A DNA stretch of 63,598 nucleotides, filler included, from Folioceros fuciformis (lineage: Eukaryota): NCBI GenBank assembly GCA_049999805.1. It is 11 parts of 11 records of this genome, joined end to end, with 100 filler letters (N's around TTAATTAATTAA, not from the genome) between each part and the next. Parts side by side here need not be neighbours in the genome. Positions count along the whole stretch, not along the records: positions 53,004 to 55,937 come from JBNGIO010005210.1; 10 more parts are not named here. One strand, written 5' to 3'. A program made the translations under genes and the position numbers. Below are positions 1 to 63,598 of this stretch, in pieces; the first letter of the stretch is position 1, and each line of letters starts with the position of its first letter. The notes below the pieces were generated by a model. It worked only from the letters and a program-made list of their open reading frames with translations. It was not told the origin of the DNA and made no database searches.

Positions 1-192
1 AGACCTCTCCTTTCCCTTTCCTCCGCTCGCTCACATCTCAAATGCTCCCACGCCTTCATAAATCTGAAACAAGTCGTCTCTTTTGGATCCACCTTTTTAA
101 ATATTAAAACACTAAGGGACACTAAGGGCTTGAAGGAAAAGCGACCAAGGGAAGAATGCGTAGATGCCCATTCAGCGATGCAAGAGGCGGAA

Positions 193-286
193 GGAAGACC
201 TTAGGAGCCACAAATTGGAAGACCTTAGGAGCCACAAATTGGAAGACCTTAGGAGCCACAAATTGGAAGTCCTTAGGAGCCACAAA
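193..286. repeat. 24-bp tandem repeat x4 (GGAAGACCTTAGGAGCCACAAATT) upstream of gypsy gag
   Basis: Units start at 193, 217, 241 and 265; explains the spurious repetitive ORFs 156-353 and 164-403. Confidence 0.95.
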
Positions 287-593
287 GGGGTTTCCGGAGC
301 TTTATCTAGACGTCATGGGACTCGAAGTGGGACTGGAAGGACCAAAGGAGTGATACAACAATTGAAGGCGCGTCACCGTACCAATCCCACTAGGGGGACA
401 TAGCTATCACTGACCTGTGGAATGTGACCTGTGGAGTGGCATATGCCCACCCTTTTACAGGTATCTCCAGAGGCGTACCCTTTCTCCAGAGGCGAACCCT
501 TGGCCTCTGGAGAACCCTTGGCTAACAACGTAACCAGTATCCTTTTTCCGAGGCGTACCCTTGGCTAACAACGTTACCAGTATCCTACGGCGG

Positions 594-676
594 GACTTTG
601 GGCACTGGACGGGTCTAGACCTTTGGGCTCTGGACGGGTCTACTAGACCTTTGGGCACTGGACGGGTCTAGACCTA
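594..676. repeat. ~25-bp tandem repeat x3 (GACCTTTGGGCACTGGACGGGTCTA) in retroelement LTR/leader
   Basis: Three near-identical units read directly; other short duplications at 464-585. Confidence 0.85.
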
Positions 677-929
677 TGATCCTCCCCGACTCCCGAGCAA
701 GATCACGATATCACGACATCGACAAGAACTAGTAAGAAAAAAAAAATCGAAACAATTCATATACATGGATGGTCGTTGCAAGCAGTGAACCCAGTATAGT
801 GCACGAGAGTCTGAACCTAAGTACCTAGTATATATTGTGATTGAGTGACAAATCAGAAGAGTCAGCTTCTCACGGTCAAGCTTTCTAACACTGTAGGCAT
901 CTATAGCACCTGGCTAGCAAGATCAAAGG

Positions 930-1886
930 ATGTTTAGATCGACAAACAGGCGCTATGGCGAAATGCCCACCCTACCCACCTTCTTTGGGACCCCAGCTGA
1001 TGATCCAGATGAGCATTTATTGAACTTCAAGAATGCTATGAAATCTAGGATCATGGGGACTGAAAAGAAGTACCTAAAGTATTTTCCCACCTCGCTCCAT
1101 GGACGAGCAAAAGCTTGGTATGAGAAACTCAAGGGTGTGGATCAACTTGATTGGGCTGGTCTTTGTTGTGCATTCCTTGTCAAGTTTCGAAGCCCCACCT
1201 TCCTTAGGGACTGTCACAAGCAACTTCTTGACCTGTATCAGGATGATCATGAAACTCTGACTAGTTACATCAATAGAGCGAGTATCCTCAATGAGAAGCT
1301 AGGGTATGAGGGAGAGAGGCAAAGAGAGGTCGTTCTGCACTTTGTCCATGGCCTTAGGCCTGATTTATTCACCCGTAAGATGGAAGAGACTCCTGATCTA
1401 ACTCTGGAAGGAGTCATGGATCTTGCTCTGGAGAAAAGCCGGAATCGAAGACGTCATAGAGGTGGAAGGGGCCATCGGCGTGAAGTTTACCGCTACGATC
1501 AAGGATCTTCAGACTCTAGTCGAAGTCCATCCCCGGTCACACCACTTGCACCACACTGGACCAGAAAAGGAAGGATCAATGAAGGAGAAACCACTGCTGG
1601 ACCTAGTAATGCTGAAATCGCCAAGAGAATGTCTGACCTTGAAACCCTGGTGTAGGAGATGTGTTCCCTGGCAGCTACACTTAACACGAAGGAGGACAAG
1701 GCACGTGCACCCTGCAAAGTGAAAGGAGCATGCACCAAGTGTGGGGAAACATGCCACACCGACTGGTCTTGCCCAAAGTTTCCGCAAACCGTCACCAACC
1801 AAGGCCCGAGAACGAAGCCAGTACAACCACGATACAACCAGCAAATAGTTTCAGTGTCGAAGAGTCGTCTCGAGAGGAGACAATGA
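930..1886 (+). pseudogene. gag: Gypsy Gag with CCHC zinc knuckle
   Basis: PTFFGTPADDPDEHL, FPTSLHGRAKAWY, QDDHETLTSYINR, FVHGLRP; after an in-frame TAG at 1653-1655, CTKCGETCHTDWSC (CX2CX4HX4C). Confidence 0.85.
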
Positions 1887-2425
1887 GAGGAGTGTTCTCT
1901 AACTGCATTCCCACCCCTCGCATCTTCGCTATTGGAGATGAGGATATGAAGATCAGGGATAAAGAGGAGGATGACAAGGAAGAGGAGGTGAGGAGGAAGT
2001 CCAAGCAGCAACGGCGAGAGGCAAATCTTGCAGGGCCTGAGGTGGTCATGAAAGATGCTGAGGATCCCTCTATTTCTGCCAAGCCTAAGCGAAGGAGGAA
2101 GAAAGGATCAGTGCTACCACCAATCGCCAAAGACACACCTAGGTATTCCCTGGTAGACGACATCGTTTACAGGCCGGTGAAGATGACCTTCAAACAACTC
2201 TTTGGTACAGTTCCATCTGCACGAAAAGAAATGGCTGCTGCTTTAAGTACCCGAGAAGCAAAATCAAAAAGAAATAAAGCCAAGGCAGTGGGAGAGACAA
2301 AGGAAGAAGCTGCCGGGACTTCTGCAGTTCTAAAGATAGGAGATCGGAGTGCGAAAGGTGGGTGGCTGCAGAAACATGATCCTCCTTTTGTCAAGGCTTG
2401 GGTGAACGATTGAGAAGTCCACGAC

Positions 2426-2818
2426 GTGATTGTGGATGGCGGAACCTCAACAAACATTTTGAATGATAAGTGGCTTGCCCGACTCAATTTGCAGGACGCG
2501 AAGCTTAGGCCTTGTAGGAAGGTATTCAAGAATGCTTCTAATGTCCCGCTGCCTATGAAAGGAATCATAGACGGAATGAAAGTCATAGTGGAAGGAGTAA
2601 AGGTATCCATGGGGTTCGTTGTGGTTGAGCTCCCTGAACATGCTTATGGGATCACCTTCGGTCAGCCCTGGTTGGAGCTAGTGAAGGGAAGTCATGATTG
2701 GGACACGAGTATCTTGGAGATTGGACCAACACGGAAGCGAATCCAAGTTCCATCGTGGAAACCTGCAAAGGTGGAGATGAGCGACTCTACAACTACCAGT
2801 GAGTCAGGGAGTACATGA
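2426..2818 (+). pseudogene. Gypsy aspartic protease (DGG variant)
   Basis: IVDGGTSTNIL active site; YGITFGQPWL C-terminal motif. Confidence 0.85.
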
Positions 2819-2866
2819 AGTGAAGGGGAAGCAACGATATAGGAGGAGGATGACTCTGAGCTTGAC

Positions 2867-4340
2867 ATGGACCAAGATTCAGAAGCATTCAGTTCCGATG
2901 CAGAAGTGCTGCATGCTCTATCAATCAGGATGGCGATGGATAAGGAACCAGCGTTCTCTGTGGCGTACCCAACTACTCAAGAGCTCAAGTTTCCAACCCC
3001 TAATGGCAAGGAGAAGACAGCGAGGGTAGGGGCCCAACTTCATGGTGAGGAGCTGAAACCATACCAAGACTTGTTTTCCAAATTTCATGATATCTTCATT
3101 ACAGAGCACACGGAGATGCCAGCCACCAACCTGGGAGAGTTTCGCATCAACATCCCAGCTGACACGAAACCCAAAATGCAAAAGTTACGAAGGTTGTTCC
3201 CCAAACACATGCAGGAGGTGAAGGAAGAGGTAGAGCGGCTCTTAGAAGCTGGTTGCATCAAGCCTGTAGAAGAGCCAGAGTGGGTGTCCCCCATTGTGAT
3301 TTCAGTGAAGAAGAATGGGAAGATTCGGATGTGTGTGGACTTTCGAGAACTGAACAAGGCAACAATGAAGGACAAGTAACCTCTGCCTTTCACTGACGAG
3401 ATCTTGGACGAGGTGGCAGGACATGAAATGTACTCCTTTTGCGATGGTTACAGTGGGTTCCACCAAGTCGCGATTGCCAAGGAAGATCAACCCAAGACTG
3501 TGTTTGTTACCCCATGGGGAGTATTCATGTATAAAGTAATGTCATTTGGCCTCTGTAATGCGCCATCAGTCTTTCATAGGTTTATGGTTGAAGCATTGCA
3601 GACCACCATAGGGAAGTGTCTCAGAGTTTTCCTTGACGACTTTGCTGTCTACGAGAAACGAGCTGAACATCTTGCCCACCTAGAGTTGGTCTTCAGTTGC
3701 CTTCAAAAAGCAAGACTAGGTCTTAACCCACATAAGTGTGCGTTTGGCATCAAGGGTGGTGAACTCCTAGGCTTTATGGTCGACAACACTAGGGTCAAGG
3801 CTGATCCAAAGAAAGTTGAAAATATCATGAGGAGACCTCCACCAGCTTCACAAACAGAGGCAAGGTCCTTTGTCCAAGCAGCTCGTTATTATCGACGGCT
3901 AGTCCCGTCCTTCACTGATGCAGCAGCTCCTCTCTACAAGCTGTTCCGTAAAACCCAAGGCTGGGACTGGGATGATGCTGCTGATAAGGCTTTTGTTGGG
4001 CTTAAGGCTTTGATGGCCTCAAACCAGGTGATGAGGAACCCTCAATGGGATTCTATGTTTTTTGTAAGTTTGGAGGTCACAGGAAACTCGTTGGAGTACA
4101 ACCTTTTCCAGAAGAGTGCTGTGTCTAATCTTTTCCATCCTGTGTAGTTTGGAGGACGCTTGTTAACGAATTGTGAGTCAAGGTACAATGATGTAGAAAA
4201 AACTGCAGCAGCAATGGTGCCAGCAACCCGAAAATACCACCACTACCTAACAGGTAACAAATTTGTATTCCTTGTTAGGCTACATCCCATCCGATACCTC
4301 ATGAACTTGCCAAACCCCACTGGCCGATTTGCTCGACCAT
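2867..4340 (+). pseudogene. pol: Gypsy reverse transcriptase and N-terminal RNase H
   Basis: WVSPIVISVKKNGKIRMCVDFRELN, DGYSGFHQV, FGLCNAP, VFLDDF, YNDVEKT; stops at 3377 and 4145. Confidence 0.93.
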
Positions 4341-4379
4341 TGGGCTACCCCCAAGGTGCGGGTTACCATCAAGTGTTTC

Positions 4380-4664
4380 TGTAGGACCGCTAGAGGAGTT
4401 ACATAGTGAAGGAGGAGAGGCAAAGAGGAGGAGAAAGGAGAGGTCACACTCTCACAATAGAGTCTCAATAGCAAGGGAGCTCAAGGGGGTATTTATACCC
4501 TCTAGAAGAGCTCCCTAGGAAGCTTCACAAGAAGCGCACAGGAAGCTGTGCAAAAAGCTTCCTGCAGATTAGCTTAAGCTAATCTAAACTAATGGTACTT
4601 AACTGGACACTAATCTTAAACTAAACACATTAGTCTAAGCACATTGGGCTTTAATAACCCTACA
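4380..4664 (-). mobile_element. 3' LTR (285 bp) of a Tnt1/Tork-like copia element
   Basis: TGTAGG...CCTACA terminal inverted repeats; PPT (AAGGGGGAGG on minus) at 4666-4675; TATA box at 4490-4497; homologous to 28299-28607 and 8468-8628. Confidence 0.9.
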
Positions 4665-4706
4665 ACCTCCCCCTTAAAGGCCAATTTACCTTCATAGGAG
4701 AGCGGT

Positions 4707-6267
4707 CTACCTCATGCCCATGAGTGTCCGAGCTTGTGCAAATTGCTCCGAAGAGAGCCCCTTGGTAAGAACATCTTTAGAGTTCTGACTGGTGTGAACT
4801 TTGACAAGTTGCACCCTCTTGTCTTCCAACACCTCTCGAATAAAGTGATACTTCACTTCCACATATTTGGTCTTCGCATGAAACAGTGGATTCTTCGCCA
4901 ATTGGATAGCACTCTGGCTATCACAATGCAACACTAGCAGCTCAACCTTGATCCCCAAATCTCCCACTAAACGAGTAAGCCACATGGCTTCCTTGCACGC
5001 CTCAGTCGCTGCAACATACTCGGCCTCTGTGGTAGATAGCATTATGCACGATTGCAAACGAGATCGCCATGAGACTGCCCCTCCACTGCACATGAAGACA
5101 TAACCTGATGTGGACCTCCTTTTGTCCCTATCCCCTGCATAATCAGCATCCGTATATCCCACGACAGATGCATCTTCACTACCAAAACATAAGCACAAAG
5201 CTTTTGTACCATTCAAGTACCTCATAACTCCTTTCACTGCCTCCCAATGCTTCCTGCCAGGGTTTGACATAAACCTGCTAACCACTCCCACTGCAACAGC
5301 AATGTCAGGACGTATAGCAATCATTGCATACATCAAACTCCCTACAGCTGATGAGTATGGAACCTTCTCCATTTCAGCTTTGTCCTCCACAGAGCTTGGG
5401 CAATCCTTGCTTGAAAGTTTCACATATGGAGGCAACGGCGTACTCAATATCTTCCCCTTCTCCATATTGAAATGTTGAAGCACCTTGTTAATGTATTCAG
5501 TCTGAGACAAGTACAGCAAACGCTTCTGTCTATCTCAACGAATATGCATGCCAAGAATATGGCTTGCCTCTCCCAAGTCTGTCATGTCAAAGCGAGCATT
5601 CAACTTTGACTTCAACGCAGAAATCTCATCACTGTTAGTCCCGGCAATTAGCATATCATCCACATAGAGGACCAGAATGAGCAAGCTGCCATCCTTAGCT
5701 TGCTTCGTATAGAGGCAATGATCCTCATCGCTACGTTTGTAGCCTTGAGAAAGCATAAATGAGTGGAACTTGAAATACCACTCCCTGGGTGCCTGCTTCA
5801 AACCATAAAGGCTCTTCTTTAACTTGCACACCAAACTCTCTTTGTTCTTCTCAATGAAACCCTTTGGTTGCTGCATATATACCTCTTCCTGGAGATCACC
5901 ATGCAAAAATGCCGACTTCACATCCCTCTAGATAAGTTCCATGTCGTTCCTTGCAACCAGACCAAGAACACATCGCAAGGTGGTCATTTTGACAACCGGT
6001 GAGAAAATCTCATCAAAGTCAATACCTTGCTGTTGCTTAAAACCCTTAGCAACCAATCGTGCCTTGTACTTGGGTTTGCCATAGTAGGGTATGTCCTTCA
6101 TCTTATACACCCATTTGCATGGCAACGCCTTCTTGCCCCTAGGCAACCGAACCAACTCCCAAGTCTGGTTCTTGTGGAGCGAATCCATCTCCGACTGCAT
6201 CGCCTTCTCCCACTTGTCCTTGTCAGTCACTTACATGGCCTCTTGGTAACAAGAGGGCTCCCCACAA
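4707..6267 (-). pseudogene. pol: Ty1/copia RT-RNase H (Tnt1/Tork-like), with in-frame stops
   Basis: KARLVAKGF, DFDEIFSPVVK, LYGLKQAPR, YVDDML, GYTDADYAGD, STTEAEY, CDSQSAI, DVLTK. Confidence 0.95.
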
Positions 6268-6367
6268 NNNNNNNNNNNNNNNNNNNNNNNNNNNNNNNNN
6301 NNNNNNNNNNNTTAATTAATTAANNNNNNNNNNNNNNNNNNNNNNNNNNNNNNNNNNNNNNNNNNNN
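6268..6367. other. Artificial contig spacer N44-TTAATTAATTAA-N44
   Basis: Identical 100-bp spacer occurs 10 times; the palindromic 12-mer has stops in all six frames. Confidence 0.98.
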
Positions 6368-6418
6368 TTAGCTATAGTCAAATCTAGCAAATGATTATGT
6401 AATGATACTTAACAAGCC

Positions 6419-8460
6419 ATGCCAGGTGAGGGGCAACCCGCTTCCGCGACTGGCGGATCACGGGAGGGTCTTGGGAATATAGACGTTCGATCTAGAGTAG
6501 GTGCTGAGAAGGGGAGAGCGTGGATTGACGAGGCTCTTAATTTGGTAGAGGCCATCATGGACCAAAAGTTCATGGTCACTTTTGGACAGCTCCTCAGGGA
6601 CACCCCACGATACCGGCAGCAAGTATGGCGGCCGCTGAACGCTACCCAGCCTAAGAAAAAGCAAAGCATGCCGAGAGTAAGATCGAGACCCCTTGCTATG
6701 AACCTGGTGGCTATGACGGATCAAGGACTAGCGGAGTTACAAATAGAAATTGCAGGTTGTGTGATCAAGAAAGTATCTTTGGACACCGGGACATGAGTGA
6801 ATATCATGACAGAAATCACGGCCCGGAAATTGGGACTGGAAATTGAGCACACGGCCAAGGTTCTGCGCCTTGCAGACATGTCAAAAATGGCGCCTGTAGG
6901 TGAGATAACCGGGGTGCTGACCCAACTTGGTACTATCCCGTATCTTATGGACTACGTGGTTATCAAACAGAAAGCTCCTAGATATGATGTGTTGATTGGC
7001 CGAACGTGGATGTATGGGGCCCGGTGTACCTTTAGGTGGGGACGGAAGGAAGTAGGATTCAAACCTTTGGACTGGGATCCTAAGGTCAAGGAAGGGCGGA
7101 TATGTCTGTCCTAGAGTAGGGATATGTATGCGAGAGAGACACCCACTGAGACTGATGGGTGCACCTCGGCAGAGGACACGGATGGGGAAGGGGATGAGGA
7201 GGAAAGGTTTCCCTTTGCCCGCATTTCTTAGTCAGACGAGGAGAAGGATTGCCAGAGGGACTTGCCCCATCTGATGAGCTGCTACGGAGTAACGGTCGAT
7301 TGTGCGCTCGTGGAACCCGTTACCGAGGTAGTGGAATCCACTACTGAGGTAGTTGAACCAAGGGAGTCAAAAGTGGTGGAACAGGAAACCGAGGCACCAG
7401 CGCTTGAGGAGCCGTAGGAGGACGTCACGCGTTCCACCTCGGAGGAACTATTCCATGAATGGGGGATGCGTGAAACTAAACCTCGACGACCAGAAGAAGG
7501 ATTCGGAGTTACCTCGGCACCTGTGGAGCAAGAATGGGTACAAGCGGATGAAATCAAGGACGTGGAGGTGCTGCCAAGAAAGGTTCTCAAGTTCTTGACA
7601 AAGTTGGACGAGGTGTTGGAACAAGGGATGAAGGATTTATTGGCAGAATTCATCAATGTTTTCGCCTTCGATGTCACGGATATGAAGGGCATACCCAAGG
7701 AGTGGGGGGAGCACAAGATTGAGTTAGTACCTGGGGCTATTCCAGTCAGAATTCCACACTATAAGCTGAACCCGAAGTATTCACTGAAGGTAAAGGAGCA
7801 GCTGGAACTGTACCTCAGGGCGAATATCATCTATCCCATTGTTACCTCGGAATGGGTAGCGCCGATTGTGGTGGTACCTAAGAAGCATTTGGGTAAGATA
7901 CGGGTATGTCAAGACTGGCGAAGGTTGAACAAGGTAACCCAAAAGGACCACTTCCCACCTCCGTTCATCGATAGCATTCTGGACCTAGTTGCAGGACGAA
8001 TGGTGTATTCCTTTTTAGATGGTTACTCTAGATATAACTAGCTTCATCTCCGAAAGAGCGACTGGCCTCTGACTGCGTTTACCACAAATTGGGGAACCTA
8101 CGCCTACAAGCGCAATGCCTTTGGACTGACTAAAGCGCCGGGATCTTTCTTGAGGGTGATAGTAAAAATTTAGGATTTCAAGGATTTCCTCCAAGACTTC
8201 ATGGAAGTATTTATGGACGACTTCTGTGTGTTTGGAGCAGAAAACGACCACTTGGGACACTTGCGCAAGTGTCTGGAGAGATGTAGGGAAGCTAACACCT
8301 GGGACACTTGCGCAACTGTCTGGAGAGATGCAGGGAAGCTAAACTGTGGCTACATTTGGAGAACTGCTATTTCGGCATGGCCGAAGGAATCTTGTTGGGG
8401 CATCGAATCTCAGCGAGGTGGATAGAGGTGGATCTTGACGAAGTAAAATGATAGCTGCCC
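6419..8460 (+). mobile_element. Degenerate Ty3/gypsy gag-end/protease/RT, related to the 930-4340 element
   Basis: VTFGQLL..P motif, SLDTGT protease site, YDVLIGRTW, WVAPIVVVPKK, LDGYSRYN, VFMDDF; many stops and a 47-bp duplication. Confidence 0.92.
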
Positions 8461-8467
8461 TCCAACT

Positions 8468-8628
8468 TGTAGGGTTATTAAAGCCCAATGTGCTTAGACT
8501 AATGTGTTTAGTCCAAGATTAGTGTCTAGTTAAGTATCATTAGTTTAGATTAGCTTAAGCTAATCAGTAGGAAGCTTCTTGCGCAGCTTCCTGTGCGCTT
8601 CTTGTGAAGCTTCCTTGGGAGCTCTTTT
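8468..8628 (+). mobile_element. 5' half of the same copia LTR family as 4380-4664 and 28299-28607
   Basis: Starts TGTAGGGTTATTAAAGCCCAATGTGCTTAGACTAATG; homology stops at ~8628. Confidence 0.88.
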
Positions 8629-8804
8629 ACTGGGTTGTGGGCAAGCGCGTGTGGTATCCCTACCAGGCACCCGCTCACATGTATCATGGCCACATCAATC
8701 CCATGATCGTTGTAGGCTTCCCCAGATTCGCTCCCCTCTGAGCCTGGTCAGCTACGTATATCATTCCCCCTACAATAATCAACCCTCCCAATTACGTACC
8801 TACT

Positions 8805-9310
8805 AATCCTGCAACACGTCCAGTCAGTAGGTAGGCACCATTCCTTCACTTGGAAGGGCCCCAGTACTTGCCCCTACCAATTTCTACCTCCCAATCTGCA
8901 ACACGTCCAATCAGTAGATAGGCACCATTCCTTCACTTGGAAGGGCCCCAGTACCTCCCCCTACCGATTTCTACCTCCCAATCATGCACCTTTTCCTCAC
9001 AAGACTCCCTACAACACCTTCCTCAACCAACAATCTAGCTGCTCGTCTCCCTACGCCCAACGACCAAGCTTTCCTCCAAGCCTGCTCCGCTCCTCCAATT
9101 GTGTTTATCGCTCACCTTCGACATTCAACCTTCCCTAGTGCATACCTTCAACACATTCAGTCGGTAGGAAGGCACCATTCCTTCACTTGGAAGGGCCCTA
9201 GTAGCTCCCCCTACCGATTTCTACCTACCTACACCCAACACCTCTTCCTCACAAGTCTCCTCACAACACCTTCTACAGCGATCCAACTACTCCTACGTCC
9301 AACGACCAAC
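8805..9310. repeat. Imperfect repeats (three copies of GGCACCATTCCTTCACTTGGAAGGGCCC plus flanks) in a non-coding retroelement-like region
   Basis: Copies near 8834, 8921 and 9171; the 9235-9310 part matches the reverse complement of 37385-37464. Confidence 0.8.
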
Positions 9311-9737
9311 AAGGTTTTCCTTGGGCCGGTTGTTGCGTGCTTGTGCTTGTTAGCGAGAACTTCTAGGGAGTCTTTCCCTGGAGTCTACGCTTAAGCCAAC
9401 AGTCACACAGGTATTGACACACACCTATAGTAGCACAACAACCATTCACAAGGGAAGCGACTTGCAGGGGTGCCCATGGAAGAAAATGAGGCCCGCCAAG
9501 CACTTCGACCAGTGCAACTCTAGCCACAACTAAGCGCTGTGATGGCACACAACTAGCAATGAGATTCCTACGCTCTGTTGAGCATGAGAACTTGCCATGA
9601 GAAGGGTGCAGAATGTGGTGGTTCATTTCTTTGTGTAGCCTCTCCTTATAGGAGAGATCGACACATAAGCCCTCTCCTACATGTAGGTGGTGGGCTACCC
9701 TTCTCTCATACTAGGCACCACCAACTTTAACTGCGGA

Positions 9738-9992
9738 CACCTACCAAGAGGCTAAGTCCTACCAATAATTGCTAAGGCAGTGCGCACCGATGAAGATTAG
9801 GACTGTCGATGCCGCCATAGAAGATTCATTGACCCCGTTTTCAAAAAGGTATGGCTAGGATGGCTCCTGAAGGGAGGCAGAGTTTGAAGGTTGAGCCACT
9901 GGGATCCCCTCCATTATTAGGATTCATCTTCTTTTGGATCCACGAGCTTCCACCGTACCTTCCTCTATGTGGATCTCTTGGGCTATCCCTTT
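9738..9992 (+). repeat. Dispersed repeat, inverted homologue of 36903-37162
   Basis: Colinear match by eye, e.g. GATGAAGATTAGGACT vs AGTCCTAATCTTCATC and GGCTAGGATGGCTCCTGAAGGGAGGC vs GCCTCCCTTCAGGAGCCATCCTAGCC. Confidence 0.85.
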
Positions 9993-10589
9993 GTGGAGTC
10001 CACATGACGAACAGATTCCTTGGAAAATGGTAGTGTTTTTTTTTTTCGGGGTTTCTGATGGATTTCGTAAAGAAGTGGTTAGAAGATTAGGCTAGATTAG
10101 AGGTTAGATTAGTGGTTAGTGAATAGGGTCTAAGTAGGAAGTGTGGTAGGTAGGTCTAGGTTCCTCTGCTTAGGTGTTCAGATCTGTGTGGAACCCTAGA
10201 TCTGTGAGTAGGAGGCGAGTAGGGTTCCATGGAGTGGGCAGGCGGTGCACGAGGATGCGTAGCCGGAACACGGCGAACTGATGAGCAGCATGGCAGGAAT
10301 AGCGGTGCTGCTATGCCCGTATGGGTGGGAGGACCCGAGTTACGATCCTCTACAGCTGGCCATCAGGGAGTCGGCAGCCCCTCAACTGTGGCTTCTACAT
10401 CAACCTCAACCCGTGCCTACAGGAGGTCAGAAAGTCACATTGTGGAAGTGTACAGGGAGATTTGGAAATTTGTCATGGTAGATCTACTATGACCGGGGCT
10501 CAAGGATGCAGAGCACGGACTGCTAGATTCGTTTAAGGGCTCGATGAATAAAGTGGTGTACTACAGTGCAACGACGGGCATTGGCATAG

Positions 10590-12020
10590 GGCTCCAGATA
10601 GGCTGTGCGGCTGGCTGGATTCAAACCAGCAGCGCAAGCAGGCCAGGGCAGCGCTGAATCCAGGCGAGTTGATCGGGCTGCGCGGGTCAGGGTGGATCTA
10701 AGCAAGGTCGGAGCCAGGAGCAGGCCAAGAGCCGACTGGTTGGCTGGCTGCTAAGGAGCCTAGCCAACAGCCCAACCCAGCCTAGCAGCAGGCAGCCAGG
10801 TTGCCGCCTGACATCTGGTGGCTGGCGGTTGGGGGAAATCGGCTAGGCGGAGGTTGGCGGCTTGGGTGGGCGACCTGGCTGGTCACGCTTGGGTCAGCCA
10901 GGCCGGGCCATGGCAACCGGGCATATGGCTGAGCCGCGGTAGTCCCGCGGTCTACTGGTCGAGATAGAGCCAGACAGGAGCTAGCTGGCAGGTACGTCCG
11001 GCTTGCCAGCTGGATCTAGCCAGCCAAGAGCTAGTTAGACAGTGGCCGGCTGGCTGGGGGAAGTCCTGGCCGGAGGGCGTTCCAGATTGGTAGGGTGAAT
11101 CCAGCAAGCAGCCAAGCCGAGCAGGCTGGCTGCCTGGCTGGATCTGGAGGCCGGAGGCCAGCTAGCGGTCTCTGGCCAGTCGACTTGGGCAAGCAGCCGA
11201 CGGCCAAGGGAATCGGGCAAGCGGGCAGGTTGGCAGGGGGGGCCTGCTAGATCAGGCAGGCGGAACTAGGAAGCCAGGACGGCAGCAGGCTGGCTGGCAA
11301 GCGGCCAGCGCCGGATCGCTGTAACGGGCTGGTGGGATACTGGCGGCTGGCTCCAAGGGGCGGGATCCGATGGAGGCAGGTAGGCTGGTCGAGGCCGGGC
11401 AGAGCAAGCCAGCTTGTGGGTGGCCTAGTTGGTCGGTGGGTAGACCGACTATAGGGGGAATTCAGCCAGATAGCCAGGCCGATCTGGCAGGCTGGCAGGT
11501 GAATCCAAGCCCGGCCGGATCGCTAAGACTTGACGGGGCCAAGATGGCAGGATCTAGGCAACCATGGTAGGCTAGCCGGGATCGCGGATGGCAGGTTGGC
11601 TGGCTAGACGGCTCTGAGCAGCCTAGATCGGGATCTAAGTTGGCTGGCTGCAGTGGACGGACTGGATCCAAGTGGTTGGCTAGCCTAAGCGAATGGCAAG
11701 GCGGCTAGCGGCTGGCGGCTGGTGGATGGATAAGCGGCTAGCCGCGGCTGGAGCCAAGCAAGTGGCCTGGTTGATCGGCTAGCAGGGGTAGCTACAGAGG
11801 ACGTGCATTTGGACAGGCGATCGGCTAGCTGGCCGGATCTGGCCATACATCTAGCTGGCAGGCTGGCCGAATTGGGGCCGGATCGCCAAGCATCTGGCAA
11901 GTGGGCCAACAAAGCAGGCAGGCCAGAGGTGGCATCGGATCGCCAGGCAGCCAGTGGGCTAGCCGGAAGCAGGTTGGCAGGGGGCTGGCTAGCGGAGCAG
12001 AAGGAGAAGGGCACCTTGCT
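10590..12020. repeat. GC-rich, G-skewed cryptic-simple sequence built from GGCTGGC/GGCAGG/GCTAGC/GGATC words
   Basis: Dense reshuffled short motifs; no credible ORF. Confidence 0.7.
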
Positions 12021-12358
12021 TGACACGTCCATGCTGCCCTCGCGCCTTTACATTGCACAAGACAACTCTCATGTTGATGGGGACAGGCAGGTTGTAGGTC
12101 ACTATCTCGAGGTGGCTGGGGCTAGAGATTCCCATGTTGCTCTGCCTGTGGAATCATATAGCAAGAAGAACCGCAGGGATTTGACGTCGGTGCATATTGC
12201 TCTTGAGTGGGGTGGTTGTGGCCAACTCTTTTTCCAGGTGTGGAGGCAAAACCCCGGGCACTGATTGCCGACGGGTTCCACCTTTAGTGGCCACACTTAT
12301 CCCACTGTCGTTGAGACATTGGGTTTCGTTCCCACGAAGGAGCGATGGGGTTCCTTGC

Positions 12359-12458
12359 NNNNNNNNNNNNNNNNNNNNNNNNNNNNNNNNNNNNNNNNNN
12401 NNTTAATTAATTAANNNNNNNNNNNNNNNNNNNNNNNNNNNNNNNNNNNNNNNNNNNN
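12359..12458. other. Artificial contig spacer
   Basis: N44-TTAATTAATTAA-N44. Confidence 0.98.
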
Positions 12459-14543
12459 GGCTATAGCGAGCAGGCCAAGGCATATAAGCTATACAACCCG
12501 GAAACAGCATCTATCGTGCTTGCCAGGAGTGTTACCTTTATTGAACCACAAGCTCCTCCCTCAGCTGTTGAATTTGTACCTGCGGATCCTGTTATGGAGA
12601 CATGGACAGATGTAGCTGCAGAATACCCCTCAAATGACACCGCGTTTGTTGTCCCTGATCCTGAAGTTTTTCCAGTCCCGCCTGGTCCTGCTATTGCGGA
12701 TGACGAACCCGCGCTGGATCTACCAAATTTTGCAGCAGAGGGGGAAGGTCAGCCCCAGGATGCTATACATGTAGATGAACCGCTGTTACCTATTTTTGCT
12801 GACAATGCTACTGAAGATCCGGAAGATGAAGAAGAATCGGCTCCTGCTTTATGCCGTTCCACCCGTTATCGACCCCCACCTGAGGAATGGAATGCACCAC
12901 GATATTAGTCCATTGACTTTTGCACTCACCTTGCCATTTGCCCTCTGCTTCCCGATGAGCCAACCACTTTAACTCAAGCCTTCTCAGGCCCACAGTCCTC
13001 ACAGTGGAAGGCTGCTATCGAGGAAGAATATCAATCTCTTATGAAGAATAAAACATGGCAGCTTTCAGACCTCCCATTAGGACGCAAGGCTATTTCCTGC
13101 AAATGGGTATTCAAGCTTAAGCTAAACGCCAAGGGTGAGGTAGCATGATACAAGGCTAGGCTAGTAGCTCGTGGTTTCACACAGGTTGAGGGTATTGACT
13201 ATCAAGAAACTTTCTCACCTGTTGTGAGGACCCAGTCGATTCGTATCCTCCTAGCTTATGCCACGGAGCATGATTTGGACCTCCAGCAGATGGACGTCTG
13301 CACGGCCTTCTTGTACGGTGCTCTCGATGAAGAGCTGTATATGCATCAGCCTGAAGGCTATGAAGACCCTGCACATCAACACAAAGTGCTGAAGCTTTTG
13401 AAGTGTATTTATGGCCTTAAGCAGAGCGGGCGAGTATGGTACATAACCATGCACTTATATCTGCTAAGCATTAAATTTGTTCAAAGCCATGCTGACACCA
13501 ATGTCTATAAGCTTACCCAAGGATCTTCCATTGTCCTTCTGGCTCTTTATGTTGACGATGTAATCTTTGCCACGAACGATCAGAAGTTGTTGTTAGTTGT
13601 CAAGGAACAGCTGAGCAACAGATTCGACATGAAGGATATTGGCGAGCTCAAGTTTTGTCTTGGCATACAATTGTTGCGAGTTCGAGATAAGGGCCTGATG
13701 ATCATTCACCAGTACAAGTACGTTAATGAAATCTTGAGGAAGTTCAACCTCGATCAGGCCAGACCTGCAACCACCCCTTATGCCATAGGAACAAAACTTA
13801 CACGTTCACAATGCCCCCAGACAGAAGAAGAAATCAAAGACATGCAAGACATACCTTACAGGCACGCAGTTGGCAGTCTTCTATTCGTAGCAAATTGGAC
13901 AAGACCTGATATCCAGTATGCGGTATGTACAGCTTCCCAATACCTCGAGAACCCCAGGAGAGCTCATTGGACAGCTGTAAAGAGGGTGTTTCGCTACCTG
14001 AAGGGCACAGTCAAATATGGACTCATCTACAGACGTAGTGGTGAATGCAAGCTTACCCTTACTGGCTTCATAGATGCGGACTAGGGTTCAGATTCAGACT
14101 CAAGGCAGAGCCTTTCGACATACTGTTTTCTCCTTGCCTCAGCCGCTGTGAATTGGAGCAGCAAAAAACAGCCTATGATAGCTTTAAGCTCAACAGAGGC
14201 TGAGTACAAGTCCATGACTGAAGCTGCTAAGGAGGCAGAATGGGAACGAAGCTTCCTTGCTGACCTCGGACATGTTCAGCACAATCCAACCTTGGTACTC
14301 TGCGACAATACAGGTGCTCTTGAATTAGTGGCCAAGCCCACTTTCCATGCACGTACTAAGCACATTGAGGTGCAGCATCATTACATACGTGATGTTGTAG
14401 CTCGTGGAGTTATCAAGGTTGATTACATAAATACAGACGATAACACAGCTGATATTTTGACAAAGGGCCTACCTAAGAACAAACACTATCCCCACATGGA
14501 GGGATTAGGCCTACATGACTTCACAGTCCATTTTGATCAGTGA
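12459..14543 (+). pseudogene. pol: Ty1/copia pol 3' half (post-integrase SH3-like region, RT, RNase H)
   Basis: GYSEQAKAYKLY, KARLVARGF, MDVCTAFLYG, YVDDV, NWTRPD, SSTEAEY, ADILTK; stops at ~12906, ~13147 and 14082. Confidence 0.95.
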
Positions 14544-14762
14544 CTTATCTGGCAGAAAAAAAGGGGGGGGGGCTCTCGTGGATGCAGACGGATGTGGCGC
14601 ACAGTTGTTTTATGGCACGGTACCACTACCCTCTGGTCCAGCAGACCTTCTTCCCAGTCTGTCACAGGTAAATGAAGAAGTCAGCAGGAAAGAAACCCTG
14701 GGGCCAGGCTATGTGGACGAAGCTTATTGGAAAAACTAATCACCTAGCAGTGGCTCCTCTCG

Positions 14763-15164
14763 TCAAACCTCTTCCTCTTCAACTTCCCTGGGCATCACGT
14801 CCTTGATCCTTCCAAGCAATTTCACAGTTTCCTCTAGCTGCTGAATGAGGGTTTGCCTCCCAGCTTCCCCAACAGCTTCTGGAGGAAGGTAAGCTTGACC
14901 CTTTCCAGTTCTCACAACTCCGAAGATCAGGCTCACACTCAGCTCAAGATTGAAGGCCCCTATGTGGACTCTTTGCCCCCATCCAGTCTTGTAATCCCAG
15001 TCCCAGCCGCGGGCAGCATCCTCTTTCCTTTCCGCGGCTGAGATAGAAGAATCGGGCAAGTCCTTGGACGGGTCCTTCTTAGCGGCTCCGGCAGACCTTC
15101 GTGCTACTTCTCGCTTACTCAGAGTCCCCACACGCTGATAGCACTTCCCACTGCGAGTTCTCAT
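14763..15164 (-). CDS. Putative antisense accessory ORF (133 aa, MRTRSGK...) in the copia 3' region
   Basis: Uninterrupted ATG-started ORF between pol stop and PPT; basic N-terminus, acidic C-terminus; no recognised homologue. Confidence 0.4.
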   Translation of the reverse strand: MRTRSGKCYQRVGTLSKREVARRSAGAAKKDPSKDLPDSSISAAERKEDAARGWDWDYKTGWGQRVHIGAFNLELSVSLIFGVVRTGKGQAYLPPEAVGEAGRQTLIQQLEETVKLLGRIKDVMPREVEEEEV

Positions 15165-15462
15165 GGTGGCTAAGCTGAATAGGTTTGCAAGCAAGAAGAT
15201 GACCAGCTCGATTCATGTCACAGCTGTAGCAAGGGTGAGCGTCATCTTTGAGAAGTGCGCTTTTGATGCGCTCCCCGATCTGTGCCACCAGTGTACGCTC
15301 CTAGTGTAAGCTGGACTTAGCTGGCTTAGGATGGGGCGTGCTCGGTGCTCGGGTATAAAGGCTCGTGATGATTCCAGCTGCTGCCGACTTCTCGTGTCTG
15401 GGTGCCCCAAGCAGGGGTTTTCTATTGTTTAAGGACAATCAATGGTTAAGTTTAAGAGGGGG

Positions 15463-15640
15463 TGTTAGATAAAGATATACATATATAGGTGATATATATA
15501 TATTGTATTAAACATTAACCTATAGATTAGGTCAAGTAGACTGTGCTCGTTTAGGTTAATGGAGGTGACCTTTAGCCAAGCGTTACCTAGAATGGTATTA
15601 AGACTTTCTTGTTGACATTTGTTGTTTAATTTATCTACCA
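15463..15640 (+). mobile_element. 3' LTR (178 bp) of the copia at 12459-14543
   Basis: Preceded by PPT AAGAGGGGG (15454-15462); termini TGTTAGATAAA...TTTATCTACCA form a 10/11 inverted repeat. Confidence 0.85.
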
Positions 15641-16087
15641 AGAGATTAAGCAAGTATGCTCGCTTCCACTCGACAATTTACAAGTATCCGTCTGTCTGTG
15701 GGAAGATCCTGCTCCACTAAACCCTGATTTATGCATGTGCTTTCTGTTAGCCTCCGCTTGTAGCAAAGCTCCAACTAACCTTTGCACTGTCATGTTTGTT
15801 GTTGCAAGTGTACTGGTAGTTGCTGGTACAACTATTCTTGTAGCCTGTTGGCTAGAACTCCATTGTTCATAACTTGGTGGTAAGGATGCCAGTAACTGAA
15901 TGGCTGCCCTGGACTCAGAAATTACAACACCACACGAAGCAAGCTTAGCTCTTGCACCTCGAAACCTGGCAACATGTGCTTCGACAAAATCAGTCTCTCT
16001 CATGCGCAAGTTTTGAAAGTTAAGTGTTGCTGCAACCTCCGTCATCACATCCTTAGCTTTGTAGGTGTCTGAAAATAATGACCACAC
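15641..16087 (-). pseudogene. gag: Copia gag fragment (UBN2/Retrotran_gag_2-like), insertion target of the upstream element
   Basis: FQNLRMRETDFVEAHVARFR...LLASLPPSY; similar to the gag at 31271-31951. Confidence 0.85.
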
Positions 16088-16137
16088 TTCATGTTAGTAT
16101 AGGCGTGTCTAACCCTAACATAGGTTAGACATACAGG

Positions 16138-16237
16138 NNNNNNNNNNNNNNNNNNNNNNNNNNNNNNNNNNNNNNNNNNNNTTAATTAATTAANNNNNNN
16201 NNNNNNNNNNNNNNNNNNNNNNNNNNNNNNNNNNNNN
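16138..16237. other. Artificial contig spacer
   Basis: N44-TTAATTAATTAA-N44. Confidence 0.98.
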
Positions 16238-16810
16238 GCAAGGCGAGAGTGAAAGTAGAAGAGATATTTTTATTTCAGACCATGTGGTCTCTTATAGTAC
16301 GTTAACGGTTACGTCCTGTGAATGTAGAGGCACGACGTTTGAGTTTGGGACGCCAACCCTTGTGTGTGACGTTGCAAATCCACTTAGTATTTAATTAGGC
16401 CTATTTACTATAAATGCTGGATATATAATATGAATAAACCTATTTTATCCTACCAATAGAGGTTAGCTAGGGCACTATCAAGCGAAGACACCGTCCCTCC
16501 ATGAAAGGACTCGACCTGGACCTCGCTAGCTCTGGATACCAACTGATTGTCCTGAAACTCCTGTCCATACCTACCACCCCCTGCAAACCCCACACGTAGG
16601 TCCTCTTCATCCCTAGCTATAGAAGCCAAGCCAAAGGCACCTTGGGCGCCTTTGCAGAACATGTCCCCTAAGCCTGGCAGCCTCCACCCTGCTCCCGCCC
16701 CACCTCCAGGGATGGGGAGGCTTCGTACTGTGAGCATACCCCTGAGGGGTCCATATCAACATCTTGTCCAGATTGTGGGCCAGCTTCCACCCGAGAAACC
16801 ACGTTGTTCT

Positions 16811-17030
16811 TGTAGCAGGACAAGAATCCCTTGGAATTGATTATTTGAGCATTAATGATACGACTTAATACAAAGTGTATTTAGTTATAACCGTGATTGA
16901 TAGGTTAGTAACTTGAGTAACCTACTTAACTGTTCAAACCTCTAAGCTGTATTTAACTAGTGAGTTTATGAAACGTGCCCTAATTCGGTAACGGGTATCA
17001 CGCAGCACTTAAACCTAGTTTTCTCCGACA
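16811..17030 (-). mobile_element. 3' LTR (~220 bp) of copia element A
   Basis: PPT-like GAGCAGGAG (minus, 17031-17039) then TG; the far end TGTAGCAGGACAAGAAT resembles TGTGGCGAGAGAAAAGAAT of the LTR at 21007; both contain CGTGCCCTAA. Confidence 0.7.
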
Positions 17031-17083
17031 CTCCTGCTCGCTGCTGATCCTGGATCTGAAGTGCACTTGTCGACTATCTAGCC

Positions 17084-17314
17084 ATGTCTTCAGTCTTGCA
17101 TGCGCTAATGCAGATGACACTGAGCCTTTTCTCTAGTGTATGGTGGCTACTTCAGCTCGTGTCCGGCCCAGTTGTTTGTGTCATGGAGCGGGTTGCGAGA
17201 CTCAAACGAGCTGGAGTGCCCAAGTACGGACCTGGGGAAAAGGAGAAGTCTTCGCGTGCAGGCTACGCTGAGCGATCTTTGCAGGTGGATTGCAACTCAT
17301 TTAACATGGAATAG
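17084..17314 (+). CDS. Antisense accessory ORF of copia element A (76 aa, hydrophobic N-terminus)
   Basis: ATG 54 bp from the LTR edge; gapless homology to 21273-21533 (WWLLQL motif). Confidence 0.6.
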   Translation: MSSVLHALMQMTLSLFSSVWWLLQLVSGPVVCVMERVARLKRAGVPKYGPGEKEKSSRAGYAERSLQVDCNSFNME

Positions 17315-17391
17315 TTTGTGAGGGCTGCTTTTGGGCCTCTACCTGAAGATGAGGAGAAAGTTCTTTGTGGCTGCAGTTCTGGAGCTCCCCC

Positions 17392-20300
17392 TTAAGACAA
17401 GCTTGGGATCTGAGCTCCGGACTTGTCCAGGTGACCTTCCTTTGTGATGAGCTTGATGCTTCTTACATGCTTCTCATGCAGTGCCTTGCTGAGTCCCTTT
17501 GTAAGAAGGTTGGCTGTGTTGTCTGAGGTGTTGATGTACTGTAACAGGACTTGCTTACTAGCTACCACTTCTCTTATGAAGTGGTGTTGGATCTCCACAT
17601 GTTTCGTCCTCGCGTGCAGGATGGGATTGTGCGTCATTGCTATGGCCGATTGGTTGTCGCAAAGTAGTGTTGTTGGCTCACTTTGGTTCTCGTTGATATC
17701 TTGCCGAAACTGGCATATCCACAGGATTTCCTTGGCTGCGAGTGAAGTTGCTGTGTATTCTGCTTCTGTGCTTGCTAAGCACATTGTCTGCATTTTCTTG
17801 CAGCTCCAAGAGACTGTCGAGTTGTTGATGCTCATACAATATGCAGCTGTCGACTTCCTTGCATTTGGGTCACCTACCTAGTCTACGTCAGAGTGAGATA
17901 GGAGTGTGAGCTTGGTAGGTATTCCTCTGTACAGCAGTCCTAGGGATCTTGTTCCCTTGAGGTAGCGGAACACTCGTTTTACGCAAGTCTTGTGTGCTCT
18001 TCCTAGGTTCAAAAGGTATGTTAATGCTATGTTTACTGCTTGGGATATGTCGGGTCTGGTCCATATGGATAGGTACAGCAGGCTTCCGACTGCCTCGTTG
18101 TATGGGACTTGCTGCATCTCTCTTGTTTCTTCAGGTGTGCTGGGGCAGTCCTCTGCTGATATCTTCTCTCCAGTGGCTATTGGAGTCGAGATTGGTTTCA
18201 CGTCTTTGAGTTTGAACCTCTCAAGTAACTGATCCACGTAGTGTTCCTGGTGGATGAAGTAGGAACTGTCTGCAAGGTTGTGTTCGAACTAGACACCTAG
18301 GGCATAGCGCAGGGGACCTATATTTGCTACCTCGTATTCTTTTGACAGCAAATCTTTAGCATATTGTACAGATGACATACTGTCACCGAAGATGAAGTTG
18401 TCATCCACATACAGAGTGATGACAATCAACTTACTTGCTTCTCTGAACAGGTATACACTAGGGTTAGAGGTGCAAAACCACATTTTTTAAGGTATGAGTC
18501 CACTGTTTCATTCCATACCTAAGCAGATTGCTTGAGCCCGTCGAGGGACTTCAACAGTTTACATACCATTTGTGAGTCCTTCACGAATGCCAATGGTTGC
18601 AGCATATATATGTCTTTGCTGAGTGTGCCGTAAAGGAAAGCGGTTTTGATATCAACTTGGTGTACTTGTAGGTGATGGTGTGCTGCAAAGGCGAGAAGAA
18701 TTCTAATGGAGGTCGACTTCACTACTGGACTAAAAAGTCTGGTTTCCTCGTAGTCGAAGCCGGGGATCAGCATGAAACCTCTTGCAATGAGTCTGGCCTT
18801 ATGTTTTGCTATTGTTCCGTTTGGATTCAATTTGCGCTTGAATGTCCACTTGCAAGAGATAGGTTTTCTTCCTTTCGGTAAGTCCACCAATTTTCAAGTT
18901 TTGTTGCTCATTAGGGAGTCATACTCTGATTGTACTATAGCTGTCATTGATCAAGCAAGTGCCTCGTCTATGGATAGGGGTACTCCCTGCATTTCAATGG
19001 CTGATAGTGCCTGGTGTGCAGCATCTTCCAAGTGGTCGGTGTGAGGTTGAGAGATGGGGGATGCCTGGCACTCCATGCGACCTGTGAGCGTATCACCAAG
19101 AGTGTATGGTGGCTCTTTCCATTCACTTCGTGTAGGTTTGTTTCTGGTGGACCTCCTGATAGCTTCTGGAGGTGCAGGCAAAGTGGGTTCGGGATGGTAC
19201 ACTTGGGGTATTATTTCCGTGATTGTAACCTCTGGGGTTTGAGAGTCTGGAGATGACGTGGAGTGAGGGAGGTATGGTTGCTGCTGTATAGGCTGCTGAG
19301 CTAGTGGTTGTTGGGTTGGTGGTGTAGGTTGCGGAAGTGCTTTTTGCTGGATCGCCTTTTGAGTTTGCAGTGAGGTGATGTTATCATCGTAGTCTGTGGC
19401 CACTTCAAACTCAAGGGGGGATTCGGTGGTAGAATGGCCAAAAATGCTAGGTGCAAGCAAAGGAGTGGAAGTGAGGGAGGACTGGAGGAGTGTGTTGAGG
19501 AGATGGGCTTCGTGGAAATGAACATTGCGAGAATCAATTACTTCTTGGGAGTGGGGATCAAAGAGCCGATAGGCTTTGACTTGGTCAGAGTATCCTATGA
19601 ACAACATCTTGCGACCTATATCATCCCACTTCCTTTGGGTTTCTGCAGCAATATGGGCGAAGGCAGGACTACCGAAAATACGGAGGTGGGATACCCTAGG
19701 TTTGTGGCCGCTCCACTTCTCGAATGGAGTAGTGCTGGGGAGTTCCTTAGTTGGAAGCTTGTTTTTCAGGTAGGTGGAAGTGGACACGGCTTCGGCCTAG
19801 TATGCTTTTGTTAAGCCTGCGAGTTTGAGGAGAGACCTCGAGATTTCCAACAAGGAACGATTCAGTCGATCAGCGAAAGGGTTCTGTGAGGGAGTGTAAG
19901 GTACCGTGTACTGTCGTTGAATACCCTTAGTGCGGCAGAATCTTTGGAAGGCATGGCTGATGTACTCACCCCCGTTGTCTGTTCGCAGGGTGGTAACTTG
20001 AAAACCTGTTTGCCGCTCGGCAGTGAGAAGAAAGTCTTGGAAACATGAGAGGGCCTCGTCCTTTTGCTTCAGGAAGTAGACGTGGCAATATCCGCTCCAT
20101 TCGTCCTGGAAGGTAATGAAATAGTTGTGGCCTCCAAAGGAGTCGGTGCTCATAGTTCCACATATATCGGAGTGAATTGTCTCAAGCAGTCGTCTGGCAT
20201 GGGTAGGAGAAGGGTCTTTGAAAGGTGATTGGTTTAACTTGGTATACTGACATATCTCGTAGAAGAAGTCCTTGTGAACTTTGAGCTTGACAGGATCCTT

Positions 20301-21006
20301 ACCTTATACATGGTGGGGTTTGCAAGCATGTTAAGGTATCTGGAGTTCATATGGCCTGCACGGCAATGCCATAACAAGGACTCGTTTGAGGATGTTGGTG
20401 GACTGCTATCTACCAGGAGTGATGTGGATTGGATGTTCAGGAGGTAAAGATCATTGAAGGGAAGTCCATGAGCTAGAGCTATTTTGTCGGGGTCTTTGCT
20501 GTGACAGATGGTGTAGTGGTTTCCTTGGAACGTGATGGTGAGGTCATGTTCTGTGGCTAACTTACAGACTGACAGCAAGTTCTTGGTCATTGCAAGTATG
20601 TGGAGGACTCCGTTCATGGTGAGGAGCTCTCCAGTAGAAAGACGCAGTTGGACTTCTCCTGAACCCTGACTGGGTAGTGCACTATCGTTTCCTAAGAGGA
20701 GGTGTTGGTCGGAGAGGACTGGGTGGTAGGAGGTAAACATGTCTTGACAACTACATATATGTGTGGTGGCTCCGGAGTCTAAGAACCAACGACAGGTGTC
20801 TATTTTGGTAAGGGTGAGGCAGACTGCTAAGATAGAACTAGCTGATGACGACCTGGTAGTTGTGGTAAGGTGAGACTCATTTCTGGGAGCTTCTCTGCGT
20901 GGCTCGCCTACCTGCTTCTTTCGGCATTCACTTTCATAGTGACCGAGATATTTGCACCAATTACATGCTCCTTTGGCTGATCCCTGTCGAATGATCTTTA
21001 GAAACA
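17392..21006 (-). mobile_element. Degenerate Ty1/copia element A (zinc knuckle, protease, GAG-pre-integrase, integrase, RT, RNase H)
   Basis: CNWCKYLGHYESEC, WFLDSGATTH, LWHCRAGH, LRTDNGGEY, YVDDN, IWTRPD, CDNQSAI; many stops. Confidence 0.95.
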
Positions 21007-21219
21007 TGTGGCGAGAGAAAAGAATAATTATTATTGTTGAGGGCTTGTCTTAAGTAGCTCTAGTTTGCCGTCGCAGTTGGATCACCTAAACTGCTTAATT
21101 GTTTTGGTCGTTTTAACTATATCTAATAGCTGCTGGAGTTAGTCGTATAACTCTAAACTGAACCGTGCCCTAAACTTCTCTTGCTCCTTTCTGTCGGCGT
21201 TGCCAGAGTGGTAACAACA
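21007..21219 (-). mobile_element. 3' LTR (~213 bp) of copia element B, interrupting the gag of element A
   Basis: PPT GAGGGGGAG (minus, 21220-21228) then TGTTGTTAC; ends ...CCACA at 21007. Confidence 0.8.
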
Positions 21220-21272
21220 CTCCCCCTCGCCACGCACAAGGAGTGTGAAGGAAAACGATCAGTCTCGGCTAG

Positions 21273-21533
21273 ATGTCTTGCTTGGTGCATGCCTGCGTAT
21301 AGCTCCTTCTGTGTATTCTTTATGGCATGTGGTGGCTACTTCAGCTCACGAGTTGCATCATCCAGCTCGTATGTGAGGGAGTGGAGAGTCTCGAGCAGGC
21401 TGGAGCCACACAACCCAAGGTGGCGAAGGGGAGGTGCAGAGATGCTGCTGTTGTTGTTTGTGTGCGGAAGGATGAGGGCGTGAGTGCTGAAAGGTTTAGG
21501 ACTGCGACTAGGCTGCCTCTACCGGACAACTGA
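21273..21533 (+). pseudogene. Antisense accessory ORF of copia element B (one TAG at codon 10)
   Basis: MSCLVHACV*LLLCILYGMWWLLQLTS...; ATG 54 bp from the LTR; homologous to 17084-17314. Confidence 0.6.
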
Positions 21534-21569
21534 TCAATGTTCGTCTGATGGTGCTACTATTGCGGGTGC

Positions 21570-22865
21570 TCACCCTGTCTCTGGCTGCTCGACTGCCTTG
21601 AGATAAGTCTCTCTCTTGTGTAGGCCGATGCCTTGGACGTGCTTGAGATGGAGTTGCTTTGTGAGTCCTTTTGTCAAGAGGTCGGTTGTGTTATCGGCTG
21701 TGCTCACGTACTTGAGCTTTACGTGCTTGTTAGCCACCACTTGTTGGATGAAGTGGTGCTGGATCTCCACATGCTTTGTTCTTGCGTGCAGGATAGGGTT
21801 CAAGGTCATAGCGATTGTTGACTGGTTATCGCTGCAGGACACGTTCGCCATTTCTTCTGCTTGCACGGGTGTTGTAGGACTGTCTAGGGCTAACACCTTC
21901 TGCCCCGTGGCCATGGGAGTGGATACTGGCTTTGCGTCTTGCAGGTTGAATCTGGTGAGAAGTTGCTCGAAGTAGTGTTCATGATGTATGAAGAAGGAGT
22001 ACTCGTCTGTGTTCCTTTCGAACTGGACTCCAAGGGCGTACCTCAAGGTGCCCATGTCGGCCACCTCATACTCTTTGGTGAGCAGGTCTTTGACATGTTG
22101 AATCAGCTGTGGGTCAGTATCGAAGATGAAGTTGTCATCCACGTACAAGGTAACAATAACGTACTTGTTTTTGTCCTTCATTAGCATGTAGACACTTGAG
22201 TCGGCTGAGAGGGGTGTGAAGCCACATTTCTTGAGGTATATGTCGACTATCTTGTTCCAGACCTGTGCCGATTGCTTAAGGACATAGAGTGATTTTAATA
22301 GCTTGCAGACCTTTCGTTGGTCCTGGACAAATCCAGGTGGCTGCAACATGTATATTTCCTCATGTAAGGTTCCATACAAGAATGCTGTTTTGATGTCGAC
22401 CTGATGAATGCCGAGTATGTGTTGTGCAGCAAAGGCCAAGAGAATTCGAATTGATGTTGCTTTCACCACAGGGCTGAAGAGCTTGCTTTCCTCATAAACA
22501 AAACCTGGGATTTGTGTGAATCCGCGAGCTACGAGCCTTGCCTTCTGTCTTGAGACACTTCCATTGGGATTCAACTTTCTTCGGAAAGTCCATTTGCAGG
22601 AGATGGGCTTTCTGTCATATGGTAAATCAGTGAGAATCCAAGTTTTATTGGAAATGAGTGAGTCGTACTCTGATTGCACTGCTGCCTTCCATTCGGGTAT
22701 GCTTAGGGCTTCTTTGATTGTTAGGGGAACTCCCTGCATTTCGATAGCTGAGTATGCCTTGTGAATGATGGAGTGTAGCTGATCCACTTGCTCGTGTGTG
22801 TCTGTGGATGTATGCTCTGCTAAAGTTGGTGTTGAGTTATCGAGCTCTATATGAGCTAAACTCAT
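21570..22865 (-). pseudogene. pol: Copia element B RT-RNase H with an in-frame internal deletion
   Basis: Closely related to element A RT; EEMANVS joins directly to CSDNQST, losing the TRPD...STEAEY region. Confidence 0.92.
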
Positions 22866-22875
22866 GTGGTGTTAG

Positions 22876-22975
22876 NNNNNNNNNNNNNNNNNNNNNNNNN
22901 NNNNNNNNNNNNNNNNNNNTTAATTAATTAANNNNNNNNNNNNNNNNNNNNNNNNNNNNNNNNNNNNNNNNNNNN
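22876..22975. other. Artificial contig spacer
   Basis: N44-TTAATTAATTAA-N44. Confidence 0.98.
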
Positions 22976-23189
22976 CTGTTAAGAGCGTGCGGCCTTGACT
23001 GGTCCCTCCCCCCGCTGGCGCCTCACCGGGACTGTTGCTGAGGTCGAAGCGTCCAGAGGTAGCCTGCAAACAATGTAGGTGAAAAATAAGAACGAGTTGT
23101 GCAGGGTTGGAGAAGCATGCGGAGCGGGGCCGGACCATGAGGGCGGCGAGATGAAGGGAACGCCCCCTCGTGACCAGATAAGGAGATGA

Positions 23190-25337
23190 TCACTGGTCGA
23201 AGTAGGGTGAGAAGTCTTGAAGCCCCAAGCCGGCCATGTGAAAATAATGTCGATGCTTGGGCAATCCTTTGGTAAGGATATCTGCCGTATTCTCATCTGT
23301 CCCCACATAGCTGACCTTGATCACTCCTTGTTCCACAGCGTCTCTAATGTAATGGTGCTGTGTTTCGATATGTTCCGTACGTGCGTGATATTTGGGATTG
23401 GCCACTAACTCCAAAGCAGACATGTTGTCACAGAGTATCTGTGTTGGCTGGAGCTGGGACTGGTCGATGCCGGAAAGAAAGTTGCGCTCCCATTCAGCCT
23501 CCTTCGAAGCCTCCGTTAAAGATTTGTATTCGGCTTCAGTGGAGCTTAGTGCAACAGAAGTTTGTTTCTTCGAGCACTATGCTACAACTGCCGAGGCAAG
23601 GGTAAAACAGTAAGTGGATAGGCTCCTTCTGGAGTCCGAATCGGAGGCCCAATCAGAGTCCGTGTACCCAGACAAGGTAAGCTTGGAGTGACCACTGCGT
23701 TGGTAAACAAGGCCATATCGTTGAGTACCATTCTGGTATCGAAATATTCGTTTTACAGCCGTCCAGTGGATACGTCCAGGATTATCCATGAATTGGGCAA
23801 CTGTACTGACAGCGTACTGAACATCAGGTCGTGTCCAGTTAGAGACGAAGACTAAACTCCCCACTGCATGACGATAAGGTACATCCAGCATGTCCTTCTT
23901 TTCATGTTCAGTTTCAGGGCACTGCAATCAAGTAAGTTTGAGGCCTGTAGCATAAGGTGTCGATGCAGGTCGAGCTTGATCAAGGTTGAATTTCCATAAA
24001 ATCTCATTTATATATTTAAACTGGTGTATGATCAACTTGCCTTCTGATCTAACCTTGAGTAACTGTATGCCCAAGCAGAAATGCAATTCGCCAATGTCCT
24101 TCATATCAAACCGAGCAGTGAGCTTTTGTTTGACATGGGATAACAAGTCCTGATCATTGGTGGCCAAGATAACGTCGTCAACATAAAGTGCCAAGACGAC
24201 CATAGAGTGACCCTTGGTAAGCTTATAAACATTTGTGTCTGCTGGATTTTGTATAAAGCCGATACTAATTAAATACTGGTGCATGGTGATATACCATACA
24301 CGCCCACTCTGCTTTAAACCGTAAAGACATTTTAAAAGCTTAAGAACTTTATGTGGGTATTGCTGATCCTCATATGCTTCTGGCTGTAGCATGTAGAGTT
24401 CATAATCAAGTTTGCCATATAGATAGGCTGTGCACACATCCATCTGCTGAAGGTCTAAGTTGAATTCAGCAGCATAAGCCAAGAGTATCCGTATGGATTG
24501 GGATCTGACTACTAGAGAAAATGTCTCTTGGTAATCAATACCCTCTACCTGTGTAAAGCCACGCGCAACTAAGCGTGCCTTGTAACGTGCAACTTCTCCC
24601 TTTGCATTTAATTTCAATTTAAATACCCATTTGCATGATATGGCTTTCCGGCCAGGTGGTAGATCTGACAAAACCCATGTTTTGTTTTTGACCAGGGATT
24701 GGTACTCGTCTTCTACCGCAGCCTTCCACTGCATGCTTTGAGGACCTGTAAAAGCTTGGGTAAGGGATGTGGGCTCATCTGGTAAAGATTCTTTTACAGC
24801 AAGATGAGATCTAAAATCTATTGACTGATAAGGAGGCTCCTGCCATTCTGCAGGTGGGGCATGATGTCGAGTGAAACGTCTAAGGACAGGAGCAGGCTCA
24901 TCTAAAACAGGTGGGTCATCAATAACATGTTGATCATCCGGAACATCCGGAACAGGTAAAAGCACATCGAGCTCCTCAGCAAGTTCCTCTTGTACTGGAT
25001 CTGGTTGCTGTTCAGGATTGCCATGTGGGATGGGAGGATTAGGGTTATCTAACCCATCATCTACTGGGGGAATTGCAGGCTGGCTCAATTCATCCACATC
25101 AGGATCATCGAGTGGATAAGCTGCTGCTTCAGCCGAAGAGGTATCTACCTCAGCATCCAATTGTATACCATCTGATGTGGCTGGTGAACTTCTTTCCAAG
25201 AATGTAACACTACGTGCTAATACAATATTTCCTTTGTGGGGATGATATAACTTATATGCTTTAGCTTGTTCGTTGTAGCCTATAAAAATAAGAGCCTGTG
25301 CCCTTGGATCAAGTTTCTTGCGTTTCTTAGAAGGTAT
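23190..25337 (-). pseudogene. pol: Ty1/copia pol 3' half, same lineage as 12459-14543
   Basis: KLDPRAQALIFIGY, KARLVARGFTQVEGIDYQETFS, YVDDV, NWTRPD, ADILTK; ends YFDQ*. Confidence 0.95.
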
Positions 25338-25339
25338 GT

Positions 25340-26074
25340 TGTTCCGCCTCCTCCAACTCCTCTTTTGTTAACAACCCTTTTGTCTTCCATAAGTGCACCA
25401 AGTAAGTTGATAGGTAGCGGGGAAGTGCACTCCCCCCCTCCCTACGGTTCAGCTTGAGCAACTTCTCCCTGTGGTAGGTATACGCCTCATACATAATTAA
25501 CCCCTAGTTTAGCTTTGCCCCTTGAGTCACTCTCCAAAGGAAGTGGAGGAAAGCATTGCTGAAATATGAGGTGCGTTGATAGTTCACCAATCCAAGAACC
25601 ACCTTAGTGAACAACCGCCATTTGAGATCCTTGATCCTCTTAGTCCTCCACCCGTTCTTGGTTCTTGCTAGCTCCCCTCCCAACAGCAATTCTAGTGCCC
25701 AGGATCCCAATACCATCGCTCTCCTCTTCCGACCTACCGTACACTTGTCGGATGCTCTGGACAGTCCAACACCGAGGGTCAGTCCTCGCGCTTCGTTTAG
25801 GTAGGGCTTCCAACTCCTCCTTCGATTGCTGTACGTTGGTACAGCACTCCTGCACCAAGCCTTCATGAACATACGACCAGTGTCTACCATATATCCAGTC
25901 AAGCTGGATGTTTGCGTCACATGCCGAAGTTCGTAGGTCTATCAAATCCCTTGAGTTCAGTTGGCCCCCAAAGCAGGAAAAGGACGGAACATTGGTTCGG
26001 GGAGAGGTAGCTGCCCTCGGGGGTCGTCCCCTACTGCCGGAACCCACCTGAGTGTTGTTGGAGGTCCGCAGCAT
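25340..26074 (-). pseudogene. Frameshifted remnant resembling accessory (non gag-pol) ORFs of plant non-chromovirus gypsy elements
   Basis: Pieces LDWIYGRHWSYVHEGLVQEC..WTVQSIRQVYG, KNGW..KWRLF, GAKLN(*/W)GLIMY..SPLPINLL across two frames; resemblance from memory only. Confidence 0.35.
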
Positions 26075-26699
26075 AGTTGATGGAACAAAACCCCAGGAAC
26101 GTTGATTGCCCTCCTTTACGCATGTTTATACCCCTACCTCCATAAGTAACTGCTCCCAGCTTCTGTCGAGTTGATTTCATGTCCCCTACATCGTTCCTTC
26201 CTATGGCTCTCACCATACCAAAGCCCTTTCTCTTGCTCTGAGTCCACTTGGTCACAACAAGTAGGTCCCCGACATAGGTGTCTTGTCATACAGCTACTTC
26301 CTTGTTCCCCGCTATGTAGGTAGATGTAGTTCCCTACGTGGAGGTGAGCACCCTTCGTTGATGGGACACCTTAGGTAGGGACCCCTTTAAATACCCTCTT
26401 GTCGTAGGTATACTTCTATATGTAGTAACTGCCCTTAATAGATACTCTACACAGGTGTCCCCTTTTCTGTAGGTAGCTTGCCCTTCACAACTATATTTCT
26501 GATTTAGGTACTACCTCCCACATAGATATCCTCCCTATGTGGCCATACTTCCCTATAGGTACCCATCCCAAAGGAGGTAACTTCTTTACAATACTACCCC
26601 TTATTATTGCCACTCATCTAACCTACCAAACCAAGACCAAACAAAACTGAAAATGTTATTAGCCGCTCCCTACCTATTGCGGGTACTTGCCAAAAACCC

Positions 26700-28298
26700 G
26701 CATTCCACATGCATGAACCCTCGTGCAACCAATCTAGCTTTGAATATAGCCACCTCACCCTTGGCATTTAACTTAAGTTTGAAAATCCACTTGCAAGAGA
26801 TGGCCTTGCGCCCTGGTGGTAGATTTGTTAGGATCCAGGTCTTATTTTTCACAACAGACTGGTACTCATCCTCAACAGCAGCTTTTCATTGTTCAGATTC
26901 AGGCCCATTGAAGGCCTGCTGCAGGCTAGTGGGCTCATCCGGCAAAGTGGTCTTAAAGGCGAGGTTGGTCCTAAAGTACACGAGGCAAGATTGGTATCTA
27001 GGCTTTGCCCATTCGAAAGGAGGTGGACGATAGCGAGTTGATCGTCTAGGTTCAAAGGTAGGTGCAGGTGGGTCCTCTACTAGTTCATTGACAAACAGGT
27101 CCAGGTCATCAGCTAGGTCTGCAGCTTCAGCCCCCTCATGATCTTGGACAGGTAAGTCATCAACCAAAAAATCGTCCTCAGCTCCATCATCTTGTTCTGC
27201 AGCAACTCTGTCGTTTTCGTCATCTTGTGCATCGTTATCTGACTGGTGGTCGGCCTGTAGGTCCACTGTAGGTTCCAGGTCATGCTCCTGTGCTTCAACA
27301 ACAACAGCTGTAGGGATGATAGGTGGAATATCAACCAGTTCCATGTCATCCAAGGGATATTCAGCAGGATGAGCTGATGTGGTGTCATAGTCATTTGCTG
27401 TCATGGGGTAGAACACCTTGTGTTGTACTAGAAACTGGTGAATTAGGCTCCACGAAAGTCACACTTCGGGCAAGCAGCATACAGTCTTGTGGTGGGTTGT
27501 ATAGCTTATAGGCTTTCACATGCTCACTATAACCTACAAAAATCAGTCCTTGAGCACGAGGTTCCAGCCTCCTTCGTTTTTCAACGGGGATATATGCAAA
27601 TGCACATGAGCCAAATACCCTTAGATGTAACAAGCTAGGTCTCATGCTCCAGAACACCTCATATGGTCTCTTTTGTGGGACAGAGCTCGTGAGAACCCTG
27701 TTCAAGATGTATGTGGCTGCTACAATTGCCTCGGCCCAATACCCTTATGGTAAGCCTGCCCAAATGAGCATGCTTCTGGTCATGCCGAGCAACGTCTGAT
27801 TTTTGCTCTCATATACACCATTATGTTGCGGTGTGTAGAGAACTGTTAGCTGGCGAAGGATGCCATGTTCCTGGAGCAGCTCATCAAAAGATGAGTTTAC
27901 AAACTCTGATCCATTATCCATCCTTAGTAATTTCAGAAGCATGCCAGATTGCCTTTGAGCTGTAAAGAGCCAGTCTCTAAAAATGCTGAAGGTATCACTT
28001 GTAAGCTGCATTGGGAACGTCCATGTGTATCTGCTGAAGTCGTCTATTAGGGTGAAGAAATAATGTGATCCTCCTAAAGACGGCTCTTGTATCTTTCTAG
28101 ATATATCAGCATGAACTAATTCCAGCACTTGTATAGCTCTATGTGCAGGGGCAAAAGGAAATCGGGATTCCTTTTGCTTTGCCAAGGTGCAAGACTCACA
28201 AACAGCTAAGTCTTTGAAGCACTTCGGCAAGCGTTCTCTTTGGCATTCAGTAACAGGCATGTCAATTAGCTTGGCTCTATTGATGTAGCCTAACCTAA
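26700..28298 (-). pseudogene. pol: Ty1/copia GAG-pre-integrase, integrase and RT start, cut at both ends
   Basis: RLGYIN, CESC, VHADIS, LRMDNGSEF, QHNGVYESKN, KARLVARGF (break ~26700). Confidence 0.92.
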
Positions 28299-28607
28299 TG
28301 TAGGGTTATTAAAGCCCAATGTGCTTAGACTAATGCGTTTAAACTAATGCATTTAGTCTAAGATTAGTGTTTAATTAAGTGTCATTATATTAGATTATCT
28401 TAAGCTAATCTGTAGGAAGCTTCCTATGTAGCTTCCTGTGCGCTTCTTGTGAAGCTTCCTAGGGAGCTCTTCTAGAGGGTATAAATACCCCTTTGAGCTC
28501 CCTTGCTATTGAGAGACTCTATTGTGAGAGTGTGACCTCTCTTTTCTCCTCTCCTCCTTGCCTCCTCCTCTCCTCCTTCACCATGTAGCTCCTGGAGCGA
28601 TCTTTCA
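28299..28607 (+). mobile_element. 5' LTR (309 bp) of a Tnt1/Tork-like copia element nested in another copia
   Basis: TG...CA termini; TATAAATA at 28480-28487; followed by PBS; homologous to 4380-4664. Confidence 0.93.
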
Positions 28608-28609
28608 AC

Positions 28610-28621
28610 TGGTATCAGAGC
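28610..28621 (+). promoter_or_regulatory. Primer binding site for initiator tRNA-Met
   Basis: TGGTATCAGAGC, 2 nt after the LTR CA end. Confidence 0.95.
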
Positions 28622-29167
28622 GCAAGTTGTGAAGCTGAAATTGTGAAGCGAGATGCTCATGTCTGCAGGTGCCACGGACAAAGGCCCATGATGAAGGGCA
28701 TCTAGGAGGAGCACGAGGCTCCGAGAGTGAGGGAGCTGGGACCTCGGGGTGCCGCGAGCGCGGGGCACCGGGAGGTTGATGCCGCACCGCGAGGGGGTTC
28801 TGCCCCGGGGCACCATCCACACCAAGTACCACAGGAAGAGGCGCAGGGTGCCTGGTGAGCGGGGCACCTGAGGCGCCAGGCCTCGCGGGGCGGATGAAAG
28901 GCCCCCCTGCCCCGAGTGCCATCATAACCTCGGCCGCTGTGGTCGCAGGCCGCGGCCAGGGTGCCGGGGCCCCGAGCGCTGGTCCAGCCCCGACTAGCCC
29001 GCGGGGAGCGGGCAGACCCCAGCAGTAGGGGGCACCTGACCTGGCCGCTCCGCTGCGCAGGGCGCCGGGCCCCCTGCCGAGGCACCAACCCTTGGCCGCC
29101 CCGATCGGGGGCGCTAGGGGAGCCAGCCTCGGCCAGGGGCGCTAGGGCGCCAGACCGCCAGGGCAGC

Positions 29168-29370
29168 GGCTAGGGCTCTAGGCCGCCGCTGGCTGGGGCT
29201 AGGGCGAAGGCTAGAGCGTCGGCTAGGGCACTGGCTAGGGCGATGGCTAGGGCATCGTCTAGGGCGCCAGCTAGGGTGCAGCCCCTGGCTAGGATGACGG
29301 CTAGGGCGCAGCCGCCGACTACGGCGATGGCTAGGGCGACGGCTAGGGCGCAGCTGCCGGCTAGGTCGCG
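29168..29370. repeat. Degenerate ~12-bp tandem repeat (GGCTAGGGCGNN) inside a ~1.1-kb GC-rich 5' leader
   Basis: More than ten CTAGG-core units visible; the flanking leader is rich in GGCACC/GGCGCC words. Confidence 0.8.
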
Positions 29371-29828
29371 CCATCGAGGCGCCACCTGGGTGCCAACGAA
29401 GCGCTAACGGGGCGCCACCTGCGCGCTAACGAGGCACCACTCGAGAGCTAGTGGGGTGCCTCCCAGGCACCAACGAGGCGCCACTTGGGCGTTAGTGGGG
29501 TGCCACCTGCGCACCACCCGGGCACTAGCGAGGTGCCACTTGGGAGCTAGCGAGGCACGAGCGGGGCACCACTAAGGAGCCAGCAAGGCGTCACCCGGGC
29601 TGCAGCCGTTCGCCAGCAAGGCGCCAGCAGGGCGAGGATCCGGCCAAGTGCCGAGCGCGCGAGATGGGCGCCGAACTGCCCTCGACCGTGGAAGTCAGGA
29701 TCTTGATCGGACGACGGGAGACATTCCAATTGTGAACGACCAAAGACTAAATTGTGGACAGCTGTTTCGTTGTGAGGGTAACTTTTAGAATCTATATTAC
29801 ATTCCGACTGTTTTTCCGATTTTAAAAC

Positions 29829-30160
29829 ATGGCGTCCTCGGAAAACGTCATGTTCAATATTGAAAAGTTAGATGGTACTAACTTCCCGTTCTGGAAAGAA
29901 CAAGTGTATAATGTTCTAGTACAGAAGAAGCAGATCAAGCCCATCAAGTTGCTAAGAGTGAAACCCGTTAGCATGACTCAAGATGAGTGGCAGGATCTAG
30001 ATGAGCTTGCTAGGTCTACCATCATGCAAACATTGTCCAAGTCGGTCTACTTCAACATGAAAGACAAGGCCACAAGTTTCGAGCTGCGGCAGAAGTTGTG
30101 TGACCTATATGAAAAGCAAAGTGCGGCTTCTCAGGTGTATTAGTTGAAACAGCTAGTGGA
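29829..30160 (+). pseudogene. gag: Copia gag N-terminus (Tnt1/Tork-like), cut by contig end
   Basis: FNIEKLDGTNFPFWK...LDELARSTIMQTLS...LCDLYEK; TAG at 30141. Confidence 0.9.
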
Positions 30161-30260
30161 NNNNNNNNNNNNNNNNNNNNNNNNNNNNNNNNNNNNNNNN
30201 NNNNTTAATTAATTAANNNNNNNNNNNNNNNNNNNNNNNNNNNNNNNNNNNNNNNNNNNN
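30161..30260. other. Artificial contig spacer
   Basis: N44-TTAATTAATTAA-N44. Confidence 0.98.
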
Positions 30261-31270
30261 CAAACCGGCAGCCATAACCCTAATAGACTAACCTAAATAA
30301 CGCTAGGTCATGTACTCTATATAAGGGGACCAGGCGAAATATCCGCCGACACGAAGCACGAGCGCAGATGTGCTATTTTACAAGATGCCGAAGAGAGGGC
30401 CAGTACCACGAGCGCCACGAAGGAGGGTGTTGATAGAAGGGGAATAGATCCCCGTGACGAGGAGAACCCTTGTGTACCCAAGCTGTTGGGAAGACGATCA
30501 ATCTCCTATCTCAACATCCAGATACACTATTTCACCTACTTCCTTCATGCGCGGTGTCAGCCCTGCTCCTAGAACCTGCAGAGCCCCCTTGGTAAGACCT
30601 TCAACACCAAGAGCGCATCGGAGGCGTGGACGACCAAGCAAGAGAAGGTGAGTGAAGTTCTTGCTTCGCGTGCTCGCATCCGAGAGTTACAGGATGTTTT
30701 GGACAATCTTATGCTCGGCATTAAACAGCTACATCTGACCTGCGAGAGCCACCTTTGCGTCAGGCTTACCCATGAATCTTCCCTCCTAACTAGTTGTTGC
30801 CAGCGGCAGATTACTGACAACTTGCTTAGTTCTGATGTCATGCCGCCCAGGAGACATCCGGCGGCTCCATCTGACGATGATTTTGATCTTGATGATGGTG
30901 GCATAGTGCATCCTGAGAAGGAGGAGGCACCTTACCAGTCCGATGACGAAGGCGCTGAGCAACAGCCCTTTTATCAGCCACCACCTATACAGCATACAGC
31001 CTTCAATTTTGATTTTGGCTTGAATCAAATTTTGGCCAAAATCAAATTGGTGGCGCTCCGGTGGGGAGATCACGGGAAGCGTTCGATTTATACAATTCCC
31101 GAAGGTAACACCCTGAAGAGGAGTTAGAAGATCAGCCTGCACTGCAGACTCGTAGTGAACCCCTCGTCTTTGCTGGAACAGCTCATACGACATCTGCCAC
31201 CACAACTGCTGGCACTGTCGCATCCTCAACAACAACCACAGCCGACCCATCAGGGGCACCCACATCAACC

Positions 31271-34200
31271 ATGGCAGCACTTCCTCAACCTGCCCTGAAG
31301 ATTGAATTCAGGGATAAGGATCGTTTCAACGGGAACGATTACAACACTTGGTCACTAAGGTTGACACAAATCTTTGAGGAAGATGAGCTTATGTTCGTAG
31401 TGGATGGGAGTGAAAGATGCCCTGTTACAACATCAATGAATGCTGCCAACGTACTCAACTGGAAACGAAAGGACAGGAGAGCACATTCTATTCCCATTGC
31501 CTCATTGGACAGAAATAAAATGCCTCACACTCTTGATGCTGACACCTCTGCAGCTATGTGGCACAGTTTTGCCCAGATTTACAAGGATAAGAGCAATGCT
31601 TCCCAAGTCTTTGCACACAGGGACTTCTACGGCATGAGAATGAAGGATAGTGACTCTGTCGAGTACTACATCAATCGTTTCAGAACTGCACGAGCAACTT
31701 TGGCATATTGTGGTACCATTCTTACTGAAGAACAAGCTGGAACATGTCTGTTGGCTTGTCTACCCCCTAGCTACAGCCACTTTATGAGCTCGCAGCTTGC
31801 TCAAGCCTCGTCTGCAATAGCTGGAGGCCAGCCTGGTATAACCTTGGATGAACTGGTTGGAGCTCTTTTAGCGGAGGAATGCACCAAGGGTTTTCACAAA
31901 GGAGTCAAAGGCGAATCACAGCAGCACTCAAGAGTCTTGTTTTTTGGTTGAGGCAGAGGGAGCTTTCGAGGACGTGGCCGTGGAGGACAAGGGCGTGAAG
32001 GGTACCCCACAGCTAAGCAACCAAACTTGCAAAGGAAAATCTTCACTTGTCATTGGTGCAAGATTCCTGGCCACTTTGAGAAAGACTGTCGGAAGAAGTG
32101 TGCTGGGGAGCCTCATAAGGAAGGGACTTCTCATGAGTCAAACTTGACCACATCAAAGTCTGCAACCACGGCTAAGTCCCCTTCCATTTTAGCAGTCTGT
32201 CTATCTTCTGTGCAAATTCAGGCTGATATGTGGTTTTTGGACTATGGTGCCACAAATCACATTTGCTATGATAGGAGAGCTTTCAGCAACTTTGCCTCTA
32301 CTCTTGACAGTCTGCAGTTTGTTTTGCTAGGGGACGACAGTGGTCTGGCCATCAAAGGTTCGGGTTCAGTTACCATCGAGTTGCCTAATTTTGAGGTCAT
32401 GACCTTGTCAGGTGTGCTTCATGTCCCAGCCATGACCAAGAATCTTATATCGGTCATGAAATTAGTAGAAGAGCACTCTTGTCGTATCTGCTTTGATCAC
32501 ACAGGCTGCTCAATATCTCGCATACTTGGTTGGAATGACATTTTTTCATGCACTCCCTTTAATGACCTGTACCTTTTAAATGTTAGAACTGTACCACACC
32601 AGCCCACTGTTCATATTAGTCAATCTCCTTCTTTATCTCCAACGCAACTGTGGCACTGTCGCCTAGGCCATGTCAATTTCCAGAGGCTTTCCACCTTGGT
32701 TAACAATACTGTTTTTCGTGATCAATTGTCTTTCCCCTTTGATAGGCAAGCCGTTTGTGACTCCTGCCAAGTTAGCAAGGCTATTTCCCAGCCCTTCTGA
32801 GATTAGAACCTGTCACGAGCCAATTCCCTTTAAAACACACAGTCCATAGTGATCTATGTGGTCCAATGTCCACAGCGTCTTTTGGAGGTGCCCTTTATTT
32901 TCTTACCTTCATCGATGAATGGAGTCGTTATTGTTCAGTTTATGTGCTGCATAGCAAGAGTGACACCTTCACCTGTTTTCAAGACTATGCGGCCATGGCA
33001 CAGCGACAGACAGGATGCATGCTTAAGATATTTTGATCTGACAATGGAGGGGAGTACACCAGTCATGCCTTCTCCGTTTTTGCTCAACAGAGGGAGTTAT
33101 TCATCAATTCACGGTTCCTTATACCCCTGCTCAGAATTCCTTTGCTAGACGCAAGAATAGGACACTCCAGGAAGCTGCTCTTTCTAGCTTATCTTTTGCT
33201 GGTTTGACTCGTGGATACTGGGCAGAGGCATTAGTGGCCGCCAACTGTGTACAGAATCGGCTTCCCACTAAGGAACTTGGTCTCATCACACCTTACGAAA
33301 GGTGAACAGGCAAGAAACCCCTTATCACTCATTTGTGGATTTTTAGCAGTCCTACATATGGCTTGGTTCCCTCTTAACTGCGCACTAAACTGGATCCCAA
33401 GGCAGTTTGACGTATATTTGTGGGTTATGCAGAAGATGTGAAGGGTTACAAGCTCTTTGCCCTGAGTACCCGTCAGCTTTCCTATTCTCGTAGTGTCATT
33501 TTTCATGAGCATGCCTTGTTACGACGTCATGATAGCTTGCTTTCCCCCTCTTCTGTCTTCCCCCCTGCCACCATACACAGTGTTGATGTTGAGCTCGATT
33601 TCGTCACTGACAAGGATACAAATATTGCTATCTTTGATTTTGATGATTTCACTGTAGGCCCCACTACTTTAGCTTCACGGGGGCAACACATACAGTCACC
33701 TTCCAACAGCAGCAATCACACTCATGTCACCCACAATTCAGATGAGCCTCTTGTACCCTGTCCTTCTAGTTCTCTTGTTGATCCTGTGACTGTTGTTGAA
33801 TCTGAAGCAGTAGACCCTCCAGTCGATTTTTTGGTAGATTTACCTCCTACTGTAGTTGGGCCTGCTTCTTCTACCTCTGTCAATGACCAGCCATCTTCAC
33901 CAATCCTTCGTAGGTCTTCTCGTCATCGTCCTCCTAGACATGAATGGAAAGAACCCCCTTTTGTAGCAGGCATAGCTTCCACACCTTCTAAACCCAACTT
34001 CAATACTCATGAACTTTTGACCTACCTAGAAGCCATCACTGGTCCAGAGGAAGAATTGTGGAAGGAGTCCATTCAGTTTGAATACGACTCACTCATAACT
34101 AATGGCACTTGGAAGTTGGTTGACTTGCCAGAAGGTCGGAAGCCAGTTTCCTGCAAGTGGGTTTTTAAGAAGAAACTCAACACAGATGGAAGTGTTGGTC

Positions 34201-34477
34201 GCTACAAATCCAGACTCGTGGCAAAGGGTTACAGTCAGGTTGCTGGCTTAGATTATATTGAGACGTTTGCTCCTGTGGTTAAATCCACTTCTGTTAGGAT
34301 ATTGTTATCTCTTGCTACTCATTATGGTTTGCATGTTCACCAACTTGATGTAAAAACTGCGTTCCTTCATGGTACTTTAGAAGAGGAAATTTATATGTTG
34401 CAACCCGAAGGATTTGTCATTGATGAGGAGAAGGTATGCTTATTACTTAAAACGTTATATGGTCTCAAACAATCCAG
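31271..34477 (+). mobile_element. Degenerate Ty1/copia gag-pol (gag, zinc knuckle, protease, integrase, RT start)
   Basis: RFNGNDYNTW, CHWCKIPGHFEKDC, WFLDYGATNH, LWHCRLGH..CDSC, SDNGGEY, YKSRLVAKGY, LYGLKQS; frameshifts and stops. Confidence 0.95.
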
Positions 34478-34577
34478 NNNNNNNNNNNNNNNNNNNNNNN
34501 NNNNNNNNNNNNNNNNNNNNNTTAATTAATTAANNNNNNNNNNNNNNNNNNNNNNNNNNNNNNNNNNNNNNNNNNNN
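34478..34577. other. Artificial contig spacer
   Basis: N44-TTAATTAATTAA-N44. Confidence 0.98.
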
Positions 34578-35772
34578 TAAGTCCCATCCGAATCACTTCT
34601 GCAAGCTACAGAAGACGTTGTATGGCCTGAAGCAGTCTCCAAGAGCCTGGTACAATCGCATCCATCAATACTTAATCAAGTCAGGTTTTGTACAATCACC
34701 AATAGATGGCAATGTTTATATTTTGAGAGAAGGGGATGCGGTGGTGTACCTCGCTCTCTATGTTGATGACACGCTAATTTTTGCAAGTGCACCAAAGATC
34801 ATGCAGAAAGTGAAGGACATCCTGTCCTCACAATTCAAAATGACTGACCTGGGCATGGTCAAGTTTTTCCTGGGAGTGCAAGCAATCGTCAACCTGGTTG
34901 ACTCGAGTATCTTTATCCACCAGGAGCATTATGTGTACAGGCTCCTGGAAAAGTTCGGCATGAAGGACCGCAAGCCTGTAAGTACACCTCTCGCAGTGGG
35001 AGATTTTTTCTCGGTGGACCAAGCACCTACTACAGACAAGGAGAGGCAAGAGATGTTAGGCATTCCCTACGGCAAACTAGCAGGATGCCTAGATTGGCTG
35101 AGTGGCTGGACGAGACCGGATCTTGCTCTGTCTTCTCACAACATTTCGAAGTATATATCTAACCCTGGACAGCAGCACTGGTCGAAGGCAAAGAGAGCTT
35201 TGAGATACCTGAAATTGCATCTGAAGCTCGGCCTTCTGTACAAGCATCAGCCAGGCAAGATACCTCCTACTTTAGCCTGCTTTACTGATGCGGACTGGGC
35301 AGGAGATAAGGATACTCGCAAGTCGGTCACGGCTTACTATGTGATTTTGAGTGGGAGCACCATCTCCTGGACCTGTAAAAGGCAGCAAATTGTTGCTCTG
35401 TCCTCCACTGAGGCAGAGTACATAGCAGCGACATCGGCCACACAGGAAGTGCTGCATGCAAGAGCTTTGCTGGACTCCATCGGGATGACACAACCTGAGC
35501 CGACGACCATATTCTGTGACAATCAGTCCACCATCGCGTTGTCTCGGAATCCGGTCATGCACACACGCACGAGGCACATAGATGTTAGGTTTCATTTCAT
35601 ACGGCAAGCAATAGCAAATAGGCATATCCACCTAGAGTACGTCCCTACAGATGACAACACAGCGGACATATTTACAAAGCCACTCTCACGAGATAAGCAC
35701 GAAAAGCACTGCACCGGCCTTGGCCTCACAGACAAACCAATTACTGGTCAGGGCGGCACCTCACTAGGGTAG
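34578..35772 (+). CDS. pol: Ty1/copia RT-RNase H, uninterrupted C-terminal 384 aa (5' partial)
   Basis: LYGLKQSPR, YVDDT, WTRPD, FTDADWAGD, SSTEAEY, CDNQST, ADIFTK. Confidence 0.93.
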
Positions 35773-35941
35773 CTGCACAAAAGGATGGGTGCATGCTGTT
35801 TGTTTTGCAGGAAATTCAAGCTCACTCAGGATGCTCGTGGAACCATGGAGAGTAACGAAGTGCCAAGCTGCCATTCCGGCCGATCTTTGCCTGCTCCAAC
35901 AACATGGTCAACTCTGGACATCGAGAAAACTTTGGAAGGCG

Positions 35942-36082
35942 CTACAAGCCTTCAAGGCAATCTGAAGAAGGACGGTGGCGGCGTGATGCGGAGCACGCTC
36001 TCTCGAGCTTAGCAATGATTCCAGCGACAAGCAAAAGGCAGGCCATCCAGATCCAAACCGGAGACATTTGGCCAAGATTCAT
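35942..36082 (-). CDS. Putative antisense small membrane peptide (46 aa) in the copia 3' region
   Basis: MNLGQMSPVWIWMACLLLVAGIIAKLER...; ATG 50 bp from the 3' LTR. Confidence 0.35.
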   Translation of the reverse strand: MNLGQMSPVWIWMACLLLVAGIIAKLERACSASRRHRPSSDCLEGL

Positions 36083-36131
36083 GTTTCCTGCGGAGGCAGG
36101 TGGCGGGGGCAAAGTGTCGAGCAAGTGGGAG

Positions 36132-36400
36132 TGTTAGAAAAGGGCTGTGCCCTAATTACTTTAATACTCGAACACTTATGCTAGTTAGGGTTTTTTACAT
36201 ATTTAGATACGAAACGCTACCCTAGCTATATGGGCAGAAGGCCAACGACCAACTGCTAGGTAACGGCTAACTGCCGTACCGACCTCCTGTTCGCGCGACC
36301 ACAAAGGCCGACGGACACAACATAGTTCATAATCTTTTCTTTTTCTCACGCACGTCTCGCTCCTGTTCGGCCGATCCTAGTCCATGTCTTGATACCTACA
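36132..36400 (+). mobile_element. 3' LTR (~269 bp) of the copia at 34578-35772
   Basis: PPT AAGTGGGAG immediately before TGTTAG; plausible end CCTACA at 36400. Confidence 0.75.
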
Positions 36401-36902
36401 GTTGAAGGTAGGGGCGATGGAAGGTGAACGGGATATCTACAAGAGTAAATACGAGAGTGGGGATTGAGTTGTTGACATGGATACCATAGATCTAGCTCAA
36501 CAAAATCGCAACCTCCACCTACACCAACGTCTACTCGCTCATCACAAGGAATTGGCAGCATTGGCAAGGCGAAGGTATCTTGGGCCACATGATGATGACC
36601 ATGAGGCCCTGAAGGTAGTGCCCCTGCCGACGAACTTTCAAGAGGACAGCAGTATGGACCTGGAGAGCTCGCAATGGGAACCTGAGGCGCTGCTATGGGC
36701 TAGGAAGAGCACGCAACAAGGGGGACCTACTCCCGTAGGCAACCTACCTATGAGAGGAGGGGAAGGAATGGTAGGGAACCTACCTACGAAGGGAGCAACA
36801 AGGATCCTACCTATAGAGGGAACATTCCCACCCTACGTAGGGAAGGAGCCTCAAGTTGGGGAACAAGGGGATCCCTCCCCTACCAAACCTGTAGGTGGTG
36901 GT

Positions 36903-37464
36903 AAAGGGATATCCCAAGAGATCCACACAGAGGAAGGTATGGTGGAAGTTTGTGGATCCAAGAGAAGATGAATCCCAATAATGGAGGGGGGCCCAGTAGC
37001 TCAGCCTTCATACTCTCTTCAGCCTCCCTTCAGGAGCCATCCTAGCCACACCTTTTTGAAAAGGGGGTCAACGAATCTTCTATGGAGGCACCGATAGTCC
37101 TAATCTTCATCGGCGCACACTGCCCTAGCAACTATTGGTAGGTCTTAGCCTCTTGGTAGGTGTGCGTAGGTAAAGCTGCCGGCGGCTAGTGGTAGGTAGG
37201 AAGCCATCTGCCATCCTATATAAGTAGAACAAAGGACTTAAGCAGGCGGCCGTTTTTTGGATCGTAAGTGTCTCATGACGAATAGTGAACCAACTTTCGT
37301 AAGCCTGTGTGGACATCCTGGCGGAAGGCGGAGTTGCGAGTGCCCTTTTTGTTGCCAATTGCAAAGGTTTTTGTGGTGTCTGGTTGGGAGTGTTGAACGT
37401 AGGGAAACGAGCAGTTGGATTGTGTGGAAGGTGTGGTGAGGAGACTTGTGGGGAAAGGTGTTGG
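36903..37464 (-). repeat. Dispersed repeat shared (inverted) with 9235-9992
   Basis: Two colinear matching blocks (36903-37162 and 37385-37464). Confidence 0.8.
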
Positions 37465-37564
37465 NNNNNNNNNNNNNNNNNNNNNNNNNNNNNNNNNNNN
37501 NNNNNNNNTTAATTAATTAANNNNNNNNNNNNNNNNNNNNNNNNNNNNNNNNNNNNNNNNNNNN
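37465..37564. other. Artificial contig spacer
   Basis: N44-TTAATTAATTAA-N44. Confidence 0.98.
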
Positions 37565-38459
37565 ATTGTATTGTTCATTTAGTTTTGGCAACAACCGCTT
37601 GCACAACCTCCACATCTTGCACACGGTTCACACGGAAGGAATGCGGTGGCAATTGATTTCGATGTTAGGTGCACCACATACATTATGCAACACGTGATTG
37701 GTCTTGGTTCTTTGCCTGACTCTGATGAAGAGATTAATATGACTCGTTCACATGTAGACCATCAAAATTGTGGGCGAAGGAAGTGTGCAGAGATGACAAC
37801 GCTGACTGCAAAATGCAGGTTTACAGTCTTCTAGGGAAGAAAGGTGAGGTCCTATCCTAGAGTGACAATAGGCCAGTTCAGGACCTTTACGTAATTACGG
37901 CATGGGATGAGAATGAGACTATCCCGTTGCCAATAGTGGGCAACCCACACTTTTCAATGTTGGAGGTGGAGGGCGATGACTTCCGCGACACGGATGCTTA
38001 GTGCCTGAAAGATTTAGACGTAGTTGTTAATTTTAAGGCGAACCAAGATGATTGTGTGTTTGTGTGAAACTGTTGCGATTAGGTTCTTAAACAATTTAAG
38101 ATGAGGTTGAAGATATGGACAAACAATTATGTTTGCTTGTTTGGATGAAGCGTCTCGTTTCAATGAACCTTAATGTGGAATTTGATCAATAGGATTGTCT
38201 ACCATGAACACATGGTACATTGGTAGACCAGCGCACTACATACGATACATTTGAAATATCAACTTTTTTTATTAGATACTCACAATGTTGACTTAGTGGT
38301 TTCTTTTGAATGCAATGATAATAAAACAAACCGTTAATGAGACATGTTGAAGGACATAGTGTTTTGAAGAAAAAGATAAAATGTGGATATATTGCGCGGA
38401 TCGTACCAAATTCAAAGTGCTCCAAACGACCTTTGTAGAATCTGACCATTATGACTAGA

Positions 38460-39047
38460 CCTTGTTCCCAGTCCTTCAAACATGAAGCGATGTAGTTTAT
38501 CATCTTCACTCATTATAGTGCAATGCATAACAACATCATCGAACGCACTTACATATTCTCGTATGGTATGTGTCTACTTTATATTATCAAGTAGTTGTTG
38601 ACTCAAACACAAAGCATGGGCATTTTGGAATTGCTTCTTCAAGGCTTCTTTGACAGATGCCTAATTTGTAATGGTATGTGCTCGATTATCTTAGGCTACC
38701 TTAGCACAATAACTTGGCCATGACACCAAAGCATACACTTTCAGAAAGTTGCCAATAGTACCCAAGTGGTGCTTAGGCTTAAGGCCAAATGAGACAAGAT
38801 AACTCTCAATATAATAGATCTAGGAATCCATAGCTTGCAAATCTCTATCTCCCTCACACTTAGCTAGCACAACCAACTTAAGATTTGCCCTTGGGATTGC
38901 TTGGAAGATATGAGAAGGACCTTGATTGCCTTCCGCATCCTCACTCCGGGGAGTTGTGGGCTCTAGATTCTTGTCATTTTCCCATTTAATCTTGTAGTAG
39001 TTCAAGCAATACTTCAAAAAGAATTTGTCGTGTATGACAACCATCAT
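38460..39047 (-). pseudogene. gag: Ancient Ty3/gypsy gag remnant
   Basis: Read through stops in one frame: KCEGDRDLQAMDS*IYYIESYL...ITN*ASVKEALKKQF...IK*THTIREYVSAF...SEDDKLHRFMFEGL. Confidence 0.7.
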
Positions 39048-40610
39048 CTGTGTCTTTCAATCTTTATACTTTTCTCTACATGGTCCTGCCGAGTCACTAG
39101 GTAGCATCTCCTTGCCTTGATTCTCTTCAAGCCTTTTGCACTCGACAACTCAGCTATTTCTAAAGCTGGGAATCATACACACCACTCATCTCAAATACTA
39201 GTGCTTATTCCAATTCAATTCTTCTTAGGAGTGTCTACGTGGAACATACTTTTTATTTCCAAAGGTAAAAAGAAGCATAAACACTTCTTCATCAGAGGTA
39301 CTGTAGATTTAATTTTCACCTTTTTTCTAATTTTAAATTTCACTTTATTTAATTTATATCATTATTAGAGGACTTTAGATTTAGCTTCATGTTTTTCATT
39401 TTTAATATTCATCTTATTTCGCCTGTGCCATTAATTCTCATTTAGGTGGAAATTCACTTAGAGGGTTGGTGAGCTTTGGTAGAAATGTTTTAGGGCTTGA
39501 GAGACTTACTACTTCAGGACTCCTGGCTTGGTGCCGAAATGCGGTTTTGGACCCCTCCATTCTCTCTCATCTCTCTAGAGTTTCTCTTGCTTCCTGCTGT
39601 TTATTAAATAGGGCAGCAGCTACACAGGTTTCTCATTGTGGTTTTCTTCCGCTGTCTGCTTCTCTTCCTCTGCCCTTTCGCGCCTACTCGCGCGATCCAG
39701 CGGTGAACGATGTATCCTTTGTGCGAGCGTCATTAGCAAGAAGCCTCTAAGTACATCCGTCGCACACACCTCCGTGTGCGAACAAGGTTGGGCTAAGATC
39801 GAGCGGCGCCTCTCTACAACACTACCAGGTCACATCCAATCTGCTTCCGGCGTTTGCAGCCCTCTTGTTCCCCAGTCTGCTTCTTTCCTTCGTTGTGACG
39901 GCCCGGTGACGCCAGCCGGGCGCGCAGGGAGGAAGGTTGCTCAGGCCTCGTCGGGCTTTCAATCGGCTCTCAGGACGGGAAAATAGGAGCTTTGGAACAA
40001 GCCTGCCACAGGCATAGATGCAGTAACAGCAAGCCCTAGACACACTCCCTCTTCGCCTGCTGTATCGCGCTGACTTCGTCCTTGTCATGTTGGCCCGCAA
40101 GCTTGGGCCCTTCCCTTTCCCCTCTTTTTCCCCTCTTACTTTCTAGTCCCTGTATTGCTGCTTCTGTTGCTCCAAATTCCATACTCCTCGGAGTTAGCAC
40201 AGGCTGTTGCGCAGGTCTGTAGTAGGATGAGCAAAGTCATGGGTGTTGCGGAATCTGCCCTTGCTATCCCTACCAGAGGTTAACTGTTTAACCAATGGTT
40301 GGGAAGCACAAAGTCACTGATCCGCTCCATAATCTCCCAAGCAAGGAGGTTTGGCAATCTGAAACTATGAAATCTCATGGCTCGGCCCACGTATTTGGAT
40401 TGCTAGCCATCGCTTGACAGCAGCAACTTTGGATTGCAAGCTACCTTGATAGCTTGGCGCTATCGCTTGGTCTCCTACAAAAAAAAGAAGGGTTCAGCCA
40501 GTGCCGGAACGCGTCTAACAGGCAGGTAGGCAAGGGGTAAGAGAGCCGTGCGCGCGCAGATATGCCCATGGTGATGCCATCCAGGGCAGGGCAGGAAAGG
40601 CTTGAGATGC

Positions 40611-40625
40611 GAGAGAGAGAGAGAG
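40611..40625. repeat. (GA)n microsatellite upstream of the CPL1-like gene
   Basis: GAGAGAGAGAGAGAG. Confidence 0.8.
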
Positions 40626-41433
40626 CGTGTCAGTGAATGTGTGCCTATCCGTCTGAGATGAGTCTCTGAGAGAGAAACCCTATTGTTGCTTCTACGTCCC
40701 CTGGAACTAATTCTTACATCTTGCCAAGTTTCGAACTTTGATCAAGAGTGACGAGTATAGGCCCCGATTTGCCCCGAAGACGAAGTCATCCGTTGCTCAA
40801 CATTGGTTGAGAGCGTGTCCTTGCAATATTGGCGCAATCAATCAGCTGTGAAGCCCATCAATCTCCGACTTGTGGAGGATAGGGAGCTCACGCTTCGCCT
40901 CTCGGTCATCCCTGCCATGGATTCTATAGCCTTGTATCCATTTACTTGCCTTCCCCCTTCGTATACTTATTCCAATTCTGTCAAACCCCACCCTCTCCGC
41001 TATGCGGTGTTACTTGTGTACTCATTGTAGGTTTGCCTTGGTCGTCTGCAGGTTGCCTTACACACAATTAGAACTGAAGCTCTCCAGTTTTGTGAGGGAT
41101 TCGCAGTCTTGGCAGCCGGCACAGACAACGAGCAGCAAGTCTGTGGCCACCGGAAATTGGCGACATGCACCAGCTGTTGCGCTCGCAAAGGCGCCTATCA
41201 TTTTTCGGAATCTGAATACTCACGTTTCTAGGCCTTCAAGTTTTGCAGCCAGTGGGGGCCTGAAAGAGTCATTTGTGGCATACCTGCAGCAGCTTTGAAT
41301 TGCCCCTCATAGGCAACAAGCGTATTGATGGGTTTACACAGGAGCTGCCTCTGCTGTTGCGTGTGATGTGGAGGAACATTGTAGGAAATTGCGATCAAGC
41401 AGCGGATTGCGGCTTTCTAAAGGAACGTATACT

Positions 41434-44400
41434 ATGGCGAGGGACACCGTAGAGTTCGTGACTCGGCTATATTCGCGAGAAGATTATGTCGCTGAAGTCA
41501 CCGTCTCACCACAGATTGAAGATACTAAAATGCGCGACTTATTTCAGAAGGAAATACGCGTCACAGCTTTCTCTCAACAGAGCGAGCGGTGTCTACCACT
41601 CCAGGTGCTTCATACCATTGGCTCAGCAGGCGTGTATTTTAAGTTGCGCGCTTCAAATCAGCACCTTCACAGCGACATTCAGAATCTCTCGCGTTTTCAC
41701 GGCTCTTGTCTGACCGATGCGAAGGTAACGTGAAGTGTCATCTCTTCGAATTCAACCTCTACAGATCTTGTAGTTGGCTTACCCTTTCAATCTATGCACC
41801 GAGGGTTCGCTGCTGATGTAAGACAAGGGAAAATACAGCTTCCTCGATGACGCAATGTGTGCTTGTTGAGTCATGAATTTGTTATGGTGCTGCAGTTGTC
41901 CCGACTGTACGAGTATCCATTCACGACTAGGTCGTAACGTACTTGATCTGAGCTTCCTCCGGAGTTGCTCATGTCCATGCAGAATTGTTTTTGTGTCACG
42001 CTAGAGGCATCCTGCTATCCGTTCCAGAGTGAAGTCGAGGCGACTCCAGGTTTGCTGGCGCGAATGACTGAAGCTTTTTCCTTGGTGTCTGCAGACTGCA
42101 GTGGTTTTACTTGAAGGTGGGCATGAGGTTCACCTTGTGGCCATGTCCTCTGGATCTGAGCTGCAAGTTCCTTGCTTCTGGGCTTATCTGGTTGGACAGG
42201 GCCTGTATGCCTCTTGTCTGCAGATGTTCAACATGAGGTGTCTGTCAATTGTGTTTGATCTTGACGAGACTCTCATAGTTGCTAATACTCAACGTAGTTT
42301 TGAACTCAAAATGGACACTTTGAAACATCGGACTCCTAGTACTGCTGAATCTGTTGCGGAGCTCAAGAGGTATCAGGAAGACAGGGCAATTTTGAAGCAG
42401 TATATCGAAAATGATACAGTTTTTGTGAATGGGCGGGCTATCAGGGCACAAAACGAAAGGGTTCCGCCTGTATCAGAGGGAGCACAGCCTATGATCCGGC
42501 CAATTATTCGTTTGCCAGAGAGGAATATGATCCTTACGCGCATCAATCCAGCTGTAAGTTTGGAATATGGAGCATTGAATGGTACAGCAATTTTGCATGC
42601 TATCTCTGACAATCGTGTAAATGCATTTTAAATCAGATACGTGACACCAGTGTGCTTGTAAGACTTCGTCCCGCATGGGAAGACTTGCGAAGCTATGTCA
42701 TTGCGAAAGGGCGAAAACGGTTTGAGGTATACATTTGCACAATGTCTGAAAAGGACTATGCTTTAGAGATGTGGAGACTGCTAGATCCAGAGGGACAACT
42801 GATCAACGTAAAGGAGCTGAATGAAAGAGTTGTCTGTGTGGAATCAGGTATGCTAATGTCCACCTGAGTTTTGGGTGTGTAGAACCTGTGAGTGCGCAAG
42901 TTTACATGCTTGGCTGCCTAGCATGTTTCTTACGTTGCCTTTTTTGTTTGTTTGTTTGTTCTTGGCAGGTGGGAAAAAATCCCTTGCCAATGTCTTTGCC
43001 CGCCAGACGTGTCACCCTAAGATGGCAATGGTCATTGATGACCGCATGAAAGTTTGGGACGAGAAAGACCAATCGCGTGTCCATGTTGTGACCCCCTTTG
43101 CACCATACGGTGCTCCTCAAGCAGAGGTTTTGTGTTGTTCCTGTTGTTCACACTCAATTCATCATCTCTGGCTTCAGCTGTCGTGTTTAAAATATTTTTC
43201 GTGGTTGGCCTTTGCAGATGGTAGCTGGAGCAGTGCCTGTGTTGTATGTCGCAAGGAATATTGCTTGTAGTGTCAGAGGAGGATTTTTCAGGTAAATGAA
43301 TAGCTGGCTGGAGGAATGGCTCATACTAATCTTTCCTGCAGCGTTCTGTTGTGAGATTCTTGAGGAGCACGTAAAGATCTCGTAGATTTTGGCAGACTTA
43401 TATGTAAAGTCCAATTGTCCGCAGAATCGTTAAAGGAAAATTTGCTGTCCTTTTAACAGGGATTTTGATGATTCTCTCCACCTTCAAATGGCAGCAGTCC
43501 GCTACGACACTGATCTTGCGTCACTTCCTTCACCTCCAGACGTCAGCAACTACCTGGTTTGTTTTCACCGTGTCTTCAGATATGATCTTTGATTTTCTTA
43601 CTAGGGACATCATATGATGGCCCTAATTTGATGACGTCAGTGCAGATGTTTACTCCCGGCAATTCAGTTTCTCAATGTGGGAATTGTTTATGACCGTTTT
43701 AGGACTCTCAGGAGCAGTTTGCTCCTGGATTTGGTACCAATGTCGTGTCAAAAGACTTTGCTGATGGGATAACTAGCAGTGAAGTGGAATCCAGGATTCC
43801 TCAGGTAATTTGTTTTCATACATTTTTTGTTTTGTTCAACGTGGCAATGGAGTTCTGGTGAGCCCTCTAAGCCGTGAACTATGGAACAGGAAATGTCTGC
43901 TGCTCTGGAGTCCAGGATTCAACCTGCAGAGAATGAAGATCTAAGGTTGACCTTACGTCCCCCAGTACAACCTACCCAACAATTTGCAGCATCACTCTTG
44001 AAAGAGCCAGCCATTCTGGATTCTGATAAGGAAGACTGTCATACGTACCTTCATGCCTCCACAACAAGGCCGTTAAGTGTAGGGCTGCCACCGTTGCCTG
44101 ACATGTCTAAGGCTACCTCCCCTGCCAGGGAGGAGGGCGAGGTGCCAGAGTCAGAGCTGGATCCAGACACCCGTCGCAGGCTGTTGATCTTGCAGCATGG
44201 CCAGGATACTGGACAGTCGCATGCCCCACTAGAGAAGGTTGAAGATTCCTCGTTTCCACCATTGCAAGTGAATCTCTCTAGCATATCATCTGGCGGTTGG
44301 CTTGGTGCTGAGGAAGAAATGAGTCCTCGGCAACTTTCGAGGAATTCTCCCTTGATCCTGGAGCCAGAGTCACCATCTTTTGACCGGATGAATCAAGTGC

Positions 44401-46552
44401 ACTTTCACTTGCCTGCCGAGGGATCTTATTCCGGTGATAGAGATTTCCGTCTGTCTAGACGACGATATGCAGATGAGGTATGTGTGAAGCTATTTGGAAG
44501 GAGTGCTTGGTGATAGTTTCAGAGTTGCATGCAGGTGCTGCAACTCTGCAGGGCATGTTGCTACATGGCCTTGGTGATTGGCGGTGTTTCGTTGTCCTTT
44601 TCTGAGAAGAACCGCAGGTTAGTCTTAGCTTAGCCGTAAAGCTAAGGGGTTTGCGATTTTTGTTGCAGGGGTTCGTAGAAGATCAGCATAGGACTGATCA
44701 AAGTTTGCTTGAAGACTCGACGTCCCCAGGTATGCATTGTTCAAAGTGCTGTAGTGATAAGGTAGTCGGTGAATCTGTGATTTTTCCTGTATTGGAGAGA
44801 GCTAATGCACCTTTTTGGTGTGTGGCAGGTAACGGAGCTCATGTGAGATCGCTGTCCCCAGATGCTGTTACAGTGTTGCAAGGAATAGGGGAGATTGGCA
44901 ATCGTCCGGTATGTTTTGGGGGGTCTTTCAGCAGTCATTTGGAAATGTCTGCAATTGTGTGGCGGATTCTTGTGCTGGAAAATGGTTTCACAAAACTTTG
45001 TCGACTCTAAACCAATGTGTGTTATGTCTATGTATCTGTGTAGGTGGAATACAGGATGCTACGAAATGCATCCCAGGTGTCTGTGGAGGTAAGCGCGAGG
45101 CTGCTGGCATTCATGGATGGCTTTTCTTAGTTCCTCCTTACACTGCTTTCAACTTTCCTGTGGAGCTTGCCCTGTGTACTCAGCTCAATGAAGGGTTGAG
45201 AAGTACTGGGTGTCTAAGATTTTCTTCGTGTTGATGCAGGTCATGGTTGGTGGAGAAAAGATGGGAGAAGGTGTTGGTCGGACGAAGCAGGAAGCAAAGT
45301 TAAAGGCTGCAAAGCACGCTCTTAGATGCTTAGCTCGTGAGTACTCTAGCCTTAAAGAGCTTACATTGCTAGCTTTGTGTTAATCCAGGATACTGCTACT
45401 CGGCGTGAGAAGTTCATTGTATTTGTCTAACTCGTCTTGGTGAGGCTCTGCCTATAAATTGAAGGGGCGTTTATTATCAACGGTCCAAAGCTGCTCAGTA
45501 TTCTATGCCGCCTTTAATTCTTATGTCATATGCCTCAGGTACCCCTGGCATGTCTCCTGGAAATAGTTCCAGTCTTCCAACTAGTATGTATTCAGGGACA
45601 AGTGATGGCAGGGTTCAACGTAGGGGGCCACGAGATTCACGGATGGTTGGAGCTGGACTGGACAACCCCATTGCAAGCACTTCAGGGCAGGTAAACAACA
45701 TGGACTACAGGCCTCTTGACGAGCCAGGTGCAGCAAGGGGACAGTATGATGCAGTGTTGGCATTAACTAAACTGGTATGCCGTTTGTTCTCCTGCTTAGA
45801 GTCTCGAATACTGTCTATGGAAGAAGCATGTCAGTTCAGGGTGACTGGTATTGACCTTACTTCGCTCCTGGCATTTCTTTTGTACAGTGTCAAGCGGAGG
45901 GCTTGAGTCTTAACTTTTCCCGAAGGGGCTTCCAGTGTCATGTGAGTTTACATGTCTTTGGGGTTAATATTTGTACTCACGTCTCCCTAATCAGCGAATC
46001 GTACAGTTGACAGTATCATTTGTAACAGGTTGAGGTTGGGGGAAAACTTTTGGGGAAAGGGAGTGGTCCCTCTTGGGAATCAGCTAGACAACAGGTGTGG
46101 ACCTTGATACAGCAATTGATAATCATCCATCTGAACCGGATGCAAGGGCTTTCTAAGTCAATGGGTTTGTTGTATCCTTAAAATGTCTTGATCAAGGGTG
46201 GGTTAGGTGGTCTATGTCATAGTTATGGGCTGGCTCTGTGATTCAGGGAGCGGAAGATACCTTAAGGAATCTGCAGCCTCAACATACTGCTGGCCTCCAC
46301 AAGCGCACTAACGCCCCTCGGTGAGCCCCTGGTGAACGACGAAACTGACCCCATAGGGAATCGTTGCTTGATAGTAAGTAACATGTGGGTGGCCTGTGCA
46401 GATCCCCACCCCTGCACTCTAACAAAAGGCCAAGAGTTCGAGACATTTTACGAGGTGCGAGCCCACTTAGACATCTACCAGGATCACCTCACCGAGGTAG
46501 ACATAGATTATCCCCAAACAAGAGATACTCAAAGTCTGGGCTTCCTATCTGA
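41434..46552 (+). CDS. CPL1: RNA polymerase II C-terminal domain phosphatase-like 1 (CPL1/FRY2-like), 17 predicted exons: 41434-41724, 42095-42553, 42637-42847, 42969-43126, 43218-43291, 43460-43556, 43703-43804, 43890-44477, 44669-44729, 44829-44908, 45044-45088, 45240-45336, 45539-45774, 45888-45941, 46029-46094, 46247-46320, 46402-46552
   Basis: HAD motif [73 protein letters not shown]; two dsRBMs ([28 protein letters not shown]); C-terminal SNKR. All introns are GT-AG and keep the frame. Exon 7/8 acceptors and the start codon are less certain. Confidence 0.93.
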
Positions 46553-47276
46553 ATGGGCTAGGGTAGTCAAACAACATGGTTTCTCCCTTCCATCGACCAA
46601 CCCTCATGGTCCGGAAATGTTTGTACAATAGTGCCCACTGTGAGGAGACCCTGCTCCTAGAAGAATCAACCCCGTGTAAAGCTGAGTGTGCGGTATGCAC
46701 TGGGTCTCACCTATTGATACCCCTCCTTCATGTGTTAACGTGGGATAACACGATTTGGATTAGTTAGTTAGCTTAGGATAGGATAGGGGTCCAGCGAATT
46801 TTTTGGTTTAGTTGCACGTATGCAAAGGGCAGATGCCAAATACTTGCAGTCAATAAATCTGTCAAATATTTAATGTGGAAGATGTTGTTCCTGCAGATGC
46901 TCAACCTCTGCACTTGCCAACAGCAGACATGAAGGGTGGGCTTAACGCTGCGTTTTGGGATCCTATACGCCTTTGGACGTTCATGGGTGCCGTACCTATT
47001 ACTTATCAAGTTCCCGTTCATCCATTGTGCCCCCATGAGCATTATTTAAGAAACAAGCTAGTTCAATCATGCACAAGTCCAACTGGCTTCAAGTTTTTGG
47101 GATGATAAATAATATTGGCAAATAGAATTAAAGGTTATTTGATAATTTTTTATGTTGAAGGAAAAGGTAATTATCTATCTATGGCTTTAGATTTTCTTTC
47201 CTTAGAAAATTAATATAGTTTATTTATAAAGACAATGAAAGCTAAAAACATTGTCAGTGGCATGTTCACCTTGTGG

Positions 47277-47512
47277 GCTCTATTTTATCACTATAGGGTT
47301 GTTGCCCTACTCGCTCTATTTTGCCCTGCTCGCTCTATTTTATCACTATAGGGTTGTCACCCTACTCGCTCTATTTTATCACTGTAGGGTGGAAGACCTA
47401 CATATATTCAGGCTCTATTTTATCACTATAGGGTGAAGGACCTACATATATTCAGGCTCTATTTTATCAATGTAGAGAGGAGGAGCTACATATATACAGG
47501 GTTCACTCTGCA
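47277..47512. repeat. Complex repeat: five copies of a 23-bp core (GCTCTATTTTATCACTATAGGGT) with two classes of linker
   Basis: Read directly; linkers are pairwise duplicated (..CCCTACTC; ..GACCTACATATATTCAG). Confidence 0.85.
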
Positions 47513-47524
47513 CACAGTTTAGTG

Positions 47525-47919
47525 GACCTATTGCCCTTGCAGCTCTCTATGCTCCATAGACGTTGGCTATCCTGAGAGAAGACCTATTGCCCTTGCAGCT
47601 CTCTCTGTTCCATAGACTTTGGTTATCCTTAGAGAAGACCTACTGCCCTTGCAGCTCTCTCTGCTCCATAAACGTTGGCTATCCTTAGAGAAGACCTATT
47701 GCCCTTGCAGCTCTCTCTGCTCCATAGATGTTGGCTATCCTTAGAGAAGACCTATAGCCCTTGCAGCTCTCTCTGCTCCATAGACGTTGGCTATCCTTAG
47801 AGAAGACCTATTGCCCTTGCAGCTCTCTATGCTCCATAGACGTTGGCTATCCTTAGAGAAGACCTATAGCCCTTGCAGCTCTCTCTGCTCCATAGACGTT
47901 GGCTATCCTTAGAGAAGAC
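47525..47919. repeat. 56-bp minisatellite x7
   Basis: Units start at 47525, 47581, 47637, 47693, 47749, 47805 and 47861 (GACCTATTGCCCTTGCAGCTCTCTCTGCTCCATAGACGTTGGCTATCCTTAGAGAA). Confidence 0.97.
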
Positions 47920-49324
47920 ATTTCACAAGATCACATGACATTCTACAAGATTAAATAATTGGGAAAAGGTTTTGCCTTGTGTGAGCTAGAGGGCTACTGG
48001 CACATAAAGTGATAAATGATTTATCTTGATCCATCACTCATCCTTATTTGGGTTCTTCATAAGCCTAATAAAGTGTGTGAGGTACAAATGAAGATTACCC
48101 AAAAAGACTTGGCAACATAAAGAACAAAGGTCAATGCACATGGCACAGGGCCCATCCCTCTTCATAGTTGCAATGTCATCCAATTGGTGGTGGCCTCAAA
48201 CACGATATGCAACATAGTGCCTACAATGATCCGTGTTCAACCTATCCTAGGAAGTCTGTACAAAATGTTGCTATATTATATTCACCACAAGTATCGAGAG
48301 GTGATTGAATTGTGTTGAATTAAAATCATAATCTCACCCACCAGTTAACCCTAGTATTAAACTATAGTAAAATGAAATGTTATATGCTATTCTGTAGTTA
48401 AGAGAGATAGTTTTACTTCAATAATTTAATTTCTCTTTACATCTTTACCTTATGGGTTGGCTGGATATCTTGGTTGTCATGATATCACAGCTAGGTTATC
48501 GCTACTTGTGCCTTCATAATCAATAGCAATGAGATGCAGATAAAAATGGAATGAGGCATAACACATCTGTTATCTCTCATGATCCCCAAATTGTATGTCT
48601 TGTATGTCTTGTCTCATTAGTCTCTAGTTTGGTAGGATTTAGGTACAAGGGATGTTTCCAATAGTAAGAGAAGATTGTTGATAATGAGACATAAAATTGG
48701 GCACACCTCAAGAAATCACAAGTTCACAATAATGTTAGAGTATTTGTTAATAAGAATTAGAATAATGACAATAACTAACTTCCATTTCCTATGTTATGTT
48801 CTTAGTAATCACTTCTACTACACAACTATGTGAATGACAAGTGTTTGATTTGTCAAAATAAGAAATACGAATACCTCGACATAAGTGGAATTCTCGTGTT
48901 GGATGTTTGCAGAACAATCCGTTTGATATCCCACTACAGCAACAATTTTGCCATAAGTGTAGTGATCGCTACAAGATTAGTAGAAGAAAGTAAAGTGAAG
49001 TAATAGCTACAAGATCAGTAGAAGAAAGCCGAAGTCATTTCAGTAGCAAGACTATATCTAAGCATTGTTTTGTACTTGTGAACTTAGACAACCATAAGAT
49101 TTTGCCATGGATATTGTACTTCAGTTAAATTCAAGAGATGTAGTTTGCAAACATAGGTTATTCTTAACCCTCCAAGTTGGGCAGTAGAGGGTTGTGCAAT
49201 AACTAAGGTCCATAATACTCTACTATGTAGGATGGCAATTCATGTGACGGAGCCTCAAGCATCTAACATCAAGAATATGCTAAGCATGCAAGAGGGGAAG
49301 GAGCACCTAAGAAAAGGTGTAAAA

Positions 49325-49430
49325 TGTTCAACTAACTTAATAAACCCAAAAGAACACACATATATACATATAGGGTATGTGCCCTAATTAAAGTATGTAT
49401 AATTAACCCTAAGAGGTTATTAATCTAACA
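49325..49430 (-). mobile_element. Short 3' LTR (~106 bp) of the copia at 50281-51577
   Basis: PPT-like TAAGTGGGCG then TGTTAG on minus; TGTT...AACA termini. The far boundary is tentative. Confidence 0.6.
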
Positions 49431-49504
49431 CGCCCACTTAACCTCAAACGGGTTAATAATGTTAGAAACTCGGTTAAGAAACGTGATACGAAACGCCAAG
49501 TGTG

Positions 49505-49520
49505 AAACCCTAAACCCTAA
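49505..49520 (+). promoter_or_regulatory. Telo-box-like AAACCCTAAACCCTAA upstream of the antisense ORFs
   Basis: Two plant telomere units, 83 bp before the ATG at 49603. Confidence 0.35.
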
Positions 49521-49602
49521 GGTGGCGCTCCATGACTCGCGAGTGCTCTCACCAGCCACATTCAAAGCCGCACGCAAAAACTTGCACTAGCTCGACGTGA
49601 AG

Positions 49603-49746
49603 ATGGATTCAGTATCTGAGGAGATTGTCCCCATGATTTTTGTGGTGAGCTTCCTCACTTGGCTAGTCCTTTTCTTGATCGCTGTGACCCCTTGGTTGCT
49701 CCCACCGGCCTTCAAGATGGTTCAGAAAATGGATATGTGGGCATAG
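49603..49746 (+). CDS. Putative antisense small membrane peptide (47 aa) in the copia 3' region
   Basis: MDSVSEEIVPMIFVVSFLTWLVLFLIAVTPWLLPPAFK..., with an uncharged hydrophobic run of more than 20 aa. Confidence 0.4.
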   Translation: MDSVSEEIVPMIFVVSFLTWLVLFLIAVTPWLLPPAFKMVQKMDMWA

Positions 49747-49765
49747 CTCTCAGCCCAGACCTCAG

Positions 49766-50107
49766 ATGGCGGGAGGAGCGAGTGACTCAGAAGATGAAGG
49801 GAGCTCAATCTCGGTGGTCTAGGTGGCTTCAGTAAGTCCCAGCAAGAAGTGGCCAACGATGAAGGACAAACAGCTGATGCTGGACCTCTTGGGTTTGGAC
49901 GACAAGTGCGCGAAACTGGAGTTGGAGGCTACCAAGCTAAGTGCGAACCGACTTGCTGACACAATCTCTGCCAGACTCAACTCAGGAGGAGGTGAATGCG
50001 ACCTGACAGTTGAGGAATTCGAGGAAGTTCTGGCTGAGCTATCAAAGGGTGGCTATGATGTACTCAAGGCTCAGATCGTAGTCAGGAAGAAGAAGGAAGG
50101 GAAGTGA
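49766..50107 (+). pseudogene. Second antisense ORF (helical, charged; one internal TAG) in the copia 3' region
   Basis: MAGGASDSEDEGSSISVV*VASVSPSKKW...LTVEEFEEVLAELSKGGY...RKKKEGK*. Confidence 0.35.
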
Positions 50108-50280
50108 AGTGAAGGGTCTGGCGAGGTAGGAAATTTATTTTCTTTCTCATGACTGCTCCCACGACTGGATGTAATTGTGAGGCTTGATCCACCGGGGAAG
50201 ATGTAAGGGAACACACTCCCACTGATGATGTGTAGAGCTGTAAGTTATTGACTCTATTGTAAGCGAACAAGGCTACTGCG

Positions 50281-51577
50281 TTATGATGTAAGGTGGGGAG
50301 AAAAATCAATGAGACCTGAACCTTCGACGTGTGTCTCATGTTTGTGTCTGGGAAGGGCTTTAGGCAGACTATCCATTGTGTTTGCATGTGTATGAACATA
50401 GGTAGGGCTAACGACACCTCGTGATTTGACATCCCTAATGTAATGGTGTTGTATTTCTATGTGTTTGGTTCAAGCGTGGAAACGAGGACGCTCGATGAGC
50501 TCTAGGGCAGAGATGCATTGTCACAGAAGGAGGATGGTTGGCTTAAGCTGTTCAGCATGGACAGACAAGAGAAAAACTCTTTCCCACTCAACCTCTTTTG
50601 CTGATTCTGTCAAACACTTGTATTCTGCTTATGTACTGGACTGAGCTATGCCTAGCTGTTTCTTGCAGGACCAAGTAATGGCAGCGGAGGATAATAGGAA
50701 GACATAAGCAGATAGGCTCCTACAGGAATCTAAGTTAGAGGCCTAGTCGGTGTCTGCAAAACCTTGTAAGGTAGGAGCTAATCCAGTCCACTTGTAACAC
50801 AAGCCAAGGTAAGGAGTACCTCTTAAATATCTGAAAATACGTTTAACCGCCGTCCAGTGGCTGTGTCCATGGCATTCCAGAAACTGAGAAGCAGTGTTGA
50901 CGGCATATGTGATATTTGGCCTCGTCCAGTTGCTGACAAAAAGAAGGCTGCCAACGGCATGCCTATAAGGTATGTCCTTCATATCTGCCTTATCAAGAGC
51001 TGAAGTAGGGCAATCATTTTTGCTAAGTCTTGTTCCAACAACAGCAAGAGTAGCAGCAGGATGTGCAGTGGCCATATGGAATCGCTGCAGAGTCTCAGAT
51101 ATGTACTTATGCTGATGAATAATGATCATGCCTTGCTCACAAACTCGAAGGACTTGAATGCTCGGACAGAACTTCAGTTCTCCAACATCTGTCATTTCGA
51201 ATTCCTTGCGGAGCATGCCTTGAACTCTTGCTAACAGTGGCTTATCGTTGGAAGCAAAAATGGCGTCATCAACATATATAGCCAGCAAGACATAGGCTTT
51301 TCCATCATCATAGATGTACACCGAGGGATCCGCATGACTCTGCTTAAAGCCAAGGGACTTCAGGCAAGTATCTAACCTGGCATTCCAATGTTTTGCACTT
51401 TGTTCAAGTCCATAAATACACTTTATGAGCTTACAAACCCAATCTGGATGTGCAGGATCCTCATAGCCTTTTAGCTGTTCCATGTACAGCTCTTCTTCTA
51501 AAATACCATGCAAGAAGGCTGTCTTCACATCCATCTGCTCTAGCTCTAAGTCACGCTCAGCAGCAAGGGCTATCAGT
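50281..51577 (-). pseudogene. pol: Ty1/copia RT-RNase H, interrupted by another copia LTR
   Basis: MDVKTAFLHG, YVDDA, NWTRPN, IEIQHHYIRD; stops. Confidence 0.93.
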
Positions 51578-51578
51578 T

Positions 51579-51756
51579 TGCTTGGAGTTGCTGGGACAGC
51601 AAACTAGGAAAACATGGAAAGCAAAACAACGATGAATAACATTGGTCAAAGAGAATGTGTTACATACATATGTCTTGTTCTCTAAGTGACCTTTCAGTAA
51701 CCCTAGCTATTTAACCCTAAGAGTGGTTATATAAATAACCCTAAGTTATTCCAACA
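51579..51756 (-). mobile_element. 3' LTR (~178 bp) of the copia at 52012-52903, nested in an RT
   Basis: PPT TAAGGGGGTG then TGTTGGA on minus; the host RT resumes at LIALAAERDLELEQMDV. Confidence 0.75.
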
Positions 51757-52011
51757 CACCCCCTTAACCACAAGAGGGGTTAAATTAGCAACGGGCTGCG
51801 AACGGAGAGCGAACGCGAAAGAAACGGGGAGCTATGGCAGTCATCCTACTGTTGCGCCACTGGCGGAAAGAGCTGGAAGTGAGGATGCCGCCTCCAGAGC
51901 CTGTCGGTGCAGAAGAGCAACAGCCAAAATCCCGTTGCCGGATTGAGTGAAGCCAAGTGATTGGATAGGGCGTCGAGCTTCATCCACCTACATGTACTAA
52001 GGGACTGCTAG

Positions 52012-52903
52012 CTAGCCATCTGCTGCGGATGAATTCTGAAAATAGGAGTTGTAATCCACTAAGCCAAGAGCTTCAGCATGAAAGTTGTGCTTAAGAGTAG
52101 GGAGACCCTTAGTGAGGAGGTTTGCGGGATTAAGCTCTGTAGAGATGTGTTCTATTGACACAACCTTGCGTTCAACAGAGTGCCTAACAAAGTGATGATG
52201 AATCTCTATGTGCTTTGTGCGAGCGTGGAAGCGGGGATTCCCAACCAGTGCGATGGTTGACATATTATCACAAAATATGGTGGTGGGAACCAGCTGCTTG
52301 AAATGCAAACCTGCCAGAAAGGTCCGCTCCCACTCTGCCTCCTTGGCAAAGTCTTTCAAGGCCTTATACTCAGCTTCCGTAGAAGAGAGTGCAACGGAGG
52401 CCTGTTTCTTAGAACTCCAATTTACAGCAGCTCCGGAGAGAATAAAACAGTAAGCGGAGATGCTCCTGCGCTGGTCCGGATCGGTTGCCCAGTCAGCGTC
52501 TGCATAGCCTACCAGGCTGACGCCATCATCTGTCCCTCTGAAACATAGTCCAAGTGTGGAGGTACCCTTCAAGTAGCGCAAAATTCGCTTGACAGCAGAC
52601 CAATGATCTTGGCCAGGGTTTTCCAAAAACTGGGATACGGCACTGACAGAGTGCTGGATGTCTGGTCGTGTCCAACAACTAATGTAGTTGAGACACCCAA
52701 CTGCATGTCGGTAAGGAATTGCTGTCATTGCCTCTCGACCTGTATTGTCCTGAGGGCACTGTAGAGAGCTCAGTTTAACACTAACATTGCCTGGTGTGCT
52801 AACGGGCTTTGCATCCTGCAGGTTGAAACGTCGAAGAGTCTCATTTATATACTTCGTTTGATGAAGGATCAGGGTCCTGTTGGGTCTATCACGAACGAGC
52901 TGG
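52012..52903 (-). CDS. pol: Ty1/copia RT C-terminus and RNase H (5' partial)
   Basis: WTRPDI, GYADADWA, SSTEAEY, CDNMST, ANLLTK. Confidence 0.92.
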
Positions 52904-53003
52904 NNNNNNNNNNNNNNNNNNNNNNNNNNNNNNNNNNNNNNNNNNNNTTAATTAATTAANNNNNNNNNNNNNNNNNNNNNNNNNNNNNNNNNNNNNNNNN
53001 NNN
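52904..53003. other. Artificial contig spacer
   Basis: N44-TTAATTAATTAA-N44. Confidence 0.98.
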
Positions 53004-53549
53004 ATATCTAAATATGATAAGTTAAGCATATGGCAGCTTAACCCGTAACAACAAGCTTGAGCATCAGGTGGACTTGATGTTCACCAAGCTAACCATCATG
53101 TTTCCTACAGGTTCGCTGAAAAAGATCCAGGAACTATCGAGATTTTCTTTCAGGCCTAGCAAGACATTGCATGCATCTTACCTCAGATTGAAGGTTCTAG
53201 TGGAAGACACGGGTGTCAAGACAATGAGGGAGGCCACTGAGATCTTCATTGCAGCATTGCCTGCCATGTAGAGAAGGAAGGTGATGGACTCACTACATGG
53301 AGCGATGGGAGAGAAGTATCAGTTGATAGATGCTTACCAAATTGCTGAGAAGGTGCCCAAAGGTGATGTAGTAAGCCAGGCTTACTTGGAGGATCACGAA
53401 GTTGTGCAGAGCCCTTCGGCTTGCTGGACAAGGCCATGGAGGTGCCTGTAGTAAGTCTTATGGATCTGGGTGTGAAGGGCAACAACTTCAAGAACATCAT
53501 GTGAGAATGGCTGAGGAAGGAGCTTGAATCCGCAGGATTTGTTCCTAGC

Positions 53550-54053
53550 ATGGCCAGCTTGTGTGAAGATCATCTGATGCCAGAGGAGCGAGGTGAAGGA
53601 GGTGTTGCCATGATTGATAACACTGGGAGGCACATAACTTTTGATGGTTATGCCCCAATAAATGTACCAATAGATACTGGAGCAGATCCAATACTGCCGG
53701 GAGCACGAGTGCAGGAAGCACTGAAGCTTTACGGGCACAAGCTCGTTCCAAGTGATGTGAAGATCACCACCTCTGCAGACACCAAGGAACAGGTGCTGGG
53801 AATGACGAGGAAGCCCGTGAAGATTGAGTTGAAGCCTGGCACGAAGGATGCCAGCATTGTTGAAGTGAGATGTTTGGTAACCAATGCAAAGACATATGAT
53901 GTTTTGCTGGGGTCCAATGGAACTCACCGTCCTGCTACAGGAGTTGATCCCTTGCACGTAGAAGCCTTCTACAGACCATTCTGGTGGAGAGGAGATTTCA
54001 CGCATGTTGGACGAATTCCCCTGAGGATGAACAGGAGTGGTGGGAAGAGCTGA
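53550..54053 (+). pseudogene. Gypsy aspartic protease
   Basis: VPIDTGADP active site; YDVLLG. Confidence 0.85.
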
Positions 54054-54371
54054 ACGAGAATGATAGGCAGCGCCATGATTGCTCACAGTGCTCAGAGTGA
54101 GCATCGACATGAGATGTGGGAGGAAACGCAGGAGTTCTCCTCTCTAGAGATGCCGAAGCCAAGAGAGCAGAAGGGTGTGCTCAAGGTTGTGTGTTCAAAG
54201 TATTTGGATGAAGCTAGGGTTCGAGAAAACCAGCAAAGGAAGGAGAATTGATCGTGGAATCTCACAGGCACATGTCTTGAGAGGTCGATCCAGATGTGAG
54301 GCTTGCAAAGACAGGAGATCGACGCATCAACGATGCTCTAGTACGATGGAAGGTGGGCGCTTAAGGTCAGG

Positions 54372-55292
54372 TTGGAGCTTTGCTTAGGAATCAGCAGTGG
54401 CCTGGAAGCGGGGTTGGAGTGTGGCGTCAAGGTATGCAAATATACCTACGTTGAGAAGGACGAGAAGGCTTGGGCTGTGGCTACGAGCCGAATTCTCAGG
54501 TTCTGTAATCAGTACCCAACGCTGTTGAACGAGGAAGCAGTTCGAGGCTACCAAAGCAGGCTACCCACATGCATGAACCTAGTGGGGAAGCGGCAGCTAG
54601 AAGCCTTGTCGAGTTCAGTGGATATGTTAATCGCGGGATAGGAATGCAAGACATTTTCGACAGCAGGCAAAGGCAAAGGTGAAGGTGTTTCGTTGGCTGC
54701 TGAGCTCGCACGAATTGTGCGAGAAGTCCAAATTGCGAATCCACGATGTTGGTACATTTTGGAGAATGTGTGTGCAGCCATGGACAGATGTCCAACTGTC
54801 AGGTCTTTGTATGAGGAGATTCGGTCATGGTTCAGCAATGAGTTGATCATGGACACAGTGCATTGTGGCTCATATGCACATAGGCTTTGCAGTTAATGGA
54901 CAAATGTGGCTAGATTGGACGTGCTCAGGCGGCACAGGAATTGGACGACTCCGAAGTAGAAGGTCGTGGATGACATCCTTGAGTTGTAGAGGTGCTCACA
55001 ACAGGTGAAGCGGATGGACAAGCTGCCATTTTATCCTGTGAATCGAGTAGGAGAAGCTAGAAGGGCATGGCTAACTCTAGTGAGCACACCGCAATCTTAT
55101 GCCTTCAGGCTAGGAGGGGATGGTGTGATTCTGGAGTTGAAGGGGAATGAGCTTGGAGAGCTCAATGGTGAAGAACGCGAGCAAGCAATGGGGTTTGCCA
55201 AGAAGGGCACTCAGACCATGGGCATTATAGAATCTGCAAGATGTAGGATGCTTGGGCAGGCATTTGACCTGTACAGTCTGAGATGGCTGTTG
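54372..55292 (+). pseudogene. DNMT3-like C5 cytosine DNA methyltransferase domain inside the retrotransposon polyprotein
   Basis: Motif I LELCLGISSG, II YVEKD, IV DMLIAG*ECKTFSTAG, VI YILENV, VIII SYAHRLCS*WTN, TL dipeptide, IX EEREQAMGF, X RCRMLGQAFD; canonical order, one frame. Confidence 0.88.
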
Positions 55293-55464
55293 AGCACAAG
55301 CTTGGCATTCCAGCTTGCAGAAGCTAAAGGGAAGCAAAACCCTCGCCTGCAATTGCTAGAGGATGAAGAGGTTTCGGAGGCAGAGGAAGATGAACTGCCA
55401 CGGGAGAGATTCAGCATGGTTGCTGTGGACACTGAACTGTCCACCAACAGTATGACGAAAGAGG

Positions 55465-55937
55465 TTCATGTGTGGCACATCACAGAAGATGTAAGCCCGA
55501 AAGATAAACAGAAGATCATTGACTTGCTCGAGAAGAACATGGGTTCTTTTGCATTTTGTTGGAAGGAGTTGGGCAGGTATGAGAAGATCAAGTTCAAAGT
55601 GGTGAGTGACTACTTATGAGGAGCCCATCTTTAGAAGAAGGAATTGCTTAAGTCCAGCAAAGTGGGAGATTGTTGACAAACGCTGTCAAGATCTGTTTGA
55701 AGCAGGGTTGATAAGAAAGTCAAGTTCTCATGATGCTGATACGACGGTCCTGTCGCTCAAAAAGGATGAAAACGGTGAGTGGAAGGATAGGAGGATGTGT
55801 GGTGACTACCGACCTCTAAACGAGGTGACTCCCATGGAGCGGTACCCCATGCTTACTCTAGATGAGATTTTCGTTGCCATAGGTAAGGCAAAATTCTTTA
55901 CCAGCTTGGATTTTTGCTCAGGCTTCAACCAAATTGT
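55465..55937 (+). pseudogene. pol: Gypsy reverse transcriptase N-terminal part (frameshift ~55600; cut by contig end)
   Basis: KQKIIDLLEKNMGSFAF, PIFRRR..LS, LFEAGLIRKSSS, RMCGDYRPLN, FTSLDFCSGFNQI. Confidence 0.9.
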
Positions 55938-56037
55938 NNNNNNNNNNNNNNNNNNNNNNNNNNNNNNNNNNNNNNNNNNNNTTAATTAATTAANNNNNNN
56001 NNNNNNNNNNNNNNNNNNNNNNNNNNNNNNNNNNNNN
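55938..56037. other. Artificial contig spacer
   Basis: N44-TTAATTAATTAA-N44. Confidence 0.98.
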
Positions 56038-57769
56038 AACCAAAGGTTGTGAAGATTCTCTTCGAATGGTCTTAACCAAAGGTTTTTTTCCACGATTTTA
56101 GGTACACTTTACTTCTTTGTATGAAGTACTTACATTCAAGAATATGACAAAGATGCTAATTTACATAGTGTAGCTACTTGCATTCACTCCTCGTGTTTCC
56201 TTGTTGTAGATGGCCTTACGAAATTATCTCTTTACTAAGCCCAACCTTGGAATGAAGGGTCATCAATACAAGTTTGGTTACAATCTTATTTCAATGGCTT
56301 GTGACAACATCGATATTTTGATAGAATTGAGTGGTGGAGACATGATTGGTGATTATGTCGACATACTCATCAGATAAAACAAAGTCCAAGTTTGGCTAAT
56401 GCATTTGTGATAGATCACATCCTTGACCAGTTGAGAGCTTTTTGTGCTTTATCGAAAGGTTGCCCGAGAGTTACATTGGTGCAAGGTATTATCAATCCCT
56501 ATTGTGTACACAAGTTGATACCTTGCAATGATAGACATGGGCAAGCATGGCTTGAAAAGGATTATAGAAAGCGTCTTTTAGATGAAAAGCAAGCTTTGAA
56601 GTGTGGGAAAGGATACTTTACTATGAGTAACATATCGGATTGTGTATGTTATTGGCCTGAAATTTGTGGACATGGGCCACATTTGACATCCACTGCCATA
56701 GTAGAACTTTTGGACACAGAAGACTTGAGCAAGATAGTGTTGGAGAATGATAAGTTTCACAAGGATCAACGTCATTCTATATCGAAAATGGTGGATGATC
56801 TTACACATGGCAAGCAAAAAGGTCTAGGTGGAGGTGATGGTTTGTTTATGACATCAAAAGAAACAATTACGAGCTCAAAGTCAAAAGATCCTTCTGCAAG
56901 TGTGACTTCATCAAGTTCTTCTTTTGTAAGGTGTCGTTCTGATCTTTTGGGTGGAACAAGATTGGAAGGCATAGAATATGTGATGAAGAACAAGATTGGA
57001 AGGCATAGAATATGTGATGAAGAACCTGCACAACGATGTGAAGAATCTGCACAACGATGGCAAGAATATCAAGGACAACCACGGGGAACTTATGAGAAAA
57101 TTAGATTGCAATAAAGAGGAGATGTTGAGGGCCATCAAGTTCAGTGACGAGAAGCTAACAAATTTCAAAAGGGATACTTTGGGTTTATTGGAGTCGCTTA
57201 TGAGTGACATCATTGGGTATCATACTTCCTCCACGTTACCTTGTCGTCCTTACATTTCTCATGATAATGTATCTATGGTAGAAATGCTGAAAGCTTTGGT
57301 TCAAGTTGGTGTGGCGATTCGTCTATGCCTCATGTGTGAAGAGAGGGGCGGGAATCACGTTGTGCAAGGACAACCTGGCTATGCTATGGTTGTAGAGGAG
57401 AAAGATTGTAAGTGGATTCGCAAGCTTTTGGTGAATGGTACCAAGATGTTCTTTTTTCTAGTCAAAGTAGGGCTTCATGTGGCTGCTGGGATAGACATAC
57501 CAAATGATATGAAAGGACTTGCATTAGGGACAGAATCCATCTTGGCCAATAGTGAATTGGTGCTAATGCAAGCCACAAATAGGGATGATGGGGAAGTGGC
57601 CATGGATGGAGGGTTGAAAGAGCTTCTTGAGTCCCTTCGATCTCAATGCCAAATGTGGAAGTTATTTGGGTTGACACAAGTAAGATACTTGGAAGACAAG
57701 AAAACAGCATGGCTTTGTGATGAATGCATAAAAAAGTGCAAGGATAAGGAGCTTGTTGTAGATTGTTGA
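56038..57769 (+). pseudogene. TORNADO1-like (plant Roco/COR) C-terminal region; one intron 56102-56209; disabled
   Basis: CEDSLRMVLTKGFFPRF, DYVDILIR, VTLVQGIINPYCV, RLCLMCEERGGNHVVQGQPG, LVKVGLHVAAG, FGLTQVRYLEDKKTAWLC parallel recalled TRN1 motifs (TPGFFPRLQ, HMLCE...HVVEDQ.G, FGLWRVRYRDDG.IAWIC). TAG at 56099, stop/frameshift ~56375, 34-bp duplication at 56954-57021. Confidence 0.8.
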
Positions 57770-59080
57770 TTTTCGAAGATTAGGAGTGTGAAATGTAATA
57801 GGTTTGCTTTACCATGCCGCTTTGTACGTAGCATTGCAATGCATTGCTATTAATCATATATTGATTGTAATGAAGGATTTGGATTCAAAAGCATGGTTGT
57901 ATTTCACTTTATGAATGATGATGAGAAACTGTGTAATCGAATGTTAATTACCATAACATTTTATGAATTGAATATTATGAAAGAGGGTTAAGACGAAAGC
58001 CTAGAATCCATATTTGTAGGTTGTGGGAACATTTGTTCACCTCGACATGCGGTGCTAAGGGTGCAGATATGCGGGCAAGCTCTTTAATTGACGTTTTCCC
58101 TCATGATGCCAACAGCCCCAATTGAACATAACGTAGTGAAAGAAGGATTTTCGTCAAATAAGGTACAGTGGCAAGACAATAGGTCATAGCTCTCAGAGGG
58201 TAACGTGTGTCTTGTGCTCAAGATTCCTTGTGAGCTGCGCTCGTTTAGTCAATTGCCTCCCTCATGTGCTTAGCTCCCGATAGTTGGTCTCATGAAGCAA
58301 TTTGCATGTACAACAACACTTTAAAGGTGGCTATCTAGATTGACTATTCCTCCACCTCTTTGGGTTTATACTCATACGGAGATGCAAACCCAGCATGGCC
58401 TCGGGATGCAGGGGAACTTTTCACATCTCCAAACATACACATTCAGCTTTTAGTAGGCTCTCTTGAGATTGACAAATGGTTGAAGGAGACTAGAGCAAAA
58501 AGCCATTGATGATGACCATCTCGAAACTCCAACGGTAAAATGCTTTGTGTAGCAAAACCTTTGGATCCTTGTTGTGAGACCTTGGGGCACATATTCACGA
58601 TTCTACTGAACGGAACGTCGCTATCATTGCTTCCCTAGAAAGACCTTAAGTATGGCTTGGCAAGATGTCTAGCCACGTGATACTCATTCAACAGTCAATG
58701 GTATTAATAGAATCAAGAGAGCACGGTCCCGTTGTGTCATTCGTGGAGCCCGTTGCGATAGAATCACCACTAGTTGATGGCCTACGAGAGTTAGTGAGTA
58801 CCAAGGGACATGATCTAGTCCTCGCAGTTCCGTAGGCATTTCGGATCAGCAGTTATCCTTCTCGGCTGGACAAGGACGACAAAGGCCTGACGTTTGGTGC
58901 CGTGCAGCGCTCAAGGCATTCGGTGTCCTCATCTATTGCTGTGGAAGGAACTCGGTAAGCAAAGCGAACCATACCCGAACCTCGTTTCTTTGAAAACAGA
59001 GCAGTGGACTCGGCGTGACAATCCCGTCATGAATCTTAGCATCCCACATCCACCAAAGCATAGAGATAGGACTGGGAAGG

Positions 59081-59307
59081 CCAAGGTGTCCCAGTCTCTA
59101 CTTCTGTGTCACCCCTTAACGGAGAGGAAACTAGATTGCACCTTCCCAGTCCAAGGTGTCCCAATCCCTACTTCTGTGTCACCCCTACACGGAGACCAAA
59201 CTAGCTTTGCACCTTCCCAGTCCAAGGTGTCCCATTCTCTACTTTTGTGTGTCCCATCCTCTACTTTTGTGTGTCACCTCTTAACGGAAAGGAATCTAGC
59301 GTGCACC
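59081..59307. repeat. ~70-bp tandem repeat x3 (CCAAGGTGTCCCA...CTACTTCTGTGTCACC...ACGGA...CTAG...GCACC)
   Basis: Units start at 59081, 59151 and 59222. Confidence 0.85.
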
Positions 59308-59544
59308 ATTCTGGAATCGAAGAAAGAGGGAACAAGGAAAACAGCAACCATCCAAGCGGGCAGATCATTGTTTGTCATTCGGTAGACTTGGGTCAGGCAA
59401 AGGCAGTTATTGCGGATCGCATGGGCTCGGGAGTAAGAGAGGAGACAGGTGGACCTCGAGTTGATCTGGTTGGTCTGACGAGGATACCATCACCTCAATT
59501 TGGGTGCTGCAGTCACTTGGGATTCATTCATTGGTCTCTTACCA

Positions 59545-59644
59545 NNNNNNNNNNNNNNNNNNNNNNNNNNNNNNNNNNNNNNNNNNNNTTAATTAATTAA
59601 NNNNNNNNNNNNNNNNNNNNNNNNNNNNNNNNNNNNNNNNNNNN
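59545..59644. other. Artificial contig spacer
   Basis: N44-TTAATTAATTAA-N44. Confidence 0.98.
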
Positions 59645-62600
59645 TGTTCAAGAGGAGTTGAAACAGGTTTGCAATTTTGCATCTGGAAACGTGCTAGGAT
59701 CTGCCTGATATATTTAGCCTGGTGCATAAAAATACTCCTTCTTTCTCTGTCTCTTTGAATTTGCATCCCTAGGCAGAATGTTAATGCACCTGAGTCTGTC
59801 ATCTTGAATGCAGACTTGAGCTGCTCCTTCAGCTCTCCAATCATATTCAGGCTATTGGACATAATAAGTATGTCATCAACATATATTGCGAGTGCCAAGA
59901 AATTCTTGCCCTCGCCCTTCTTTACATAAACGTTACCGTCTGCATGAATAGGCAGGTAGTTATGAGAAACTAGGAAGCTATGTATACGTGCAAACCATGC
60001 ACGAGGACTTTGCTTAAGTCCATATAAGGTCCTTTTGAGCTTGCATACAGTCTGCTGTTTAGTGTCAGAAGGTAATAATCCAGCAGGTGGCTCCATATAG
60101 ATCTCTTCATTCAGATGTCCGTACAGAAACGCTGTGGTAACATCGAGCTGTTCAAGCTCATAATTGTGGACAGCTGACAGGGCCATAAATAATCTGAGAG
60201 TGCTCATCTTTACTACAGGACTGAAGGTGTCCGTATAGTCGACTCCTGCAACTTGTGAGTAGCCCTTTGCCACTACTCTTCCTTTATAACGTTCTATGCT
60301 ACCATCAGCTTTCAATTTAACCTTAAACACCCATTTACTGCCAATGAGCTTCCTTCCAGGTGGCAGCTGAGTGAGTTCCCAAGTTTCATTCTCCTTCAAT
60401 GAATTCAGCTCGGAGGCAATTGCCTTCCTCCAATGTTCAGCATCAGGACAGGCCAATGCCTCCTCATAGGTTTGTGGCTCGAAGTGCTCAATTGCAGCAG
60501 CTAAACAGTAAGTCAGATTTGACTTTGAATGCTTTGGGTCCTTGCCATGCCGCCAATCATGAGCTTTGTATAGGTCAATTTTCCCAGCAGTTGACCTAAC
60601 AGGTTTTTGACTTGGCTGTACAGGTACTGAGACAGCCTTCTTCTTGCGTTGCACAACTCCAGATGTCTGTGTATGCTGATAATGTGAGGGTGTAGAAAAC
60701 AAGTCTCCAAGAGACACTACTCCCTCTATGTCAAAATCTCCAAATACAATAGGTGCCGTTTCAGCACTACTAGTGGGTCTATTTGGAGGTTGACTGATTG
60801 GCGTAGCTGGAACTTGCTGCCCTTGTACACCAACTTGAGGATTAGCTGGTGGTACAGTAACTTGAGGTACAGCAGCTATTGGATTTGAGGGCACTGATTC
60901 TTGCCCTTCATCATCTGATGTTTCAGGTGTATCCTGGGAGGCAGCTCCCACTGAATCAAGTGATTCCACTCCTTCAACAAAAATGACATCCCGAGAATGT
61001 GTCACCCTCCTGGTACGCTTGTCAATAACTTTGTATCCTTTGATACCATCTGAAAAACCCAGAAAGATGCAGGATGTTGACTTAGGATCAAATTTCTGCC
61101 TAAGATCTTTGTGAACATGCACATAAACAGGTGATCCGAAGACCCTCATGTGAGAAACATCAGGCTTTTCTCCAGTCCAAAGCTCGTAGGGGGTCTTGTC
61201 TTGGACAGCTGCATGCTCTATCCGATTTTGTATGAATGTGGCCTATGCTACTGCTTCTGCCCAGTAGCACTTCGGAAGATTAGCATACGTTAGCATGCTA
61301 GAAGCTGCTGTCTCCAGGGATTTGTTCTTATTCTCGGAGACACCATTTTGTTGTGGAGTACGTGCATTTGTCAGCTGCCTCGATATGCCATTTGCAGAGG
61401 TAAACGCCTGAAACTCAGCAGATACATACTCTCCTCCATTGTCAGAACGCAATGCCTTGAGTCTGTGCTCAGTTTTGTTTTCTGCCCATGCCTTGTACTC
61501 CATGAAGCAGGACAAAGTTTCAGACTTGCGTTTGAGGAGATAGATCACAGTGAACCTCGAATAGTCATCGATGAATGACAAAAAATAGGTCTTTCCTCCT
61601 ATTGACACAGGTAGTGGTCCACATACATCGCTGTGCACTAACCCAAGCAATTTTGTAGCTCTCTCAGCTGGTTCTGACGGAAAGGGTGCTCTGTGGTGCT
61701 TCCCAACAACGCATGCATTGCATATACCAAAGTCAGATAAGGTATCTAACTTTAGTCCCTTCACCAGCTGATTTTTATACATGCGTACTAGCTTTTGGAA
61801 GTTCAGATGGCCAAGTCTCAAATGCCATAGGTATGTTAAAGATGGCTTTGCCATGTGTGCAGGGTGCACAGGTGCATTGTCTTGAACATGCTTGATGTTC
61901 AAATGATATAAATCATCAGCTTTGAGTCCTCCAGTAGCCATGAGCTTCCCTTCCGGAGTCTCCACTATGCACTTGCCTCCGCCGAAGAAGATGTAGCAGC
62001 CTGACTGGTCTATCTTTCGTATAGATACCAGGTTTTTAGCTAATCCTGGTACATAGAGCACCTCTGGGATTTCTAGGTGCTGATCAGGCTCGAGGTCAAG
62101 CTGGATTGTTCCTTGACCTTCGATTTTGTGCTTAGTGTTGTCCCCCAGGCAAACAAACCTCTCAGCATTTATTGGTTCAAGATTTGTGAAGTAGGCATGA
62201 TTTGGCGTCATGTGCTGAGACGCTCCTGAATCTATGTACCACACCTGGTCAACCTGGGATGCGTAACAGGTAACCACCAATGCTGAGATACTGGTTGCAT
62301 GATGCGGTACATTTTCAGCCTCTTCTACTGTGGCTGCAAAAGCCTTAGTATATTTCTTCATGGTAACTGCCAAATTACCACTAGTGTGGCTGCCTCCTGA
62401 CCGATTAGCCAGTCTTTTTCTACAGACTTCCCAGGTGTGATTGGGAATTCCGCAATAGCCGCATGGCGGCTTGCTCTTTCCAGCATTAAAGGGCTGTGGT
62501 CTGAATGAGATACCACGTCCTCGGCCTCTTCCTCTGACAAAAGGCCTGCCTTTGCCTTTGCCTCGTCCAGGTTTATTAATGAACAAGGCCTTATCTCCTG

Positions 62601-63219
62601 CAGCTGTTGAGGACGATGCCATAGTTCGGCGATTTTCCTCAGTAAGCATAGTTGAGATGACACGGTTTACCGTGATCTGTGCTACATTCTGCAGAGATTG
62701 GACTACATTGGTCCAGCTTTCTGGCAGCTGTGAAAGGAGAATGACAGCCATTATTTCTTCATCGAGTTTCAAGCCGAGTGCCAGGAGTTCTGTTTGCCAA
62801 CTTCTCCAGGTGAGGACAAACTCAGCAACTCTGTCAGTTTCTGACATCTTCTGGCATACAAAAGACTTGAGCGTGTGAGTCTTTAGCATCAAGTCTGAAG
62901 CATCATATACTTCAAGTAATTGTTGCCAGAGAGCTGCTGCTGATGTAAAAGAGCCCATGAGTGTGGCTATATGAGAGCTCTTGACACTCATAGTTAATGA
63001 ACTCCTTGCTTGTTGATTTGCAGTCTGCCATGCTGCAATCTCATCCGATGGTGCAGTGTTTGGTGGTTCAAGTTTCACAGCAGCTGCACCTACGTATTCC
63101 CACAAATTTCTCGACTTCAGCAATTCTTCCATACGGAACTTCCACAGGTTAAAATTTTCCCCATCAAACTTATCTTCCTTCGCCAAGGCAAGAGGGGTTT
63201 GTGGCTGTTGCCCAGCCAT
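59645..63219 (-). mobile_element. Near-intact Ty1/copia gag-pol (single in-frame TAG at 61243-61245; 3' end cut by contig)
   Basis: KFDGENFNLWK, CGYCGIPNHTWEVC, WYIDSGASQHM, WHLRLGH..CNAC, HSDVCGP/SDNGGEY/NGVSE, YVDDIL; both ORFs lie in the same frame. Confidence 0.96.
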
Positions 63220-63598
63220 GACTCTCAGTCGAGAGAATGAAAAGTAGCCTTGCAGGAGGAAGGTGAATTTCGTTGACACTTTACCTCTAAAGACATTTGA
63301 ATACTTTCTTGTTGGGCAAAACAGAACTCAGAATGCAGTTTGTGTACTACATGACAAGTGAAGGTTTCTATGTAATGGACACAGGGTATGAATGGTTGTT
63401 CCTTAAGCAGTTCACTCAACGAATTGAAGACTAATGTGTGGACACTATCTGGTGTCGCAGGCAGATTTATGACAAAGGTTGACCTGGAAGACATGTCTGC
63501 TATTGGACCAGGTCAGAAATATCTATCTTGCTCCAGTCATACCCATCATTGGCTTCGAAACCCTGAACCACATTTGTTGCCATTAGTTCTAAGATGAT

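Follow-up and report, generated by a model that had tools for sequence, protein, structure and literature searches.

A decayed retrotransposon fragment, probably of the streptophyte Gypsy-DNMT3 kind, in the Folioceros fuciformis assembly

To our knowledge, transposons that carry their host's own silencing enzyme are rare, and we know of nobody who can say what benefit the enzyme brings them.

The closest described system is KnitGypsy-Dnmt3 of Klebsormidium nitens, which de Mendoza et al. 2018 (PMC5890265) report as an LTR/gypsy element with an unrearranged DNMT3-type domain in its polyprotein. The paper places this domain in the Pol ORF, calls the repeats of the element DIRS-like and reports purifying selection (Ka/Ks < 0.2). 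No de novo methylation was seen when the Klebsormidium domain was expressed in yeast, a result which the authors call inconclusive (PMC5890265). The same paper describes SymbioDIRS-Dnmt3 and SymbioLINE-Dnmt of Symbiodinium, retrotransposon-borne C5-methyltransferases; those of the DIRS elements are DNMT3-type and, in yeast, carry out de novo CG methylation. The Symbiodinium elements belong to a different class (tyrosine recombinase or LINE), have no protease or integrase and are, according to the authors, an independent acquisition (PMC5890265). EpiLTRs and DAM-LTRs (bioRxiv 10.64898/2026.05.21.726589) are gypsy-like elements with DNA methyltransferases as well, but these are adenine methyltransferases, and the C5-methyltransferase found among them is reported to be sister to DNMT4. 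The preprint itself separates its elements from streptophyte Gypsy-DNMT3. We searched the literature for gypsy elements with a DNMT in liverworts and other land plants, and the only papers found were de Mendoza 2018 and this 2026 preprint; the supplementary figures of PMC5890265 and PMC12344493 may show a wider distribution.

We analysed a window of 63,598 nucleotides from Folioceros fuciformis (GenBank: GCA_049999805.1), which consists of 11 contigs joined by N44-TTAATTAATTAA-N44 spacers. Positions 53004-55937 are exactly one whole contig of 2,934 bp, so the neighbouring copia elements have no physical linkage to it. This contig is very probably a decayed, internally deleted fragment of a streptophyte Gypsy-DNMT3 LTR retrotransposon, with a gag remnant, a protease (PR), a DNMT3-type methyltransferase (MTase) and the start of a reverse transcriptase (RT). 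Like KnitGypsy-Dnmt3 it is a gypsy element with an embedded DNMT3-type domain, but the two are only ~31% identical in sequence, and the contig is dead and truncated. The comparison was made via the K. nitens protein GAQ93235.1 (CCHC-PR-DNMT), which we infer to be one of the published KnitGypsy-Dnmt3 copies and which aligns end to end with the DNMT domain of the contig (31% identity over 321 columns, E 1e-35). The novelty that the initial annotation saw in the element is not supported, as the contig falls in an already described kind.

Domain order, fold and decay of the contig

In reading order the contig holds a protease, a C5-cytosine methyltransferase domain of ~320 aa and, in another frame, the start of a gypsy-type RT. 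It represents internal sequence of the element and ends inside the RT; RNase H (RH), integrase (INT) and the LTRs would fall past its end. The features are as follows.

53026..53451, plus strand: gag-like remnant (capsid region), in a frame other than that of PR and with one stop inside
53406..53421, no strand: break relative to the abundant family variant, from alignments of run X1 and X2 contigs
53550..54029, plus strand: retropepsin-type aspartic protease, located by tblastn with relatives, D-T-G at 53673-53681
54054..54341, plus strand: linker between PR and DNMT, with three of the eight stops; another frame is open over 54148-54387
54366..55331, plus strand: DNMT3-type C5-cytosine methyltransferase domain, motifs I-X unrearranged, four in-frame stops
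55332..55611, plus strand: linker between DNMT and RT with a conserved pre-RT stretch, still in the DNMT frame (by eye, SFAFCWKELG against CFAFS..ELG of the loci)
55602..55612, plus strand: change from the DNMT frame to the RT frame, inside a stretch colinear with relatives
55612..55935, plus strand: Ty3/gypsy-type reverse transcriptase, N-terminal ~108 aa, cut by the contig end

The frame shared by PR and DNMT runs over 53505-55619 (+) with eight internal stops (54051, 54249, 54297, 54339, 54639, 54894, 54957 and 54987) and a terminal stop at 55617, whereas the other two plus-strand frames hold 43 and 41 stops and the three minus-strand frames 17, 17 and 28. The initial annotation described a single frame interrupted by eight point stops. 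This is correct for PR and DNMT, but the RT lies in a different frame, and the damage goes beyond point stops, as it comprises the eight stops, one frame change and the break at 53406/53421.

The break was seen in the high-depth contigs of runs X1 and X2, in which the match to our contig ends at 53406 and resumes at 53421; beyond these points their sequence departs from that of the window over 265 and 373 letters or more. It is probably an internal deletion or a replaced segment that removed the nucleocapsid/CCHC part. A motif scan found no CCHC knuckle in any plus-strand frame of the contig, and in the relatives ~250-370 aa separate the gag part from PR. The gag-like remnant upstream of the break has a weak phmmer match (E 8e-4 among ~258 proteins) to residues 134-226 of the Closterium protein P0024, which lie upstream of the CCHC knuckle of that protein (296-309); a Pfam search with the remnant gave no match.

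PR and RT are clear in comparison with relatives. For the protease, tblastn matched residues 750-886 of P0007 over 53601-53996 (E 2.5e-19) and also P0003 (E 3.6e-18). The RT start matched residues 532-639 of Closterium P0018 (E 4e-26, 46% identity), residues 1368-1472 of P0033 (45%) and the metagenome loci L001 and L002 (E 3e-26). The Pfam search proposed in the initial annotation for these flanks was less informative: Asp_protease_2 stayed under its cut-off (E 0.03-0.17) and the RT start (55612-55935) had no match. The assignment to Ty3/gypsy is probable from the order, in which PR precedes RT, and the 44-46% identity of the RT start to gypsy-type relatives, which show the full PR-RT-RH-INT order, with RH and INT past the end of our contig.

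Homologue searches with both frames of the linker between PR and DNMT and with the region 55305-55619 found none. Around the first linker, several short insertions (54289 and 54366-54370) set the abundant variant apart from the contig. At 55602-55612, sister contigs (depth ~19) show a length difference that is not a multiple of three, and from these alignments we read the frame change as decay and not as a native ORF boundary. A native frameshift site at ~55610 was considered and dropped, because DNMT and RT are in frame with each other in the relatives and the position falls within a colinear stretch.

The DNMT domain was compared with Pfam, with solved structures and by its predicted fold. 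PF00145 matches with 25.1 bits, above the cut-off of 22 (E 1.4e-5), as the initial annotation had expected, and the match covers only motifs IV-VI (read-through residues 360-424). A DNMT family profile searched against solved structures ranked DNMT3A/3B/3C first (1e-20 to 1e-17, with human DNMT3A at 1e-20), followed by DRM (1e-15 to 4e-11), M.HhaI (1e-9) and DNMT2 (2e-3), while DNMT1 was not among the 56 matches. The family profile was needed here, as a query with the read-through sequence alone gave just one chance-level match among solved structures. Three profile blocks align colinearly with DNMT3A, which indicates that the motifs are not rearranged. The structure model of the domain has a pLDDT of 85.8, and all Foldseek matches listed to rank 49 are DNMT3A/B/C, with TM 0.63-0.81 and a fold alignment identity of 17-20% to DNMT3A/B. 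In a protein atlas, a natural Marchantia domain falls into "C5 methylase" clusters. Among solved structures, both the profile and the modelled fold assign the MTase of the contig to the DNMT3 type, in agreement with the earlier reading of its motifs, and all motifs quoted in that reading are present in the translation, on conserved columns of a 20-sequence family alignment.

Host DNMT3A/3B of animals, plant DNMT3 and DRM have the same catalytic fold and motif style as this domain. DRM differs in its rearranged motifs. Host DNMT3A/3B typically have PWWP/ADD readers, whereas the domain of the contig lacks them and sits inside a polyprotein; PWWP and ADD had no Pfam match in the window or in the relatives.

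The catalytic Cys codon is found at 54645-54647 and the E-N-V at 54762-54770. Two residues before the catalytic Cys, motif IV has a stop, at a position which is Trp in most relatives. Substitutions have changed the Gln of this motif and the second Arg of motif VIII, and motif I is degenerate, as judged from the 20-sequence alignment. Out of the transition differences to the run X1 contigs, the contig has A/T at 165 places and G/C at 90, and its CpG observed/expected ratio is 0.49. Since catalytic residues kept in the relatives are lost here, the contig is a dead member of the family. As the initial annotation had held, and as the stops, the frame change, the break and the altered catalytic motifs indicate, this copy is dead and unable to make a methyltransferase.

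Relatives and host of the contig

A phmmer search with the DNMT domain found 623 representative clusters at E<=1e-3, and 307 at E<=1e-10. The best named matches are proteins of Marchantia polymorpha (P0002, 38% identity, E 1.7e-49), and K. nitens P0072 was found with E 1e-35. In tblastn PR, DNMT and RT of the contig are colinear with P0033 and with Closterium P0018, which supports the proposal that a C5-MTase sits between the protease and the RT of a Ty3/gypsy-type element. The order CCHC-PR-DNMT(-RT-RH-INT) is present in K. nitens GAQ93235.1, in Closterium P0333, P0345 and P0024, in Marchantia P0323 and in the metagenome proteins P0033 and P0343, and many metagenome contigs are colinear as well. 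That the MTase is an integral module of the polyprotein, as first suggested from the contig, is supported by the same order in proteins of Klebsormidium, Closterium and Marchantia and in metagenome loci.

The gag-PR-DNMT(-RT) proteins of Marchantia (such as Mp_4g09160, Mp_8g17980 and MARPO_0091s0058) and of Closterium spp. have the same domain order as the contig, but they form tight groups of their own and the contig falls outside both. These proteins are annotated only as hypothetical proteins. We found no paper that names them, and searches with six Marchantia gene identifiers likewise returned none. The initial annotation knew of no well-described land-plant family; related copies of the land plant Marchantia polymorpha are already in public protein sets. 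Their end branches in the DNMT tree are 0.008-0.08, which indicates young copies, and Marchantia is a tractable model in which these could be studied.

The contig alone adds little, being a dead copy. What its comparison brings out is that the Klebsormidium element is not alone: kin occur in Closterium and in a liverwort, Marchantia, and chlorophytes have a sister form. With relatives so distributed the capture of the methyltransferase looks old and long-kept.

It is a serious alternative, to which we give somewhat less than an even chance, that the contig is not of land-plant but of green algal origin, streptophyte or otherwise, whether the alga is the organism that was sequenced or a contaminant; the land-plant novelty would then fall. 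The named relatives of the contig include the algae Klebsormidium and Closterium, and in the PR+DNMT+RT tree it stands at a three-way fork outside the Closterium and Marchantia groups. No host gene, rRNA or tRNA markers were found in the 11 contigs (Rfam on the whole window, Pfam on ten ORFs that did not look like transposable elements), and a copia polyprotein has no close named relative, with Pinus taeda at 37% identity over 48% of the query and Riccia at 28%. On the other side, copia and gypsy remnants abound in the other contigs of the window, which are also depleted in CpG (0.36-0.65); this fits a large methylated plant genome, although large algal genomes would be possible too. Furthermore, X4, a run of another study with the same species label, also holds the abundant family variant, which makes a contaminant private to one sample less likely. 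Among the runs listed as holding the sequence none is a clear RNA run, X4 being labelled RNA only by guess, and run X3 looks bisulfite-like.

Activity and production of the enzyme in intact relatives

For the streptophyte Gypsy-DNMT3 family, to which we assign the contig, the state of the enzyme was judged from intact relatives. Their invariant columns include the Cys of motif IV, the E-N of motif VI and an Arg of motif VIII. Out of the 13 pairs for which dN/dS was calculated, five gave no estimate (dS saturated or zero). The DNMT parts of L001 and L002 have a dN/dS of 0.13 (dS 0.26), which agrees with the Ka/Ks < 0.2 published for KnitGypsy-Dnmt3. L001-L006 gave 0.18 with dS saturated at 2.8, and the 0.32 of L034-L036 rests on almost no changes. 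L044-L045 (0.03) and L041-L043 (0.14) are family loci whose domain order was not checked. Three pairs within the degenerate group L003/L005/L006/L013 have values of 0.66-0.94, as expected of dead copies. With its catalytic residues retained and purifying selection acting on the domain, the methyltransferase is most likely active in intact relatives, as far as sequence can indicate.

A conserved in-frame stop lies between DNMT and RT in the relatives, at the same aligned place in all 11 loci inspected. In all seven loci whose stop context was read, a TAG or a TAA has CAG or CAA directly after it. Five ENA proteins (P0011-P0014 and P0320) end with the same residues as the first ORF of L001, so their ORFs end at this stop, and the ends of Marchantia P0002/P0321/P0004 and of the P0003-P0008 group fall in the same stretch after the DNMT. 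The readable relatives have their DNMT in the Gag-PR ORF upstream of a conserved stop, and not in Pol, where the paper places the domain of KnitGypsy-Dnmt3. P0033 is a single ORF. Our contig has no stop at this site, and its lineage may therefore lack the read-through arrangement. Another observation in the relatives, including L001, is a PHD finger at the far C-terminus of the integrase.

In the bryophyte-like subgroup, DNMT forms the C-terminal part of a Gag-PR-DNMT protein that ends at the conserved stop, and RT-RH-INT-PHD is probably made by read-through of this stop. The enzyme would then be produced together with Gag and enter the particle or the pre-integration complex, where it could methylate the new cDNA of the element, or its fresh insertion, and give it a host-like CG mark. 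De Mendoza et al. 2018 (PMC5890265) put forward the same hypothesis of packaging and self-methylation. We hold this mechanism of Gag-level production, packaging and methylation of the element's own cDNA or insertion to be the likeliest, though at less than an even chance, and propose it tentatively, with activity, packaging, substrate and benefit all presumed. The conserved stop between DNMT and RT offers a testable idea on the amount and the destination of the enzyme.

A wider picture, which is rather doubtful as a whole, is that Gypsy-DNMT3, far from being peculiar to the Klebsormidium lineage, is an old family found throughout the green lineage and carried into land plants, with the young Marchantia copies and possibly the abundant family of the contig's host as examples, and that it has two fixed domain orders. 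The bryophyte-like MTase would be the tail of Gag-PR before a leaky stop, packaged at Gag level, with RT-RH-INT-PHD produced by read-through. If true, Gag-level packaging would suggest methylation in the particle or on nascent cDNA as a conserved step of the life cycle.

It is unlikely, in our estimate, that the domain of intact relatives does not act on element DNA and instead methylates RNA, such as the genomic RNA, in a DNMT2-like manner, or merely binds DNA or chromatin for targeting together with the PHD finger. The lack of DNA methylation by the Klebsormidium domain in yeast (PMC5890265) would fit such a role, as would the position of the domain in the Gag-PR protein, which would meet RNA in the particle. 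However, the catalytic Cys, the E-N-V and the arginines of motif VIII are invariant or nearly so, which a pure binding module would not need. The nearest solved relatives are the DNA enzymes DNMT3A/B, with DNMT2 far lower (2e-3 vs 1e-20), and the related SymbioDIRS-Dnmt3 domains show CG methylation activity on yeast DNA (PMC5890265).

Placement in trees and repeats of the relatives

Free trees put the contig on the PR-DNMT-RT side (99 SH-aLRT in the DNMT tree; 97/93 in the PR+DNMT+RT tree), where it forms a long pseudogene branch of 1.4-1.7. A second domain order, RT-RH-DNMT-INT-PHD, is found in chlorophytes, and the two orders are split by a branch with a support of 99 (DNMT tree, 56 reference rows). 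In the chlorophyte-type elements (Haematococcus lacustris, Chromochloris zofingiensis, Cymbomonas tetramitiformis and many metagenome proteins) the DNMT3-type domain is homologous (profile E down to 1e-162), the RT, RNase H and integrase are likewise gypsy-type, and a C-terminal PHD finger is present, as in L001. Their DNMT is located between RNase H and integrase, whereas that of the contig is located between PR and RT.

We consider it very improbable that the contig belongs to this chlorophyte-type lineage and not to the streptophyte PR-DNMT-RT lineage. Constraining it with the chlorophyte-type group in a DNMT-only tree gave a likelihood 7.5 log units above that of the quick free tree, which had missed this solution, and the grouping was rejected neither with DNMT alone (AU p 0.71) nor with the three segments PR+DNMT+RT (AU p 0.22). 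The chlorophyte-type protein P0022 is also among the best single matches (150 bits). On the other hand, among the 56 reference rows the order PR, DNMT, RT start is confined to the side opposite the chlorophyte-type group at the 99-supported split, and with its RT start the contig scores higher against PR-DNMT-RT elements (107 and 88 bits) than against P0022 (79 bits). The trees cannot place the contig firmly; its membership of the streptophyte family therefore rests on domain order and pairwise similarity.

A one-off capture or chimeric assembly, with a fragment of a host DNMT3 between PR and RT in this copy or contig only, had been named at the outset as a way to refute the reading and is barely conceivable: the contig is short and none of the listed Logan contigs covers it whole, but independent proteins and loci, from three or more named genera and from many metagenome contigs, show the same PR-DNMT-RT order, the passage from PR into DNMT is spanned by run contigs over 53421-54416 and the stretch 54533-55507 by X4, and the DNMT of the contig resembles element-borne domains (E 1e-49) far more than it does the host DNMT3 enzymes of solved structure, none of which was found in the single-sequence search.

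LTRs were searched for in loci of the relatives. None were found in L001 (within its contig), L024 and L015, and a repeat in L052 was rejected as a local tandem pair with a spacing of 419. Two of the five loci scanned have LTR pairs, L006 with 300 nt at 94% identity and a spacing of 8747, and L062 with 235 nt at 91% identity and a spacing of 8758. Both are plain direct pairs, in contrast to the DIRS-like repeats described for KnitGypsy-Dnmt3.

The contig with the methyltransferase and its decay

The window contains ten spacers of the form N44-TTAATTAATTAA-N44, in each of which two 44-N runs flank 12 letters, so its 63,598 bases are 11 contigs placed end to end and not one chromosome piece. Feature readings that span a spacer are unsafe. 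The element under study fills one entire contig of exactly 2,934 bases. The contigs are:

1-6267, contig 1
6368-12358, contig 2
12459-16137, contig 3
16238-22875, contig 4
22976-30160, contig 5
30261-34477, contig 6
34578-37464, contig 7
37565-52903, contig 8
53004-55937, contig 9, the element
56038-59544, contig 10
59645-63598, contig 11

The initial annotation described one long frame interrupted by eight stops, and this is borne out. A single frame from 53505 runs for 705 codons to a terminal stop at 55617. Over this stretch the remaining plus frames contain 43 and 41 stops, compared with 17, 17 and 28 for the minus frames. The internal stops are:

54051, 54249, 54297, 54339, 54639, 54894, 54957 and 54987, plus strand, in-frame stops

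All motifs quoted in that annotation were found in the translation of this frame. In a Pfam scan of the read-through translation, with X at the stop positions, DNA_methylase (Pfam: PF00145) matched with an E-value of 1.4e-5 and 25.1 bits against a cut-off of 22, the match spanning motifs IV-VI only. The protease (PR), with its D-T-G at 53673-53681, scored under the Pfam cut-off but matched the protease of related proteins at E 2.5e-19. The reverse transcriptase (RT) N-terminus, which forms the final 108 codons of the contig in a frame other than that of PR and DNMT, is a short piece with no Pfam match, but it matches the gypsy-type RT start of the relatives (E 4e-26, 46% identity). The PR-DNMT-RT arrangement is confirmed as a real feature that was correctly seen at first reading.

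The copy is dead, as had been stated, with eight stops, a frame change and altered near-invariant DNMT residues in motifs I, IV and VIII. The earlier view that the damage consists of point stops only holds for the eight stops, at least one of which (54051) is private to the window copy, but leaves out a frame change and a probable internal loss. The frame change lies near 55602-55612, within a stretch colinear with relatives that have DNMT and RT in one frame, and here the sister contigs from the sequencing runs show a length difference not divisible by three. Run contigs of high depth agree with the window as far as 53406 and again from 53421, and are unlike it past those points. No CCHC knuckle was found in any plus frame of the contig, whereas in the relatives about 250-370 residues including the knuckle separate the gag part from PR; this and the break point to the probable loss of an internal piece. 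The gag-like remnant, at 53026-53451, shows only a weak match to the gag region of a Closterium protein of the family. Among transitions relative to contigs of run X1, A or T stands in the window copy at 165 sites and G or C at 90, and CpG is at 0.49 of expectation, which is what a decaying methylated repeat looks like.

Relatives, domain order and class of the methyltransferase

A word-indexed search with the 321-residue DNMT domain returned 17 longer proteins, led by Marchantia polymorpha Mp_4g09160 (38% identity, E 1.7e-49) and including more Marchantia models, metagenome proteins of 1,330-1,450 aa and one Closterium protein. With phmmer, run exhaustively on 1.84 billion representatives, 623 clusters matched at E<=1e-3, of which 307 reached E<=1e-10 and 27 reached E<=1e-30; identities were at most 44%, or at most 40% for near-full-length matches. 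Pfam annotates the order CCHC, PR, DNMT, RT, RNase H (RH), integrase (INT) in the database proteins P0033, P0343 and P0333 (Closterium), DNMT, RT, RH in P0323 (Marchantia) and CCHC, PR, DNMT in Klebsormidium nitens GAQ93235.1. In tblastn such proteins are colinear with the window across PR, DNMT and RT. The proposal that the methyltransferase is an integral polyprotein module is upheld by this colinearity and by the same order in independent proteins, both of which make a one-off capture or a chimeric contig, the alternative raised with that proposal, very unlikely.

In a census of 257 DNMT-bearing proteins, 91 have the order RT-DNMT-INT and 25 have PR-DNMT. In the larger group the DNMT sits between RNase H and integrase, with a C-terminal PHD as in the other order; members are P0088 and P0291 (Haematococcus), P0106 (Chromochloris), P0322 (Cymbomonas) and about 100 metagenome proteins. 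These gypsy elements are a sister group with a homologous DNMT3-type domain. Marchantia Mp_7g09570 (P0017, 612 aa), annotated as PHD-type, also has a C-terminal PHD finger, and its match, at 40% identity, covers 26% of the DNMT query; it may derive from a DNMT-bearing element, as a fragment or a domesticated piece.

The available text of de Mendoza et al. 2018 (PMC5890265) describes KnitGypsy-Dnmt3 of K. nitens, with an unrearranged Dnmt3 domain within an LTR gypsy polyprotein, and the streptophyte case is termed "Gypsy-DNMT3" in the accessible parts of a 2025 paper (PMC12344493) and a 2026 preprint (bioRxiv 10.64898/2026.05.21.726589). The window DNMT aligns over its full length with the gag-PR-DNMT protein GAQ93235.1 (31% identity, E 1e-35), which we infer to be one of the published KnitGypsy-Dnmt3 copies. 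By this alignment we place the window element, on sequence grounds, as a dead member of the known streptophyte Gypsy-DNMT3 kind and not as a new kind. The family is already represented in a land plant by unnamed Marchantia proteins of public sets; our literature search found no paper describing these copies, which the supplementary material of the known papers may cover.

The DNMT tree included the window, all 29 PR-DNMT-type rows covering >=270 of 346 profile positions and 27 of 105 RT-DNMT-INT-type rows (the named ones and 24 at random). A single branch (SH-aLRT 99) parts the two domain orders and the window falls with the PR-DNMT-RT rows, on a terminal branch of 1.67. Constraining the window to the RT-DNMT-INT group gave a fit slightly above that of the quick free tree and was not rejected (AU p 0.71). 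A careful search with PR, DNMT and RT start side by side (22 rows) placed Klebsormidium as the earliest branch, followed by an unresolved fork of the window, Closterium plus metagenome and Marchantia plus metagenome rows. Here a branch with support 97/93 divides the PR-DNMT-RT rows from the chlorophyte-type rows, and the alternative with the window among the latter was again not rejected (AU p 0.22). Since the AU tests leave this grouping standing, family membership of the window rests on domain order and pairwise scores and not on trees. The branching order of the named groups roughly follows the streptophyte species tree, which hints at long vertical descent.

The described DNMT3 style was supported by two comparisons with solved structures. 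A profile built from 20 family sequences, headed by that of the window, matched DNMT3A, 3B and 3C best (E 1e-20 to 1e-17), followed by NtDRM (1e-15), AtDRM2 (4e-11), M.HhaI (1e-9) and DNMT2 (2e-3); DNMT1 was not found among the profile's 56 matches. Its three aligned blocks keep the DNMT3A order. An AlphaFold model built on the alignment behind this profile (mean pLDDT 85.8, pTM 0.87), which mostly mirrors the family as it has X at the breaks and an alignment from intact relatives, gave DNMT3A/B/C throughout among the Foldseek matches listed to rank 49 (E 3e-13, TM 0.63-0.81).

The stop between DNMT and RT and the role of the enzyme

Scanning metagenome contigs yielded 80 related loci, the best 36-38% identical to the window DNMT. 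All 11 loci inspected have a single in-frame stop at the same aligned site between DNMT and RT. In the seven read as DNA it is TAG (five) or TAA (two), each time followed by CAG or CAA:

L001 5083-5091, DNMT-RT stop site
L002 2081, DNMT-RT stop site
L003 3243, DNMT-RT stop site
L005 2686, DNMT-RT stop site
L006 12131, DNMT-RT stop site
L007 4245, DNMT-RT stop site
L018 3631, DNMT-RT stop site

The leaky-stop context of plant viruses is UAG-CAR-YYA, which the TAG CAG TTA of L001 and L002 resembles. We regard the stop as a candidate programmed read-through site that would place the DNMT in the Gag-PR protein. In L001 the gag-PR-DNMT frame is open for 1,359 codons up to the stop, after which a further open stretch of 1,047 codons encodes RT, RNase H, integrase and a PHD finger (frame 5086-8226, residues 990-1034 of the translation). 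Five ENA proteins (P0011-P0014 and P0320) share their last residues with the first ORF of L001 and so end at this stop, and the ends of Marchantia P0002, P0321 and P0004 and of the P0003-P0008 group fall in the same post-DNMT stretch. The corresponding site of the window copy lacks a stop and P0033 is a single ORF, so the arrangement is not universal. Direct repeats about 8.75 kb apart flank L006 and L062.

Members of both domain orders, P0022, P0026, P0032 and P0322 among them, have a PHD finger after the integrase, where chromoviruses bear a chromodomain; it may be a histone-tail reader for targeting. Most PR-DNMT-RT copies among L003-L021, from one metagenome contig set, have 1-10 stops in the DNMT and look as though they were decaying within the genome of a eukaryotic host in the samples, not like free-living microbes.

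The window copy is a fossil without a mechanism of its own. Across the family, an active enzyme is favoured by the conservation of catalytic residues and by low dN/dS, which is 0.13 (dS 0.26) for L001 compared with L002 over the DNMT part. Pairs inside a degenerate group give 0.66-0.94. For KnitGypsy-Dnmt3 the available text of PMC5890265 gives Ka/Ks <0.2 and undetectable activity in yeast, which its authors regard as inconclusive; they propose that element-borne DNMTs methylate retrotranscribed DNA. Some members of the family would make the enzyme together with Gag instead of with Pol. Self-methylation of the new cDNA or of the fresh insertion is, tentatively, the most likely role. The closest solved relatives of the domain act on DNA; action on RNA or a targeting role, taken together, rank after self-methylation and appear unlikely.

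Neighbouring contigs and sequencing runs

With the relatives' proteins, tblastn found no DNMT match in the ten other contigs of the window. Neither recognisable host genes nor RNA markers were found in the 11 contigs. The copia and gypsy remnants flanking the element lie on separate contigs and thus give no information on linkage. The relatives of the transposable elements in the window make the green lineage the likely host group. Further features are:

3026-4336, plus strand, gypsy-type RT/RNase H remnant without DNMT
7622-8311, plus strand, gypsy-type RT/RNase H remnant without DNMT
59647-63327, minus strand, nearly intact Ty1/copia polyprotein in adjoining open frames of 694 and 532 aa
10001-12000, GC-rich stretch (0.60)
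28001-30000, GC-rich stretch (0.58)

The top database match of the copia polyprotein is 62% identical and unnamed, and its best named matches are from Pinus taeda (37%, half its length covered) and Riccia (28%). Both GC-rich stretches, compared with about 0.46 elsewhere, contain low-complexity open frames rich in Gly/Ala/Pro/Arg, of which that at 11734-12261 had no Pfam match.

The element's contig is present in two runs of one sample, with shares of 0.63 and 0.60; the window probably stems from this sample. Run contigs identical to the window have a word depth of 11-18, and those 88-90% alike across 53051-55507 have 410-612; word depth is not copy number, and the related variant is far more abundant than the window copy. 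Past 55507 this variant departs from the window and its depth drops. It is also found in X4, a run of another study with the same species label, which argues against a contaminant private to one sample. In contigs of X3, a run from the same sample as runs X1 and X2, the differences from the window over 53004-55937 are almost exclusively C>T (86 of about 137 altered sites). X3 thus resembles a library made by bisulfite or enzymatic conversion, from which the methylation state of the family could be read.
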